A DNA stretch of 64,000 nucleotides from Limnochordia bacterium. Its GTDB lineage: Bacteria > Bacillota > Limnochordia > DTU080. The stretch is from positions 64,001 through 128,000 of the forward strand of contig JBMNJG010000003.1 of the NCBI GenBank assembly GCA_050951545.1, in the 5' to 3' direction. The notes below the pieces were generated by a model, which was not told the origin of the DNA, made no database searches, and was given only the letters and a program-made list of their open reading frames with translations. Below, one piece after another: positions 1 to 64,000 of this stretch (within the stretch, counting starts at the first letter, position 1; each line of letters starts with the position of its first letter). Made by a program: the position numbers and the translations under genes.

Positions 1-355
1 TGGCCTTCACAAGATTGGGCACTGCGAGTGCCAGCTGATTCGTCACCGCTAAGAACGGTTCCCTGACAGCGGTCACACCTAAGATCTCGAAGACCTGTAC
101 CAAGACGAAGAGCATCAACAGGTAATATGTGATGCGCACAACTACCCGATCAATCTGCTCTTTCTCACCAGTCTCCACCAGACCACGACCTTGGACCCCG
201 CCAGTCAGGCGATGTACGAGACGGCCGACCACAGACGCAATGGCCCGAGCGAGAATCCATCCCACGAAAAGCACGATAATCGCTAACACAATTGACGGAA
301 GCCTAGATGCTAGGGTCTCCCACAGGGAGAACACCAGGTCACCATACTCATTCAT
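1..355 (-). CDS. CmpX/MscS-associated TM-helix-repeat membrane protein (N-terminal part; runs off window)
   Basis: Not in ORF track; hand translation MNEYGDLVFSLWETLASRLPSIVLAIIVLFVGWILARAIASVVGRL...LAVPNLVKA matches the TM_helix repeat (lP.iv.Ai.vl.vGw.lar); RBS GAAAGGGG upstream. Confidence 0.7.
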   Translation of the reverse strand, partial: MNEYGDLVFSLWETLASRLPSIVLAIIVLFVGWILARAIASVVGRLVHRLTGGVQGRGLVETGEKEQIDRVVVRITYYLLMLFVLVQVFEILGVTAVREPFLAVTNQLALAVPNLVKA

Positions 356-629
356 AACGCAATTCCCCTTTCTCATGTCCGTCTTCGTCTTCTGTCACGC
401 AATAGAAGACTGGTGGCAAGACAGGGACAGGGTCTATCCTGCCTTTCGGGCTTCTTTTTTGCTCCATCAGAGACCTCTTTCGCACCCCCTCTTCAGGGAG
501 CATACGACCAGCGACCTCGGATTTCCTCTTAGAAACTCCCTTGTCTCAGCAAAGGACAAGTGCCGCCTTAGTCTAATAGATGAGGTAGCTGACCGAACCA
601 ACTACAGTATAAGGCTGAGGGTGAAGATC

Positions 630-1409
630 ATGGCCCGCATTGACATGCATACCCATCTGCTCGCTCGGGGACCCGAGCCACTGCTAGATGAGTTGGCTAC
701 AGCGGAGCGCCTAGCTCGATCTTACGGCATTGCCCGTCTGGTTCTCTTGGGTAACCTCACAAGCGTCGGAGGTCCTAACCCCACTCCACAGGATATCATG
801 ACCATCAACACACATACACTCAAGGTCATGGCTTTGTATCCCGATCTGTATATCGGTTTCTGCTATCTGAACCCTGCACACCCGCGATCATTTGTCGAAG
901 AGGAGATGGAACGTTGCATCGCCAAAGGCGGCATGCGCGGTATCAAGCTGTGGATTGCCGTCAAGGCCACAGATGATTGTCTTGATCGTATCATGGATTG
1001 GGCCGAACGTCATGGCATCCTGATTCTCCATCATGCCTGGTATAAACAGACCGTCTACTCGTATCAGGAGTCCACGCCTGCGGAAATTGCTCAGCTCGCC
1101 AGGAGATGGCCGCACGTTACCGTGGTTATGGCTCATCTTTGTGGGGGAAGCGTGCGTGGGGTGCTAGATGTGGCCGATCTACCCAATGTGCTTATCGACA
1201 CATCAGGCAGCCAACCCGAGGCAGGCTTGGTGGAGTACGCTGTGCGCCGCCTGGGAGCAAACCGAGTCGTCTACGGGTCTGACTGGCCTTTGCGCGATTT
1301 CGGTACCCAGATTGGCCGAGTGCTGGGAGCTGACCTAGACCCCGCAGACGAACATCGCATTCTCTACGCCAATGCGAGCAGAGTTCTGGGACTGGAGGAA
1401 ACACGATGA
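630..1409 (+). CDS. Amidohydrolase family protein (Amidohydro_2, TIM barrel)
   Basis: IDMHTH metal motif, AHLCGG, YGSDWP; start moved to ATG 630 from ORF 129..1409. Confidence 0.85.
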   Translation: MARIDMHTHLLARGPEPLLDELATAERLARSYGIARLVLLGNLTSVGGPNPTPQDIMTINTHTLKVMALYPDLYIGFCYLNPAHPRSFVEEEMERCIAKGGMRGIKLWIAVKATDDCLDRIMDWAERHGILILHHAWYKQTVYSYQESTPAEIAQLARRWPHVTVVMAHLCGGSVRGVLDVADLPNVLIDTSGSQPEAGLVEYAVRRLGANRVVYGSDWPLRDFGTQIGRVLGADLDPADEHRILYANASRVLGLEETR

Positions 1410-2176
1410 GCTTTCTCATCGACACGAGCGTTTTCGCAGGGTATTGGCCTTTTCGTCATCTAAACCACCGCGACCCCGAGCAACTCAAACAGTACCTACT
1501 GTCACGAGGGGTTGCGCAGGCTTGGGTCAGCTCGGCCGAAGCGATTCTGTATCCCGATCCCATGCAGGGCAACTGGCCCCTGCTAATGGCAACCAGAGAA
1601 GACGCCTTCTTTGTGCCTGTGACGCTGGTTGACATCACCTTGGCTACCTGGCGCAAAGATGCTGAACAGTGTATCACACGGCTTGGCAGCCGCGCTATCA
1701 AAATCACTCCGAACTACCATAGCTACCCTCTCGATCATCCAAGTCTCGGTGAGTTGGCCACAGTGGCCAGTGATCTGAACCTACCGCTGTGCATCCAGGT
1801 GCGCATGATGGATGAGCGTACCCATCACCCGCTCATGAAAGTGCCTGGAGTTCCTCCTGCCCAGATCGCGAAGTTGGCCGAGCAGCATCCCGGTACCCGA
1901 TTTCTTGTCTGCGGAGTCTATATGAGTGAGCTCAAGGCTCTCAATGAGGTGCCAAACATTTGGTGTGAGATATCGCATGTTGAGGCAAGCCAGAGTCTGA
2001 TTGTCGCTACGAGATCCTTTCCCTGGCAACGCCTAGTCTTTGGCAGCCATAGCCCGTTTCTCTATTTCGAGGGAGCGCACCAAAAACTCGACGTCAAGAC
2101 TGAGGGCCTTGCGGCAAAGCAGATCGACGCTATCAGGCAGGCCAACGCCCTGGCCCTACTGAATCCGCCTACCTAG
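1406..2176 (+). CDS. Amidohydrolase-fold protein lacking the HxH motif
   Basis: GYWPFR N-terminus, PNYHSY, LVFGSHSPF; ATGA overlap with upstream gene. Confidence 0.75.
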   Translation: MSFLIDTSVFAGYWPFRHLNHRDPEQLKQYLLSRGVAQAWVSSAEAILYPDPMQGNWPLLMATREDAFFVPVTLVDITLATWRKDAEQCITRLGSRAIKITPNYHSYPLDHPSLGELATVASDLNLPLCIQVRMMDERTHHPLMKVPGVPPAQIAKLAEQHPGTRFLVCGVYMSELKALNEVPNIWCEISHVEASQSLIVATRSFPWQRLVFGSHSPFLYFEGAHQKLDVKTEGLAAKQIDAIRQANALALLNPPT

Positions 2177-2237
2177 GGATAGACAACCTTCAGTTGGTCA
2201 TGTTGTGAAGGGCATCCTGTAGAAGGGGGAAGAACAA

Positions 2238-3500
2238 ATGAACAAATCCCTTCGTCACGCATTGGCTCTGCTACTAGTTCTATCTTCCGCCGTGCCCACA
2301 GAGGCTGGTGTGCAGATCACCCACTTCATGTATGAAGGCCACGGAAGCAAGTGGCAAGAGTATCTTGAACTCATGGCCGAACGCTTTGAGGCATCAACGG
2401 GTATAACAGTTGGGGTTGTTCTGTCATCTGGAGGAATTGGCGGCCTGAGAACAAAGCTACTGACCATGGTAGCTGGAGGCGTGGCTCCGGATGTCACCGA
2501 CACGCACCCGATGATGGCCGCCCCGCTCATCGCTCAAGGCATCTTTGAGGATCTTACTCCGTATATCAAGCGCGACAAGTTCCCTCTTGAACGCATCCCC
2601 CCAGTGGCTGTAGACGGCGTGCGCACGCCTGACAATCAGATGTGGGGTATTCCTGTCAGTGTCTATCCGGTGGTCACCTTCTTTAATATCGATATTTTCG
2701 CCCAACAAGGGCTGCCTAACCCCCGTGAACTCGGCGCTGGTTGGACATGGGAATCACTCGCCTCGACTGCTAAGAGACTGACTCGTGACACCGATGGTGA
2801 CGGTGCTCCCGAGATCTACGGGACGGTTCGAGCTACCTCTCGTTGGGAAATGCAGGTCCACCAGGCAGGCGGGCAGCTCTACGACAGGATCGTGTACCCA
2901 ACCAAGAGCCAGTTCAACAGCCCGAGTGTCCTCCACGCAGTAGAGTTCCTGCAGAAGCTTTACGTGGACGGCATTGCCACGAACAACAGCACGTACGATG
3001 TGTACAAAGGCAATGCGGGTTTTTCGGTCGTCGACGGCCCCGGCTTTATCGGGCCATACTACCAAAACGTATCCTTCTCATGGGACATCGCCGGACAGCC
3101 CAAGGGACCAACCAGTCGGGCTGCCAGAGTCAACCCCGACGGTTTCCAGGTGGTCGCCCAGAGCAACCACCGAGATGAAGCCTGGCAATGGGTACGTTTT
3201 CTGACCGCTGACACAGAGAACCAACTGGAGATGGCGCGTATTACTGGCCGCCTGCCCTCCCTAAAGGAAGCGATGATCCGCTATCCGAAGGTCGGAGGTA
3301 GCCTCACACTTCCTAACAACTGGCAAGCCATGATCGAGACAGCATTCGATCCCACAGGCTATGCAGCGTACGTGGTCCCCAACGCCACGCAGATCGATGC
3401 TATTGTAAACCCCATCATGGGGCGCATATGGAATGGCCAGATGGCAGCGGCAACTGGTCTACAGCAGATCCATGATCTATTGGCATCCCTGTTGCAGTAG
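2238..3500 (+). CDS. Carbohydrate ABC transporter substrate-binding protein
   Basis: Signal peptide, AGGVAPDV, WTWE, DTDGDG motif, EAWQWVRFL; RBS AAGGGGGA. Confidence 0.88.
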   Translation: MNKSLRHALALLLVLSSAVPTEAGVQITHFMYEGHGSKWQEYLELMAERFEASTGITVGVVLSSGGIGGLRTKLLTMVAGGVAPDVTDTHPMMAAPLIAQGIFEDLTPYIKRDKFPLERIPPVAVDGVRTPDNQMWGIPVSVYPVVTFFNIDIFAQQGLPNPRELGAGWTWESLASTAKRLTRDTDGDGAPEIYGTVRATSRWEMQVHQAGGQLYDRIVYPTKSQFNSPSVLHAVEFLQKLYVDGIATNNSTYDVYKGNAGFSVVDGPGFIGPYYQNVSFSWDIAGQPKGPTSRAARVNPDGFQVVAQSNHRDEAWQWVRFLTADTENQLEMARITGRLPSLKEAMIRYPKVGGSLTLPNNWQAMIETAFDPTGYAAYVVPNATQIDAIVNPIMGRIWNGQMAAATGLQQIHDLLASLLQ

Positions 3501-3577
3501 ATTGGGGGGTACGCGTGTCGGCGGCCAACGACATGCGCGCACAGCGTAACGCGATTTTCTTGGGAGGCGCAGAAGGC

Positions 3578-4462
3578 ATGTTCATTGATATCCACGCCCA
3601 TGCTCGCAAATACCCTGGCACTGGTCGTTTCGCTTACGACAACTTCGCCACGCCCGAGCAGTTGCTGGCCAGATATGATGCCTTGGGCGTTGCTAAGGGA
3701 GTACTTCTGCCTTTGGTCAGTCCAGAGGTCTATGAACCCCAATCCAATGGCGAGATACTGGACATATGCGAATCCTATCCCGACCGCTTTGTTCCTTTCT
3801 GCAACATCGATCCACGAGCGATGACGAACTCCGAGACGGCCCCACTGGGCGAACTGCTGGCTTTTTACAAAGACAAGGGCTGCAAGGGCCTCGGCGAGAT
3901 GCTCCCGAATCTACCCCTAAATCATCCCTTGGTCGATAATCTCTTGCATCACTGTAACCAACACCGAATGCCCGTTACCTTCGACATGGCAACGAAGATT
4001 GGAGGCACCTACGGTGTGTACGAGGAGCCGGGCCTGCCCTATCTCGAAAGAGCACTGAACGAGTTTCCAGACGTGATCTTCCTCGGGCACTCGCCTCCCT
4101 TCTGGGCAGAAATCGCTGTACTCGAGCCTGTAGAGAGTCGGTCAGGCTACCCCAAAGGACCGGTTAAGCAAGAGGGCGTGGTACCTAGGCTATTGCGCCA
4201 ATACCCCAACCTACATGGCGATCTCTCGGCGGGAAGCGGTTACAACGCTATCAGTCGGGATCCGGACTACGGCGCGTCCTTCCTTGAGGAGTTCCAGGAT
4301 AAGCTGTACTTCGGTCTGGATATCTGTGATCCGGCTGGTCCAGTGCCTCTGGTGGACTTCTTGGTCCAACTGCGAGACAGCGGTCGCATCTCGTTAGGCT
4401 GCTTTGAGAAGATCGCCTGGAGGAACGCCAATCGGCTTTTGGATCTCGGACTCGACCTGTGA
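3578..4462 (+). CDS. Amidohydrolase family protein (Amidohydro_2)
   Basis: MFIDIHAH, FLGHS, DLSAGSG, YFGLD; start set at ATG 3578. Confidence 0.85.
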   Translation: MFIDIHAHARKYPGTGRFAYDNFATPEQLLARYDALGVAKGVLLPLVSPEVYEPQSNGEILDICESYPDRFVPFCNIDPRAMTNSETAPLGELLAFYKDKGCKGLGEMLPNLPLNHPLVDNLLHHCNQHRMPVTFDMATKIGGTYGVYEEPGLPYLERALNEFPDVIFLGHSPPFWAEIAVLEPVESRSGYPKGPVKQEGVVPRLLRQYPNLHGDLSAGSGYNAISRDPDYGASFLEEFQDKLYFGLDICDPAGPVPLVDFLVQLRDSGRISLGCFEKIAWRNANRLLDLGLDL

Positions 4463-4530
4463 GCAATGAAAGGGCGGATACAGCCACAGCCATACCCGCC
4501 CTTCCTGCATCGTGGAGACCCCTATGCACC

Positions 4531-7350
4531 CTACTTCGCTACGGCTGCCATCGGAGTGTCGATCTCCTCGGCATACCTGGCTTGTGCAAGCATTTTGTAC
4601 ACATCCAGCGTTTGGTTACACACCGCAGACCACGTATACTTGCGAAGGGTCTTTTCCCGGGCCCGAACGGCCAGGGCTTCTGCCAGGTTACGGTCATCTA
4701 GCAAATGCAGGATGGTCCGCACAATCCCGTGGAGATCGCCAGGATAGACCTTTAGCCCGTCCACACCATGTTCCACAATCTCTGCGAGCCCACCAGTATC
4801 CGACACGACCACGGGTACTCCTGCTCCCATCGCCTCCAGAGCGACGATCCCAAAAGGCTCGTATAGACTCGGGAAGACAGCCAGCGACGCCCGAGCCAAC
4901 AGTGCGTTTCGCCCATCATCATCCACATATCCCGGAAAGAGAACCCTGTCGGCAATACCTAGCTCCGCAGCCATGGCCTTGAGCTTGTCAGAGAGCGGCC
5001 CTCGTCCAGCAAAGACGAAGTAGACATCAGCCCGTCTTTGAAGGATAGCTCCTGCTGCCTCCATCAGGAGTTCTACGCCTTTTTCCCGCACAAATCTGCC
5101 CAAGAACGCTACCACATGTCCATGCCGTGGTAGATATGATGGTGATGAGGTGGTCGCCGATACGAGAGAAGAGACATCCACACCGTTAGGTATGACTTCT
5201 ATCTTATCACCAGCAACCCCAAAGACCTGGTTAAGCTCACCGTGCATCGCCTGACTACAGACGATCACCCGATCAGCACCAGACATCAACATCCGTTCCT
5301 GTCGGTCAATGGCCCGCTGCATCGAGCTGTGAAGGCCCCGATTGCGACCGTACTCCGTCGCGTGAATTGTAGCGAGCAAAGGCACCCCATAGCGCCGGGC
5401 GATCATGCGTGAGACCTCGCCGACTAGCCAGTCATGACCGTGAATGACATCGAAGCGACGGCTAAGCCAGACCCTTCGTGCCAGTTCGTACAGCCGTACA
5501 TTTCCCTGAAAGACCAGGTCCGTGAAAGAGTCACCGGGCAAGTCTGGCACATGCACGCGATGGAGAACCACTCCCTCTTCGACTTCCCGCTCACTTAGCG
5601 CACCATTACCCAAAGTACACACATGCACCTCTGCGCCCTGTCTTGCTAAGTTCCGAGAGAGCTCATGCACATGCCTCCCCAGGCCTCCAGCACTCAACGG
5701 AGGGTACTCCCATGACAGCATCAGTACTCGCAGGGCTCCGGTGGGAAACATCAGGGCTGGCTGCGGGAGAGTCGTATCACAGAACTCCCGGTAATTCATG
5801 TAGGGGAATATTGCATGTGCCCGTTCTAAGTACTGCAGCTGCGTTTCATCGATCTTGCCCCATTCTACCTGCGCACAAAGAAGGTAGAACCATCTCAAGT
5901 GCTCGTCTAGGCGCCTATTAGCATAGTCCACCGCTGTTTGGGCACTAATGATGAATGTCCAGTCACTGCTTTGAGCAAGCATGAGTTCGCGACCCGCTTG
6001 GTTCAGGGCTCTCCTTTCTAAGCCACTGGCGTTGGGCCGGCCTTCCGCAAGCGCGGCCATCCTTTCCTCAGCCACGTGCAGGTGCCGATAAACCCAGCAG
6101 TTCGCCTCATTCAGCCAGACAGAGCTGTAGCCGTGATTGCCCCAACTCGATTCAGGTAGATCGGCCACAGGTGCCTCAGCGCACAGCGGATAATCAGTGG
6201 GAGCTATGAGCTTCAGTTCGTTCTGATCGTAATGCATCTTGCGACAGAGGTAATTCAGGAAGGCTGGTCCTTCATACCACCAGTGTCCGAACAGCTCAGT
6301 ATCATACGGCGAAACAATGATCGGCGGTCGGCCCGTCACACCGTGTAGTTTCTCCGCCTGTCTCAACCGCATATGAATAAAGTGAGAGGCGTGGGCCGCT
6401 GCCCGTTCATCTGCCCAGGCTGGTACATAAGGTTCTTTATGGGGGCCGTCTCCTGTGATGCGATAGTATTTGAGTCCCGTGTTGACCCGGATGCCGTCAG
6501 GATGCACATGCTCACGGATATACTCCCAATCGAGGTCAAACCCTACGTCACGGTAGTATTCGCGGTAGTTGTGATCCCCTGGATACCCCTCCTTGGAGCT
6601 CCACACTTGCTTAGCTGAATCCCTATCGCGGCCAAAGGCCAGAAGACCCGCATGTGTACGCACGGGCGAATGGACACCGCTAGGTGGCGCCGGGTCAGCA
6701 TGCATGATAGCGTGACTGTCGACCAGGAAATACTCCAGATTCTCCTCGGCCAGAAGATCGTCCAGCCCAGGACGATAGCCGCACTCTGGCAACCAGATAC
6801 CTCTCGGCCGGTACCCGAAGTGTTCTTCAAACGCGCGTACACCTAGCCTGATCTGGCTGCGGACGGCCTCCCGAGAGCGCAGCAATGGCAGATAAGCGTG
6901 CGTGGCCGCGCTGGTGAGTAGCTCTAGACCACCTGCTTGCGCTAACTGAGCGATACCCTGCAACAGATCACCGTTATATCGGTCGCAGAACACGTGGCGG
7001 GCTTCGCGCAGTTTCCACAGGTACATCTCCGCCACTGATCGGAAAGCCTGGTCGTGTCTGAGCCGAACTACCTCCTTCTCGGCTAGACGAATCAGACCAT
7101 CAAGATGGTCCTTATACCTGGCCTGCATGAGGGGATCGCGCAGCATCTCCATAAGAGGTGGTGTGATGGACATGGAAAAACGAAAGCCCACCCCGTCTGC
7201 CTGGAGTTGGTGGAACACATTCACCAGAGGTATATAAGACTCCGTGATGGCCTCAAAAAGCCATCGCTGCTCTAAGGCGTTCGGATCATCTAGATGCCGC
7301 ACATAGGGCAGATGGGTATGTAAACAGATAGCCACGTATCCCTTCATCAA
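4531..7350 (-). CDS. GH57 1,4-alpha-glucan branching enzyme (DUF1957) fused to GT4 glycosyltransferase
   Basis: HTHLPYV, GIWLPE nucleophile, YDTELFGHWWYEG, LAQSSDW; C-terminal MLSWEYPP, HGHDW, EPFGIVALEAM. Confidence 0.9.
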   Translation of the reverse strand: MMKGYVAICLHTHLPYVRHLDDPNALEQRWLFEAITESYIPLVNVFHQLQADGVGFRFSMSITPPLMEMLRDPLMQARYKDHLDGLIRLAEKEVVRLRHDQAFRSVAEMYLWKLREARHVFCDRYNGDLLQGIAQLAQAGGLELLTSAATHAYLPLLRSREAVRSQIRLGVRAFEEHFGYRPRGIWLPECGYRPGLDDLLAEENLEYFLVDSHAIMHADPAPPSGVHSPVRTHAGLLAFGRDRDSAKQVWSSKEGYPGDHNYREYYRDVGFDLDWEYIREHVHPDGIRVNTGLKYYRITGDGPHKEPYVPAWADERAAAHASHFIHMRLRQAEKLHGVTGRPPIIVSPYDTELFGHWWYEGPAFLNYLCRKMHYDQNELKLIAPTDYPLCAEAPVADLPESSWGNHGYSSVWLNEANCWVYRHLHVAEERMAALAEGRPNASGLERRALNQAGRELMLAQSSDWTFIISAQTAVDYANRRLDEHLRWFYLLCAQVEWGKIDETQLQYLERAHAIFPYMNYREFCDTTLPQPALMFPTGALRVLMLSWEYPPLSAGGLGRHVHELSRNLARQGAEVHVCTLGNGALSEREVEEGVVLHRVHVPDLPGDSFTDLVFQGNVRLYELARRVWLSRRFDVIHGHDWLVGEVSRMIARRYGVPLLATIHATEYGRNRGLHSSMQRAIDRQERMLMSGADRVIVCSQAMHGELNQVFGVAGDKIEVIPNGVDVSSLVSATTSSPSYLPRHGHVVAFLGRFVREKGVELLMEAAGAILQRRADVYFVFAGRGPLSDKLKAMAAELGIADRVLFPGYVDDDGRNALLARASLAVFPSLYEPFGIVALEAMGAGVPVVVSDTGGLAEIVEHGVDGLKVYPGDLHGIVRTILHLLDDRNLAEALAVRAREKTLRKYTWSAVCNQTLDVYKMLAQARYAEEIDTPMAAVAK

Positions 7351-7377
7351 TGACGGACCTCCTGCGATGGCGTATGG

Positions 7378-7893
7378 TCAACTTAGGAAGTGAAACGGTG
7401 AGCTGATGCTCTCGGGCTTCCACTCACTGGGTCGCTGACCCGGTAATGATCGGCCAGCCCAATTGCGCGGCGTCGTCGCATGGTTCGAACGCAATAGGGT
7501 GACGAAGACGTTGTACACATTACGCGTGCCCACATCAAGCACATAGGTCTTTCCGGGCAGCAGACTATGAAAAAACCAGTTGTCGGTCAAGCGAGACGTA
7601 TTCACTTCCTGAATAACACGTGGACCATCGTCTACGTCATCAATCATGTATAGGCGAAGGACCAAGGGTAGTTCGTCCCAATCGCACCCAAAATGACGCG
7701 ATGTCATTTCCCGGAATTCCGGAGTCAGCTCCCAGTAGGCATACAGACTCTGGGGATCGCGAGTCATGAGGTCCACGCGAGTGACACCATGAAACGTAGG
7801 AAATGGCGGCGGTGCGAAGCTTGACGCGACCCCGGCCTCGGCACGTGCATCAGAAGAGCGGATCGTGGCACCTGCCGCGAGGTTATCAGGCAC
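7378..7893 (-). CDS. DUF4912 domain protein
   Basis: LMTRDPQSLYAYWE, LVLRLY, LLRSNHATTP; family commonly found upstream of GH57 branching enzymes; start approximate (GTG after AAAGGAGG). Confidence 0.8.
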   Translation of the reverse strand: MPDNLAAGATIRSSDARAEAGVASSFAPPPFPTFHGVTRVDLMTRDPQSLYAYWELTPEFREMTSRHFGCDWDELPLVLRLYMIDDVDDGPRVIQEVNTSRLTDNWFFHSLLPGKTYVLDVGTRNVYNVFVTLLRSNHATTPRNWAGRSLPGQRPSEWKPESISSPFHFLS

Positions 7894-7930
7894 GGGGCCC
7901 CCTCCTTTCACTCAGAACAACATCACTACC

Positions 7931-7960
7931 AAGTATGGCGTCCAGCGCCGGTTGGTATGC
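7931..7960 (-). promoter_or_regulatory. SigmaG-like (forespore) promoter of the DUF4912-GH57/GT4 operon
   Basis: GCATA-N18-CATACTT on minus strand resembles B. subtilis sigmaG consensus GHATR-N17/18-CATXHTA. Confidence 0.45.
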
Positions 7961-8100
7961 ACGATACATGCGAGATTCTTTCCACCGCAAGAAAGGCACA
8001 GCAAAGGCCTTGAATAGGAAGGATAACGGTTATGGGTGTCGAAGCAGCCGATAGTGCTTCTATCGGAAAGCACGACTAATCTCTGTGTGAGGTGATCTTA

Positions 8101-9027
8101 GTGTTATCCAATTCGTCAGATCGTGTGGCGGACAAGATGGACGGGTACCTCTTCTATCTTCTTTACGAGCGAGGCCTCAGCAAGAACACCATCATTCACT
8201 ACAGTCATGATCTCTCCCTATTCATGCGCTACATGGCTAGACAGTTAAGTATTGAGCCCCTTCAGTTGCGTCTGGCCGCGATTACCCCTGAGCACATCTG
8301 TAGTTTCCTGGACTACTTAAGAGATGAACGCGGCAACACCAATCGCAGTACTAAGCGACGACTCGCCGCATTGCGCTCGTTTTTTGACTACATAGTCGCT
8401 GTGGCCTCTACGCCCAGCAAACCATTACGCAATCCAGCGTCAGTTGTGCTACCTCCGTCAGCACCGGAACCTTTGCCAAGCCCTCTCTCACTTGAGGACT
8501 CCGTTTCCCTTTTGCGGGCTGTACGCGCACACGGCCCTAACCCCAAACGTGACTATGCCATCATGCGCCTGTTTCTGCACTGCGGGGCCCGCTTGTCAGA
8601 GGTTCTGGAGCTGAACCGGGAACACATCAGTCTCGAAGGGGAATTCGTGCGTCTTGACGCGTTTGGCGTGCGTGATCGTCTAATACCACTAAGCGAGGAA
8701 ACTGGCAACGCGCTAGCAGCCTATCTTAAGGCACGCCCAACAGTCTCGTCACCACGAGTATTCATCAACCGCAATGGAAGACCCATCAGCAAAGGTGCCA
8801 TTTACCATGCGATAGACAAATGTGCTTCGGCGGCTTCGCTATCGCACAAGAAGGTCACGGTGAGCATGCTCCGTCACACCTGCTTTACACTGCTCGCAAA
8901 GGAGGGATTCACTGCTGAGGAGCTGCAGACACTCGCCGGCCTTCGCAGGATACAGACCCCGCGCGCCTACCTGCGCCTAGCCAGTAAGGAACAACAGACA
9001 CCTGATGGTTCTAACGCTGATGACTGA
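8101..9027 (+). CDS. XerC/XerD-like tyrosine recombinase with degenerate active site
   Basis: SAM-like N-terminus (ERGLSKNTIIHYSHDL), CGARLSE, SMLRHT, terminal RAY; GTG after GAGGTG. Confidence 0.8.
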   Translation: MLSNSSDRVADKMDGYLFYLLYERGLSKNTIIHYSHDLSLFMRYMARQLSIEPLQLRLAAITPEHICSFLDYLRDERGNTNRSTKRRLAALRSFFDYIVAVASTPSKPLRNPASVVLPPSAPEPLPSPLSLEDSVSLLRAVRAHGPNPKRDYAIMRLFLHCGARLSEVLELNREHISLEGEFVRLDAFGVRDRLIPLSEETGNALAAYLKARPTVSSPRVFINRNGRPISKGAIYHAIDKCASAASLSHKKVTVSMLRHTCFTLLAKEGFTAEELQTLAGLRRIQTPRAYLRLASKEQQTPDGSNADD

Positions 9028-9289
9028 AGAACTCAAGCGAACCAGGAGACGGCGGCTCACCATGACGTTGCCGTCTCCTGCCTGGCTCCCGCTATCACTC
9101 GCTGAACCGGGATCCGTTCTGTACCAATGGGTGACGTAACAGCTACGAAGACGTTTGTCTGCAGCAATCGGCCCCAAGCACCAATCTGCAAAATCCCTCT
9201 TGTGCGCATTGCCAGTGCGCGATATCGTTGAATAAGGTATGCTGCAAGCTGGTGGACGCAAGGACAACCATTGGGAGGGGCTCACACCA

Positions 9290-10960
9290 TTGGCTCGGAT
9301 CGTCATTGTCGGTGGAGTTGCAGGGGGCATGAGTGCTGCAGCGCGCCTGCGTAGGCTCGACGAATCAGCTGAGATCATCGTTTTTGAAAGAGGTCCGTTC
9401 GTCTCGTTCGCCAACTGTGGCCTTCCTTACTATGCCAGCGGGGTCATTCCCGAGCGCGATGAGCTCATCGTTGAGGATGCGCCATCCCTACGGGCCCAGT
9501 TGCTCCTGGACATCCGTACTGAGACAAACGTCGTATCGATCAATCGCACAGCCAAGACGATTGCTGTGGAGGATACCAATAGGCAACGCAGCGAGGAAGC
9601 CTATGACACGTTGATTCTCTCTCCGGGAGCCGCTGCGGTGCGACCACCCATCCCCGGTGTTGATGATAGCCGCATTCACACGATTCGGTCCATCCCGGAT
9701 ATTGATGCCCTGAAAAGCCGCCTCGACACAGGAAAGCTGCGAGAGGCAGTAGTGGTAGGCGGCGGATTCATCGGAGTGGAGATGGCTGACAATCTACTGC
9801 GAGCCAATGTCAAGGTACACCTGGTGGAAATGACCAACCAAGTGCTATCCAACATGCTCGATCCAGATATGGCTGCCTTCGCGCATGCGCACCTGCGCAG
9901 CAAGGGTCTTCATCTTCACTTTGGCTCACCAGTACATGAGTTCGTCGATCACGACGGTCAGCTTGCCGTCGTCTTGAGCAACGGCTCTTACCTGAAGGCC
10001 GATGCAGTGATCCTAGCCATCGGTGTGCGACCCGAAGTGAACCTGGCTGTAGCGGCCGGGTTGGCCTTGGGGCTCCGCGGAGGCATCGCTGTGGACGAGT
10101 ACCTGCGCACTTCAGATCCTCATATCTACGCCATAGGCGATGCCATCGAAGCACGAGATGTTGTGACGGGCTCTCAGACCCTCGTTGCCCTGGCTGGCCC
10201 TGCTAACAAGCAAGGCCGCCTTGTGGCGGACAATATCTATGGCCGCCGTGTCCCCTACAAGGGCACCCAAGGAACAGCGATAGTCGACGCCCTCGGTATG
10301 GTCGCTGCGGGAACAGGAGCCACTTCGGCAGCCTTGAAGCGAGCAGGGCTCCCCCATCTGGCATCCGTCATCCATGCTTACTCCAACGCCGCCTACTTCC
10401 CCGGTGCCACACCTCTGACCATCAAACTGCTTTTCGACCAGAAAGGGCGCATTCTTGGTGCTCAGGTTGTTGGGGAAAAAGGAGTTGACAAGCGAATCGA
10501 TGTTCTCGCCACCGCATTGCGGCTGGGAGCTACGGTCTACGATCTGCAAGAGCTCGAGCTGGCCTATGCACCGCAGTTTGGATCAGCAAAAGACCCCGTA
10601 AACATAGCCGGATATGTAGCAGGCAACATTCTGGCTGGTGATGTGACGACGGTGCAGGCCACACAGGTCCCTGACCTCGAGAACATCGCCACGTTTCTTG
10701 ATGTTCGCGAGCCTGAGGAGCATGCCCGAGGCTCTATCCCAGGGAGCCTGAACATCCCACTGGCCCAGCTCCGAGAACGCCTAAGCGAGATTCCCCGCGG
10801 GAAACCAGTAGTCGTCTACTGCCAGGTTGGACGACGGGCATACATCGCCTGTCGCGCGCTGAGACAGCTTGGCCTTGATGTCGCCAACCTCGCTGGCGGA
10901 TGGCGCTCCTACGCAGCGCTGAAGTCAGAAGAAAGCAGAGCCATGAGCCTAACACACTAG
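9290..10960 (+). CDS. CoA-disulfide reductase with C-terminal rhodanese domain (CoADR-RHD / persulfide reductase type)
   Basis: GGVAGG, SFANCGLPY, GGGFIG, ELAYAPQFGSAKDP, rhodanese YCQVGRR; TTG start after GGGAGGGG. Confidence 0.9.
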   Translation: MARIVIVGGVAGGMSAAARLRRLDESAEIIVFERGPFVSFANCGLPYYASGVIPERDELIVEDAPSLRAQLLLDIRTETNVVSINRTAKTIAVEDTNRQRSEEAYDTLILSPGAAAVRPPIPGVDDSRIHTIRSIPDIDALKSRLDTGKLREAVVVGGGFIGVEMADNLLRANVKVHLVEMTNQVLSNMLDPDMAAFAHAHLRSKGLHLHFGSPVHEFVDHDGQLAVVLSNGSYLKADAVILAIGVRPEVNLAVAAGLALGLRGGIAVDEYLRTSDPHIYAIGDAIEARDVVTGSQTLVALAGPANKQGRLVADNIYGRRVPYKGTQGTAIVDALGMVAAGTGATSAALKRAGLPHLASVIHAYSNAAYFPGATPLTIKLLFDQKGRILGAQVVGEKGVDKRIDVLATALRLGATVYDLQELELAYAPQFGSAKDPVNIAGYVAGNILAGDVTTVQATQVPDLENIATFLDVREPEEHARGSIPGSLNIPLAQLRERLSEIPRGKPVVVYCQVGRRAYIACRALRQLGLDVANLAGGWRSYAALKSEESRAMSLTH

Positions 10961-11086
10961 GACTCATCGAGAAGCGGTATGTGCCTGTTTCGGGCTGCTA
11001 GAGTCTTCCATCCCTCCACCGGGGAGGGATGGAAGACTATGGATCACGAAACACACGCGCTAGTTACTCGCATGTATTCTGGTACC

Positions 11087-13630
11087 TCAAAGCGTGTTGA
11101 TGCCGGAAATACCGAGAAGAAGGATGCTGGCGTCGGTTTCGTCGTTTCCAGAGCAGAGAATACTCGTAATCTCACGCTCGGGATGAGGGTTGACCCACTC
11201 GAAGCCGAGCGCCGTGACATCGCGCCCGTCGCTGGTCTTAGCCTGCAGCAGGGGATCACCCCAATAGGTCGCGATATAACCCTGATGGCGATAGTACTGC
11301 TGTGGCAGAGGATCGCCATACCGTCTGGTGTAGACGCAGATGTTCCCCGCATATTCGATAGGTATATCGACCTGTGAACCGTCTACATATCGCACCGTAT
11401 ACCGACCGACCTCGGTCAGCGGTTTCCATGCAACACGCGGAGCGTTGTTTTCGGTCGCGTGCAGGAAAACGAGCCTTTGGAATGAGGCAGACACGGGAAT
11501 CTCAACGGGTGCGCAGGACAACCTTTGCGCGTAGGTGAAATCGAAAGTGCAATCTTCCAGAACATTTGCAGAGTGCTTGAGAGCTTCTGCTACCGCAGCT
11601 GGCAGCCTTGGAGCAGAAGTGATGGGCAGTGCAACCGCCTCGGATCGCACGGGATGGTCGATCGGCTTGGCGATGCCACGCACTTCGTCGCGCAGACGAG
11701 GCATCCGTTTGGCAATCCATGCGGTATACACCTCGCGGGCGCGTGAGTCGTACTCTTCTGACCAGAGCATCTCAGCCGAATACATCACATCGAATATCTT
11801 TCCTTTTTTGGCGAGCGTATGTTCGTCGAAGCGGCACCAGGTGGAGACCTGTCCTCCGATGATACCCTCTTTGGCGATGCGTTGCTCATATCGCGGATAA
11901 TGGCTTGAATACATGTTCCCCATGATGACCTTATAGCCAAAGGGTAGAATGTTATCTTCCATATCAAGGTCAAAATGAAAATACCAGATGAAATCCAGCA
12001 TCACAATGTCCCGTGGCAGGCGTTCGATGGCCGTGTGGGTCTTATACCGCCGCTCCGTAGGGTGCAGCATGTCGCACCAGATCATCATTTTCAGGCCTTT
12101 TTTGGCCAGATAGTCGTGCATGCGCGTAACATGGAGTGCGTACAAATCAGCATGGTCTTGGTCGCGACAACGAGGACAGAGCCCTATCTGATAGATTTCG
12201 TCGTGCCCCATATGTACGTAACGCTCCGGGCCAACGACCTCCACAATCTCGTCGATGATGTCGTAGATGAGCTCGTAGCTCTTGTCATGCAGAGGGCAAT
12301 AGGAGTGGTGATAGTATGTGCTAGGTGGCTGGTCAGCGCTGCGGGTATCGAGCTTTTTGCTGTTTTCTACGCTTTCTGCCACCTCCGCTATTTCGGGGTG
12401 GGCATAGGTGATGTACTGGACATGCCCGAAGGACTGTACCTCCGGGATCACCTCAAAGCCGAAGCTTTTGCTATACTCTACAAACTCCCGCACCTCTTCT
12501 TTCTCAAGCAAACCCCCACCTGCCACCATCTCACCGTGCGGGAAGGCTGGCTGCGTACCCGCCTTGGCCGCGCGATTGCCACGCTCCCACGCCTCGCTGA
12601 TCTCCGGGTGTCTGTCAAACCGCATCCCACCAGCGAACTCAATGAATAAGGTGTTGTAGCGCATCGGAATCAACACATAGCGGATCAAGCGCCGCGCGAA
12701 AGCCAACTCCTCACGAGGAGGAAGCCCGAAATGGAAGCCACGCACGGGCACGCGGGGCTCGTCATCAATCTCGCAATATGGCAGCGCACCGTTAGAGGCC
12801 AGCTGGAGAGTGCTCTCAACAGCATACAGCAGACCAAGTCTACACGACGCGAACAACTCCACGCCGTCAGAGTTGACGCGGACGCGGTAGCCCTCGGAGG
12901 GGATACTGTCATCCAACCCGATGGAGACAGAGCCCTTCTGGGAAGGGATAACGGGTATGTCGATGCCGAAATACTCTGCAAAACGCTCCCGTAAATACGA
13001 CGCGGCAAATGTCGCATCGGTTGACGATTCGAGTGCTGCAATGGATTCTAGTGCGGCAAGAGGGTAATGGCCAACATAGTACCGGATATCCGCGGGTGTT
13101 GGGTAGATGTCCGGTTCGTCGGAATCTGCACCAATGAGGACCAGGTCTTCTACGACGATGTCTTTAAGGTCGGCCTGAAAACGAACAACAATCACCGCCG
13201 CCCGGACTCCGATGGGAATCGTGAGTTCTCCACTCAACAGTCCGCCGGTCTGTGCGTCATAGCGGCCCACGCAAGAAAGCTCGTCTTCGACAAGAGAGAA
13301 GACTTCAACAGATCCTACAGCGGAACGATCAGCAAGCTTTAGGCAGACCGCTCCGACAAAGACCTCCCTGCCTAGACTGAAGCGGATATCAACACCAGTG
13401 TCCATCAGCGAGCTCCACTTCCAGCCGACGGGGGATCCAGTACCAAGGCTACCACTGCCGAACGGTATTTCGCCCGTATCGGCACCGCCTGAATCAAAGG
13501 CCAGATCGGGTGGAAAAGGGGTAAGTGTTCCCCGATGGAAAAACCTATAGCTCCCTGTGAGATTGGTGCGGTCCATGTTCAATTGGCCGATATACATATC
13601 TGCGTGTCGGTCGATTCGGCGCACGACCAA
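11087..13630 (-). CDS. Glycoside hydrolase family 20 (beta-N-acetylhexosaminidase-like)
   Basis: GH20b domain (EGYRVRV..IDDEPRVPVRGFH), IPEVQSFGH, catalytic HMGHDE; no signal peptide. Confidence 0.82.
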   Translation of the reverse strand: MVVRRIDRHADMYIGQLNMDRTNLTGSYRFFHRGTLTPFPPDLAFDSGGADTGEIPFGSGSLGTGSPVGWKWSSLMDTGVDIRFSLGREVFVGAVCLKLADRSAVGSVEVFSLVEDELSCVGRYDAQTGGLLSGELTIPIGVRAAVIVVRFQADLKDIVVEDLVLIGADSDEPDIYPTPADIRYYVGHYPLAALESIAALESSTDATFAASYLRERFAEYFGIDIPVIPSQKGSVSIGLDDSIPSEGYRVRVNSDGVELFASCRLGLLYAVESTLQLASNGALPYCEIDDEPRVPVRGFHFGLPPREELAFARRLIRYVLIPMRYNTLFIEFAGGMRFDRHPEISEAWERGNRAAKAGTQPAFPHGEMVAGGGLLEKEEVREFVEYSKSFGFEVIPEVQSFGHVQYITYAHPEIAEVAESVENSKKLDTRSADQPPSTYYHHSYCPLHDKSYELIYDIIDEIVEVVGPERYVHMGHDEIYQIGLCPRCRDQDHADLYALHVTRMHDYLAKKGLKMMIWCDMLHPTERRYKTHTAIERLPRDIVMLDFIWYFHFDLDMEDNILPFGYKVIMGNMYSSHYPRYEQRIAKEGIIGGQVSTWCRFDEHTLAKKGKIFDVMYSAEMLWSEEYDSRAREVYTAWIAKRMPRLRDEVRGIAKPIDHPVRSEAVALPITSAPRLPAAVAEALKHSANVLEDCTFDFTYAQRLSCAPVEIPVSASFQRLVFLHATENNAPRVAWKPLTEVGRYTVRYVDGSQVDIPIEYAGNICVYTRRYGDPLPQQYYRHQGYIATYWGDPLLQAKTSDGRDVTALGFEWVNPHPEREITSILCSGNDETDASILLLGISGINTL

Positions 13631-13786
13631 ACCAACCTAATCCTCCCTCATTGTCTAGTGATCATACTTCTCGCCACTTGTGGCGTTCCTATCCATGCCT
13701 CTTTGTTTCCCCTTTCTCCTCGGTTCCCCTGCACTTCCACGCGTTGATAATAGACATGATCACATCGCCAGTCCACCTGCTGTAGA

Positions 13787-13836
13787 ATCGGGCAGGAGCG
13801 GGGTCCCCCCGTTGGCCGCCCACACCACCCAGCATG
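13787..13836 (-). ncRNA. Probable relic of group II intron 3' end (3' half of domain V plus domain VI)
   Basis: Minus strand CATGCTGGGTGGTGTGGG...CCTGCCCGAT resembles DV/DVI termini of bacterial group II introns; no RT gene nearby. Confidence 0.45.
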
Positions 13837-13937
13837 AGATATGCGCCCTCTCTCTTTTTGGAAGCAGAAAAAGCACAGTTTGGCAATCTAGAATAGGGGG
13901 TTAGCGCGCCAACATTCATGATATGTCGAGACCAAAG

Positions 13938-15157
13938 ATCAAGTCCTAGTTGTTGGTGCAAAATCGTTCCCTAGTAAGGTGGCTGTTAATCAGGCTGCTT
14001 TTGCTTCCTGAATCGCAGCTTTGCTCTGCTTTTCGTCCTCTTGCTGTGCCTTCCATGTCCAGTAGTCTTTCATGTCGAAATATCGGTGCCCGGTCATCCA
14101 CTGTTCGTCTTGTTCCATCAGGACGGCTCCTTGCAGTCGGAACGCTGAGTCGACGTTAGGGAAGATACGAATCACGCGTTCTCGACGACGTACTTCCTCG
14201 TTCAGCCTCTCCACAGCGTTAGTGCTCCTTAGGCACCTGCGATAGCGCAGGGGGCAAGGCCAGGACGGCCATGGTGTCCTCGAAACCCTCTTCTAGGCAC
14301 TCCGCCACCCTTGGTGCTACCGCTATGTACTCCTAAAAAATCTCGCGCAGATGCCGTCTGGCCGTTCTCATATCGAGGTGACCAGGTCGACGCCAGACAG
14401 TCCACGCTCCTTGAGCCAGCCAAAAAAGTCCGACCAGCTATCCTCAGATTCACTGTCCCCGATCTGAAAGCCGAGGATCTCCCGATGGCCCTCAGCACTC
14501 ACCCCGACTGCTATGAGGCAGCACTGAGACTGCACACGGCCATCTATACGCACTTTGACATACATGCCGTCGACCAAGACAAAGGGGTGGAGTTGACCCG
14601 ACAGGTTTCGGTCGTTCCAGCTCCAGACGAGGGGATCCAGTTGCTTGCATAGCTCCGACACTGTCGACTTCGAGAAGCTGGTGCCGCATAGCTCCTCGGT
14701 GGTACGCTGCACCTTCCGCGTGGAGACGCCGTTGATGACCATCTCCATCCAACGGCTTGCTCACTACGCTAGTAACGCTCAAACAGCTCTGTGGACAAGC
14801 TGCCACTCCGCACAGGCGCGGGACCTGAAGCTCCTGCCGTCCCACTCGCGTTTTCATACTCCTCGGTCGGTACCCGTTACGGTATCCCAGTCGATCCTCG
14901 GTACGCTCGTAGGGTGCCGCCCCGAGCTGTTCAGTGGCCTGCACGTTCAGCACCTGGTTCAGCTCCACAAGCTTCGCCATACCCTCTCCTCCAGGAAAAA
15001 GCACTGCAGGATCTCGCCATTCACGGTAATCTGCTACTGGGCCATCGTCTTCCTCCTTAGCTGACTTCTAGTCAATCTCACCCTTACCAGAGGAACGATC
15101 GCCCTTCCTGCTACAGCGGGGCCGCTATGCTTTTTACACCATCTTACCGAACGCTAC
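13938..15157 (-). mobile_element. Degenerate IS256-family insertion sequence
   Basis: Transposase pieces (APYERTEDRLGYRNGYR; EMVINGVSTRKV; ERLNEEVRRRERVIRIFPN); stop at codon 4 and several frameshifts or deletions; IS256-type ends GTAGCGTTCGGTAAGATGGTGTAAA and TTTGCACCAACAACTAGGACTTGATC. Confidence 0.85.
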
Positions 15158-15203
15158 TTGCCGAGAGGTCTTATGCTTCTTTTTCATGGCAATGGCACTC
15201 AAG

Positions 15204-15590
15204 CTACTGCGCCCTTGATGCCCACGCCCTATCCAGATCCGCTTGGTACCGACTGTTGATGCGGTTGATGGCTTCATGTAGGTCAATCTGGCCCCATAGA
15301 CCCCGTAGGAGGAGTTCGCTTTCGGCTTGTATAACCCCGGCCATACCCGTGGGGGCACCGACGCTATAGTGGTCTAGCACCTGATACCAGTCTTTCATGT
15401 AGGGCGCTGCCTTGGTGAGGCCTGCGGCCACGTCATGCCTGCTGGGAAGGCTCTGGGTGTAGAGGTGATAGGCTACCGTGTTTTCAGGTTCCAGAAGCCA
15501 CTTGATCAGCTCCCACGCTACGGCAGGGTCGCGAGTGGAATGCACTATACCTATGAGCTTATAGTACGCAGGGGCCTTTGGTACCGAACC
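15204..15590 (-). pseudogene. C-terminal fragment of sugar ABC substrate-binding protein
   Basis: STRDPAVAWELIKWLL...SLPSR; no N-terminus. Confidence 0.65.
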
Positions 15591-15679
15591 AGGATAGCGG
15601 CTGGGTGCCTGATCAGACCGTGCAATCGAATTTGCCCAAATCGATGCTAACCAGTCTTCCGTTCAACACGTTTCGAGTG

Positions 15680-16741
15680 TCAATGTAATCGGGTGGGCCG
15701 TGCCCCCTTGCGGGATAGGGCCGTTAAGCGGCGGTAGTCCGGTGCAAGCAAGGGGTCAATACGGACTGCTTCGCTGTCAACCTCTGCGCCTTGGATGTCG
15801 TGCAGACGCCTTTCAATGACCATGAGCGTGGGCCGATTTGGCAAAACTCCGGTGAGCACGTAGCGGTTGTGTATCGGGTCGCCTACGATATCTAGCCCGC
15901 CGAGCCAGCGCTGGGTCTGATCGCCAGAAAAAAGTACCTCATAGGCCACGGATTCCATGAATTGCTGTCGCCCAAGGGCTCCTAGCCAACCCAGCATTCC
16001 GGTATGGCAGAAAGCCCATAAAGCATAGATCGGGATAGCGAAGATAATCATGAAAGGCCAAGCTAGTATGTCATAAAAGAAGGCAGCATCGATCGATCCC
16101 ATGCCCGCCCACACCAAGAAGCTGAAGACCAACGGCATTACGAACTCGTCGACATAAAATCCGAAGTTCGACTGCCCAGCGAAAGCAAATCCTGTCTCAA
16201 TAGCCTCCGGCCAGCGGGCGCGTATCTTTTGTCTCAGCAATCCTGCCGCTGACCCTAATACCGTGTAGATCAGCAGAGCATTCGCTTTGGCCGCCAAAGA
16301 CCAATCCGTCAGCTGCACGAAGCGCCGTAGGATATAGACATACAAGACAAACGTCGTAACCAGCCCCGCCGCTACCCCACTCCAAGCAACTGAGTGTCTG
16401 TCGCAATATCTGAGGCGCAAAGCCGGGGATAACGCCACGTACATTTTGCTTTCGTCTTTCCCGACCACCGCGGTTCTTCTGCCATGCGTCATGAAAACAG
16501 CTAGTACGGCTATTCCCCATATCCCATGCAATGAGCCCTGCCAGACCCCTGGAGTTATAGCCATGAATGCCACCAAATAGACGATGTCCCGCGTCATCGC
16601 GGGGGGGTATCGTTTTTCCCGGGTCCACGCAAAAGCATGAGCAAACACCTTATACCACAGGACAGTGACAATGAGTAACACGGGACCATAAAGGATGCTC
16701 AAATAAGGGCCGGTCAACCATCTATATCTGGTTTCAGACAT
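15680..16741 (-). CDS. Hypothetical multi-pass membrane protein, possible BON-like C-terminus
   Basis: 353-aa ORF with ~7 hydrophobic segments; RBS AAAGGAGG. Confidence 0.65.
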   Translation of the reverse strand: MSETRYRWLTGPYLSILYGPVLLIVTVLWYKVFAHAFAWTREKRYPPAMTRDIVYLVAFMAITPGVWQGSLHGIWGIAVLAVFMTHGRRTAVVGKDESKMYVALSPALRLRYCDRHSVAWSGVAAGLVTTFVLYVYILRRFVQLTDWSLAAKANALLIYTVLGSAAGLLRQKIRARWPEAIETGFAFAGQSNFGFYVDEFVMPLVFSFLVWAGMGSIDAAFFYDILAWPFMIIFAIPIYALWAFCHTGMLGWLGALGRQQFMESVAYEVLFSGDQTQRWLGGLDIVGDPIHNRYVLTGVLPNRPTLMVIERRLHDIQGAEVDSEAVRIDPLLAPDYRRLTALSRKGARPTRLH

Positions 16742-16865
16742 GGGGGGCCTCCTTTGGGCACTTTGCCCCCGACACCGTTAACGGTACGGATGGGCTCCGA
16801 GCTGATCGAGCACCCGCAAAGCCGCACGGGTCGCCCAAAAAGCGTTCTCTCCTGTTGCGAGGAAT

Positions 16866-17201
16866 CGCTGCCACGAGATGCCCTGGAAGTGCCGCTGGGC
16901 GGCCTTGACCAGGCCCTAGTGGTTGTCAGAGGTGACCAGATCGACACCAGACAAGCCACGCCCCTTGAGCCAGCTGAAGAACTCTGACCAGCTGTCCTCA
17001 GACTCGCTGTCGCCGATCTGGAAGCCAAGAATCTCCCGATAGCCCTCGGCGTTCACCCGACTGCTATGAGGCAGCACTGAGACCGCACACGGTCATTCAC
17101 GCGCACTTTGACATACCTGCCGTCCACCAAGACGAAGGGGTAGGCTTGTCCCGAAAGATCTCTCTCATTCCAGCCCTGGGCGATCGGATCCAGTTGCTTG
17201 C
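16866..17201 (-). pseudogene. Internal fragment of a second IS256 transposase
   Basis: Closely similar to 14380-14650 (KQLDPIAQGWNERDL...GDSESEDSW...VTSDNH*GL) with an in-frame stop. Confidence 0.8.
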
Positions 17202-17305
17202 AGCCATACGGTCTTCGGTAAGATTTGCTCGTGGGTTGACACGCGACCATCGCAGGCTGAGCACGCCGCGTTGATGTCTTAAGAAAACAGGGCCATCAGC
17301 CTAAG

Positions 17306-18466
17306 TCACTGAGATTCATCGAGGAAATGCACGGCATCGGCAACGATCGACGCCGCTTCGCGGATGCTACCCAGATCCACCCACTCATCGGCGGTATGGG
17401 CCTGTTTCAGGCTTCCAGGTCCGAAGACCAAGCTCGGGATGCCAGCGGCAGCCATCTTGCTGGCATCCGTACCGCAGGCGATACCCGCCGGGTCCGAAAG
17501 CAGACCGCGCCTAGCTAACGCTTTCTGTACTGCTACCACTACAGGAGCCCCTAACTCCACCGCGAAAGCGGGGTCGACAACCAGAGTTCGACCCCGGCGC
17601 CATGGTTTGCCCGCCTGTCGGTGGTTCTCCATCCAGGTATCGACCAAATCCAATACGCTGTCCGCATCTTCCCCAGGCACGAGACGCCGGTCCACAACGA
17701 CCCAGCACTCACCCGGCACAGTGTTCACTCCACTGCCGCCACGAATCACTGTTGGCGTCCACGTAGCTTCGCCAGTAAGCGGATGCCCATGCAGGCTTGT
17801 CTGCTCTCCGAACATCTCACTGAACTCCCCGAGCAGCTGCAGCATTTCGAGGATAGCGTTGTGGCCCAGTTCCGGAGTCGAACTGTGACAGGCCAAGCCG
17901 TCGGCCACCAGTTCGAAGCGTACCGCTCCCTTGTGAGCCACTACGGGACGCAACTCAGTGGGTTCCCCTACGATGCAAGCATCGAATTTGTGCTTGCTGC
18001 TCAACCATGAGGATCCCGCACAGCCTGACTCCTCATCAATCGTGCCGCAGAGAAACACGTCGGTCTTCGTGCCACCTGTAGCCCGAAGGAGCTCCATGGC
18101 CATGATAAAGCTAACCATACTGGCCTTGGTATCGCAGCTCCCGCGGCCCACGAAGCGCTGACCTCGACGCTCTCCCCATGGGGGAACAACCATGTCGGTC
18201 ACTTGAACCGTGTCAAGATGACTCAGCAACACGACACGCTTGTCGCCATCTCTACCCGCCAGACGCGCCATGAGGTTAGGCCTGCCGGGTAGGACCTCCT
18301 CAAGCCAGGCCTCGAAGCCTCGATCCAACAGGTAATCCCTTAGCCACTGGCTATAGCGTGCTTCCCCAAACCACGACGGGTCATCTCCTGCCCTCTGGAA
18401 TGCAGGGTTTACGCTTGGAAGACCTACGAGCTGCGCGAGAAGCTCGGCTGCTGCTTCATCCGTCAC
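17306..18466 (-). CDS. M20 metallopeptidase (ArgE/DapE-like deacylase)
   Basis: SHLDTV, GRGSCDTK, DEE, GEPT, AHTADE. Confidence 0.88.
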   Translation of the reverse strand: MTDEAAAELLAQLVGLPSVNPAFQRAGDDPSWFGEARYSQWLRDYLLDRGFEAWLEEVLPGRPNLMARLAGRDGDKRVVLLSHLDTVQVTDMVVPPWGERRGQRFVGRGSCDTKASMVSFIMAMELLRATGGTKTDVFLCGTIDEESGCAGSSWLSSKHKFDACIVGEPTELRPVVAHKGAVRFELVADGLACHSSTPELGHNAILEMLQLLGEFSEMFGEQTSLHGHPLTGEATWTPTVIRGGSGVNTVPGECWVVVDRRLVPGEDADSVLDLVDTWMENHRQAGKPWRRGRTLVVDPAFAVELGAPVVVAVQKALARRGLLSDPAGIACGTDASKMAAAGIPSLVFGPGSLKQAHTADEWVDLGSIREAASIVADAVHFLDESQ

Positions 18467-18517
18467 GTCGACCGTCCTCCCTTGAGCGCCGCATTGCCGC
18501 CTCGCCCTATTCGTATG

Positions 18518-20272
18518 CTACTGCTCGTCACGCAGCGACTCGGCCAAGATGGCCTCGATGTGGTCTGCCACCTGCCGACGGAGAATCTTGAGGGCGCCGA
18601 GAGGGTGCTCAGCGTTCATCGCCCGCACGATAGCCGCCTGGTAGCCTCTTCTCCCCGCCAGGGGCTCTTGCGGCCACCAAGAGCTCCTGAGCTCCTCGAG
18701 GTAGTGTCGGGCCGCTGCACACGCCACAGGAGCACTCTCCCCTCTCTCTTGCATCAGCTGCTCCAACGTGGCCAGATAGCGCAGATCATCGCCACCCTCA
18801 CGATAGGCCTCCCAATGCCGCGTGGACAGAAGGCTCCCATCTCTTGGGTCAATGAAAGCCATACCCATGGTCCCGGAGGCGCCATCCGTATCGTCAAAGA
18901 GGTCTCCCTTCGGCTCAGAGTACGCCCAAATGGCGTGCAATTCGTAGGGCGATAGCCACAAGTAGATACCGTTAATGATACGCATCCAACGGGGATCCAT
19001 CTCCACCTCCTCGGCATTGTAGTACAGCCAGAGCCGATCACCCTCGGGATTCATGTACTCCGCAAGATCGTCAAACGTTCGACCCTTTGCCAACCAAGCA
19101 TCAGCAGCTGCCCCGTGGTAGTTACGTATATGAACCAAAGGGTCGACCCATTGCATCAATGTCTCATCTTCGTGAGGATAAAAGGTGATATAGAACTTCA
19201 GCCCGTCTATCCCTACCGTGGGACGGGTCAAGAGCTCATACCGCTCGCGGACCTCTGTCTTGAAAACCTCATCAAGATGCTGGAGCACGATCTCCACGCC
19301 AAGCTCTTCTTCAAGCTCAATGAGGGCGGTACCAAGGTCCCCGAGAACGCGCTGATACAGCTCCAGCCGTTGCGGTTGTGGTAGGCCATCCAACTGATTC
19401 CACAAACCCGCGAAACCGCTATGCACTACGTAGGGCCCTTCAAAGCCATATTCGCGCATCTCCTCTATCACAGTGCGCACATCAAGAAAATCGGGGACAA
19501 ACCGAAACTCGCCGTCGACCCGCCGAACTCGGTACGTTAGGCTTGGACGGATGATAGCATGCCGCAACCCGTGATCCCGCATATCCTGAAAGTCCCGTCG
19601 CCTCTGCTCAGACGAGCGTGCCCCATAGTTTCTATAGTAGATACTGAGACGCTTCTCGCTATTGCGGAGAGTGAACGGCAGGACCTCCACCCGAATAGGC
19701 AGGCGACACTCACCTTGATGATCAGCAGTCACGCTTACGTGACCTATGTATTCCCCGGCAGCGGCATCTTCCGGCACCTTGACGGTTAGCCAGATCTGTT
19801 TCATCTGCCCCTCGCACAAGCTGAACGGCCGATACGCCTCGAGATAAAAGGGATCGGGTACAAGATTCTCCGAGCGAGGTGTGGCAGAGTAACGCCAGCG
19901 GCGTGCCATCCAGCGAACGCAGCGCATCTCGACGTTCTCAAACGCAATCGCTTGCCCCGACGAACGCAGATCAGTCACGCGCACCTCAACCTGATCCAGG
20001 TCCTGCTGCGCGTAGATGACGAAACTCAAGGGCTCATACTCACCTGGTGTGGCAGATGCAGATAGCTGGTCCGATGCTGATCGCGGCAAACAGTCAGGCC
20101 TTACGTTCTCCATGTGGTCGATGGCCACCAAAGTGAAGGCCTGCGGCGGAAGGGAAAAGCTGTACGCCTCAAGTGCCTGATTCTCAGCTCCCCAAGCCCC
20201 TCCCGACCACACAAGAAGAGCGAAGACAAGAAAGCAGACGGCCACCACGCCTTGTCCTCCAAGACCGTGCAT
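18518..20272 (-). CDS. Secreted DUF4091/GH123-like putative glycoside hydrolase
   Basis: Signal peptide, ATPGEYEPLSFVI, IWLTVKVPEDAAAGEY, C-terminal STRHWEAYREGGDDLRYL. Confidence 0.65.
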   Translation of the reverse strand: MHGLGGQGVVAVCFLVFALLVWSGGAWGAENQALEAYSFSLPPQAFTLVAIDHMENVRPDCLPRSASDQLSASATPGEYEPLSFVIYAQQDLDQVEVRVTDLRSSGQAIAFENVEMRCVRWMARRWRYSATPRSENLVPDPFYLEAYRPFSLCEGQMKQIWLTVKVPEDAAAGEYIGHVSVTADHQGECRLPIRVEVLPFTLRNSEKRLSIYYRNYGARSSEQRRRDFQDMRDHGLRHAIIRPSLTYRVRRVDGEFRFVPDFLDVRTVIEEMREYGFEGPYVVHSGFAGLWNQLDGLPQPQRLELYQRVLGDLGTALIELEEELGVEIVLQHLDEVFKTEVRERYELLTRPTVGIDGLKFYITFYPHEDETLMQWVDPLVHIRNYHGAAADAWLAKGRTFDDLAEYMNPEGDRLWLYYNAEEVEMDPRWMRIINGIYLWLSPYELHAIWAYSEPKGDLFDDTDGASGTMGMAFIDPRDGSLLSTRHWEAYREGGDDLRYLATLEQLMQERGESAPVACAAARHYLEELRSSWWPQEPLAGRRGYQAAIVRAMNAEHPLGALKILRRQVADHIEAILAESLRDEQ

Positions 20273-20350
20273 TGTTGATACTCCCTTCCATCAACCCTTG
20301 ACGCTCGGCGCGATGATGGCCTCCGAGTGGCCACCACCACATGATGCAGG

Positions 20351-21652
20351 CTACCGCTCACCTTTGAGGAGGGCGTTGATCCGCCGATGTGCATCCTCCA
20401 GAGCCATACGTACCCCAAGGCTACCCTGGACGATTGGGCCCCGAATAGAGCTCAGAATGGACCGGGTTTCCGACGTGTTCTTGCCGATTGGCAAGTGGAA
20501 GCTAGCTGGATCCACAGCTGTTTCGAGCACTGCCGCGATATTGGGCGGTGGATTGTCGATGAAGTCCCTGTAGCGCCGCGCTACGCGCATGTTGGCTGGA
20601 AACCGTGTGGTTACCTGGGCAAACTGACTGATCGCCTCATCAGTACCGATGAGGAACTTGACCCACTCCCACGCCAGTTCCGGATGCTTCGTGGATTCGA
20701 CAATCTGGAATCCATTCTGAGCCACGTAAGCCCCCCGATTAGCCGGGCCCTTCGGCTGGGGCGCCACGTCGACCCTTACTCCAGCCGCTTGCATGGACTC
20801 AATAGCGGTAGGGCCACTCACCAATGACATCGCTGCAATGCGCTTTGTCATGCCGTCCCAGCCATTGTAGATAACCCCATGGGTCAGGTACAAGTCAGCG
20901 TACCATTGCATGGCCCTCTCCACTGCGGGTTCGTTGAGTCTGCTTTCTGTGGGATCTACATAGCGATCATAGAGCGTCCCACCCGCCTGACGGACAAAGG
21001 CCATATGATCCCACATGCCCGACCCCCCGCCAATGCCCCAGAAGTCCACAACGCCATCACGATTGGTATCGCGGGTCAGTTTCTTGGCCGCCTGTAGCAT
21101 CGTATCCCAGGTCCAGTTCTCTCCCAGCTCGCTGGGCGTAAGCAGACCCGCATCCGCAAAGAAATCTACATCGTAGTATGTGGAAGCCGGGTACACATCA
21201 GCAGGGAAACCCCACATTGCGCCATCAGAGGCCGTCATGGCCTGTATAGCAATCGGAGCATAGTGGTTGAGATTGAGTTGTCGATCACGAGCAAAGAACG
21301 GACGCAGATCGAGAAAATGCCCGTCAGCAGCGAGCGTCCCACCATATACGAGGGCAAACTCGGTGATATCCGGCGCCACGCCTCCGGCCACCATGGTCAT
21401 GAACTTGGATACGCCCGAACCTACCACAAGGTCGATCTTGATATCAGGATTGGCCCGTTCGAACGCCAAGGCCTGACTGCGCACAAACTCCTGCCACGGC
21501 TCACCGTGGTTCGGATAGGTCAAGTGAGTGAGCACCGTTTTCCCATTAGCTACCCAACTAAACAGACTGACGATAACCGCGCCAATGAATAGTCCCTTGT
21601 TCAATCTTTTCCACATTACTCTTTGGCCTCCCCACAGTGTCTTCATGCTCAA
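20351..21652 (-). CDS. Carbohydrate ABC transporter substrate-binding protein
   Basis: Paralogue of 2238..3500 (AGGVAPDI, WTWD, DTNRDG, LAWEWVKFL); true start may be M13. Confidence 0.88.
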   Translation of the reverse strand: MSMKTLWGGQRVMWKRLNKGLFIGAVIVSLFSWVANGKTVLTHLTYPNHGEPWQEFVRSQALAFERANPDIKIDLVVGSGVSKFMTMVAGGVAPDITEFALVYGGTLAADGHFLDLRPFFARDRQLNLNHYAPIAIQAMTASDGAMWGFPADVYPASTYYDVDFFADAGLLTPSELGENWTWDTMLQAAKKLTRDTNRDGVVDFWGIGGGSGMWDHMAFVRQAGGTLYDRYVDPTESRLNEPAVERAMQWYADLYLTHGVIYNGWDGMTKRIAAMSLVSGPTAIESMQAAGVRVDVAPQPKGPANRGAYVAQNGFQIVESTKHPELAWEWVKFLIGTDEAISQFAQVTTRFPANMRVARRYRDFIDNPPPNIAAVLETAVDPASFHLPIGKNTSETRSILSSIRGPIVQGSLGVRMALEDAHRRINALLKGER

Positions 21653-21989
21653 TGCATTTCACATCAAGTTGCGTTTCCCCTGCATACACATTCCATGTAC
21701 TGACAGAACAAGCAGATGAACCCCCTTGGCGGTTCTAATCCAGCATGAGAGCCCAGCGAAGGTCCCGTCACTGCACTTTTCCCACTGGCGTTGACTCGGA
21801 AGGTTCCTGCGGCGACCTCTATCGAACGATCGAGGAGTGCCACGGAGCAACATCGATACTGCAACCCCGACGAAGCGCACAGCGCTAGTCATGGTGCATA
21901 GCGCCGAACGGTCGTCGGACGTCTAGTCAACGCTTGACGATAGGCTGTAGCTGTAACCATCAGAACGCTGTAATGGGGTGAATTGCTGC

Positions 21990-22405
21990 CACGGCGCCGT
22001 TATCCGCTTGCTGTCGGTGAGAGCGATGTCAAAATGGCCCCGTGTGCTGCCACCCCTCTACCGCAAGTGCTTACGAGATCTCGGCCGACTATCCAGGTGT
22101 GGCCATGAAACGCATCGACAAGCACCTGGGATGACATCCACCAGGTGGGCCAAATCGCCGCCGAAGAGGTTGTTAGGCTGCTCACCATGGGGCTCAGGAA
22201 AACACGGCCGCAGCTCGGGATAACCCTCAAGTAGCGCCTTGGGATAACTACCTGCCAACGTCAGCCATGCTCTACGAAGGTGGACACGAAGCGACCAGCT
22301 GCTGGGAGTACGGCCTCCCGGCCAACTTTGCGGAAGGTATTGAAGAAGTGATAGCGGCCGCGCCTCGCTCAGTGCAAGGCGTTTTGGACACTTTGCAGGC
22401 AATCG
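21990..22405 (+). pseudogene. Decayed neutral/alkaline ceramidase-like gene fragment
   Basis: Mixed-frame peptides ISADYPGVAMKRI and YLPTSAMLYEGGHEATSCWEYGLPANFAEGIEEVI, separated by stops and deletions. Confidence 0.5.
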
Positions 22406-22408
22406 GCT

Positions 22409-22834
22409 TTACTGAGGAAATGGATTACGATAATTGACGCCCTCAATAGACGCGCTCCCCGGAAGATCCTCACTCAGGATGAGCTCTATCTGGTTGAGGT
22501 GGGCCACGGCCCATACCTGGGCGTCCCAAAATGACATGCGATACGTGACAACTGCCCGTGCCGCCTCTCTTACCACCGCTGCTGTGACTGGTACTACCTC
22601 AACGCATTGTCTCAGTCGATCTATAGTGGTTAAGGCTTGCTCTAACGACAGCGGCTCAGGGATCTTCTGTGTGACCACCACGAAGAACTCGGCCAGGACC
22701 TGGGCTGAACAAACCGCTTGCTGGCTAGTGATCAAGTCGTCGAGTAGCCTGGCGGAAATCTGCTGCTTCGCCGGCCACTCCCGATCGTACGCGTAGACCA
22801 GGACATTCGTATCTACAAAGATCCTAGGAACCAT
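22409..22834 (-). CDS. PIN-domain (VapC-type) toxin
   Basis: FVDTNVLVY, QVLAEF, SFWDA, LSED; start at MVPRIF. Confidence 0.88.
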   Translation of the reverse strand: MVPRIFVDTNVLVYAYDREWPAKQQISARLLDDLITSQQAVCSAQVLAEFFVVVTQKIPEPLSLEQALTTIDRLRQCVEVVPVTAAVVREAARAVVTYRMSFWDAQVWAVAHLNQIELILSEDLPGSASIEGVNYRNPFPQ

Positions 22835-23111
22835 AGAGATCGCTCCGCCGCCAGCGGCGAGCCCCCTCTCGAGTGCCTGAGCTTCCACCCACCCCGCTTC
22901 TACTCCGTTGACGGATGAAGGCCAACTCCTCTTGCCAGACCGCTTGGTTCGGTCCCGTACGCGGGCCAACACCTCTTCCGAGGCGTGCATCTAGCGCGGC
23001 GCGCACCACCTCGCCTTCGCTAACCCGATACTTGGCGGCGGTTTCTTTGAGCATGACGTCCTGTTGAGATGTAATATACAGCTGCTTCCGTTTCATTCTG
23101 GCGTCCTCCAT
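22824..23111 (-). CDS. Ribbon-helix-helix (CopG/VapB-type) antitoxin
   Basis: MKRKQLYIT...SEGEVVRAAL, ends WRRSDLY; overlaps toxin start. Confidence 0.82.
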   Translation of the reverse strand: MEDARMKRKQLYITSQQDVMLKETAAKYRVSEGEVVRAALDARLGRGVGPRTGPNQAVWQEELAFIRQRSRSGVGGSSGTREGARRWRRSDLYGS

Positions 23112-23303
23112 AATACACCTCCTACATCGGAGTATACATCGCCGATTCGGATCATTCAAGGAGCCGTAGCAAAAGCCAACGCCCCACACTGAGAGGTTTT
23201 CGGCACGCGACGCCGAAGAGCGCGTCTTGCAGTTTGGACCAAGCATTAGAATACCGAACCATAGAGCCGATGTGAAGCACCAACCCGACTAGGAGGAGGA
23301 AAA

Positions 23304-24557
23304 GTGAAAAAACTCTGGAGCGCGTTACTTCTCGTGGCATGCCTAGCAACAAGCGGCCTAGGGTACACGGTGTGCGCGCCAAGCAAGTCGCCCTGACCTA
23401 CTGGGAAACAGATGTACCCGAGCGAATGGCCGCGGCAGCCGAGATTGTTGCCGAGTTTGAGAAGCAAAACTCGGGTATCCGAGTAGACCTGCAACCTCTC
23501 TCAAATACGGGACGCACCGACAAGCTGGTGACTGCAGTGATAGGTGGTCTAGGCCCCGATGTGGTCTCGTGGTGGGGCGCGGAGTTCAAGCACTTAGCCA
23601 TAGAGGGAATGTGGCTTGATATCGATCCGTATGTCAAGCGCAGCATGACCAGGACTGATCTTAACGACTTTTTCCCTAATCAGATGGCCTATTTCCGCCT
23701 AGGGAACGTGCCGTATGCACTACCTCAGTACGCTGGCACCGTGACCACCCTGGCCAACAAGACGTTGTTTGACGAGGCTAGTGTTACGCTACCCCCCAGC
23801 GACTGGGCCATTGACGACTTTGTAAAAACAGGGCGGAAGCTCACGGCCGACCTCACAGGCAATGGAATACCTGACAAATACGGCTTTGTCTTTCTGCGTT
23901 TTCAAGACCGTCTGGGCATGTCCATTAAGCGCGCCAGGGGCTCTTTGCTCCAGAATAACGACATGCGAACGTTCGGCCTTGATACGCCTCAATCAATTGC
24001 TGCCCTGGAGTGGCTCCAGGACTTGGTTCACAAGGAAAGAATCGCCCCTCAGGGTACCGAAGCAAGATGGCGCATTCAGGCTGGCAACGTGGATACGCTC
24101 ATAACAAAGGGGGCCATGGCAAGTGTCGCAAGCCAAGCTTTACGAAGTGCCATTTGAACTTGCCGTGATTGAGTCGCCCCGGGGCCCGTTGGGGCCAGTA
24201 TCATACCTAAGCTCCGACGGATACGCGATTACATCCACAACCAGGCATCCCGATGAAGCCTATAAGCTCCTTGAGTTTTTGGCCAGCCGCTACGCCATGA
24301 CCGTAAGAGCCAATGTAGCCGGGCTACAGCCTTCTCGCCGATCGGTGGCTCAGTACTGGCTCGACACATTCCCGCGGCAATTCCCGAGCTTGGCCAAAGT
24401 GAGTTGGACAACCTTCTTCAGGGCTACTGAGTATGCAGAACCAGAACCCTATTTCCACAACTACAGCGAGGTCTGGGCTCTGTTGATGCCTGCCCTCAAC
24501 AGAATTTGGAGCGGTGCACCAGCGCGTACGACCATTGACGGGGTGTCGGGGGCTATA
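23304..24557 (+). pseudogene. Sugar ABC substrate-binding protein, frameshifted twice and interrupted by IS21
   Basis: GTG start after AGGAGGAGG gives signal peptide MKKLWSALLLVACLA; shifts near 23375 and 24125; last codons (RTILSK*) lie at 27015-27035 beyond the IS. Confidence 0.8.
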
Positions 24558-24670
24558 TGTTTTTGATAGCCTCAAGTAGGGCCAAATGATCATCGAGAAT
24601 GAGGCCACCAAAATTATCCAATTCCCTGTATGCTTGAGTTGCGAAACAGAGCATACGGGGGGAAACTGGA

Positions 24671-26188
24671 GTGGTTAAGGTGGCCAAGGTTAAGGATATC
24701 ATTCATCTCTACGAACGGGAAGACTGGTCCAAGCGAAAGATTGCGAAGCATTTCGGGATTTCGAGGGGGACAGTGGATCGCGTGGTGGCCAACCCCGACA
24801 GATATCTGCCAAAGTCGGAGCCTGTCGATCGCACGTCGTCAAAGATGACCACCCAGATCATGGCCTTCATCGATGGCATCATCGAGAGCGACAAGAAGAT
24901 CAACCGTAAGCAGCGCCATACGAGCAGGCGGATATGGGAAAGGGTCATTGAGGAGTTCGGCGAGGACAGCTCGCCGGCAGAGTCGACGGTACGGCGGTAT
25001 GTGGGTAAGGTTAAGAAGCGCAATCCCGAGCCGTTCATCCCCCTGGGCTTCGTTGCGGGGCAGAGCATGCAAGGGGATTTTGGAGAGGTCACGGTAAAGA
25101 TCGACGGTGAGAAGTGCAGAGTCTATTTCTGGGCACAACGCTTGAGTTACAGCAGAGCCACATGCGTCGGCGTATACTCCCGAGCGACTCAGGAGTGCTT
25201 TCTGGACGGCCAGCAACGGGCGCTGCAGTTCTTCGATGGCGTCCCGGTGATGCATATCATCGACAATCTGAAGGCCGCTATCAAGAGTGGCTTAGGCAGA
25301 AACGCCGTTGAGACCGAGCGCTACGATGCCTTTCAGACTCACTACGGCTTTCGTACGGAGGCCTGCAACGGAGCATCAGGTAACGAAAAAGGCCAGGTAG
25401 AAAGCCTTGTGGGGTTCATCCAGAGAAACTGGTTCTCCGGATTGCCTGAGTTCAATGCCTGGGAAGAGCTGATCGCGTATGTGGACACGCAAAACGTGCG
25501 TTACCTAAAGCGTCACCACCCGGAGGAGCGAGGGCGTACGGTGGGCGAGCTCCTCGAAGAGGAACGCCGCGTCTTACGAGCGCTTCCACCACCTTTCCGG
25601 TGCTGCAAAGAGGGCCCGGTAACGGCTTCGAAGACCAGCCTCGTGACATATGACACAAACCAGTATTCTGTTCCGACGGAGAAACGACTGGAAGCGCTGA
25701 CTCTTAGGGCCTATCCTTGGCATGTCGAAGTCCTCTGTGACCACCAGGTGATCGCAACGCACGTCAGGTCATACGTAAAGCGGACCGTCTCCTTTGAACT
25801 ATCGCATTACCTGACGGCATTACTGCGCAAACCCCGTGCTCTGCCGTTTGCGAAGCCATTCCAGCGGGCTTGCCTCGAACCCATCATGCGGCAGCTCTAT
25901 GATCGTCTGCTTGAGGTGGACCCTGATCGCGCTAATCGTCGCTGGATAGAGATTGCCATCTGGGGTATGGAGTTGGACCCGGCCAGGTTCTACAGAACTA
26001 TTGAGCAGGCACTTAAGCTGGACCGATTTGATATGGAGAGCCTCCGTTACCTCCACACCCAGTTGGATTTGGAGCCGGGTCAGCCCAAGTCAGAACCGGC
26101 GAAGGTTGAGGATCGCCTGAGCTTCCCAATCGTACACGAATCGATCAATCGCTTCTCAGAGCTTCTTTCGGGGGGCATGGGCCTGTGA
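24671..26188 (+). CDS. istA: IS21 transposase IstA
   Basis: HTH, KQRHTSRRI, QGDFG, DNLK, NEKGQVE DDE motifs. Confidence 0.95.
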   Translation: MVKVAKVKDIIHLYEREDWSKRKIAKHFGISRGTVDRVVANPDRYLPKSEPVDRTSSKMTTQIMAFIDGIIESDKKINRKQRHTSRRIWERVIEEFGEDSSPAESTVRRYVGKVKKRNPEPFIPLGFVAGQSMQGDFGEVTVKIDGEKCRVYFWAQRLSYSRATCVGVYSRATQECFLDGQQRALQFFDGVPVMHIIDNLKAAIKSGLGRNAVETERYDAFQTHYGFRTEACNGASGNEKGQVESLVGFIQRNWFSGLPEFNAWEELIAYVDTQNVRYLKRHHPEERGRTVGELLEEERRVLRALPPPFRCCKEGPVTASKTSLVTYDTNQYSVPTEKRLEALTLRAYPWHVEVLCDHQVIATHVRSYVKRTVSFELSHYLTALLRKPRALPFAKPFQRACLEPIMRQLYDRLLEVDPDRANRRWIEIAIWGMELDPARFYRTIEQALKLDRFDMESLRYLHTQLDLEPGQPKSEPAKVEDRLSFPIVHESINRFSELLSGGMGL

Positions 26189-26949
26189 GTACAGAAGTGA
26201 TACCTTCTTACCTCAAGACGCTTGGACTACCCGGTATTGCCCGTTCTTATGAGAAACTAGCCGCTCAGGCCCGGCGCGACCAGTGTGGATACGAAGAGTT
26301 CCTGCAGAGCCTTTTGCAGGAGGAGTTGCAGAATCGCAAAGTGAGCCGTGTTCGGACGCTCCTCAAATCGGCACGATTCCCTCTGCTGAAGCAGCTAGAC
26401 ACGTTTGAGTTCGACGAAATCCCTTCTCTCAACCGACAAGTGGTGAAGGAGCTCGCCAGGAATCACTACATCCCCGCTAAGGAAAATGTCCTGATCTGTG
26501 GCAACAGCGGCACGGGAAAGACACATGTCGCCACCGCGTTAGGCATATCAGCCTGCGAAGCTGGGTACCGGGTCCGTTTCACCACAACGCAAGCGCTGGC
26601 AAACGACCTGCTTGCAGCCAGGGAGGAGCATTCGCTCAACCGGTACGAGAAGCAGTGGTCGAGGATCGATTTGGCGATCATCGACGAGCTGGGGTACTTA
26701 CCATTCGATGCGACTACGGCCCAACTCCTATTCCAGTTCATCTCCGCCCGCTACGAACTCGGGAGCATCATGATCACGACCAATCTCGAGTTTGCTCAGT
26801 GGACGGAAGTCTTCGGTGACGAGCGCATGACGATTGCCCTGCTCGACAGGCTGACCCATCGTGCACACATCCTACTCATGAACGGAGAAAGCTATCGGTT
26901 CAAGAACAACCGGCGCGCCAGCCAAGGAGGTGATGCGCCGAGCGCGTAA
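26185..26949 (+). CDS. istB: IS21 helper ATPase IstB
   Basis: GNSGTGKT Walker A, IIDELGY, LLDRLTH. Confidence 0.95.
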   Translation: MSTEVIPSYLKTLGLPGIARSYEKLAAQARRDQCGYEEFLQSLLQEELQNRKVSRVRTLLKSARFPLLKQLDTFEFDEIPSLNRQVVKELARNHYIPAKENVLICGNSGTGKTHVATALGISACEAGYRVRFTTTQALANDLLAAREEHSLNRYEKQWSRIDLAIIDELGYLPFDATTAQLLFQFISARYELGSIMITTNLEFAQWTEVFGDERMTIALLDRLTHRAHILLMNGESYRFKNNRRASQGGDAPSA

Positions 26950-27039
26950 CCCCGACAGGGTGGCTCTATTCTGGTGATCAAATGGCCTCATTCTCGATTG
27001 ACAAACACACTATACGAACCATACTGAGCAAATAGCACC

Positions 27040-27300
27040 TCGCAAAGGCTCAGCTGTGGCACCGGTTGCCCAGGGGCAACCCTGTGAGCTGCAGAGAAAG
27101 CAAACGTCCCGCACTTGGCGGGACGTCTAAGGGTTTGCCGCCAGCGAGCTACTCTCCCGCGCCTTCAGCTGGCCTTTGCTTCGCAAAGGCTCAGCTGTGG
27201 CACCGGTTGCCCAGGGGCAACCCTGTGAGCTGCAGCAAAAGCAAACGTCCCGCACTTGGCGGGACGTCTAAGGGTTTTGCCGGCAGCGAGCTACTCTCCC
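27040..27300. repeat. Tandem ~119-bp direct repeat (27040-27158, 27181-27300) containing the rrn terminator hairpin and the last ~22 nt of 5S rRNA
   Basis: Copies differ at about 4 positions; each contains ACGTCCCGC-ACTTG-GCGGGACGT. Confidence 0.9.
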
Positions 27301-27396
27301 ACAGGGTTGCCCCTGCAGTACCATCACCGCTGGAGGGCTTAACTGCCGTGTTCGGGATGGGAACGGGTGGGTCCCCTCCGCCATTGCCACCGACAA
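27278..27396 (-). rRNA. rrf: 5S ribosomal RNA
   Basis: CCCATCCCGAACACGGCAGTTAAGC...GATGGTACTG...GGGAGAGTAG on minus strand. Confidence 0.95.
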
Positions 27397-27473
27397 AGTC
27401 TCCAGGTGCTGTGCACCCTCACAACTGCACAGAAGATAAGATGACGATTGCTGCCTGAGAGCTTACTACTTTT

Positions 27474-30458
<2,985 letters not shown>

Positions 30459-30675
30459 GATTAAGCCCGCGTGTGCTCTTTTGAGCCACGCTAGGTTTGT
30501 AAGTCTCCTCAGGCAACTAGGAGTCGCCATGATGGTCGAGGGACCATCAAACGATCTCCATACACACCTCACCGCGTCGATGTCAGTCGCGGCAGGTGTG
30601 CGTATCGTCACCTTTTCTCCTCTGTGCAGTTGTCAAGGTGCATACCAACGTGCCTTTCTGTTGAAAGACCACGTC

Positions 30676-30752
30676 TGGTGGGCTTAGGTGGATTCGAACC
30701 ACCGACCTCACCCTTATCAGGGGTGCGCTCTAGCCACCTGAGCTATAAGCCC
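30676..30752 (-). tRNA. tRNA-Ile(GAT), sole spacer tRNA
   Basis: GGGCTTATAGCTCAGG...CCCTGATAAGGG...GGTTCGAATCC...CCA. Confidence 0.97.
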
Positions 30753-30874
30753 TCAGAAATCGCCCAGAACAGAACAACAGCTTCCGAGAAGCTGTTGTGC
30801 CAGTCCCTGGCAACTAAACAGCGTACATCAGCAAGGGCCGACCTAGGAGTAGCCAAGACTGACCGCCTTGGCAT

Positions 30875-32394
<1,520 letters not shown>

Positions 32395-32643
32395 CTGGTA
32401 TCATTACGGTGCTAGGCACCGGAATAATCTTGGATGCTTACCTGGCTTCTTCGAAATTACTCGTAGAAGCTCGCACCTCTCAGAGTTGCTACTCCGAGAA
32501 GTGTTCATAGGTTTCTCAAGCTCGCAACCAATCCATTACGATCGGCGCTCGCTTTCCCTTGCTTCTTTTTGCACGCTGTTTAGTTGTCAAGGACCGACTC
32601 TCTTTGCGTTGGGTCCAGGTTAGTGGCCCACGCAGCAAGGTTA

Positions 32644-32761
32644 ATCATATACTCTTTTCCATCCTGAGTCAAGCATCATTTCGACCCGCCAGCCGTTTTC
32701 GTATAGAGACTTGCTTGGACGGACAAAACGAAGTATACCACCGCCTTGTACCCGTCGTCAA
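32644..32761 (-). promoter_or_regulatory. Tandem sigmaA promoters P1/P2 of the rRNA operon
   Basis: TTGACG-N18-TATACT with TG extension (32732-32761) and TTGACT-N17-TATGAT (32644-32672). Confidence 0.75.
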
Positions 32762-33054
32762 CACATACCGATTGCGATCTCACCGGACTGTAACAATGTC
32801 ACGCCATGGCGAAAGTTGTCCAAGCGAAGCTCACCGCGTCACAGGCGGCCAGCGTGCTGGCCGCCCTTAGGTATCTTTTCATAGGATAGCGGCACACAGT
32901 GCCTGGTTCGAGCAGAGCCCAAAAAAGCCCATAGGAATGGTTTGAGGTCTGTCCGACTGGCGCCAAGGCAACGCATCCCCACCCAGTGTCCTGGTACTGT
33001 GGTACAATAGGGCAGACTCTGGGTTCTACCCTATCTCTGTCTTGGAGGACACAC

Positions 33055-35058
33055 ATGGCGCGCAAGAAACGTCGCTCTGGCAGAGGTCGCGCTATACTGC
33101 TTCTTTTTCTCCTGTCCATCGCCATTGGCGCTGCTGCTGGGGCACTAGCTGGCTATGTGGGAAGTGCGCCCACTCTTGCCGAAGTCACCTTCAATCCGAA
33201 ACTGACTACCTATCTATACGATGCTCAGGGTAGAGTCTTGACGCGCCTGTTCAAGGAGAATCGCGATGCAGTGCGCTTGGCCCAAATACCTCTCCACATG
33301 CGCCAAGCGGTGATCGCTGTGGAAGACAGTCGCTTCTACACGCACTATGGTGTAAACCTGCGAGGCATCGTCCGGGCATTCTTTGTCAATGCCCGTGCTG
33401 GTGAGATTCGTCAAGGAGGAAGCACGCTAACACAGCAACTGGCCAAAAACGCTTTCCTCTCTCATGAGCGCACCCTCTCACGCAAACTCCGTGAACTCCT
33501 ATGGGCAATTCAGATCGAGCGCCGCTATTCCAAGGACGAAATCTTGGAAGCCTATCTTAATGAAGTCTGGTTCGGACATGGCGCGTATGGCGTTGAGGCT
33601 GCTGCGCAAATGTACTTCGGAAAGCACAGCAGCAACCTCACCCTCCCGGAATCGGCGTTTCTGGCCGGAGTGATCAACGGCCCTAGCGTGTTTTCCCCTT
33701 TTGCAGATCGCGAGGCTGCGGTACGTCGGCGCAACTTTGTGCTCAATCGAATGCGCGCTCTCAACTACATTACCGCCGAAGATGCGGCGGCCGCCGCCCA
33801 GTCTCCATTGCGCACCCTGCCTAGGCAACCTCACCAGACTCAGGCGTCGTACTTCGTTGACTATGTGCTCCAGCAACTGCTCCAACTCTTCGGGGAGCAA
33901 CGCGTGTATACGGGCGGGCTTCGAGTCTATACCACACTCGATCTTACTATGCAGCAAGCAGCAGAGAAAGCACTACTGACAGCATTGCCCAAGCTCAAGG
34001 TAGATAGCAATGGCCTGCAACAGCCACAGGGCGCTGTGCTGGCCCTACATCCAGCAACCGGAGCTATCAAGGCCATGGTGGGCGGACGCGGCGACGACAA
34101 GTTCAACCGCGCTGTGCAAGCAGAAAGGCAGCCTGGCTCCGCCATCAAACCCATATTATACGCCGCCGCCTTGGAGGCCGGACATACGCCAGCCACGATG
34201 GTGGAGGATGAGCCACTCACCCTCAAGATGGGCGACGGCAAGACGTGGCAACCGGAAAACTACGATCGCCGCTATCGCGGTAATGTCACCCTTCGAGAGG
34301 GCTTGGAAGAGTCCATCAATATCGTAGCCGTCAAATTGCTGCAGCAGATTGGCCCTCGGGCCGTGGTGGCCTATGGGCAGCGACTTGGCATCTCTACGTT
34401 TGTAGACAAGGGTGGGAAAAACGACCTAAACGCCTCCCTCGCTCTAGGAGGGCTAACTAAGGGTGTCACACCGCTGGAGCTCACCGCCGCCTACGCGCCT
34501 TTTGCCAACGGTGGCGTCTACACGGCACCGTATGCCATCTCCAGAGTCGAGGACCGCGACGGCGTCGTGCTCTACGAGGCCAAGACGGTCACCCGCACCG
34601 CAATGAGTGACGCATTAGCCTTCGTGATGACCGACATGATGAGGGGGGTCATCGAACGCGGTACCGGACGACGAGCAGCCATAGGCCGTCCTGCTGCTGG
34701 CAAAACAGGCACTACCTCGGACTATACGAACGCGTGGTTTACTGGCTACACTCCACAGCTTGTCGCTACCATATGGATCGGCAACGACCTACAACGTGAG
34801 CCGATGACGAGCGCAACTGGCAACATTGGAAGCGCCAAGGCCGCCGAAATTTGGGCCAGCTTCATGAAACAGGCTCTGGCTGGCCACCCCGTCGAGGACT
34901 TCAGGCTGCCTCAGTCGGGCCTGGTCGGCCCGCTGGCCATAGATCGCAGCAACGGTCTTTTGGTGCCGCAGGGCTGTCAGCTGCCATCCACTGCGGTCAC
35001 CCAAGAGTACTTCATCGAGGCCTCTGCGCCACAGGCTATCACTCCGCGATGTCGATGA
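33055..35058 (+). CDS. Class A penicillin-binding protein 1A
   Basis: EDSRFYTH, QGGSTLTQQ, SAIK, SIN, KTG; ATG after GGAGG. Confidence 0.93.
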   Translation: MARKKRRSGRGRAILLLFLLSIAIGAAAGALAGYVGSAPTLAEVTFNPKLTTYLYDAQGRVLTRLFKENRDAVRLAQIPLHMRQAVIAVEDSRFYTHYGVNLRGIVRAFFVNARAGEIRQGGSTLTQQLAKNAFLSHERTLSRKLRELLWAIQIERRYSKDEILEAYLNEVWFGHGAYGVEAAAQMYFGKHSSNLTLPESAFLAGVINGPSVFSPFADREAAVRRRNFVLNRMRALNYITAEDAAAAAQSPLRTLPRQPHQTQASYFVDYVLQQLLQLFGEQRVYTGGLRVYTTLDLTMQQAAEKALLTALPKLKVDSNGLQQPQGAVLALHPATGAIKAMVGGRGDDKFNRAVQAERQPGSAIKPILYAAALEAGHTPATMVEDEPLTLKMGDGKTWQPENYDRRYRGNVTLREGLEESINIVAVKLLQQIGPRAVVAYGQRLGISTFVDKGGKNDLNASLALGGLTKGVTPLELTAAYAPFANGGVYTAPYAISRVEDRDGVVLYEAKTVTRTAMSDALAFVMTDMMRGVIERGTGRRAAIGRPAAGKTGTTSDYTNAWFTGYTPQLVATIWIGNDLQREPMTSATGNIGSAKAAEIWASFMKQALAGHPVEDFRLPQSGLVGPLAIDRSNGLLVPQGCQLPSTAVTQEYFIEASAPQAITPRCR

Positions 35059-35071
35059 TGACCAAGGCAGC

Positions 35072-37460
35072 CTAGAACTCTACAACCGTTACACCAGCGC
35101 CACCCTCACTAGGTTCGCCACCGCGATATGTCTTCACTTGGGGCAATCCCTTCAGATGCTCCCTCACCGCTTGACGCAGAGCACCAGTCCCTTTTCCATG
35201 GATAATACGGGCCCGCGGAAGACCAGCCAGCATGCAGTCATCAAGGTATTTGTTCACTGCTTCCAGGGCTTCATCCACGGTCATGCCGCGCAGATCCAAT
35301 TCGGTGGCTACCGCAGCCGATTTGCTGCGGGCCAGACTAGCCAGCGAACTCCTGTGCACCTCAGCCTGAGGCTCGCCTGCAGACTTCTCTACGTCCGAAC
35401 TCGCCAGCGACAGTCGCATCATCCCTGCCTGCACAACAACCCGGCCATCATTGTCCGGCTCGACCAACACTACCGCCTCTTGTCCGAGACTGATGATTCG
35501 CACAGAATCCCCTTTATGAAGAGGCCCTGCTGTGGCTCTGGGCGACGGCTCAATGTCGGGTTCCAACGGTTCAGGCTCCCGTAGGCTGGCCTGCTTCTCA
35601 AGCACCCTCTCACGCGCCTGTTGAGCCAGCTGTTCCAGATCGGTCTGCCTGCTGCGCCGCAACTCACCGATCAGCTGCTCGAGTTCCTTGCGCGATTCAG
35701 ATACCAGCTGTGCCGCCTCGCGACGGGCCTGATCAAGGATCGCATTGCGCCGCTCCTGCAGCTTGGCGAACGCCTCGTCATAGCGATCACGAAGAGACTG
35801 CATTTCGCCACGCAGGCGGCTCGCCTCTTCGCTGTCTCTTACCGCTTGACGCCTATTCTCCTCGACAGTGCGTATCAGCTCTTCGACCTTGATGTCTTCT
35901 TGCGTAAGCCGAGCCTTTGCTCTTTGCACGATGGCCTCCGCCAACCCCAGACGTCGAGCGATGGCAAAAGCGTTACTGCTCCCAGCTACTCCGATCGATA
36001 GGCGATACGTTGGCTGCAGCGTCTCCACATCGAACTCCACACTGGCGTTCTCCGCCTCGGGCTCTGTATAGGCAAAGGACTTGAGTTCGCTATAGTGTGT
36101 AGTCGCTACGGTGCGACACCCCAGATCCATCAGGTGCTCCAAGATGGACATGGCCAATGCCGCCCCCTCGGTAGGATCCGTCCCAGCACCGAGTTCATCC
36201 AGAAGAACCAACGACTTCGCCGTAGCCCGCTGTCAGAATGCCAACGATGTTGCTCATGTGCGAGGAGAACGTGCTCAAGTTCTGCTCGATGCTCTGCTCA
36301 TCGCCGATATCTGCGTGCACGCAATCGAACACAGCCAATTCAGTTCCGCTCTGTGCTGGCACGTGCAGTCCTGCCTGACTCATCAGCGCAAAAAGCCCGA
36401 CAGTCTTGAGGGTGACGGTCTTGCCCCCGGTGTTCGGCCCAGTGATAACCAAAGCAAGCGATTCACGGCCCAACCAGACATCAATAGGTACGACGCGCCC
36501 TGTGAGCAATGGATGCCGGCCAGCGAGAATGGATATCCAGCCATCCTTCGCAATCTGTGGTTCCACGCAACGCCAGTCCAAGGATAGACGCCCCTTGGCA
36601 AAGATGAAATCGATTTCTCCGGCGATCTCCACGCTGAGGCGTATCACGGCACTCTCATCACCCACTGCGCCAGTCAGTTCCTTGAGAATCCGCTCAATCT
36701 CCTGCAGCTCCTCGGCTTCCACCTGCCTAATCTCATTGTTGAGCTCAACGACAGCGATCGGCTCTACGAATAGCGTGGCGCCGCTGCCTGATTGGTCATG
36801 TACGATGCCAGCGAACGACGACCGATACTCCTGTTTAATCGGCAGCACATAGCGGCCGTTGCGCAATGTGATCAGGCTGTCCTGCAGAATCTTCTGGGTC
36901 GAAGCCGAGCGAAGAACCGCCTCGAGTCTCTCCCGCACCCGTGCCTGCAGCGCTCTCAACTGTTGACGAAAGCGAGCCAGCGCCGGACTGGCCGCGTCCA
37001 CCACCTCGCCCTCGGGTCCTATGCAACGCTCGATCTCCTGTTCCATACGCAGAAATGTGCCCATGGAACGGGCACGATCGACCAGCAGGGACTCAGCATC
37101 GTCAGAAAGTCCACCAACCACGTGGCCCTCGTGCTGTAGTACGTATGCTCGCAGCAATCGCACAGCCCGCAGAGTATCAGCTACCTCCAGTAGCTGCTCA
37201 GGCAACAGGACGCCCCCGGCTCTTGCGCGCAGCAGTAGAGGACGTATGTCATGCAGTCCACCCAAAGGAACGTTCCCGCCCATCTCCAGAAGACGAACTG
37301 CCTCGGTAGTCTCTTGTTGCCATTCGGCGATGACACGTGCTTCGTTGCTCGGACGTAGCTGATGCGCCAACTCCTTGCCGAGACTCGACGCACCGTGCCC
37401 AGCTAGATGCTGCAGCACCTTATCAAATTCCAAGACCCGTAGCGTGCGCTCATCCAACAC
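35072..37460 (-). CDS. mutS2: Endonuclease MutS2, split by a +1 frameshift near 36233
   Basis: GPNTGGKT, LSTFSSHM, DELGAGTDP, Smr domain IIHGKGTG; removing one A (CTG A CAG) restores ILQRATAKSLVLL. Confidence 0.92.
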
Positions 37461-37461
37461 C

Positions 37462-39198
37462 TCACCCCCTCCGTCTTCCGCTTTTCAGCGCCAGTCGCTG
37501 GCGTAGGTCCTCCAGAGGCTGGCTATTCAAGACTGCACTGGGCTCCAACCAGGCTCTACGGGCAACACTAAGCCCATATGACAGGAAATCAAACTCTGAC
37601 ACGTCGTGTGCATCCGTATTGATGGCGATCATCACCCCCGCCGCTGCCGCTTGGCGTGCGTGCTCAGCACTGAGGTCGAGGCGATCAGGCGAGGCGTTGA
37701 TCTCCAAGGCCGTCCCCGTGTCCGACGCTATCCGAATCAGCTCATCGACATCGACGTCGCTCGGCACCCTGCGACCCAAGAGGCGTCCCGTCGGATGACC
37801 GATAATATGTACGTATGGATTTTCCATGGCAGCCTTCAGACGACGCATCAGCTGAGCGCGTTCCTGGCGCAATCCCGAGTGCAAAGAGGCCACCACTACC
37901 ACACGCTTCCGTAGCACTTCATCGGGTAGATCCAAAGACCCATCAGCAAGAATGTCGACCTCAACTCCGGGGAGAAGCATCGCACCAGTGTTCTGTTCGT
38001 TGACCCTGATTATCTGCAGATCACGGGCATCAAGCTGCTCGGATGTCAACCCCCCTGCTATCGACAATGACCGTGAGTGGTCGCATACTGCCACATAGCG
38101 AAGGCCGCGTGCCGCCCCTGCTCGTGCTAGCTCCTCAAGGGTGGCCGTGCCGTCACTCCAATCGGAGTGGGCGTGTAAATCGCCTGTGATGTCACTGCGG
38201 CTCACCAAGCCGGGCAACGCCCCCTCCATAGCCGCTTCGATCTCGCCCGCATTCTCGCGCAACTCCGGTGGAATGTAGGGCAACCCCAGCAGTGCGTAAA
38301 GCTCCTCTTCGTTTGCAGGCTCGTGACGCTCTTTGGTTCGGCGATCAAACAGACCATACTCGCTAATCGAGAGGCCCTTTGCCAAGGCCAACGACCGTAA
38401 CGCCACATTATGCGCCTGTGAACCAGTTGAGTGATGCAGAGCACTGGCAAAGGCACCTGATGCAACCATGCGGACATCTACCTGCAACCCTCCGTGCAAG
38501 ACAAGGCTCACCTTAGTATCTCCGCGAGCCATCACCCGTTCGACAAGAGTCAAGTGGGTCAGGTGATGCCCGATTACTTCGCTGTCATCCGTTGCAACCA
38601 CGATATCAATATCGCCAACCATCTCCCGCATGCGGCGTACGCTGCCCGCTATCGCTACCCTGTTAACCGCTGGCAGAGCCTGCAAACCAGCAACGAGCTC
38701 GCGCGCAAGGGGCAAGGCCACATACAAGGGCCTGCGTCCTTGATAGCGAGCTAGCTCCTCAAGCCCCACGGCGATGTTGGCCTCCGTTTTCGGACCAAAA
38801 CCCTTCAGTTCGCGTATGCGCTGCTGAGAGAGCGCCTCTTCTAAACCAGCCAGATCTCGTATGCCGAGCTCCCTGAACAGACGGGCAGCTACCTTTGGTC
38901 CAACACCAGGGACTGTCGTCAACGCATGCAGTGACGAAGGAATCTCCTGACGTAATTTGTCGAGAGCCCCTATTCTGCCGGTGCGCACATACTCGGTGAT
39001 CTTACCAGCCAGTGCGCTGCCGATCCCCTCAAGATGGCGTAGCTCCCCAGTGTCCACCAGAGACGCTACATCTGTATCCAAGTTCTCCAGAAGCTGAGCA
39101 GCTCTACGATACGCCCTGATCTTAAACGGATTCTCTCCCTTTAGCTCGATCAGGTCGGCGATCTCTGAGAAAGCTGCCGCGATCTTCAGATTTGTCAA
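37462..39198 (-). CDS. polX: DNA polymerase X / PHP 3'-5' exonuclease
   Basis: GENPFKIRAY, GSVRR..GDID, DLHAHSDWSDG, NTDAH. Confidence 0.93.
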   Translation of the reverse strand: MTNLKIAAAFSEIADLIELKGENPFKIRAYRRAAQLLENLDTDVASLVDTGELRHLEGIGSALAGKITEYVRTGRIGALDKLRQEIPSSLHALTTVPGVGPKVAARLFRELGIRDLAGLEEALSQQRIRELKGFGPKTEANIAVGLEELARYQGRRPLYVALPLARELVAGLQALPAVNRVAIAGSVRRMREMVGDIDIVVATDDSEVIGHHLTHLTLVERVMARGDTKVSLVLHGGLQVDVRMVASGAFASALHHSTGSQAHNVALRSLALAKGLSISEYGLFDRRTKERHEPANEEELYALLGLPYIPPELRENAGEIEAAMEGALPGLVSRSDITGDLHAHSDWSDGTATLEELARAGAARGLRYVAVCDHSRSLSIAGGLTSEQLDARDLQIIRVNEQNTGAMLLPGVEVDILADGSLDLPDEVLRKRVVVVASLHSGLRQERAQLMRRLKAAMENPYVHIIGHPTGRLLGRRVPSDVDVDELIRIASDTGTALEINASPDRLDLSAEHARQAAAAGVMIAINTDAHDVSEFDFLSYGLSVARRAWLEPSAVLNSQPLEDLRQRLALKSGRRRG

Positions 39199-39232
39199 AG
39201 TAGGGTTCGCTCCTTGTATGGGGAAGCCCGCT

Positions 39233-39499
39233 TCAGCGGGCTTCCTCGAGCGCCTGCAACAGTTCCTTGTTTTCCATTTTCAGCTTCTCCACTTCATCTG
39301 CCAAGTGTATCGCTGTCAGGATGGCAAGCCGATGGCGTACGAGGTTAGGATATAGACCACGCAGACGTTCCATATGAGAACCGACTACCTCGGCGATGTG
39401 CTGCAGATATGCTTCGGTCTCCATGCCCTTGAGCATAAGCTCCTCGCCACATATGATAACCTTGGCTCGGTTAGCGCCACTCTCCACATCAGTGGCCAT
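39233..39499 (-). CDS. zapA: Cell division protein ZapA
   Basis: Family-like sequence (LAILTAIHLADE plus coiled coil); zapA-polX-mutS2 synteny. Confidence 0.85.
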   Translation of the reverse strand: MATDVESGANRAKVIICGEELMLKGMETEAYLQHIAEVVGSHMERLRGLYPNLVRHRLAILTAIHLADEVEKLKMENKELLQALEEAR

Positions 39500-39563
39500 G
39501 GAACTCCCCCCAGATTCGTCCTCGATCGTTGGCTAGGTTCGCAAGACAATCCACGATTTCCTC

Positions 39564-40727
39564 TTATGAGCTCTCTATCCATTGGCTGAATGCCAGTAGC
39601 GCACCGAGCGCATAGCGTGCTCCGGGAAGCACAGAAGAAACGTCCAGATACTCCTTTAGCGAATGCAGCGAGCCACCTGAAGCTACTCCCACGCAAACAG
39701 CAGGAATCCCCTTAGACAGTGGCACATTCGCATCTGTGCTGGCCCACATGGGGCATACCCGCACGTCCAGGGCAGCCGAGGCAGCGGCGAGGGCCTGGAC
39801 CAGCGGATGATCCTTTGGCAAGCTCCCACCCGGGCGCTCTCCAACCACCTCAATCGCAGCATGCAGCTGCTCTCCGGCCATCGCGCGCAGTATGGCCCCA
39901 CGCACAGCCTTATCCACCTCGGCTAACGTCTCTGCCGCTTCTGATCGCATGTCAATCAGCATTCGTGCCTGCGCGGCTATGGAGTTTACCGAGACACCGC
40001 CTTCGACCACGCCCACGTTCAACGTGGTGCGCGGCTTGACGGGAAGACGAAGAGCATCGATCTGCGCAATAGACCGCCCGAGAGCGTGCACTGCACTGGG
40101 ACGCCCGTAATCATACCAGCTATGTCCGCCATCACCGCTGATGGTAACCTCCAACCGGCGGCTGGTGACCCCTTGGTAGCAGATGTTCCGCAGATCGCCA
40201 TCCAACACGAGCACTGCACTCACAGGCCAGCGACTTGCCAGACCCTTATCAAAAAGATACTTCATCCCCAGCAGATTGCCCAAGCCTTCTTCAGCAACAT
40301 TGGCCACAAAGGCGAGACCGTGCCCTGGACCGTAGCCAATCTCGCCCAAGAACCGAGCCAACTCAATCACCATCGATACTGAGGCGGAGTTATCGCGAAT
40401 GCCCGGAGCATACCAACACTCCCCCTCGCGCCGCACGCGTACATCAGTACCCGCGGGAAACACTGTATCGAGGTGGGCGGTGACCAACAGAGACCCCTGG
40501 CCCGGCTCGGGCTCCTGAAAAACATGAACCACATTGCCACACTCATCGATCGTGGTGGTTCCCTGCGGTAGCTCCTGCATCACACTCGCCACGTGCGTGG
40601 CCCGGGCCTGCTCTTCAAAGGTCGGTGCTTCTATCTCGCATATCCTGACAGTCTGCTCGAGAATCTCCGTAATGCGGCTCCTAAACCAGGCCACCCCTTG
40701 CCTGTGAACCTGGGACTTTGCCACCAT
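39564..40727 (-). CDS. M20/M25/M40 metallo-hydrolase
   Basis: AHLDTVF, PGIRDN, EEGLGNL, GGHSW, STDAN. Confidence 0.85.
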   Translation of the reverse strand: MVAKSQVHRQGVAWFRSRITEILEQTVRICEIEAPTFEEQARATHVASVMQELPQGTTTIDECGNVVHVFQEPEPGQGSLLVTAHLDTVFPAGTDVRVRREGECWYAPGIRDNSASVSMVIELARFLGEIGYGPGHGLAFVANVAEEGLGNLLGMKYLFDKGLASRWPVSAVLVLDGDLRNICYQGVTSRRLEVTISGDGGHSWYDYGRPSAVHALGRSIAQIDALRLPVKPRTTLNVGVVEGGVSVNSIAAQARMLIDMRSEAAETLAEVDKAVRGAILRAMAGEQLHAAIEVVGERPGGSLPKDHPLVQALAAASAALDVRVCPMWASTDANVPLSKGIPAVCVGVASGGSLHSLKEYLDVSSVLPGARYALGALLAFSQWIESS

Positions 40728-40753
40728 AGTCTACCGCCTCTCTGGTACTCCCC

Positions 40754-43153
40754 CTAACGACGCAGGGAGACCTGATGTGCCGCTAGAGCCTGCTCGATGC
40801 GTTCCACAACTGCGCTGATCTCCTCATCCGTTAGCGTGCGATCGGGTGCTCGGAAGCTAAGAGAGTAAGCCAGGCTGCGATGCCCCTCGGGTATCTGCTT
40901 ACCCTGGTAAATGTCGAAAAGCTCGACATCACCGAGATTGGAGCCTGCCTCATTCCGAATGATCTGCACTACGCGCTCCGCTGGCAGCTCAACAGGCACC
41001 AGGAGCGCCAGGTCGCGCAGAATAGCAGGGTAGCGAGGTAGTGGTGTCAGCTGCGGCATACCCCCACCTGCCGCCAAGACCGCGTCAAGGTCCAGCTCGA
41101 GCACGAATGCCTGTTCCGGCAGATCATACGCCTCCTGAACCAAAGGGTGAACCTCACCCAAGAAGCCTACAGTCTGGCTATTCCAGACAATCTCCCCGGT
41201 GCGCCCCGGATGTAGAGCCGCCTGATCTCCGACTCTGACTGACAGGTCGATGGCCAGGGCCTTAGCCACCACCGCAAGTATCCCTTTGAGAGTAAAGAAA
41301 TCGACTTCACACCTTCCCCAAGCACCAGCAGGACGCCCCATCATGGCAATGCCTAGCGTCCGCCGCTCCTCCGGCTGCGAAGAGACTGGCCACTGTCTCG
41401 ACAGAAAGATACTGCCGATCTCAAACAGATGCACAACCCCGTTCTGCCTGGCGGCGTTGCGGCTGAGAGCGTCCATCAGGTTAGGCATCAGCGTGGTCCG
41501 CATCACGCTTTGCTCCTCACTCAAGGGGTTGAGGACAGGGATGGCTTGCCGTCTGGCATCGTCTGGCGCCAAGCGAAGCATGTCGAAGTGACGCGGCGAC
41601 ATGAAGCCATAGGTGATCGTCTCATGTAGGCCAGCTGCAATGCAAGCCTCCCTCACGCGATCCAGAAGCAGCATCTCTCTCTGCTGCGAGCCAGCACTGG
41701 CTGTCTCCTGAGGCAGCGTAGCCGGGACGGCGTCATAGCCATGGATGCGAGCAATCTCCTCAATCAAATCAACCTCGCGTTCAATATCCCGCCGAAAGCT
41801 TGGAATGGAGACGTGCAGCACATGACGAGTATCTTCTTCTAACTCGAAGCCGAGCCGTCGCAAGCAGTGAATCATCTGGGAAGCCGTCATCTTTGTCCCC
41901 AAAATCTGGTTGACCCGCTGCGGTCGCAGCGCAACAATGCGCGGACCCTCCAGAGACTCGCACACGTCGATGAGTCCAGGAGCTACCGCACCCCCACACA
42001 ACCTACAGAACAGCTCTGCAGCCCTGTTAGCAGCTATGGGCGGCAGGTGTGGATCGAGTCCCTTTTCGAAGCGACCTGACGCTTCACTACGCAACCCCAG
42101 TTTTCGAGATGTCTTTCTTACGGTTACAGCGTTGAAGGTGGCCGATTCGAGCAGCAGATCCGTGGTCTCAGGCCCTACTTCGCTGTTCTCACCGCCCATG
42201 ACACCGGCGATGGCTACTGCCTGCTCAGCATCTGCGATGACCAGCATCTCCGGATCGAGCTGTCGCCTGTGACCATCCAGAGTCACCAGAGTCTCACCTG
42301 CTTTTGCCCGCCGGACGATGATCTGCTGTCCCTTCAGTAAGGCCAGGTTGAAAGCGTGCAGAGGTTGCCCTGTCTCTAGCATGACATAGTTGGTGATGTC
42401 GACCACGTTGTTGATGGGCCGTACGCCCGCAGCCCGCAGCCGCTGCTGCATCCACAGCGGTGATGGACCTACGCGCACTCCGCGGATAACGCGTGCACAG
42501 TAGCGCTGACACAAGTCAGTATCCTCCACCGTCACCCGGGTCAGAGCTGTTGCAGGCTCTCCAGACTCCACGACTTGCGGTACGGGCACGCGCAACGGTC
42601 CTTCGGTCAAAGCTGCCACTTCGCGGGCCAGGCCAACCACGCTCAGGCAGTCGGGCCGGTTCGGATAGATCTCAAACTCGATGACGGCGTCCCCGAGCTG
42701 CAGTAACGCAGCAAGATCGCTGCCCACGGCACTCTCGTCAGGAAGCACCATGATCCCGGAATGATCGTCCGAGATCCCCAGTTCATCCTCAGCGCACAGC
42801 ATGCCGTACGACTCCACGCCATGAAACTCAACCACACTGATAGGCTCTTCACGCCCGGCGACTCGCGCCCCAGGTAATGCTACGGGAACCCTCATCCCGA
42901 CCGCTAGATTGGGCGCTCCGCTCACCAGGGTAATGCGCCGATTACCAACATCCACCTTGCATATTGACAGCCGCTCTGTCGCTGGATGCGGATCCACTGC
43001 TTCTATCAAACCTACGACGACTCCAGAGACGTCTGCGCCAAAGCGGCGTATGCTCTCCACCTTCTGGCCAGCATCGGTAATTCGATCTGCCAGCTCTTGC
43101 GCAGGCCAAGGGACGTCCACATACTCCTGTAGCCAACTCAACAGCACAAGCAT
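40754..43153 (-). CDS. pheT: Phenylalanine-tRNA ligase beta subunit
   Basis: PNRPDCLS, NNVVDITNYV, DLIEEIARIHGY, FDX-ACB C-terminus. Confidence 0.97.
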   Translation of the reverse strand: MLVLLSWLQEYVDVPWPAQELADRITDAGQKVESIRRFGADVSGVVVGLIEAVDPHPATERLSICKVDVGNRRITLVSGAPNLAVGMRVPVALPGARVAGREEPISVVEFHGVESYGMLCAEDELGISDDHSGIMVLPDESAVGSDLAALLQLGDAVIEFEIYPNRPDCLSVVGLAREVAALTEGPLRVPVPQVVESGEPATALTRVTVEDTDLCQRYCARVIRGVRVGPSPLWMQQRLRAAGVRPINNVVDITNYVMLETGQPLHAFNLALLKGQQIIVRRAKAGETLVTLDGHRRQLDPEMLVIADAEQAVAIAGVMGGENSEVGPETTDLLLESATFNAVTVRKTSRKLGLRSEASGRFEKGLDPHLPPIAANRAAELFCRLCGGAVAPGLIDVCESLEGPRIVALRPQRVNQILGTKMTASQMIHCLRRLGFELEEDTRHVLHVSIPSFRRDIEREVDLIEEIARIHGYDAVPATLPQETASAGSQQREMLLLDRVREACIAAGLHETITYGFMSPRHFDMLRLAPDDARRQAIPVLNPLSEEQSVMRTTLMPNLMDALSRNAARQNGVVHLFEIGSIFLSRQWPVSSQPEERRTLGIAMMGRPAGAWGRCEVDFFTLKGILAVVAKALAIDLSVRVGDQAALHPGRTGEIVWNSQTVGFLGEVHPLVQEAYDLPEQAFVLELDLDAVLAAGGGMPQLTPLPRYPAILRDLALLVPVELPAERVVQIIRNEAGSNLGDVELFDIYQGKQIPEGHRSLAYSLSFRAPDRTLTDEEISAVVERIEQALAAHQVSLRR

Positions 43154-43183
43154 CGGTTAATCCCCCTCATTTGAACACGAAGC

Positions 43184-44206
43184 CTACGAGAACTGGCGCA
43201 GAAAGCGAACATCACTCTCATAGAGTAACCGCATGTCATCAATGCCATAGCGCAGCATCGCTACCCGCTCAACCCCTAGGCCGAAAGCGAATCCAGTCAC
43301 CCGCTCGGGGTCATAGTCGACAGCCTCGAACACACTCGGATGCACCATCCCGGCGCCCAAGACCTCGATCCATCCCTCGTGCTTGCACAGACGGCATCCC
43401 TCGCCCGCACACACAAAGCAGGAGATATCTACTTCAGCACTCGGTTCCGTAAAGGGGAAGTAGCTCGGCCGGAATCGCACACCGCGCTCCTTACCAAACA
43501 GCTCTCTGATGACCAGCGTCAAGACGCCTTTGAGATCGCCGAATGTGACATGCTCATCGACGAGCAGCCCCTCAACTTGATGGAACATCGGAGAATGCGT
43601 CGCATCGGCTGCGTCTACCCGGTACACCTTGCCAGGGGCTATCATCCGTACGGGAGGCTTCTGCGTCTCCATGGTCCTCACCTGAACCGGTGAGGTCTGC
43701 GTGCGCAAAAGTAGATCCTCAGTGATATAAAAGGTATCCTGCATATCCCGGGCAGGGTGGTGCTTCGGTTCGTTTAAGGCCTCGAAGTTATAGTAATCAG
43801 TCTCCACCTCGGGCCCTTCGACCACCTCAAAGCCCAAACCGACGAAGACCCTTTTGATATCATCCAGCGCCAATGTCAGAGGATGTCGGCTTCCCCAAGG
43901 CACTGGCCGCCCCGGCAATGTAACATCCACCGATTCGGCCAACAGACGCTCCTCCAAGGCGATGTTGTGGAGAAACGCCCCTCGCTCTTCCAGAAGCTGC
44001 TCCACCTCATCACGCACACTGTTTACCAGGCGCCCCATTGCTGGGCGCGCCTGCGCAGATAGCGCACCCATGCCTCGTAGCAGCTGGGTTAGCTTCCCCT
44101 TCTTCCCCAGAATCTCAACACGAACCTCGTCGAGGGCTGGTGTGGATGAAGCCCGTGAAATGCGTTCCCTTGCTATGCTTCTAATCTGCTCGACTTGTTC
44201 ATGCAC
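43184..44206 (-). CDS. pheS: Phenylalanine-tRNA ligase alpha subunit
   Basis: HPARDMQDTFY, FRPSYFPFTEPS, GFAFGLG; GTG start 44206. Confidence 0.97.
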   Translation of the reverse strand: MHEQVEQIRSIARERISRASSTPALDEVRVEILGKKGKLTQLLRGMGALSAQARPAMGRLVNSVRDEVEQLLEERGAFLHNIALEERLLAESVDVTLPGRPVPWGSRHPLTLALDDIKRVFVGLGFEVVEGPEVETDYYNFEALNEPKHHPARDMQDTFYITEDLLLRTQTSPVQVRTMETQKPPVRMIAPGKVYRVDAADATHSPMFHQVEGLLVDEHVTFGDLKGVLTLVIRELFGKERGVRFRPSYFPFTEPSAEVDISCFVCAGEGCRLCKHEGWIEVLGAGMVHPSVFEAVDYDPERVTGFAFGLGVERVAMLRYGIDDMRLLYESDVRFLRQFS

Positions 44207-44264
44207 AGCCAGGCTCACCTGCTTTCCCGATCTTTGCAGCGCTTTCGCATACATAACAAAAAGC

Positions 44265-44520
44265 CACTTCCGTCAAAGGGACGAAAGCAGCTCTCACGTG
44301 GTACCACCCTATTTCTGGCTGCGCAACATGTACACAGCCCTTTATCGGCCTAGAGGATAGCCTACCCTTGTAACGGTGGGACACCGATACCGCCTACTAA
44401 GGATGTTCAGCGGATAGCTCAAGAGCGAACTTCATCCGGACGGTACGCCCGAGGGCTCTCAGTCTGCGACCCTCTTCCCTGTGACTCCTATGCCCGGACT
44501 ACTTCTCTCTTTCATTGCCT
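44265..44520 (-). promoter_or_regulatory. T-box riboswitch (Phe) leader of pheST
   Basis: T-box AGGGTGGTACCACG (~44297-44311), specifier GAAG-TTC-GCTC, terminator. Confidence 0.88.
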
Positions 44521-44559
44521 TTGGCACGCCAAATACGCGCGTTTTTACTCCCCGGGGTC

Positions 44560-44655
44560 CTAGTTGGCCTGTGCCTTAAGTTGCCTGTAGAGGAGATATG
44601 CGGCTACGGAGCCAGTTGCCTCAAAGATCTTCCAAAACAGCTCAGCGGCAGACAT
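44560..44655 (-). CDS. yqzL: YqzL-family small protein (31 aa)
   Basis: Below ORF-track cutoff: MSAAELFWKIFEATGSVAAYLLYRQLKAQAN; upstream TTGTAA-N17-TATAAT (44702-44730). Confidence 0.8.
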   Translation of the reverse strand: MSAAELFWKIFEATGSVAAYLLYRQLKAQAN

Positions 44656-44734
44656 ATGAGGGACCCCACCCTTTCGATTGATCTCCGGGTGTGCTGGCCA
44701 CATTATATCATACCGTTTCAGCGTTTACAACTCG

Positions 44735-45529
44735 TTAACAAGGATCCGCCCCGCGTTGGCGCAGTGACTCATATAAGACGATCGCAGCGGCCACGCCTGC
44801 ATTGAGTGACTCCGCTCGCCCCGGCATGGGTATGTGTACCAGAGCTGGATCAGCGGAACTCCAAGCACGTGCCGGCCCGTGGGCCTCGTTGCCTACAACA
44901 ACCGCCACGGATCCAGTTAGACTCACACCATGGTAAGGCAACGCGCCCGTAGCATCGCACACAATCGTGCGGTAGCCTCTGGCCAGTGCCGCCTCGATAA
45001 CCTCCGAGTAGTCAGCGCTTATCCATAGCGGAGCCGAGTACATGGCCCCTGCACTGGCCCTCACCACCTTGGGGCTCGTGAGATCCACGCAACCAGTTGT
45101 CAGGATCACCGCAGCCCCAACTGCTGCGGCGGTGCGCAGCATGGTGCCGAGGTTGCCCGGATCGGCAATTTGATCAGCAACCAGAACCAAGCGCCCGCCC
45201 TCGAGCACACCTTCTCGCATGTCAGTTGGTGCCGTGGCAACTGCCACCAAACCCTGAGGCGTGACAGTATCACCAATCGTGCCCATTACCCTCTCAGTCA
45301 CGCGGATCAACTCCGCGCCACTTCGCTCCAGCTCCTGCAGCAGTGACTGCCAGCGCCCTGAGGCGGCATCCGTGAAGAAGCAGCTGCCAATACTGGCTCC
45401 CGCCGTCAAGGCCTCAAGAATGAAGCGTCCCCCTTCGATCAAAAGCTCGCCGCACATCTGCCTTTGCCTGCGGTCGCGAAGGGATCTAGCGCTTTTCACT
45501 TTGCTGTTGTGGATGCTGGAGATACTCAT
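44735..45529 (-). CDS. TrmH/SpoU-family RNA methyltransferase
   Basis: DPGNLGTMLR, GNEAHG, ESLNAG. Confidence 0.92.
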   Translation of the reverse strand: MSISSIHNSKVKSARSLRDRRQRQMCGELLIEGGRFILEALTAGASIGSCFFTDAASGRWQSLLQELERSGAELIRVTERVMGTIGDTVTPQGLVAVATAPTDMREGVLEGGRLVLVADQIADPGNLGTMLRTAAAVGAAVILTTGCVDLTSPKVVRASAGAMYSAPLWISADYSEVIEAALARGYRTIVCDATGALPYHGVSLTGSVAVVVGNEAHGPARAWSSADPALVHIPMPGRAESLNAGVAAAIVLYESLRQRGADPC

Positions 45530-45534
45530 CTAGC

Positions 45535-45891
45535 CTAGACAAGCTGACTTTTAGCCACTTCAGCTAGACCCGCGAAACCAGAGGCGTCATTGACCGCCAT
45601 GTCAGCCAGCATCTTGCGGTTGACCTGCACCCCAGCGCGCCTCAACCCATTGATGAAGCGGCTATACGAGATGCCATTCAAACGGCAGGCCGCATTGATG
45701 CGGGTAATCCACAGACGCCGAAAATCGCGCCTGCGATTTCGTCTGTCTCGGTATGCATACATCAGCGACTTCATGACCTGCTCGTTGGCTGGTCTATACA
45801 GCTTACTCTGGTGGCCCCTGTAACCCTTGGCGAGCTTGATGACTCTCTTGTGCCGGCGCCGGCCTACTACGCCGCCCTTTGCCCGTGGCAT
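45535..45891 (-). CDS. rplT: 50S ribosomal protein L20
   Basis: MPRAKGG...AYRDRR...LWITRINAA. Confidence 0.98.
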
Positions 45892-45934
45892 CTTCATTAC
45901 CCCCTTGACCGGAAGCTGTCAGAGTCAGCTTCCA

Positions 45935-46132
45935 CTACGTATATGGTAGCATCTTGGCGACACGCTTCGCGTCGTTTTCACTGACCAATGCAGGTTGACG
46001 CAGATTCCGCTTACGTTTTGCAGTTTTCGACCCCATGAGATGACTTCGGAAGGAACTACCCCGCCTGAATTTCCCACTCGCCGTTCTCCGGAAACGCTTG
46101 GCTGCACCTCTGTGTGTCTTCATTTTCGGCAT
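45935..46132 (-). CDS. rpmI: 50S ribosomal protein L35
   Basis: [14 protein letters not shown]. Confidence 0.98.
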
Positions 46133-46174
46133 CGTGTTCTGCACCTCCATCCGCCTCTACGCGTAGCTCATTTT

Positions 46175-46285
46175 CTGTTACGCAAACAGAAAGCGAGCGG
46201 TTTGGCCGCTCGCTTTACACGCAACATCCGTCCCACCATCATCGGCGTGACATGAACGTTTCTGTGCAAACGCCTGCTAGCAACT
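46175..46285 (-). promoter_or_regulatory. Putative L20 leader (autoregulatory attenuator)
   Basis: Structured leader with CCGATGATGGT core and terminator AAAGCGAGCGG-CCAAA-CCGCTCGCTTT directly upstream of rpmI. Confidence 0.55.
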
Positions 46286-46403
46286 ATTCTATAGCACTGC
46301 AGGGTGAGAAGCAAACGGCCTCTGCTTACGCACATAGTTAAGGGATCTAATCCCCCTCTAATGTCGCCTCAGTATATCACGCCTTCCGACCGGTGGTCAA
46401 GCA

Positions 46404-48305
46404 CTACCTGCGCTCGGCAACTTCAGCTGTCACTTGTGCCACAAAGTCGCCCAGAGCCATGGTTCCCTTCTCGCCACCCGCGCGCAAGCGCACAGCTACG
46501 GTGCGTTCCTGTTTTTCCTTTTCCCCTACCACCAGCATATAGGGGATCTTCTGCAACTGGGCTTGCCGGATCTTGTACCCGATCTTTTCGTTCCGGTCAT
46601 CAACCTCTGTACGGACCCCCGCAGCTTGCAGCTGTTTTGCCACCTCCATGGCATAGTCGTTACAGGCATCGCTGATCGGCAAGACTTTGGCCTGTACGGG
46701 CGATAGCCATACAGGAAAGGCTCCTGCATAGTGCTCTACGAGTACGCCGATAAAGCGCTCTAGCGTACCCATGATTGCCCGGTGAATCATCACAGGACGT
46801 TTCTGCGATCCGTCGGCGTCCACGTAGGTGAGATCGAAACGAATGGGCAGCTGGAAATCGAGCTGAACGGTAGCACACTGCCAGGTGCGTCCGATGGCGT
46901 CCGTGACATCGAAATCGAGTTTGGGGCCGTAGAATGCTCCATCTCCAGGATTGAGCTCATATTCTCTGCCCAATGACTCCAGTGCCTCAACCAGCGAAGC
47001 TTCCGCCTGATCCCACAGGGCCAGCTCTCCCATGTAATCGTCAGGGCGGGTCGACAACTTGATCTTGTAGGGCATACCAAACGTGCTGTAGATCACATCG
47101 ACAATCTCCAGCACATCCTTTATCTGCTCGGCGATCTGATCTTCCCGAAGAAACAGGTGAGCATCGTCTTGGTGGAACCCCCGCACTCGCATGGCACCAT
47201 GAAGCGTACCTGACTGCTCAAAGCGGGCTAATGGACCATACTCCGACAGCTTAATCGGCAGATCCCTGTATGACCTAGTCTCTGCCTTGTAGAGCAAACA
47301 GTGCGCAGGGCAGTTCATCGGCTTACAGGCCATAGGCTCCTCTTCATTATCAATAAGAAACATGTCCTCTCTGTAATGATCCCAGTGTCCAGAGCGCTCC
47401 CACAACGTGGAACGCAAGATCCATGGCGTGAAGACTTCTTGGTATCCTCGTGCCGCCTGCAACTGCCTCGAGAAGTCTTCCAATAGGCGATAGAGCGTCC
47501 AACCCTTGGGGTGCCAAAACATGAACCCAGGGGCTTCCTCCCTAAACGCGAACAGATCGAGCTCACGCCCGAGCTTGCGATGGTCTCGTTTGGCAGCCTC
47601 CTCCAGCTGGTGTAGATAGGCGTCCAGTTGGCTTTTCTTTGACCAGGCAGTACCGTAAACTCGCTGTAGCATAATCCCTTGGGCGTCGCCTCGCCAGTAT
47701 GCACCCGCTACAGAAAGGAGCTTAAAGGCCTTCAGACGCCCCGTACTCGGCACGTGAGGGCCGCGGCACAGATCAACAAAATCACCCTGTTTGTAGAGCG
47801 TGATGTGCTTATCCTCGAGCTCCTCCAGGATCTCCAGTTTGAACGGCTCGTCCCGGAACAGCTCCGCGGCCTCATCCCTGCTGACCTCAACGCGGACAAC
47901 AGGCAAGTCCTCTTTGGCAAGCTGCTCCATCTCAGACTCAATGGCTGCGAAATCATCGCTGGTGATGCTCCTCGGACTCTGTACATCGTAGTAAAACCGG
48001 TTCTCCACAACAGGACCGATAGCCAAATGCGTACCTGGATACAGGCGCTGCAGCGCATGTGCCATCAGATGCGCAGCGCTATGGCGCAGGACCTCGAGAC
48101 CCTCAGGTGTGTCAGCAGTGACGATACTCACTCGAGCGTCTTCTTCGATCGGCTGGCTCAGATCGACGAGTTGGCCATTGACCTTGGCTGCTACTGCTTC
48201 ACGAGCCAAGCGAGCACCAATACTACTCGCCACTTCGTAAGCAGTCGTCCCTTTGGGGAACTCCTTCTGCGAACCATCAGGAAGCTGAACCACGACAACT
48301 GACAT
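46404..48305 (-). CDS. thrS: Threonine-tRNA ligase
   Basis: TGS domain, RHSAAH, DLCRGPH, KPMNCP, FYGPKLD; start MSVVVVQ. Confidence 0.97.
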   Translation of the reverse strand: MSVVVVQLPDGSQKEFPKGTTAYEVASSIGARLAREAVAAKVNGQLVDLSQPIEEDARVSIVTADTPEGLEVLRHSAAHLMAHALQRLYPGTHLAIGPVVENRFYYDVQSPRSITSDDFAAIESEMEQLAKEDLPVVRVEVSRDEAAELFRDEPFKLEILEELEDKHITLYKQGDFVDLCRGPHVPSTGRLKAFKLLSVAGAYWRGDAQGIMLQRVYGTAWSKKSQLDAYLHQLEEAAKRDHRKLGRELDLFAFREEAPGFMFWHPKGWTLYRLLEDFSRQLQAARGYQEVFTPWILRSTLWERSGHWDHYREDMFLIDNEEEPMACKPMNCPAHCLLYKAETRSYRDLPIKLSEYGPLARFEQSGTLHGAMRVRGFHQDDAHLFLREDQIAEQIKDVLEIVDVIYSTFGMPYKIKLSTRPDDYMGELALWDQAEASLVEALESLGREYELNPGDGAFYGPKLDFDVTDAIGRTWQCATVQLDFQLPIRFDLTYVDADGSQKRPVMIHRAIMGTLERFIGVLVEHYAGAFPVWLSPVQAKVLPISDACNDYAMEVAKQLQAAGVRTEVDDRNEKIGYKIRQAQLQKIPYMLVVGEKEKQERTVAVRLRAGGEKGTMALGDFVAQVTAEVAERR

Positions 48306-48394
48306 CTCATTCACCCTTCTGAAAATCGAGTTCTGATGCTGGCGGCTACCGACTTTGGTTCGGCGACCGCCCAGGCATTGAGGCGATGCATCTG

Positions 48395-48690
48395 CAACAA
48401 ACAAAAAAGCACACTCCTGGGACGAGTATGCCTCGCGGTTCCACCCGGGTTGACGAAAGAACCTTTCGCCCGCCTTGTGCTGCGGCATGGTATCGGACCG
48501 CTTCCGGTATCCTTACTTAGCTTTGCGCTTTTCGGACTACAGCTTAGAGGTGGTTTCGAGGTTACCTTACTCAACCAGGCTTTCAGCCAACGGCCCAGTC
48601 TCTCTTGGAGAGGTATGCTCCCCGACAGATCCTCATCATCGCCTTGCAGTATGTGGCACTTATTATAGATCCCTGCCCTCAGCCTGTCAA
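48395..48690 (-). promoter_or_regulatory. SigmaA promoter and T-box (Thr) leader of thrS
   Basis: TTGACA-N17-TATAAT (48662-48690); specifier GAA-ACC; T-box GGGTGGAACCGCG; terminator with U-tract. Confidence 0.88.
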
Positions 48691-48693
48691 TCC

Positions 48694-49299
48694 CTAACGC
48701 CAGGCGAGAATAAGGGCCGCCTGTATGACGCCGATCACGAAACCGAGAAGGGCGCCAAACACCTCAATGTAGCGCAGCTCCTGTCCACTAATACTGAGCA
48801 CCATCTTCTCGAGCTGATCAAGATCGAGCGCCATTACCTTTTCGAAAACGAGCTCGCCGACATGCAGATCCTGTTTGATACGCCCTCGCAGGTTTTCTGT
48901 GGCCGCCGCGACCATCTGAGAGGCTTCCCGACCTGCCATTTCGCACACGAAGGTGGCAATCGTGTCCTGCACTGGCAAAGGTAGAAAACCAGGCAGCACA
49001 GCTCGAACACGCTTGTCCACATGATCAGCAATGCTTCCAGTGATCGCGTCGTGATACTCGCCCGTATCGAACCTGTCCACCAAGCTATCGACCGGAAGCA
49101 AGTCTTTCTCAACGATGTCGCCGATGGCCCTGGCAAGATCGGCATGACGACGGGGGATAAGCCCCTGAAACGTAAGACTGGTACCAGGAATAACCAAGGG
49201 ACGACGCGGCCGAAAAAGCATACGAATGGCGATCACGTTCGTGAGATAGCCAATGAGGGCCCCTACAGTAGGCAACACTAACCACTCGGCGCTCAACAA
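48694..49299 (-). CDS. DUF445 family membrane protein
   Basis: GALIGYLTNVIAIRMLFRP, QGLIPRR, ELRYIEVFGALLG. Confidence 0.88.
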   Translation of the reverse strand: MLSAEWLVLPTVGALIGYLTNVIAIRMLFRPRRPLVIPGTSLTFQGLIPRRHADLARAIGDIVEKDLLPVDSLVDRFDTGEYHDAITGSIADHVDKRVRAVLPGFLPLPVQDTIATFVCEMAGREASQMVAAATENLRGRIKQDLHVGELVFEKVMALDLDQLEKMVLSISGQELRYIEVFGALLGFVIGVIQAALILAWR

Positions 49300-49373
49300 T
49301 CCACGTCGCCTCCAGGTGATAGTATTGCCACTCGTATTCTCAGCGCAGACACAGACCTCCTGCCCCGCCTGCA

Positions 49374-50267
49374 TCAGTCATGTCTCAGGCCAAGCAATCC
49401 GAATCGCCTCCCTGCCCGCGCGCGTCGGACGCGCCACCAGTGACACCCCTGATGAAAGGTCACTCTCTCTTGAAACACGTCGCGAATCATGCTCATTACA
49501 GGCAGCTCAGTCTCACAGTAGCAATGGAGCTCGACTGGAGCTAGGGTGATGAGCGTACTGACGAGTAGATCGCCAGGGTCAACCGCACCGTCCCGCAGGT
49601 CTGAGACATAGCGTGCCAGATAAGCGTTGTCGACAACGTGCCCCGGCTTGTCCACAAGACGGAAACGCCCGTTCCGCTGCAAAAACACATCGACACGGTC
49701 TACATAGCTGTCGGCTGTCGCCACAAAGTAGCGTAACAGTTGCACGATGTCGTGACGAGTACGCTCGGTGTTCCACTCAGCGATGGCGATGGTGACGGCA
49801 TCGGATACCCGCTGAACATGGTCGTCAAGCCTGAAGCTCGCAAACCCCTCCAGATGCATAAAGTGGTGAGCAGCCAAGTACTCCATTACTCGAGCGAGTA
49901 TTTCTTCGCCAGGCACCCAGGCAGCCTCGGTTAACGTCTTGGTAGCCCGCGTTTGTAACTGGTGGCGCTCACTGGCAGATGCGTCGACAGCCTGGCGCAA
50001 CACCAGTCTCTGCACCCATTGACTTATGAGACTGCTGCGAACAATGCCGGTCACAGCCGAGGCGACATGATAGATCAGAATCTCGTATGCTGGTTCACCC
50101 ATCTCTTCGTAATCACATATGACTCGGATCTCCGTGGGCCATTCCATCTCCCGCCACCGCAGAAGGAGCCCGTCACGAAGCATAAGGGGCATCTGCTGCC
50201 CCAACTGTCTACGAAGAACGGATCCGTGGGATGCTGTGGCGATCACGAGCTCGCCCACCGAGCACAC
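49374..50267 (-). CDS. ytxC: Putative sporulation protein YtxC
   Basis: LEGFASFRL, LLRYFV, DLLVSTLITLAP, VFQERV; position upstream of thrS as in Bacillus. Confidence 0.75.
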   Translation of the reverse strand: MCSVGELVIATASHGSVLRRQLGQQMPLMLRDGLLLRWREMEWPTEIRVICDYEEMGEPAYEILIYHVASAVTGIVRSSLISQWVQRLVLRQAVDASASERHQLQTRATKTLTEAAWVPGEEILARVMEYLAAHHFMHLEGFASFRLDDHVQRVSDAVTIAIAEWNTERTRHDIVQLLRYFVATADSYVDRVDVFLQRNGRFRLVDKPGHVVDNAYLARYVSDLRDGAVDPGDLLVSTLITLAPVELHCYCETELPVMSMIRDVFQERVTFHQGCHWWRVRRARAGRRFGLLGLRHD

Positions 50268-50282
50268 TCCCCCTTGCTAGCT

Positions 50283-50311
50283 AGTATATGTGTCGCTGTA
50301 TTGCCCTATGC
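50283..50311 (-). promoter_or_regulatory. SigmaE-like promoter of ytxC
   Basis: GCATAGG-N14-CATATACT; ytxC is sigmaE-controlled in B. subtilis. Confidence 0.5.
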
Positions 50312-50400
50312 TTCAGCTAAGCTAGCTGTACTGCAGGAGGCAGTAGCCCCGATCCGGAATGAATAAACGTTCCGCCAATGGTCCGCATGGAGTGAGATGC

Positions 50401-50859
50401 ATGTCCAAGTTCTGGTCGCGTGTGTTGTGGATTCTGGTCGCCCTGGTGTGTGTCGGGATGGTTGTAGTCTGGCTCATTCCCACGCCGGAAAGACCAGGCG
50501 ACGCTTCGCAAGAGGAAAAAGATGCTGTCATTGCAAGACTTGGCGAAGTGCAAGATGACTTACCTTATGCCAAGCTAGGCAAGATCAAGGCGCATCGTAA
50601 CCGGGTAGTCGAGCTTAACGTGACGTGGACCGGAGAGAACCCGCCTGCAAAAGCCGATCGCAATGCCTGGGCAGTAGAAGCCGACCGTATCGCCCTGCAT
50701 GTAGCCAAGAACTACCTTCCGGAAGGCTGGCAAGTCAACGTAGCCCTATGGCATCGACGCCTTCCTAGAGGTGTAGCGGGGCGCACAGCAGGTGCCGACC
50801 CCGAAGGTGGCCCTGCGTGGCTGTTTCAGGGAAGAGAACCTCAACAGGCGGTGAAATGA
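50401..50859 (+). CDS. Hypothetical protein with N-terminal membrane anchor
   Basis: MSKFWSRVLWILVALVCVGMVVVWL; stop overlaps next start. Confidence 0.6.
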   Translation: MSKFWSRVLWILVALVCVGMVVVWLIPTPERPGDASQEEKDAVIARLGEVQDDLPYAKLGKIKAHRNRVVELNVTWTGENPPAKADRNAWAVEADRIALHVAKNYLPEGWQVNVALWHRRLPRGVAGRTAGADPEGGPAWLFQGREPQQAVK

Positions 50860-52712
50860 TGCTCAGCAAGTGGTACGCCCATAGGGATCTGCAACGATTG
50901 ATCATCCCGCGCGAGCAGTATCGTCCCTTCCCCACAGTCGCAGAGCGGTGCGCCTGGGAGATCCTACCTGAGAGCCTTCAGACAGGGCTCCTGCAATCTG
51001 CGACCAAGTATCTCGGCTGGCAATGGCCAGCATTGCCGGCAACCCTTTTCATGGAGTTCCGGCGCTGCGGTGACCGTAAGCTCTACGAAAAACCACACTT
51101 CGCTCGGCGCCAGGCTCTGGAGGCTCTGACCGTAGCAGAGTGTGTGGAAGATCAAGGACGCTATCTCGACGACATCATCAACGGCATCTGGTGCATCTGC
51201 GAGGAATCGTTTTGGGGTGTCCCGGCGCATGTCTACTCGAGGGAACCATTACCCGATTCGGCGGAGCCGACTATCGATCTGTTCGCCGCTGAGACTGCAG
51301 CTCTTCTCGCTTGGGCTCTTTATCTGCTACAGCCTCGCTTGGATGCTGTAAGCCCTCTGATTGGCGAACGCATACGCCGAGAGACAAAGACGCGAGTTCT
51401 GGACCCCTTCTTGAACCGCGATGACTTCTGGTGGATGGGCCTATCCGAGCCAGCACGCCGTCTAAACAACTGGACTCCATGGTGTGTCTCTAACTGCCTC
51501 TCAGTGGATCTGCTGCTCGAGGAGGACCCTGAGCGCCGCATTCGTGCCATCGCCAAGGCTCTGCGCATCCTGGATGCCTTCCTTACACCATACCCCGAAG
51601 ACGGTGGCTGCGATGAGGGCACCTCGTATTGGAGCCGAGCAGGCGGTTCTCTTTTCGACTGTCTCGAGCTGCTTTACACAGCTTCAGGTGGCGAAGTGTG
51701 CGTATACCACAACCCACTTATTCAAGATATCGGGCGCTATCTGTACCGCTCATTTATCAGCGGCAACTACTTCGTGAACTTCGCGGACGGTGGAGCAGTG
51801 GTCAACATCGCAGCTGATCTGGTCTACCGCTACGGGCGCCGCATTGACGATCCGTTGCTCCGTGCCCTTGGCTCCAGTGCCCATCATGCGCGCAGAGAAC
51901 GCAGGTCACTACTGCATGGCCCCTTGCTTCGCCTTCTCCCTGCCATCTTCAACTTCTCAGACATCGAGAAAGCCTCCACCCGTCCGCAGTTTGTCAGGGA
52001 CGCCTGGCTTCCCCACATCCAGTTTATGACCGCCCGTGACACATGCTCAGATAAAGGCCTATACTTAGCCGCCAAAGGAGGGCACAATGCGGAAAGCCAC
52101 AACCACAACGATGTGGGTCAGTTCGTAGTGTATGCCAGCGGGCGCCCGATTTTGATTGACGTCGGAGTCGGAACCTACACCGCCAAGACCTTTTCGTCGA
52201 GGCGCTACGAAATCTGGACCATGCAATCCGCATTCCACAACCTGCCCACGGTCAACGGCGTGCAGCAGCAAGCAGGAGAAGCATTTCGTGCGCGGGCGGT
52301 GAGTTATCACAGCGATGACATCTGTGCGGAACTCCGCCTAGACATTTCCTCGGCCTATCCTAAGGCGGCTGGTATAGAGCACTGGCAACGCAGACTACGT
52401 CTCGAACGGCGCCCGAGCCCAGCAATACAGATTTTTGATGAATTCGCTCTATCCACTGTCTCGGCTGACATTGTTCTTTCGCTCATGACCCCACAGGAAC
52501 CACAGATGGTCGGAGCCGATGCCATTTTGCTCGACGAAGGGCGTGCCGTTCTGGCCTTTCGTGGTGAGGGTCTAAGCTCGCGCATCGAGCGTATCAGCGT
52601 CGACGATGAGCACCTAAGAGCGACGTGGGGAGACTATCTCTACAGAGTGCTACTTCAGCCTGACAGAGCTGTCCAGCGGGGTCTGTGGGAATTGCGACTA
52701 ACCGAGGTCTAA
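50856..52712 (+). CDS. Heparinase II/III-family protein
   Basis: NNWTPW, DGGCDEG, GGHNAESHNHND, QSAFHNLP. Confidence 0.82.
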   Translation: MMLSKWYAHRDLQRLIIPREQYRPFPTVAERCAWEILPESLQTGLLQSATKYLGWQWPALPATLFMEFRRCGDRKLYEKPHFARRQALEALTVAECVEDQGRYLDDIINGIWCICEESFWGVPAHVYSREPLPDSAEPTIDLFAAETAALLAWALYLLQPRLDAVSPLIGERIRRETKTRVLDPFLNRDDFWWMGLSEPARRLNNWTPWCVSNCLSVDLLLEEDPERRIRAIAKALRILDAFLTPYPEDGGCDEGTSYWSRAGGSLFDCLELLYTASGGEVCVYHNPLIQDIGRYLYRSFISGNYFVNFADGGAVVNIAADLVYRYGRRIDDPLLRALGSSAHHARRERRSLLHGPLLRLLPAIFNFSDIEKASTRPQFVRDAWLPHIQFMTARDTCSDKGLYLAAKGGHNAESHNHNDVGQFVVYASGRPILIDVGVGTYTAKTFSSRRYEIWTMQSAFHNLPTVNGVQQQAGEAFRARAVSYHSDDICAELRLDISSAYPKAAGIEHWQRRLRLERRPSPAIQIFDEFALSTVSADIVLSLMTPQEPQMVGADAILLDEGRAVLAFRGEGLSSRIERISVDDEHLRATWGDYLYRVLLQPDRAVQRGLWELRLTEV

Positions 52713-52721
52713 CTACAATAG

Positions 52722-52752
52722 CAAGGGGTCCTACCTGTCGATAGGACCCCCT
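52722..52752. terminator. Hairpin terminator after heparinase gene and downstream of the displaced tRNA 3' end
   Basis: AGGGGTCCTA-N7-TAGGACCCC. Confidence 0.7.
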
Positions 52753-52754
52753 GC

Positions 52755-52800
52755 TGGTAGGGAAGAGCGGACTCGAACCGCTGACCTCCACGATGTCAAC
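52755..52800 (-). repeat. att site: displaced 3' half of tRNA-Val(GAC)
   Basis: 46 bp matching 63051-63096 with 5 mismatches; identical 18-bp core GACCTCCACGATGTCAAC. Confidence 0.93.
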
Positions 52801-52923
52801 TATATTCAGCTCAGAATTGCCTCTCTGCGCCCGTGTTCGCTTGCGTCCGAATGTGGCCTGTATGCTGGCCTTTGGTTATTCTCGCCGACTTCGTGTTGTT
52901 CGCTGGTGTCGCCCCGTTTCCGG

Positions 52924-52948
52924 TCTATTGGCAGTACTGTGGCAGTAC
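52924..52948. repeat. Putative integrase arm-type site (TGGCAGTAC x2, 11-bp period); other copies at 57335-57359 and 62974-62993
   Basis: TCTATTGGCAGTACTGTGGCAGTAC identical at 52924 and 57335; TGGCAGTACAATGGCAGTAC at 62974. Confidence 0.75.
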
Positions 52949-53516
52949 AAAATAACGCTTTGTCATAGGTGCGCCCGCTACCGATACCTGTTGCCGCGCG
53001 GTGAACAGTGGCGCGGCCTACTTTGTTTTCCGCGGCAACCGCGTCAATGGTTTTGGGCAAGTTATCACTTTGAGAACTTGCCGCCGCCCGCCCGCTCCCG
53101 CTCGTGCCGCCGCTCGGGCGCCCGCTACCGCCGTCCGCGCGGTGACGTGGGGCCTTGTTTGAACGTCGATGCGCATCCGTCCAGCTTGACTTCTCACTCC
53201 CGCGGTCCCCGCCGTGACTTTGCCGTCGTTCGCGCCGCCGGGTATTCCTTCCCGTCCGAACCGGTGACTGTTGCAGGTGTAGACATTTGTCTACACCTTC
53301 GGCTGTCGGTCTGCTCGCACCGTGTCATGTGGCTGAACCCCCAACCGCCCCGCAATGCGCCGCAGGCTCCAGCCTTGTTGGCAAACAAATGGCCTTCATA
53401 GACGCCGTTTTGAGCCACGCAAGAAGGGCGCAGGTGTAAAGAGTGCCCCACGCCGTCTACTCGCCTAGAAAGGGCCTTCCTGTGCGCCTGGCAGGGTTCT
53501 CGCTCGCCAGACAGGG

Positions 53517-53544
53517 GAAGCCCCAAGGTTTCCCCTGGGGCTTC
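53517..53544 (-). terminator. Hairpin ending the element's minus-strand late operon
   Basis: GAAGCCCCA..TGGGGCTTC about 30 bp after stop at 53573. Confidence 0.55.
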
Positions 53545-53572
53545 GCTACTCCGTCCGTTTTGTGAGCTACAC

Positions 53573-54405
53573 TCAGGCGCCTTCTGCTAGGTGCTTACCG
53601 AACTCCGCCGCGAATTCATCAAGCAAGGGGTTCGTCACCGGGCCGTCGTCCGTTACACCCTCCGCCCACCATGTGCTTGCATCTGCTGCTGCGCCCTTCA
53701 CCGCGTTCTGTAGCAATAGACGGTCAAAGCCGAGCTTGTCATCTGTGTTCTTGTGCAGCTCTTCCTCGTATTGCTCCGCTCTGGAAACTAGGTCTGCGTA
53801 CTTTGGGAAGGTCTCAGCGAACGCCGCTTCACTCAACTGCTCCAGCTCCGCCCGCTTCGTCGTGATGGTCCGCAAGGTACGGTTTTGGGCGTCGATTCGT
53901 TGCTCTTGCGTTTCAGGGAAGAAGCTGGGGCCTTCTGTCGATTGTGTCAGCTCCTCGATTCGCCTTAAGGCCTTGTCCATGTTGCGAATCCAAGCATAGC
54001 GCTGCGCCTTGTTGGTTGTGTATGTTGTCCCTTCCTTGAATGCCGCTACCACGTCATCGGGCTTGCGCGCTAGGTTAATCTTTGCCTCAACTTCCCGGTC
54101 AAAGATTAGAATCTCGTTGCCGAACTGCGAAGGGGAAACCAGGTCACTAGCAGACTGCCGGAAGTCTCGCGCCACCGCTTCGCAGTAGTTTTGAGCTTCA
54201 CGCGCTAGGGCTACACTGTCGCCATATGCCTTCTCTAGCCTTTGGGCCGCCTGGCGTAGCGCCTCGAACTGGTCGTAGCGCTTCAAGTGACATATCAGAG
54301 TAGTACCGCCAGCGCGGATTGGCAAACACCTGCGCCACGTCCTCCTTAAACTCGTCGATAGCCTGTTGGATAAGCGCCCGCCGTTTCTACGCTCCACAAC
54401 TCCAT
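53573..54405 (-). CDS. Hypothetical helical/coiled-coil protein; 5' end apparently frameshifted
   Basis: ORF 53573..54397; plausible N-terminus MELWSVE/KRRALIQQAIDEFKEDVAQVF lies in other frames. Confidence 0.55.
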
Positions 54406-54674
54406 TGCCACCACTCCGCTCCTTGTTGGTTTAGCGCCGAGACCGGGTTACCGCCAGTCCCGCCGGTCCCTTGCTTGTTTGGTGCCCACAAGCCGCCGCG
54501 GTCGCGCAGGGAACCGTCGATAACCTCATCAATGTTCGCCACGCCGCCCTTGTCGTCAAGCTGAACCTCGCCTTTGTGCAGGGCAACGATACTCTGGGGA
54601 GACTTCGCCCCGTGCTCTGCCGCCTTCGCCACCAATGCCGCCTTAACGATTGCGTCCTTCTGCCACTGCTCCAA
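54387..54674 (-). CDS. Phage scaffolding-protein-like small protein
   Basis: TTG after AAGGAGGTG; IVKAALVAKAAEHGAKSP...VQLDDKGGVANIDEVI...GTGGTGGNP resembles the C-terminal half of siphophage scaffold proteins. Confidence 0.5.
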   Translation of the reverse strand: MEQWQKDAIVKAALVAKAAEHGAKSPQSIVALHKGEVQLDDKGGVANIDEVIDGSLRDRGGLWAPNKQGTGGTGGNPVSALNQQGAEWWQWSCGA

Positions 54675-54687
54675 CCTCGCCACCTCC

Positions 54688-56172
54688 TTAGCGCTCATCA
54701 CCTGGAACGTGCTGAACACTGAACTCGTAGACATACACACCGTCCCGCCGCGCCCGTTTGCGCATGGTCTCCATCTGGTAAAGCAAGCTCGACACTTGGG
54801 AGTCTTCGTCACTCCAAGCAGGAGCAAGGTTAATCCTGCCCGTCTCTAGGGTGCCGACCTTGTGGGCTTGCTCCTCCGCCGCTAGGGCCGCCAGGGCCAC
54901 CGCCGTAACGTGGTCGTCGTGCCCGCCGGAAGGATGGTCAAGCCGCCAACTGTTGCGGTTTTGCACTACTTGCAGGCGCCGCAGCTCTTCCATCAGCTCT
55001 TCATGTGGATAGCACTTCAACAAGCCGTCCCGAATGAGTTGAAGCAGGTGGCTGTCGAGCTTTTGCCGGAAAGCCGTGGTAAAGCGCTGGTCTACGCATC
55101 GCAGACCACTTGCCTGCAAGCGCTCCACCAAGCCTGCCGCTTGCCAGAAGTCACAGGAAACTACCAACCTCTTGAACGCGCGATTCACTAGCAGGAGATC
55201 GTCCTCAACGTCCGAAAGAAGCACCCGCTCTTCTCGCGAACCTTGCCACGTCCTCAGACTGTCAACCACCGTCTTTTGCCCTTCGCGGTGAACAATTGCT
55301 CGCACCGTTCTGTCATGCACTAACCCCAGATCGACACCAACGAAATACGCAACGCCATGCTTGCCCTCCACCTGCCGGGTTAGAGTGTTGTCGAACACCC
55401 CCTGCACCTCGTCTTCTGTGAGCACAGAACCAGATGAGCTGACCCATTCGTTCAGGTGTAACCGCCGGAAAACCTCAGCAGGTAATAGGCGCCGCTGCTC
55501 CTCCAACCATTCCTCTTTGATCCAACTGGCACACTGGCCGCGGCTCTTGAAGTACCAGCCTGGCGTGTTCTGTGCCAAGTGGTACAGCTCTTCGGACCAA
55601 TGCCCAATCACTCCGCAGGTTCCGATAGTCACGAACCGGCAACCTGGAACCTTGCCTGTTGCTGAGAAAAGCGCATCGAATAGGCGCCTGTCGGGCCATT
55701 CGGCAAGCTCATCGCAGCATATCCAGGTGGGTAGAAGCCCGTAGGCCGAAGGTGCGTCCGACGATAGCACCGTTAGTCTGGCGCCCGTTGCTGGAACCGC
55801 AATGCCGTCCTTAGTTATCTCTGCGTTCATCGCCAGGAGCTGCGTCCGCCGAATGTAGCCTGTAGCCAGCTCATGCAGCAGACTAGCCTGGTCCTTGTCC
55901 ACCGCTGCTGCATAAAGACGCCCGCCCTTGGGGCCTAAAAATAGCTCCGCCACACACTCCGCCGCCAGGTCCGAGGTCTTACTGTGGCCGCGAGGTCGCC
56001 AAATGGAAGCATTCGGCAAGTCCTGCCGCCTGTCGAGCGCCGCCAAGTCCTCCGCTTGCCAGGGTTCCAGGGAGGCGCCGTAAGAGCGCCCGTCAGGCAA
56101 GACTAGCACCTCCCGCCGGAATGTCATTCTGTCATCCTTCCAGCGCTCTAGCGCCGCCGTTAGCCGCTCCAT
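54688..56172 (-). CDS. Terminase large subunit
   Basis: Adenine-binding LEPWQ, Walker A-like PRGHSKT, AAVDKDQA, Walker B ICCDE, FRRLHLNEW, nuclease VGVDLG and HDDHV. Confidence 0.85.
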   Translation of the reverse strand: MERLTAALERWKDDRMTFRREVLVLPDGRSYGASLEPWQAEDLAALDRRQDLPNASIWRPRGHSKTSDLAAECVAELFLGPKGGRLYAAAVDKDQASLLHELATGYIRRTQLLAMNAEITKDGIAVPATGARLTVLSSDAPSAYGLLPTWICCDELAEWPDRRLFDALFSATGKVPGCRFVTIGTCGVIGHWSEELYHLAQNTPGWYFKSRGQCASWIKEEWLEEQRRLLPAEVFRRLHLNEWVSSSGSVLTEDEVQGVFDNTLTRQVEGKHGVAYFVGVDLGLVHDRTVRAIVHREGQKTVVDSLRTWQGSREERVLLSDVEDDLLLVNRAFKRLVVSCDFWQAAGLVERLQASGLRCVDQRFTTAFRQKLDSHLLQLIRDGLLKCYPHEELMEELRRLQVVQNRNSWRLDHPSGGHDDHVTAVALAALAAEEQAHKVGTLETGRINLAPAWSDEDSQVSSLLYQMETMRKRARRDGVYVYEFSVQHVPGDER

Positions 56173-56377
56173 TACCGCCACCTCCCAACTCCCGCAAACA
56201 CTCTCGCAGACAGGCAATTAACTGTCCTTCGCCTTCTTGCGCTACACTCTGGGCAACCATCCGCGCCACAGGATTGGTTGTCGCTTCTAGGCCTTTCAGA
56301 GTATCAATGAGTACGCCGATAACATCGGTCATGTCCACCTGCACCGTCTCACCCGTTCTCAGTCTGAGCGAAGCCAT
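56132..56377 (-). CDS. Hypothetical protein
   Basis: MASLRLRTGETVQ..., RBS GAGGTGG, coupled to terL. Confidence 0.55.
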   Translation of the reverse strand: MASLRLRTGETVQVDMTDVIGVLIDTLKGLEATTNPVARMVAQSVAQEGEGQLIACLRECLRELGGGGNGAANGGARALEG

Positions 56378-56481
56378 TGCCGCCACCTCGCCTTAAGATA
56401 CGCTTGCACATGACGCCGCTTCAGGCGCCACACAAGCCCCAAGCTCCCGCCGATGATTCCAGCCACCACCTGCACTGCCAT
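56359..56481 (-). CDS. 40-aa hydrophobic/basic peptide
   Basis: Not in ORF track; AGGAGGTG RBS; MAVQVVAGIIGGSLGLVWRLKRRHVQAYLKARWRQWLRSD. Confidence 0.5.
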   Translation of the reverse strand: MAVQVVAGIIGGSLGLVWRLKRRHVQAYLKARWRQWLRSD

Positions 56482-56493
56482 GCTCAGCACCTC

Positions 56494-56625
56494 CTACGCT
56501 GTCTTGCCCTTCGTCTTGCCGGGTACCATGCGCTTGCCGCACTTGGTGCAGATCGGCGCCGTCTTGCCGATGTACACCGTCACCGCCCGCTTACACTTGG
56601 GGCATGAGTACGTCTTGGCAGCCAT
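56494..56625 (-). CDS. 43-aa zinc-ribbon protein
   Basis: Not in ORF track; AAGGAG RBS; MAAKTYSCPKCKRAVTVYIGKTAPICTKCGKRMVPGKTKGKTA. Confidence 0.6.
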   Translation of the reverse strand: MAAKTYSCPKCKRAVTVYIGKTAPICTKCGKRMVPGKTKGKTA

Positions 56626-56641
56626 GTGCTCGCTCCTTCCG

Positions 56642-56824
56642 CTAGGCCGATTCAACTAGCCTGCTCCTGTGCTGGTGCCCACAAGACAAGCAGCGAAGCT
56701 CCACAAAGGTAATGCCTGCAAGCTGTGGCGCCACACACTGTTTGCGCCGCTCCCGACAAGACTTAACGCCACACTCCGGACATCTAAGCCAAGTGTCAGT
56801 AATCTCGAATGTGCGTTTACGCAT
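56642..56824 (-). CDS. Small zinc-ribbon protein
   Basis: CPEC...CLSC; start MRKRTF overlaps terS stop after AAGGAGG. Confidence 0.55.
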   Translation of the reverse strand: MRKRTFEITDTWLRCPECGVKSCRERRKQCVAPQLAGITFVELRCLSCGHQHRSRLVESA

Positions 56825-57314
56825 CGCGTTCCGCCTCCTTTCGACGTGTCTCCAGCTCAGCCAAGGCCTCAGCAAGTCCTGCCGCTCGCCCCTGTGTGAG
56901 TCCTAGCTTCGCCCGTGATGCCGGGCTTAGTCCTAGACGGTCAAGGAGCTTGGCTGCCGTCTCAATCGCTTTGAGCTGCATCTCCACCACAGGACGCAGC
57001 TTCCCCTGATCGTTGACAAGTCCGTGCTGCGCTATATACTCCTCAGCTTGCATCACCTTGCGAATCGCTACCGCCGCCAGCTCCAAGGCAACCTCGTCCG
57101 CAGGTCGTAGGTGTGAGATGTTATCACCTGCAAGCAAGTCCTTGATCTGTTGCGACACTGCCTGCACCTCGGGCTGTCCCGGGTTAATAACCGTCACCCC
57201 GTGCTGGTCTCGTTTCTCTCTAAACGGTTTCAGGTTGGCCAGCGCCCGCGCCTTGCCTTCTGGCGTCTTGGGTCCGCCCTTCCCCTTGCCTTGTTTCTTG
57301 CCTAGTTGTGTCAT
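56817..57314 (-). CDS. Terminase small subunit (P27-like)
   Basis: GPKTPEGKARA N-terminal motif; GKLRPVV...LGLSPASRAKL; RBS GGAGGT. Confidence 0.78.
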   Translation of the reverse strand: MTQLGKKQGKGKGGPKTPEGKARALANLKPFREKRDQHGVTVINPGQPEVQAVSQQIKDLLAGDNISHLRPADEVALELAAVAIRKVMQAEEYIAQHGLVNDQGKLRPVVEMQLKAIETAAKLLDRLGLSPASRAKLGLTQGRAAGLAEALAELETRRKEAERDA

Positions 57315-57512
57315 GTCAGCACCTCCGATGCTCTTCTATTGGCAGTACTGTGGCAGTACGCCGTCCGTACACCGCTATTTGATGGGCTTTTTTCGCGACG
57401 TCTTAGGTGACTACTATGTGTTCGTACGCTTGTTCCCCCATGGGGAAGGCCGCCAAAACGTGCCCGCCTGCCAGCTAAGGACCTGTAGGCGCCGTCACGT
57501 TCTACTCGTGTT

Positions 57513-58055
57513 CTAGCTGCCGGGTTCTGCTCGATACGCAACGTTGTCAATCCTTTCTAATCCGTGCCCGTCGGTGAACAGTGCCCGCCCAAGGGCCGTG
57601 CAGAACCAGGTGGTATCGGGCGTGCCACCATCCACCTTCGTCACCATGACACCTGCCACAAGCAGCTTCGCCTTGATGACACTGTGTAGCTCGCCCGCTG
57701 GCAGATTCGCATCAATGACTAGCATGACTTCATCCATGGCGAAGGCTACTGTGCCATTGTCCAGGTGCTGCCGGGCCGCCGCCACGTCCCTGCATAGCGC
57801 CACCTGCTCGCCTAGTGCCGCCGAATCTAGTAACGCCCAACCCCTCGCATGGAGTTGCCGGGTAGCTTCGGCAACGTCCTCCGCTGTCGGGCCTCGAAGC
57901 AACTCCATCAATGCAGGCTTGTGGCGCCGTAGTGCTTCCCGCAGCTCGTCCGTCACCGCGCCCTGCGGGTCAGCTACCACGCGCAGCTTGTCGCCGTTTA
58001 CCGATAGCTCGATGCCACGCCGTCTACACTCCATCAGCAACTGCATGGGTGTCAT
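57513..58055 (-). CDS. TubC-N-like domain protein
   Basis: LLMECRRRGIELSVNGDKLRV...LREALRRHKPALMELL; ATGA overlap with helicase gene. Confidence 0.65.
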   Translation of the reverse strand: MTPMQLLMECRRRGIELSVNGDKLRVVADPQGAVTDELREALRRHKPALMELLRGPTAEDVAEATRQLHARGWALLDSAALGEQVALCRDVAAARQHLDNGTVAFAMDEVMLVIDANLPAGELHSVIKAKLLVAGVMVTKVDGGTPDTTWFCTALGRALFTDGHGLERIDNVAYRAEPGS

Positions 58056-59800
58056 AGCTCGAACACCTCCGAAGCCTTATTCCCCTCCGCGGCAGATAGT
58101 GTGTGTTTTCTTGCGTCAGATGTGTCAGTTGCGTCAGACATACCTTGTAAACCGCGCAACGAAGGGCTTTTCCTGTCTGACGATGTATCTGACGCAAGTA
58201 TGTTCGATGATGGGTTTGCGTCAGACGTTGCGTCAGACGCAGAAACCCCGTTGTTATCGCCTTTAGGGGCCACATCTGACGCATCTGACGTGTCTGACGC
58301 TACTTTGTGGGTACTATCTATCCTCACAAGTCGGGTCCCCTTTTTGTCGCCGGCGCGCCTGTCCAGGTCAACATTAATGCCAACCTGTCGCAAAGCCGTA
58401 GAGCTTCGCCGCAACCGGTTAGACAGACTTCGGGCCGAACCGGGCCACGTTTTGGCGTTTCGCATCTTATCGCTCGCGTGGTCCTCCAACTCATCCAATA
58501 GCTCCGTCATGGTGCCCTCGAAGCCGTCCGGTTTGTGCTTCAAAAGCTCACACACCGTGAATGCTACTGCGTCACTTTCGATGCCAAGATCTACGGCCTC
58601 GGCGCGGTTCTCGGCATACGCCTTAAGCGCTGTGCCCTCGGGCCACCCGAAAGCCTCTTCTGCTGCCGTTGCCCACACCGCAAAGTCAGCCATGCGCGGC
58701 TTGCGCGGCAGGTGGACAGAATCCACTCGCCGCAGCGCGGTCGATACGCCATCAAGCAACGCACCAAACACCCGCGGGCGAACAAGCTCCCAATCTCGCC
58801 AGAAAGTTGCCTCGGTTTTCCTCTCAGCATCGGGTATGGGTGGCAGAACCAAATTTAGCGAACGGTCTGCTAAGTCATGACGGGTTGCAATGTCGTCAAT
58901 GCCGTTAAGAATCACGGGCCGCTGGTAGTCGAACAGGGCTTCTTCGCTGTCTGTGTACAGCTCACGCGTTGCGAATCCGCCGCCCGTTGCCACGCGACAG
59001 ATAGCATCCGACAACCACACAGGAACACCCGACAAGTTGTCCAAACAGACCAACCAAGCGTTACTAGCATGAATCGCCAAATCCCGTTCGTTGCGCGGCG
59101 CCGTTCTAAGGGGTACGCTCGATGGGTCAATCAACGAAACCAATACCCGCGCCGTTATGCTTTTTCCCGAACCCTGTTCGCCTAGCAGAATCCATACAGC
59201 GTAGGGGCCGGTAGGTCGGTAGCACGAAACTAGCCCAGACACCACCAATACCCTTTGTCCTTCGTCGGGTATGTTGACGAAAGGCCACAGCTCATCGATG
59301 CTCCCGCCCGCCACAGGGTGAGGAAGGGGCGCCATGCCCCGCCCGCGCCGAAAGCGCACAGGAGGGTTAGATATGACTCGCCAACCTGTAGCGGTCACCT
59401 CTACCGCCTCCCAAGCATCGTTAGCCAAGTCAATATATATGCACCCCTGCGCCTCGCCCACGCGGATAAAGACGTTGTGCTGTTCGCCTTTGTAGCAAGC
59501 AATCGCAGTAATGGTGTTGCGCGCATCGGTCATCGCCTGCGAAGACGGGCCGTTCTCGTGCTGTTCGTAATATGTCGCCTCTAGCCATCGCCTAAAGCCG
59601 CTAGACATCACGGGCCAATGTTCCCGATGCTCATCACAAGTTACAGTCGCCCAAGGCTCGAAGTCCTGCGTGTGCCATAGCTCCGCTGTCTTGGCAATCT
59701 CAATCAGCAGTTCCCTTTGAGTAGGCTTGCCCTTCGCGGATTCGTCGTCTTGCTGCTCCTTCGCTTTGGCCAATGCATCCAGTCCGTCCAGCTCTTGCAT
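58052..59800 (-). CDS. Replication ATPase/helicase of phage-satellite type
   Basis: Walker A GEQGSGKS, LDNLS, RELYTDSEE, DLADR; repetitive SDASD tail. Confidence 0.75.
   Translation of the reverse strand: MQELDGLDALAKAKEQQDDESAKGKPTQRELLIEIAKTAELWHTQDFEPWATVTCDEHREHWPVMSSGFRRWLEATYYEQHENGPSSQAMTDARNTITAIACYKGEQHNVFIRVGEAQGCIYIDLANDAWEAVEVTATGWRVISNPPVRFRRGRGMAPLPHPVAGGSIDELWPFVNIPDEGQRVLVVSGLVSCYRPTGPYAVWILLGEQGSGKSITARVLVSLIDPSSVPLRTAPRNERDLAIHASNAWLVCLDNLSGVPVWLSDAICRVATGGGFATRELYTDSEEALFDYQRPVILNGIDDIATRHDLADRSLNLVLPPIPDAERKTEATFWRDWELVRPRVFGALLDGVSTALRRVDSVHLPRKPRMADFAVWATAAEEAFGWPEGTALKAYAENRAEAVDLGIESDAVAFTVCELLKHKPDGFEGTMTELLDELEDHASDKMRNAKTWPGSARSLSNRLRRSSTALRQVGINVDLDRRAGDKKGTRLVRIDSTHKVASDTSDASDVAPKGDNNGVSASDATSDANPSSNILASDTSSDRKSPSLRGLQGMSDATDTSDARKHTLSAAEGNKASEVFEL
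58115..58298. repeat. Dyad-symmetric array of 10 GTCAG(A) iterons (putative origin)
   Basis: 3 forward, 2 reverse, 2 forward, 3 reverse copies, mirrored around 58206/58207. Confidence 0.8.
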
Positions 59801-60297
59801 CACGCCACCCCCTCTGCATGGCGTTTGGCGACCCAATTGACGATGCCAAGCACCTCATATGCAGGAACAGGTGGCTCACATCGCATCCATGCCCACGCAA
59901 CCACCAATGCCGCCGTAACGTATGGGTCGACACCTCGGGCCAGTAGACTTCCGCTCAGAGATCGAATCGTCTTGTAACGGTCATCGCCCGTAGCTCCTAG
60001 AATGACATGCCGCCTCCAACCGTCAAGAGGGGAATGCAACTCCAGCGCTAGGGGAACAGGTTGCCGTCTTGGTTCATCGGGTTCACCCGCCGCTGTGATC
60101 GCCGCCGTGATAAGCTGCTCCAGCTCTTTATCGCCTAGAAGAAGGCCATGCTGTTGCTCTAGCTCAGTGAGAATTTCGCGCAAAATAGGCCGCGGTACGA
60201 AATACCGGGCCAGGCATTCAGCCACATGGATAAGGCGCTGCTTACCGTCCTTCCGGGCCGTCTCGCTAGAGCCGGTCTCCTCGCGCAGCAGGTCCAT
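59800..60297 (-). CDS. Primase C-terminal (PriCT-1-like) domain protein
   Basis: SLSGSLLARG...RCEPPVPAYEVLGIV; no polymerase domain seen. Confidence 0.6.
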   Translation of the reverse strand: MDLLREETGSSETARKDGKQRLIHVAECLARYFVPRPILREILTELEQQHGLLLGDKELEQLITAAITAAGEPDEPRRQPVPLALELHSPLDGWRRHVILGATGDDRYKTIRSLSGSLLARGVDPYVTAALVVAWAWMRCEPPVPAYEVLGIVNWVAKRHAEGVA

Positions 60298-60477
60298 GAC
60301 TACCCGTTCAGCTACGGGTTCAGGTGCGCCGTTGTCGCAGCATGGCCGCGAATAAGCGCACATTCGCCTTCGCCTGTGGTAAACTGGTGGTGTGTCGCTG
60401 TCTCCACATGAAGGCACCTCCTGGCGCCACCGTTACCGCGGTGGCGCTCTGTCGTTGTTGTCGTTGTCAACAATGCA

Positions 60478-60690
60478 CTAACCATCACACTGCACCAACC
60501 CTCTGGCAGCCAACTCCACCAAGGCTTTCCTTGGGACTCGCCGGGAATTGCCGATCTTGACGTAAACCAACTCACCACTAGACATAAGCTGGTAAACCCT
60601 GGTCCGCCCAAACCCCAGCCACTCGCACGCCTCGTTCACCGTCATCAGTCCGTCTGACAAAAGAGCTTCCGTTCCTTTCTGCGCCTTCAT
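60478..60690 (-). CDS. Excisionase / HTH_17 DNA-binding protein
   Basis: LMTVNEACEWLGFGRTRVYQLMSSGEL..VKIGNSRRVP; RBS AGGAGGGG. Confidence 0.85.
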   Translation of the reverse strand: MKAQKGTEALLSDGLMTVNEACEWLGFGRTRVYQLMSSGELVYVKIGNSRRVPRKALVELAARGLVQCDG

Positions 60691-60818
60691 TATGGATAAC
60701 CCCCTCCTGTTACGTGTTGGTATGCGTTCACCATAACACACATGGACAAATTAGGCAACATGTGTTACTGTGTTTTTAGCGTAACGGCAACACCATTCAG
60801 CGATAGGAGAGGATTGCC

Positions 60819-61770
60819 ATGCCGAATGAACCTGTGTTCTTTGCCTGGAGTGTGCCTACGAGCGGCTACAAGTGGACCGACGCCAAGACGGTGGAAGGGA
60901 GAACCGGGCCGTTTTCTGATAGCACACCGGAATGTGACCGGAAAAGTCAAACGTTACCAGCCACTGCAACTGCACTCAGCGCTTTTTCGGTCGTTTGCGG
61001 ACATCACACCAGACAGAGGACGACATCCTGCTCATTTGCTAATGAGTACGGAAGGCTTACTGCACCGGGCGAGATGCTTATAGTGCCATCGGAAAGGAGC
61101 CCCAGAGAAGGCACCCTCGATGCCGGGGAACCGCTCTCGTTGTGGGTGTCTGAAATTGCTGATATGAACCAAGCGCTTACCTTGTGGGATATGGCGCAGG
61201 ACCGCGATGTTACTGGCCTTAGCGATTTCATTCACTGGTCAGGGAACAGTGTGCATTACGATAGTGGGCCAGGGCTAGAACGAACCACCAGGACCGTTGC
61301 ACACCTTGACGAGGAACCCCGCCTGAGTCGGTATTCTGCTGCATGGTGATCTTGTTACCCCCGCCCTCTTCCAGGTCCAACACGTTGTAAACCAGCACCT
61401 TGAAGGGCGACTATCGCCAAAGGTACTTTGGGACACAGACTATACGCACTTGAACCTGCACTTCATGCCGGAATCGCTCATAGGCGCCCTTTGGCTGCAG
61501 TTCGCCCAAGCCATTGACGGCAACAAGACTTACCGCCGTTGTGACGAATGCCGGGCATGGTTTGAGCTTTCGCCGGAGGTAGCGCGCACAACCAAACGCT
61601 TCTGCTCAAATGCCTGTAGGGTAAAGGCCTACCGCAACCGTAAAGCTACCGCCCGCCAACTCCATAGCAAAGGGGTTCGGATTGAAGAAATAGCTACCCG
61701 CCTTGACTCCGATCCTGAAACGGTTGCAGGTTGGGTATCCGACACTGAAGGTAACACAAAGGAGGAATGA
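60819..61770 (+). CDS. CGNR-type zinc-finger regulator with C-terminal HTH; frameshifted near 60914, 61020 and 61330
   Basis: Joined frames give LFRSFA..FANEYG..GEPLSLW..PESLIGALWLQF..CDEC..FCSNACRVKAYR. Confidence 0.65.
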
Positions 61771-61774
61771 CGGC

Positions 61775-62959
61775 ATGGCAGCCAAGAAGGGGCAAGGTTC
61801 TGTGAGATTCCGGGCTGACAAGGGCCTTTGGTGTGGCCAAGTCAGTCTAGGGTACCGCACAGACCAAGCGGAAAGCGCACGGTTCGTAAGACGTTTTACG
61901 GCAAGACTCAGCAGGAAGTACTCGATGCCATGGCGCGCCTGCAGGGCGACATTCTAGCAGGCAAGCCGATCCCCAACGACAGGCTTACCGTGAAGCAGCA
62001 CTTTGAAGACTGGTTGCGCTCCAAGAAAGCTGGCGTCGCCAGGAGCACCTATACGCAGTACGAAGGGCATGTTCAGACTCACATTATCCCTTCCTTGGGA
62101 CGTATCAAACTGAAGGACTTGGATTACCGCCGCATAAACGCCTTCTACGATGAGCTACACAACCGGGAAGACAAACTCGCCCCGCGCACCATCTACGACA
62201 TTGGCGCCATCCTACGCTCAGGACTTGAAGACGCAGTGCGCAAAGGGCTTGTACCCTCCAATCAAGGGAAACTGGCTGCAAAGCTCAGTAGGGGAGACAA
62301 GGAAGCTCGCTTTCTCAACCCCCAGGAGCTGGCCAGCTTCCTCGAAGCCTGCAAGGGCGAACGTCTAGAGAATGCATTCATTCTAGCCATCAATACCGGT
62401 ATGCGTCCCGGCGAATGGCTTGGCCTGTCGTGGGATGCCGTCGATCTGCAACAGGGAAAGCTCACTGTCAGGCAAGCGCTTCACGAAGTCTCGGGGAAGG
62501 TATATCTGGGCGACGTGAAAACGAAGGCCAGCAGGAGAACCATCTCTTTGCCGAAGGACGCCGTTCAAGCATTGCGCCGACAACGCAAGCATCAGACTCG
62601 AAGAGCAGCTTGCCTCTGGTGGCAGATGGGTCAATGAAGAGAACCTAGTCTTCACCGATACCCAAGGCGGTCTCCTACGCCGCACCAACGTATCTAAACG
62701 TGATATGAAGCGCATCGTCCGCCGTGCCGATCTCGAAGACGCAACACTGCACACCTTCCGCCATACTCACGCCAGCCTGCTGATCGCCGCAGGTGTCGAC
62801 ATCAAGACAATCTCCCGACGCCTGGGCCATGAGAATATCACGATCACGCTTCAGACCTACGGCCACTTGATGCCGGGCCAAGACGAACGGGCCGCCGACG
62901 TGATGGATACCATTCTCGCCGGGCTGCCATCTGTACCTCCCATGGCCTCCCGCCTCTAG
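61775..62959 (+). CDS. Tyrosine integrase (Tn916/ICEBs1-like); frameshifts near 61860 and 62597
   Basis: Arm-binding N-terminus (GQGSVRFR..W..RKTFYGKT), TGMRPGE, KT, HTFRH, LGH, TYGH. Confidence 0.9.
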
Positions 62960-63010
62960 CTACCAAAACCTAATGGCAGTACAATGGCAGTACAGAAGCA
63001 ACAAATGCTG

Positions 63011-63035
63011 AAAGCCCTACCGCTTGGTAGGGCTT
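63011..63035 (-). terminator. Element-supplied terminator for the reconstituted tRNA
   Basis: AAGCCCTACC-GCTT-GGTAGGGCTT. Confidence 0.7.
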
Positions 63036-63050
63036 CTAGCTGCTGTTTTC

Positions 63051-63127
63051 TGGTGGGGAAGCACGGACTCGAACCGTGGACCTCCACGATGTCAACGTGG
63101 CGATCTAACCAACTGATCTACTTCCCC
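63051..63127 (-). tRNA. tRNA-Val(GAC), integration target
   Basis: GGGGAAG..CCACG TTGACAT CGTGG..CACGG TTCGAGT CCGTG CTTCCCC ACCA. Confidence 0.95.
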
Positions 63128-63161
63128 ACGTCTTTCCTCACATTACTGTGTTGGAGATATA

Positions 63162-63236
63162 TGGAGGCGGCACCCAGATTCGAACTGGGGAATAGAGGTT
63201 TTGCAGACCTCCGCCTTACCACTTGGCTATGCCGCC
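63162..63236 (-). tRNA. tRNA-Cys(GCA)
   Basis: GGCGGCATAGCCAAG..GAGGT CTGCAAA ACCTC..GTTCGAAT..TCCA. Confidence 0.96.
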
Positions 63237-63258
63237 CAATAGCATCAGACGCATACAA

Positions 63259-63287
63259 AGTATATGTCAGGTACACAGCGGTGTCAA
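63259..63287 (-). promoter_or_regulatory. SigmaA promoter of the tRNA-Cys/tRNA-Val pair
   Basis: TTGACA-N17-TATACT. Confidence 0.8.
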
Positions 63288-63425
63288 GGCCCTCCCAGGA
63301 AATCGTGTTACGCTGATCGTGCATGTCGACGGCCAACCACACGCACTCACCTCAAAAGGAGGGTTTGGACAGGTTCCACTGGATCCATAGCGAATCAATC
63401 GCTTAATGCGAGGAGGTTTCAGAGG

Positions 63426-64000
63426 ATGAACCACTATAACACGCCAGCTGAGATCGGCGCGATGATGTTGACCACCAGTGAGAAGAAGGCCAACATGGCG
63501 CTTCGTGACCTCATAGTCCTAGGTATCTTGGCAGGTGCCTATGTAGCTATGGCCGGTAATCTGTCGACTGTCGTCACAGCTGATTTGGGCCAATACGTGG
63601 GAGCCGGACTAAGCAAGTTCCTTGCCGGAAGCGTCTTCTCCATGGGTCTGACCCTGGTCGTCATCGGAGGCGGCGAGCTTTTCACCGGAAATGCACTCAT
63701 GATCATAGGCCTGCTATCTAAGCGGATCACCGCAAGACAGCTTGTAAGAAACTGGATAGTGGTTTACCTCGCCAACTTCCTGGGATCACTCGTAGTCGCC
63801 GCACTAGTCTATCTTTCGGGACTCTGGAAGACCGAAGGAGGCTTAGTAGGTGCTAGATTCGCCTTAACTGCCCATGCCAAAGTAAGCCTACCTTTCGTAG
63901 CCGCCATGGTGCGAGGGGTCTTTGCGAATTGGCTGGTGTGTCTCGGCGTATGGCTCGCCATGGCCAGCCGGGATGTGGCTGGCAAGATCCTCGCCATCTA
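63426..64000 (+). CDS. Formate/nitrite transporter (FNT family), runs off window
   Basis: Not in ORF track; LGILAGAYVA, GGELFTGN, YLANFLG, RGVFANWLVCLGVW; RBS AGGAGG. Confidence 0.9.
   Translation, partial: MNHYNTPAEIGAMMLTTSEKKANMALRDLIVLGILAGAYVAMAGNLSTVVTADLGQYVGAGLSKFLAGSVFSMGLTLVVIGGGELFTGNALMIIGLLSKRITARQLVRNWIVVYLANFLGSLVVAALVYLSGLWKTEGGLVGARFALTAHAKVSLPFVAAMVRGVFANWLVCLGVWLAMASRDVAGKILAI

Follow-up and report, generated by a model that had tools for sequence, protein, structure and literature searches.

The window analysed here, a stretch of 64 kb of DNA, contains an island of 10.3 kb integrated at a tRNA-Val gene. The tRNA-Val(gac) gene on the minus strand (63051-63127; predicted by ARAGORN, 69.8 bits against the Rfam tRNA model) and the proximal att site together occupy 63050..63127. 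The 3' 47 nt of the tRNA gene form the att repeat, and a displaced copy at 52754..52800 marks the distal att site, the two direct repeats being identical at 42/47 positions (89%, compared with 63050-63096) and spaced by 10,296 bp. The att-to-att element described in an earlier note on this DNA is thus real, with the tRNA-Val 3' repeat at both ends, and contigs from three public runs end exactly at 52800. The island genes overlap or abut, as expected from the tight operon coupling proposed before. A GC-rich 12-bp hairpin (53517..53544, minus strand) lies 28 nt past the stop codon of the last gene of the operon; its predicted RNA fold (53470-53580, minus strand) has an energy of -53.6 kcal/mol (z -3.85), and none of 200 shuffled sequences was as stable. 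The hairpin, described as a terminator in the earlier note, is therefore strong, but it is not followed by a U-tract. The ~770 bp that separate the operon from the distal att site contain no convincing gene.

The element also carries its own short repeats. All six exact copies of the 9-mer TGGCAGTAC found in the 64-kb window fall within the element, where they form three pairs on the plus strand, with the members of the pair 11 bp apart: one ~130 bp inside the distal att site (52929..52948), one 26-45 bp upstream of the terS start codon (57340..57359) and one 57 bp from the tRNA-proximal att core (62974..62993). The site near the distal att is identical at 25/25 nt to the one at 57335-57359.

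Beside the tRNA-Val gene, on the plus strand, lies a tyrosine integrase gene (61775..62959) with matches to Phage_int_SAM_3 and Phage_integrase in two pieces. Integrase domains are thus present beside att, as had been claimed, but not as one intact gene: the reading is spread over three frames in the assembly and changes frame near 61860 and 62595, and the extra base at 62595 is missing from the contigs of all 4 of the 4 public runs compared. The adjacent gene (61450..61770, plus strand) had been taken for a CGNR gene, a family for which Pfam gives no match at E 0.01; instead, its 106-aa product is a candidate regulator with a C-terminal HTH weakly matching Pfam Terminase_5 (E 9e-4), along with weak PHROGs matches, and its cysteine pairs suggest a zinc ribbon. 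An ORF of 176 aa (60819..61349, plus strand) has no match in Pfam, PHROGs or NCBIfam, and its frame is uncertain, a 1-nt indel at 60901 separating the assembly from the public contigs. On the minus strand, an excisionase/AlpA-like HTH protein (60478..60741) matches PF12728 HTH_17 (E 3.8e-12) and, above the cut-off of the model, TIGR01764 'excise' (E 5.6e-11), which bears out its assignment as xis; no AlpA family model is among the matches listed for this gene.

The putative replication module, encoded on the minus strand, comprises a P-loop ATPase of the primase-helicase kind (58052..59836, 594 aa) and an adjoining conserved helical protein (59800..60417, 205 aa). The ATPase has no Pfam match, and its earlier description as a helicase is based on a P-loop and on structural look-alikes: in the Atlas, it has as neighbours (TM 0.83 by query) clusters that carry a fused Toprim, PriCT_2 or RepB_primase domain. 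It is 47% identical to the ATPase of a related element, G074. The PriCT assignment of the 205-aa gene, the N-terminus of which is frameshifted in the assembly, found no backing in Pfam, PHROGs or NCBIfam. This protein has 10 relatives of 180-226 aa, at 68-100% identity, and its low-confidence model yielded generic or weak primase-domain fold matches only, including primase RepB' (Z 6.1). Downstream, a 180-aa protein (57513..58055, minus strand) has the predicted N-terminal TubC_N-type domain (PF18563, E 2.7e-13).

Both subunits of the terminase are encoded on the same strand. The small subunit (TerS; 56817..57314) is of the P27/Terminase_4 type, matching PF05119 above the cut-off (E 2e-11), phrog_83 (E 4.9e-12) and, under the cut-off of the model, TIGR01558 (E 6.3e-8). 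The large subunit (TerL; 54688..56172) is full-length, with 494 aa (PF03354 TerL_ATPase, E 9.3e-8; phrog_9, E 1.3e-28), and keeps every invariant column of the family alignments (32 and 14 members), among them the lysine of the P-loop, the acidic pair of Walker B and C-terminal acidic residues. In the ORF list, four small ORFs of 84, 43, 53 and 77 aa lie between the two genes (56132..56875, minus strand), so that the arrangement of terS, four tiny ORFs and terL stands as first described. The 53-aa product gave weak Pfam matches to a zinc ribbon, and the 77-aa product can be read as another from its cysteine pairs.

Two further genes complete the operon. A small protein of about 100-115 aa (54387..54734, minus strand), for which a single related cluster (P0098) was found, resembles the C-terminal half of the PF06810 Phage_scaffold profile (E 3.6e-5); its description as scaffold-like corresponds to this match, which at 24.2 bits stays below the cut-off of 35. 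The last gene (53573..54405, minus strand) encodes an all-helical orphan, which has 276 aa in intact relatives and is interrupted by two frameshifts in the assembly relative to one of these, P0091. Among 1.84 billion representatives, 7 relatives were recovered. The AlphaFold2 model of the intact form P0091 (pLDDT 88.1) consists of helices only, with no strand, whereas beta structure is part of the HK97 capsid fold and also of portals. The model has no fold match in PDB or BFVD at E<=0.001, structural comparison returned generic helical-bundle matches only (best Z 9.8), and when its profile was compared with those of capsid proteins from related phages, nothing emerged (probability 0.25%). With a confident all-helical model and no capsid or portal match, an HK97 capsid or a portal, the outcome that the earlier note had asked to be checked, is ruled out for the orphan. 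The role of a head-remodelling factor suggested for this part of the operon is not supported either, the scaffold match being under the threshold and the orphan having no known fold relative.

The absence of virion genes extends to the whole island. Among its 18 ORFs, neither Pfam nor PHROGs revealed a capsid or portal family, a prohead protease or a head-tail adaptor/connector (both at E<=0.01), or P4-like genes of the Sid/Psu/Delta type, and there are no tail or lysis modules in the 10.3 kb between the att sites. The orphan is the largest ORF without a family, the remaining ones, at <=205 aa, being too small for a capsid protein or a portal. The claim that the element has no capsid or portal gene therefore holds in Pfam, in PHROGs and in the model of the orphan.

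The island was found in 20 runs of 14 studies and is missing from the two sister species of the genus. Comparison with the public contigs put in a new light the frameshifts of several genes, which had been overlooked. Single-base insertions disrupt three genes of the island in the assembly, namely, the integrase, the orphan and the 205-aa gene of the putative replication module, and intact integrase and orphan alleles are present in 4 of the 4 public metagenome runs compared. Where the assembly departs from the public contigs, it mostly does so by single-base insertions and seldom by substitutions; one contig of 661 nt differs by 4 gaps and 0 substitutions. Because of these intact alleles and this pattern of differences, the frameshifts look like consensus errors rather than decay; if real, they would make the copy in the assembly dead. 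In the contigs of the public runs we saw no attP circle and no junction across the element or an empty site; neither the element nor its genes were found in IMG/VR; and the host assembly (93.9% complete) gave no match to any of four families of capsid, portal and TerL proteins. With no attP junction in the public contigs and no helper found, the satellite life cycle proposed in the earlier note did not gain support.

Loci related through TerL have the same compact organization, as islands of 10-15 kb at tRNA genes. Three other att-bounded elements, G074 (14.5 kb, tRNA-Met), L083 (13.3 kb, tRNA-Val(gac)) and L082 (about 12.8 kb, tRNA-Arg), each combine TerL and an integrase with a primase or helicase, and have no capsid or portal gene. 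Capsid and portal matches in the loci of the relatives numbered 0 and 0 with Pfam (74 ORFs, 13 metagenome loci), with PHROGs (108 ORFs, 15 loci) and with custom HMMs (24 loci). In a quick TerL tree, the window, G074 and all the metagenome loci form a clade of 25 rows (SH-aLRT 96), in which a portal gene accompanies TerL in 1 of the 22 rows with known context (L002); many members lie on short contigs, which show only part of their flanks. More distant TerLs sit in phages, with a capsid or portal gene after TerL in 24/29 loci, and 22 of these 24 fall in the sister group. Since the TerL clade occurs in other compact islands in which Pfam, PHROGs and the custom HMMs revealed no capsid or portal, we reject an origin of the island by an isolated deletion in a prophage. 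The homologous loci are thus tRNA-integrated islands rather than full prophages or cf-PICIs, and the orphan does not fold as a capsid protein or a portal, which together support a distinct class of elements with TerS and TerL but no capsid. Nevertheless, a TerL gene alone is no proof of packaging, because relatives have been domesticated in Planctomycetota, in fixed ParB_N/ABC-ATPase cassettes without a mobility gene.

Several described satellites resemble the island in part. Classical PICIs (AlpA/Gram-negative type, the 'PICI' core of SatelliteFinder), as far as the text available from PMC10085698 describes them, share with it a size of ~10 kb, a tyrosine integrase next to att at a specific site, their own TerS and the lack of tail and lysis genes; their small HTH excisionase/AlpA-like gene and primase-type replication module have candidate counterparts in the island. 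By gene content and description, however, the full-length TerL sets the island apart: in the available portion of PMC13612085, classical PICIs are without TerL and depend on the large terminase of the helper. The cf-PICIs outlined in parts of PMC10085698 and PMC10690885, like the island, encode their own TerS and TerL along with an integrase, and their regulator and primase have candidate counterparts in it, whereas the island is without a capsid, portal, protease or connector. PICMIs (PMC10803314) and marine VEIMEs (PMC9618062), to the extent covered by the accessible sections of these sources, are likewise small, integrative and free of capsid genes, some with TerS; they are believed to use the capsids of the helper, and are packaged as concatemers. 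For VEIMEs, the packaging gene named in that part of PMC9618062 is TerS, with a large-subunit terminase among the presumed helper genes, in contrast to the TerL of the island itself. The small helical protein encoded right after the packaging genes offers another parallel, to SaPIs. The SaPI capsid-size factor CpmB mimics the C-terminus of the helper scaffold, and the similarity of the island protein to a family of phage scaffolds is confined to the C-terminal half and lies below the threshold; the neighbouring 276-aa orphan has no counterpart there. The idea in the earlier note of a new satellite class is supported for a distinct class with TerS and TerL but without a capsid; an evolutionary position between PICIs and cf-PICIs is not supported.

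Could such a gene set have arisen by loss? A decaying prophage, in which an internal deletion took the portal, capsid, tail and lysis genes and left the integrase, xis, replication and terminase genes by chance, would fit the frameshifts of several genes in the assembly, the ~770 bp without a convincing gene next to the distal att site, the fragmented TerL found among host genes in a Rokubacteria locus (L117) and the portal retained beside TerL in L002. We consider this origin improbable, because the same reduced content recurs in four att-bounded elements that integrated independently of each other (at tRNA-Val twice, tRNA-Met and tRNA-Arg), the TerLs of which are monophyletic and keep all invariant residues, and because the operon is tightly coupled and has a hairpin at its end; the intact alleles in 4/4 metagenomes and the predominance of single-base insertions point to consensus error as the source of the frameshifts. 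Still less credible, to the point of being very remote, is the view of the island as a minimal virus in its own right, or as an element like a cf-PICI, with a capsid and portal too diverged to be recognized. The 176-aa, 205-aa and 276-aa products and the four small ORFs are indeed without a family match, but the largest of these is modelled as helices only and gave a probability of 0.25% against the capsid proteins of related phages, no other exceeds 205 aa, and the 10.3 kb are fully accounted for.

It is also rather unlikely, if somewhat less so than prophage decay, that the terminase serves mainly as an anti-phage decoy motor, blocking or cutting the DNA packaging of an invader, in an integrative island that does not travel in phage particles and spreads by other routes or only vertically. 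The defence-like cargo of L083 (PIN_12, Hypoth_Ymh and SHOCT proteins), the Planctomycetota cassettes and the lack of an attP junction in the public contigs are in line with such a function. However, the island keeps int and xis, a replication module of its own and a sequence-specific TerS, which a packaged satellite needs and which would be superfluous for pure defence. Known satellites join interference with their own transfer, and the anti-phage function thus overlaps with the satellite reading rather than replacing it.

Because the island combines integration, replication and both parts of the terminase with the absence of a capsid or portal, it is most likely a phage parasite. We consider it probable that the island is a phage satellite of the integrative kind, and that its class is one for which no description was found in the literature searched; it belongs to a conserved group of capsid-less, terminase-carrying elements that are most likely phage satellites. 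The anatomy of the island, its missing capsid and portal genes, the architecture conserved among its relatives and their common TerL clade are observed; the cycle, which would involve a helper phage and perhaps remodelling of its heads, is inferred. The element would rest in the 3' end of the tRNA-Val gene until growth of a helper phage, when Int and Xis would excise it and its own ATPase module would replicate it. The operon of terS, the small putative zinc-ribbon ORFs, terL, the scaffold-like gene and the orphan would then be switched on, with the TGGCAGTAC pair directly upstream of terS, the same pair that flanks both att arms, as a candidate operator. TerS would pick the packaging site of the element, and TerL would dock on the portal of procapsids made by the helper and fill them with element DNA, in competition with the terminase of the helper itself. 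A possible role of the last two gene products, the scaffold-like protein and the helical orphan, is to alter how helper heads assemble or to stop the helper from packaging.

A bolder proposal, which we hold to have a little less than an even chance of being correct, is that compact satellites with a terminase only are an old monophyletic lineage spread over several phyla (Chloroflexota here, Nitrospiria, Gemmatimonadales and other MAGs), parasitizing tailed phages through their own TerS and TerL on the portal of the helper, with no capsid part of their own. Such satellites would follow a strategy of a third kind, next to those of TerS-only PICIs and of cf-PICIs, with the orphan and the scaffold mimic of the present island as new factors of helper interference. 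Satellites are now described as two groups, those using the large terminase of the helper (PICI, P4, PLE, PICMI and VEIME) and those with their own capsid (cf-PICI and Streptomyces satellites). If true, a conserved class that supplies the motor without the shell would imply that helper portals can be matched by a foreign TerL, and a further layer of helper specificity and of interference would be expected at the terminase-portal interface. It would also provide a signature for satellite-finding tools, namely, a tRNA gene with int, primase/helicase, terS and terL integrated there in a span of 10-15 kb and without a capsid or portal gene, and would extend satellites to the Chloroflexota of anaerobic digesters, where little is known of phage-host biology.

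The island at tRNA-Val(gac) is bounded by a 47-nt direct repeat (52754-52800 and 63050-63096, 42/47 identical), and the start-to-start spacing of 10,296 bp bears out the att-to-att boundaries and the 10.3-kb size proposed in the earlier note. The right copy corresponds to the 3' part of the tRNA gene (63051-63127, minus strand), from the anticodon loop to the CCA end, and the integrase gene (61775-62959, plus strand) directly adjoins it. There is no clear difference in base composition between the island and its flanks. Two elements in tandem were considered, since a 25-nt repeat recurs 4.4 kb apart, and this reading was rejected because a third att core is absent. Elsewhere in the window, between 27000 and 32700, short ORFs around a tRNA-Ile gene (30676-30752) break up otherwise long host genes.

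Among the contigs of 4 public runs, none joins across the whole island to give an empty site or an attP circle; in 3 of the 4 runs, contigs stop precisely where the distal att repeat ends, at 52800. In the metagenome run X5, contigs cover the element and leave the host flanks uncovered, which we do not count as evidence. A relative of the scaffold-like protein (cluster P0098) sits on a contig of 10,354 bp, a size that fits a break at both att ends (52754-63108) and is also near that of a circular form. Both sister species of the genus, G002 and G003, are without the TerL and without the orphan gene, so the island is present in one species and absent from its sisters. The left-flank gene is found in both (71% identity); the tRNA is absent from their retained stretches, and synteny is therefore uninformative on an empty site.

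The minus-strand genes begin with an excisionase-type HTH protein (HTH_17, E 3.8e-12; TIGR01764 above cut-off), followed by a 205-aa protein without a family match (59800-60417), a 594-aa P-loop protein without a Pfam match (58052-59836), a 180-aa TubC_N-domain protein (E 2.7e-13) and, after a gap of 198 bp, TerS (Terminase_4, E 2e-11). Four small ORFs, one of them a zinc ribbon by weak Pfam matches and one by cysteine pairs read by eye, separate TerS from TerL (56172-54688; TerL_ATPase, E 9.3e-8; phrog_9, E 1.3e-28). Next come a small scaffold-like protein (54387-54734), the C-terminal half of which gives a sub-threshold Phage_scaffold match (24.2 bits, cut-off 35), and, last, the 276-aa product of an orphan family (53573-54405). 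The terminator that the earlier note placed at the end of this operon stands as a 12-bp GC hairpin after the last gene (z -3.85) and fails in its U-run, which is absent. On the plus strand lie a 176-aa ORF with no assigned function, a 106-aa protein in which an HTH is matched weakly and a zinc ribbon was recognized by eye from the cysteine pairs, and the tyrosine-type integrase beside tRNA-Val.

Two domain labels of the earlier note are not borne out: Pfam does not confirm "CGNR" for the 106-aa protein, and no profile library confirms "PriCT" for the 205-aa protein. The model of the 205-aa family is of low confidence (pLDDT 64) and retrieves generic helical folds (best Z 7.2), with a primase RepB' entry (Z 6.1) tied with unrelated chains; the family has no member in IMG/VR. 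A reasonable lead for the 594-aa protein is a role as replication ATPase of the primase-helicase kind, because this protein is 47% identical to the ATPase of an island in G074, a relative in the same class, and because the structural neighbors of its predicted model in the ESM Atlas (TM 0.83 by query) belong to clusters that carry a fused Toprim, PriCT_2 or RepB_primase domain. Queried against PDB sequences, neither the ATPase nor the 205-aa protein nor the scaffold-like protein gave a meaningful match.

By the earlier note, an HK97 capsid or portal fold of the orphan would have refuted its reading of the island, and the predicted structure speaks against such a fold. The AlphaFold2 model, built from five sequences (pLDDT 88.1, pTM 0.68), consists of twelve helices and no strands; Foldseek returned no match at E<=0.001 in PDB or BFVD, a wide fold search gave generic helical bundles alone (best Z 9.8), and the ESM Atlas yielded no usable match. 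In hhalign comparisons the family reached a probability of 0.25% against capsid proteins of related phages and of 0.18% against a 280-aa family encoded 3' of TerL in four relatives. Seven relatives of the orphan were found among 1.84 billion representatives, and none in JGI metagenome contigs, in IMG/VR, in the class beyond this genome (94 genomes) or in 400 sampled genomes of the phylum. The remaining unassigned ORFs of the island are all of 205 aa or less.

A single-protein search with TerL found no relative in genome contigs or viral contigs, and the first TerL alignment was too diverse for genome contigs; a closer alignment retrieved relatives, including 34 metagenome loci. The protein collection holds 90 relatives, the closest of which are 72% identical and lie on short contigs. 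One of the 94 other class genomes (G074, 46% identity) and none of the 400 sampled phylum genomes encodes a relative. The G074 locus is itself an att-bounded island, 14.5 kb long and delimited by a 52-nt repeat of tRNA-Met, which carries genes for a primase zinc-finger protein, the homologous ATPase, a RemA-like protein, TerS, an XkdF-type protease, TerL, a sigma factor and an integrase, with no capsid and no portal. Near TerL in this locus (L078, noted as a Chloroflexi island) we observed the RemA-like gene at 6829-7254, the 135-aa XkdF-type protease at 9589-9996 and the island's own sigma factor at 12789-13727.

Among the metagenome loci, L083 is a 13.3-kb island with a perfect 48-nt tRNA-Val(gac) repeat at both ends, Prim-Pol, TerL and an integrase, and its PIN_12, Hypoth_Ymh and SHOCT-domain proteins (L083:905-5452, 11414-12034) are likely defence-type cargo. 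L082, at tRNA-Arg, has three repeat copies, an AAA_25 helicase, TerL and an integrase; L087, at tRNA-Thr, has TerS, TerL, two HTH_17 genes and an integrase; L081 combines HTH_17, a Prim-Pol/PriCT_1/AAA_25 protein and TerL, and L084 combines TerL with a serine recombinase. Neither capsid nor portal was found with Pfam in 74 ORFs of 13 relative loci, with PHROGs in 108 ORFs of 15 loci or with custom capsid and portal HMMs in 24 loci. The PHROGs search yielded one weak head-protease match, one tail-protein match 7.6 kb off on the opposite strand, and one weak "virion structural protein" match (E 6e-4) on a Kelch-repeat ORF of L010. Four loci encode a conserved protein of about 280 aa 3' of TerL (L088:2678-3532, L090:5801-6667, L091:3371-4441 and L092:4703-5545), which has no family match and is helical by residue make-up; in L092, a weak protease-like ORF lies 5' of it.

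Among more distant TerLs in IMG/VR (27-44% identity), a capsid or portal gene follows within 6.5 kb downstream in 24 of 29 loci. In ten of the IMG/VR loci (L004-L008, L011, L014 and L017-L019), TerL is followed by a 450-510-aa protein with a C-terminal Phage_capsid domain and a long N-terminal extension, then by a gene for about 170 aa and, where the contig reaches, by the portal, with MuF in five; the capsid gene ahead of the portal gene is an unusual order. A later search of species genomes added 182 TerL relatives, the nearest (41-52% identity) in Nitrospiria, Gemmatimonadales and Rokubacteria MAGs. In one Rokubacteria MAG (L117:9857-11985) the relative is spread over three ORFs, has host-type genes around it and is apparently decayed. 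Six Planctomycetota loci (L125, L137, L144, L152, L163 and L171) carry a TerL homologue 30-36% identical, at about 10001-11400, as the last gene of a conserved set, after a ParB_N protein (not found in L137 and L125), an ABC-type ATPase and a protein of about 160-175 aa; the neighboring genes are ordinary host genes, capsid, portal and integrase are absent, and the set looks like a domesticated terminase cassette.

The TerL tree, a quick IQ-TREE run with SH-aLRT support only and midpoint rooting, places the window, G074, three protein-database relatives and all metagenome loci in a clade of 25 rows (support 96), in which all invariant residues of TerL are kept. Genomic context is known for 22 of these rows: 8 are islands that encode an integrase or recombinase, carry att repeats or show both, and 4 of these have att repeats at both ends; 13 show no capsid or portal in the available, often short, sequence; and 1 (L002) encodes a fusion of Mu-type portal and MuF adjoining TerL. 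Of the 24 capsid- or portal-adjacent loci, 22 fall into the other main group of the tree (support 99). Because compact islands group apart from these loci, the tree speaks against the alternative, raised in the earlier note, that the homologues of this locus are full prophages or cf-PICIs. The reduced architecture has been maintained along one TerL lineage.

A second alternative, decay of this particular copy, has to be weighed since several genes are frameshifted. The integrase sequence runs through three frames, which change near 61860 and 62595; the orphan, starting with an ATG at 54405, has two shifts relative to P0091, an intact relative 99% identical to it, and is matched in two pieces in the genome search, which confirms the split; and the N-terminus of the 205-aa protein is shifted relative to intact relatives. 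We aligned Logan contigs of 4 runs from 4 studies to the region. The extra base at 62595 is absent from the contigs of all 4 runs, a contig without the extra base at 54387 exists in all 4 (in X5, at 2.9 of 10.7 depth), the extra bases at 60398 and 60407 are absent in 3 and that at 60336 in 2. Across the island (52800-63100), we observed many single-base insertions and few substitutions relative to public contigs; the host flanks align free of gaps, and the left one is identical over 1.3 kb (0 differences in 1,301 nt); one 661-nt contig within the island has 4 gaps and 0 substitutions. As the indels come without substitutions, the alignments suggest local, island-confined consensus errors in this assembly rather than decay; strain mixture or DNA modification would be our guesses at their cause. 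Whether or not the insertions are real, intact alleles exist in nature.

The exact 9-mer TGGCAGTAC occurs six times in the 64-kb window, always within the island and in three pairs of 11-bp spacing: at 52929-52948, about 130 bp inside the distal att; at 57340-57359, 26-45 bp upstream of the terS start codon and sharing 25/25 nt with the first site; and at 62974-62993, 57 bp from the proximal att core. A sigma-54-like reading was discarded because all three pairs, judged by eye, point away from genes. After excision, the first and third pairs would flank the attP core in the manner of arm-type sites, and, judging by where the second lies, one and the same DNA-binding protein (Int, the excisionase-like HTH protein or the zinc-ribbon/HTH protein) may also act at the packaging operon.

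Twenty runs from 14 studies each contain at least half of the 31-mers sampled from the island; the runs are anaerobic digester, bioreactor or sludge metagenomes. The host assembly (93.9% complete) has no match to Phage_capsid, Phage_portal, Phage_portal_2 or Terminase_6N, and the island TerL is its sole TerL_ATPase match; with these profiles, no resident helper is seen in it.

Classical PICIs are described, in the portions of the sources drawn on here, as carrying an integrase, a regulator, a primase-replicase, TerS and sometimes a capsid-morphogenesis gene, with no TerL (PMC10085698; PMC13612085), and cf-PICIs as adding TerL together with capsid, portal, protease and connectors (PMC10085698; PMC10690885). 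On these partial accounts, the island differs from the former in its TerL, and shares TerL with the latter while lacking their capsid and portal. The corresponding portions on other satellites list TerS or a capsid gene for VEIMEs and tycheposons (PMC9618062; 10.1101/2020.12.28.424599) and TerS, adaptors and a tape measure for EPIPs (PMC12822802); PICMIs were compared at the level of the abstract (PMC10803314). Full-text searches of the literature turned up no account of satellites that lack a capsid and carry both terminase subunits.

We consider it fairly probable that the island is a phage satellite that has its own complete terminase and relies on a helper to supply portal, capsid, tail and lysis. 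A helper phage would induce the island, the ATPase module would replicate it, its TerS would recognize the island's own DNA and its TerL would dock on the helper portal; the scaffold-like protein and the orphan may take part in head assembly or interference. The Mu-type portal adjoining TerL in L002 hints that the phages matching this clade may carry portals of that type.

Follow-up and report, generated by a model that had tools for sequence, protein, structure and literature searches.

What does a third copy of a putative integrase arm-type site do directly in front of a small-terminase gene, about 4.4–5.6 kb away from the att sites and from int? This question is raised by an island in a 64-kb stretch of bacterial DNA (the window, i.e. 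the whole stretch that was analysed), in which the gene adjacent to and downstream of the internal copy is terS.

A tRNA-Val island with three copies of a paired repeat

The 9-mer TGGCAGTAC is present in the window in six exact copies that form three pairs with an 11-bp period, all of them on the plus strand (pair starts 52929/52940, 57340/57351 and 62974/62985). The paired pattern, allowing for up to two mismatches, was found at three sites in the entire genome (3,642,164 bases), all inside one 10.3-kb island, and the reversed control pattern produced no matches genome-wide. The repeat is thus confirmed as real and far beyond chance; the three pairs, their coordinates and the 25-bp identity between two of them, as originally described in a sequence-only reading of this DNA, were all borne out by the exact-match count in the window. 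The left 25-mer (52924–52948) is reproduced exactly at 57335–57359, and the right copy shows an 84 % match. Beyond these 25 bp no similarity was detected between the left and the internal site, the identity stopping abruptly on both sides. Within them, the two copies also agree at all seven non-motif positions, which other elements do not conserve; identity at 7 out of 7 positions that are unconserved elsewhere argues for a recent duplication or conversion rather than for long independent selection.

The island (52801–63050 of the window) is an integrative element borne by a tRNA-Val gene; an Rfam search returned only two tRNAs above threshold. The flanking att repeats share an 18-bp identical core block (52783–52800 and 63079–63096), and the comparison of the repeats, together with an excision junction (see below), places the crossover inside this block. 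The features of the island are as follows:

52754–52800, no strand assigned: left att repeat (displaced 3' part of tRNA-Val), 47 nt, 89 % against the right repeat
52924–52948, plus strand: putative P-arm 25-mer with a TGGCAGTAC pair (52929, 52940), 128 bp from the core
53573–54397, minus strand: ORF of 274 aa, the final long gene of the packaging string, no match in Pfam or PHROGs
54688–56217, minus strand: TerL, large terminase subunit (PF03354, phrog_9)
56817–57314, minus strand: TerS, small terminase subunit of the Terminase_4 family (Pfam/PHROGs)
57320–57326, minus strand: Shine-Dalgarno sequence GGAGGTG of terS, from reading of the sequence
57335–57359, plus strand: internal 25-mer with the third TGGCAGTAC pair (57340, 57351), on the strand opposite to terS
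57362–57370, plus strand: degenerate third repeat (6/9; repeat family D1) in the same 11-bp register as the internal pair
57433–57447, no strand assigned: GC-rich palindrome TTCCCCC-ATGGGGAA, within the gap that separates terS from the 180-aa ORF
57494–57510, minus strand: inverted repeat CACG-7 nt-CGTG with a weak, marginal likeness to the core, at a distance of about 135 bp from the internal pair
57513–58055, minus strand: ORF of 180 aa with a TubC_N-like N-terminus (Pfam)
58052–59836, minus strand: replication-type protein of 594 aa, the marker of the island family, with GCGTCAGA-type repeats at the 3' end of its gene
60478–60741, minus strand: HTH_17 excisionase-like gene, which opens the leftward string (Pfam, PHROGs)
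61450–61770, plus strand: zinc-ribbon and HTH protein of 106 aa, directly upstream of int (Pfam)
61775–62959, plus strand: tyrosine integrase gene int, with two frame changes in the assembly
62974–62993, plus strand: putative P'-arm TGGCAGTAC pair, 15 nt beyond the end of int; distance to the core 85 bp
63050–63096, no strand assigned: right att repeat, overlapping the tRNA-Val gene
63051–63127, minus strand: tRNA-Val(gac), intact, the integration target

The leftward gene string starts from 60741 with the excisionase-like gene, followed by a 205-aa ORF, the 594-aa protein, the 180-aa ORF, a spacer of about 198 bp and TerS; past TerS it continues with two small zinc-ribbon ORFs, an 84-aa ORF, TerL and three uncharacterised ORFs. 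The spacer between the 180-aa ORF and terS is the largest non-coding gap of this string. The rightward genes comprise a 176-aa ORF, the 106-aa zinc-ribbon/HTH ORF and the integrase. A combined Pfam and PHROGs analysis of the 17 ORFs failed to recognise any capsid, portal or tail gene, the sole structural hint being a sub-threshold scaffold match (24 bits, with a cut-off of 35 bits). Given that capsid, portal and tail genes are missing from the Pfam and PHROGs results, the island looks like a phage satellite with its own terminase: a small element combining int, replication and packaging genes, in which neither collection reveals virion structural genes.

The island or its close variants are present in at least 20 runs from 15 studies (digester, sludge and bioreactor metagenomes). 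A search for TerL homologues yielded 90 proteins, the closest of which (P0002–P0004) show 72 %, 72 % and 66 % identity; identity to the proteins of the phage collection reaches 33 % at most. About 80 metagenomic proteins, mostly unnamed, make up the TerL family, and the longest contigs known for them are mostly short (about 1.5–20 kb). This would be in keeping with small elements that carry a terminase and are widespread.

Variant contigs of other runs depart from the window at local hot spots: about 67 bp are replaced at the junction between terS and the 77-aa zinc-ribbon ORF (56782–56850), and 154 bp at the left end (53039–53194) are skipped or replaced. A deletion form of the island was considered as the cause of depth and word shares of about 0.6 and rejected, as these shares reflect diverged variants. 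In all relatives inspected, the 594-aa gene carries at its 3' end clusters of short repeats, often spaced by 9–12 bp, the repeat words differing between relatives (GCGTCAGA-type in the window, at 58113–58300; other clusters at 10712–10815 in L037, 9245–9372 in L038, 9219–9313 in L039 and 5119–5282 in L251). These clusters could be replication-origin iterons.

Arm-type sites, the excised form and the integrase

Arm-type sites are textbook parts of attP. The sequence-only reading had assigned this role to the two outer pairs, and the distances on which it relied (128 and 85 bp) hold when measured against the 18-bp core block. A contig from public run X17 joins position 63078 back to 52783 through 18 shared letters, and a metagenome contig (L132) shows the end of the 106-aa gene, an intact int, a pair, the core, a second pair and the left end of the island in this order, i.e. 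the attP form. These attP-form junctions show that the island excises or circularises in nature. In the attP form two repeats are located on each side of the crossover, which itself falls within the tRNA anticodon loop; the presence of repeats on both sides of the core, as observed in both the X17 and L132 contigs, is the layout of a lambda-Int-type attP.

The same genome contains a sibling island of 6.3 kb (contig C11; locus L008, 5259–13100), which is integrated in tRNA-Lys, has an intact integrase and lacks terminase. Its 594-aa protein is 93 % identical to that of the window island, and the replication genes share 88.6 % nucleotide identity over 2.8 kb; the respective values for the integrase and the excisionase-like protein are 35–42 % and 44 %. 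On both arms the sibling carries a different 9-mer, TACGACCAA, at an 11-bp period and in the same layout, and the paired pattern of TACGACCAA is absent elsewhere in the genome. Beyond the sibling island there is a 300-bp repeat of its att/int end together with a transposase-like ORF, which suggests a tandem remnant.

Scans for the TGGCAGTAC pair returned 32 stretches from 185,579 species genomes (with roughly 17 matches expected by chance according to our own arithmetic) and 67 stretches from metagenome contigs; in viral contigs the paired motif had no matches. In six unrelated MAG or metagenome contigs the pair is found within 0.5 kb downstream of an integrase gene (15–90 bp past the end of the integrase frame in L071, L083, L122 and L155, and about 0.45 kb past it in L076 and L109), and in none of these six were homologues of the other proteins of the island found. 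L071 and L066 belong to one contig with an 8.2-kb island that has pairs at both ends, one by int and one by tRNA-Leu. Overall, the attP junction, the sibling layout and these six contigs make the interpretation of the outer pairs as arm-type sites well supported, in agreement with the original proposal.

Long tandem arrays of the 11-bp unit (TGGCAGTAC plus 2 nt) were also encountered (L093, 1119–1329; L095, 352–407; L110, L129 and L157). They occur in several metagenome contigs and in two MAGs, one archaeal and one from Limnochordia.

In the window integrase about 65–85 residues precede the SAM-like core-binding domain. An AlphaFold model of the N-terminal 65 residues (pLDDT 82–90) contains strands 8–13, 18–29 and 35–44 and a helix 47–63, a predicted combination of three strands and a helix as found in an extra N-terminal arm-binding domain. 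The Pfam family Arm-DNA-bind_4 was detected in the integrase of a distant relative (L038, see below), not in that of the window. A Foldseek search of PDB with the N-terminal domain gave no match at E ≤ 0.001, and the matches obtained by a PDB sequence search with the integrase were confined to the core-binding and catalytic domains. The top match by VIA-align was an AP2 domain (6sy0_A; Z 6.3, rmsd 2.4, 60 aligned residues), a modest score, as values of Z below 8 possibly reflect a common arrangement; two further AP2 domains were matched with Z of 4.4–4.5. AP2 domains resemble integrase arm-binding domains.

A comparison of integrases with their adjacent repeats revealed that the second strand of this domain has the pattern W/Y-x-x-Q in 9 out of 9 integrases encoded beside xxGCAGTAx repeats, and that Q is changed to K, A or I in all four integrases associated with other motifs. 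Altogether, five motifs pair with five integrase types. As the compared integrase genes are kin, and six of them were found via the motif, this link is a correlation rather than a test; it is also loose, since the integrases of L251 and L253 have similar second strands and different motifs. Another protein of these islands, the sigma-like one, is 90 % identical in L038 and L036, yet the repeats of the two differ. Correlatively at least, the motif appears to track the N-terminal domain of the integrase and not the other genes.

The int gene of the window differs from the intact int of L132 by one plus three bases missing near 61866–61881 (the first frame-change zone spans about 61845–61881) and by one extra base near 62598, which amounts to two frame changes. 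The extra letters at 61866–61881 are present in the contigs of four public runs from four studies, independently assembled (X1, X2, X5 and X17), and the X5 contig is one base shorter than the window over 61883–62796. Either the island copy in the window may be grounded, or the assembly may carry indel errors in int; the remaining island ORFs listed have open frames throughout.

The internal pair in the window and in distant relatives

The internal pair is located 13 nt upstream of the Shine-Dalgarno sequence and 26–45 nt upstream of the ATG of terS (at 57314), so the placement just before the ribosome-binding site holds as first described. A scan for promoters and terminators upstream of terS gave no site, and in particular no sigma-70-like promoter; the islands encode sigma-like or HTH proteins, and the terS promoter may therefore be of a non-sigma-70 kind. 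The palindrome at 57433–57447 is a possible hairpin, and a comparable CCCC..GGGG palindrome is found in L251, upstream of its internal pair.

That the internal copy might be an assembly artefact, a concern raised along with the original observation, is contradicted by independently assembled contigs that span the internal site with more than 31 letters on each side (X1 55823–57427, X2 56781–57427, X5 56850–57408 and X17 56850–57565). The X2 contig has no differences from the window over 56781–57427, and the metagenome contig L125 also spans the site, with a spacer that is 100 % identical. The 25-mer is thus genuine and keeps the same context in all of them. The internal copy is retained in 5 out of 5 near-identical assemblies (L125 and the four runs), a count that gives no independent information on conservation.

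Four more distant relatives with terminase genes and recognisable arm pairs were examined (L251, L038, L253 and L249), and the conservation envisaged in the sequence-only reading is found in part of them: besides the near-identical assemblies, L251 and L038 have an internal pair, and L253 and L249 show none. L251 is a 14.5-kb island in the tRNA-Met of a genome of the same class, the only other genome out of 95 with a close TerL. Its identities to the window proteins are 47 % for the 594-aa homologue, 37 % for TerS, 45 % for TerL and about 30 % for the integrase. Within 20 kb its own motif, TGTTGATCA, has seven exact copies, of which the left arm holds three, the right arm two and the internal site the other two; at up to one mismatch there are 10 matches versus 1.29 expected, a number reached in none of 200 shuffles. 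The internal TGTTGATCA pair has a 12-bp period and is inverted relative to the arms of L251; it falls within a 310-bp spacer, 85–105 bp ahead of the start codon of terS. In the window as well as in L251 the internal pair is opposite to the terS strand, although int and terS point away from each other in one of the two islands and run in the same direction in the other, which argues that its orientation follows terS and not att.

The L038 island (10.0 kb) comes from a different family of the phylum; it occupies tRNA-Lys(ctt) and encodes a 594-aa homologue of 45 % identity. Each of its arms carries a pair of its motif TTGCAGTAM, a third pair is placed in the spacer from which the replication and packaging operons diverge, and a degenerate fourth pair directly follows TerL. 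The internal pair is 37–57 bp from the ATG of the replication operon and 215 bp from the packaging operon. The terminases of L038 and L249 belong to another family than those of the window.

Among the islands that show no internal pair, L253 (16 kb) has TTGGGGATA arm pairs and an HNH-TerS-TerL module, and L249 is a partial 9.3-kb contig in the attP form. Internal pairs were likewise not found in islands without terminase genes, namely the sibling and L066/L071. Thus, an internal pair of the island's own motif is present in 3 out of 5 terminase-bearing islands including the window and in 0 out of 2 terminase-free ones, both being small numbers.

Broader searches covered the following ground. 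Phylum-level relatives of the 594-aa protein were analysed in eight genome contexts and then in eight further ones, the first eight being devoid of homologues of the window TerS or TerL. Single-protein scans with TerL of genome, viral and metagenome contigs, as well as that with the 594-aa protein of viral contigs, gave no confirmed locus. From viral contigs, 80 TerL-alignment loci were kept, and the 12 near full-length ones that were scanned have no arm-like paired repeat in two places. In a sample of the phylum, TerL matches were obtained in 72 out of 401 genomes, all of them at ≤38 % identity save the window's own; among eight TerL contexts taken from this sample an arm-paired integrase was seen only in L253.

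Possible roles of the internal pair

We put at about even the chance that the internal pair is a functional integrase-binding site that gates terS–terL. On the P and on the P' arm alike, a pair of TGGCAGTAC 9-mers would be read by the N-terminal domain of a heterobivalent tyrosine integrase, and the third pair (57340–57359) would be a deliberately kept extra integrase site in the control spacer of the terminase operon. Int bound 13 nt upstream of the ribosome-binding site of terS would most likely act as a repressor or a roadblock, hindering transcription into or from the terS leader, so that terS–terL expression would depend on the level of free integrase and hence on the state of integration or excision. 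That Int binds there, that its effect is negative and that this is coupled to excision is what we infer. The recurrence of an internal copy with a co-varying motif in distant relatives supports an integrase-linked function, and the internal copy looks purposeful rather than accidental, given that a distant relative does likewise with its own, different motif. Several observations weaken the gating interpretation: two of the four distant terminase-bearing relatives (L253 and the partial contig L249) show no internal pair, in L038 the pair is closer to the replication than to the packaging operon, the 25-bp identity in the window looks recent, and the core-like sequences by the pairs of L251 and L038 (see below) fit an origin as recombination sites. 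With int broken, the proposed circuit could not work in the window copy unless Int came from elsewhere (in trans) or the frame changes turn out to be errors of the assembly.

The main rival explanation, which we consider rather unlikely, is that of a secondary or pseudo-att site: a scar or a usable joint between the packaging and the replication-integration modules, young or harmless and with no regulatory role. In L251 a sequence about 45 bp from the internal pair (7477–7497) has a 13-nt exact match (17/21 overall) to the att core, i.e. the tRNA-Met anticodon stem-loop, with both half-sites kept and the 7-nt overlap changed. In L038 a hairpin (CTAGA-7 nt-TCTAG) about 40 bp from the pair resembles its own core (CCTGA-7 nt-TCAGG), and L037, another island of the same genus, shares about 97 % identity with L038 as far as the third loop base of this hairpin and is unrelated past that point. 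This homology break inside the core-like hairpin (L038 11630–11650 versus L037 8440–8460), of the kind that strand exchange would leave, looks like a site-specific recombination joint. In the window the evidence for such a site is weak; the 25-bp identity with the left arm takes in non-motif positions, and the terS gene with its spacer is missing from the sibling island, which runs directly from its 180-aa homologue into the two zinc-ribbon ORFs.

On the other hand, no convincing core accompanies the window pair. The earlier remark that no att core lies near it stands, the best candidate being the marginal inverted repeat at 57494–57510, which matches the tRNA-Val anticodon stem-loop core at 12/17, a score reached in 13 out of 300 shuffles. 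The similarity between the window and the sibling stops inside the 180-aa ORF (about 57644–57661), and terS with its upstream spacer is an insertion relative to the sibling whose borders (~57644 and ~56875) do not meet the pair. The boundary of a captured packaging module, as suggested in the sequence-only reading, is therefore only partly recovered: the L038/L037 break falls by the pair and terS is inserted with respect to the sibling, but the ends of this insertion miss the repeat. Variants deleted between 52924 and 57335, which the same reading had envisaged, were not seen: among the joints listed for the four runs there is no contig that skips 52949–57334, and no other deletion or junction via the internal site. 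The internal site is also unlike the middle site of a tandem array, being a single pair that in L251 is inverted relative to the arms, and a neutral scar would be unlikely to hold exact 9-mers before terS in lineages with 37 % TerS identity.

Regulation and a pseudo-att site are compatible, as the integrase could regulate through a pseudo-att site. In a combined version, to which we give only tentative credence, a family of terminase-carrying satellites would time packaging by means of the heterobivalent integrase: a pseudo-att upstream of terS (two arm-type sites and a non-recombining core-like inverted repeat) would nucleate an intasome-like repressor and would occasionally serve as a module-swap joint. 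Upon excision Int and Xis would be drawn into recombination, the complex would be dismantled, and the terminase would be made once the island is free.

It is quite improbable that the protein bound to the pair is not Int but a different product of the island, for instance the HTH_17 excisionase-like one, acting at att and at promoters. Proteins of this kind typically bind direct repeats spaced by roughly one turn of the helix, and the sibling excisionase-like proteins, being only 44 % identical, could explain the differing 9-mers. The action of RDFs as transcription regulators is documented, as described in the accessible part of PMC11963761. Against this stand the correlation of the motif with the strand of the Int N-terminal domain and the tblastn result, in which no excisionase homologue was found in the six contigs with the 9-mer past an integrase, bearing in mind that small RDFs are easily missed. 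Operators of Cox/Apl-type RDFs are known from a single arm, in the interval that separates the core from the arm-type sites. The island has two sites on each of the two arms rather than the one-arm layout of Cox/Apl-type systems, and this number suits four Int N-terminal domains.

A pac or cosB-like recognition site for TerS, put forward as an alternative in the sequence-only reading, is highly implausible. Its appeal comes from the position directly upstream of terS in the window and L251, which recalls the classical layout of lambda cosB with repeats upstream of the small-terminase gene. The repeats are, however, not specific to elements with the cognate TerS: the same pairs are found on both att arms, and terminase-free islands display the two-arm layout (the sibling with its own 9-mer, L066/L071 with the same 9-mer), which makes a pac site unlikely; furthermore, the motif follows the integrase type, and the L038 pair adjoins the replication operon. 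Finally, a chance or neutral, functionless duplication of the left arm site, in line with the young look of the 25-bp identity and with the broken int of the window copy, is scarcely credible: an internal pair recurs independently in L251 and L038, each time with another motif, and is intergenic in all three islands.

If the gating interpretation is true, a dedicated arm-type pair far from att and before a terminase operon would represent new wiring, by which the DNA packaging of a satellite is tied directly to its recombinase. Among the open-access full texts searched, none was found that describes arm-type sites ahead of terminase genes. The occurrence of the own-arm motif upstream of terS would provide a simple sequence rule for finding and sorting such islands, and the core-like sequences beside internal pairs may reveal integrase-driven shuffling of modules between satellites.

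Among known systems, the closest in architecture are the lambda-type heterobivalent integrases, with which the island shares short non-core direct repeats flanking the crossover in attP, an extra N-terminal integrase domain (as modelled) and the 11-bp phasing. Two direct repeats per arm are also characteristic of P2-like phages. In contrast to lambda-type arm sites, the window island has a further pair 4.4–5.6 kb from att, before the terminase genes.

To our knowledge, integrases have been shown to regulate only their own gene, via sites that belong to att. The accessible part of PMC2951348 describes IntS of prophage KplE1 and P4 Int as repressing a promoter via arm-type sites, these being P' sites within attL and the target being int itself. 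The predicted likeness is an integrase acting as a DNA-binding regulator through arm-type sites; the difference is that the target here would be terS–terL and that the site appears to be a dedicated extra one distant from att, so that the KplE1 arrangement (int regulated, sites in attL) is not that of the internal pair.

The directionality factors P2 Cox and 186 Apl recognise helically phased direct repeats, which are found both in attP and in promoter regions. Together with RdfS of ICEMlSymR7A (according to the accessible part of PMC11963761), they resemble the proposed system in that a recombination protein with promoter sites links excision to later functions. Unlike the present case, these are RDFs, and here the repeats go with the type of integrase and are arranged like arm-type sites on either arm. 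Finally, as far as PICIs and phage satellites are described in the accessible part of PMC10085698, the window island resembles them as a small tRNA-borne island with int, an excisionase-like gene, replication genes, terS, an excised form and no recognised virion genes; it differs from them in having both TerS and TerL without capsid genes and in its anaerobic-digester bacterial host.
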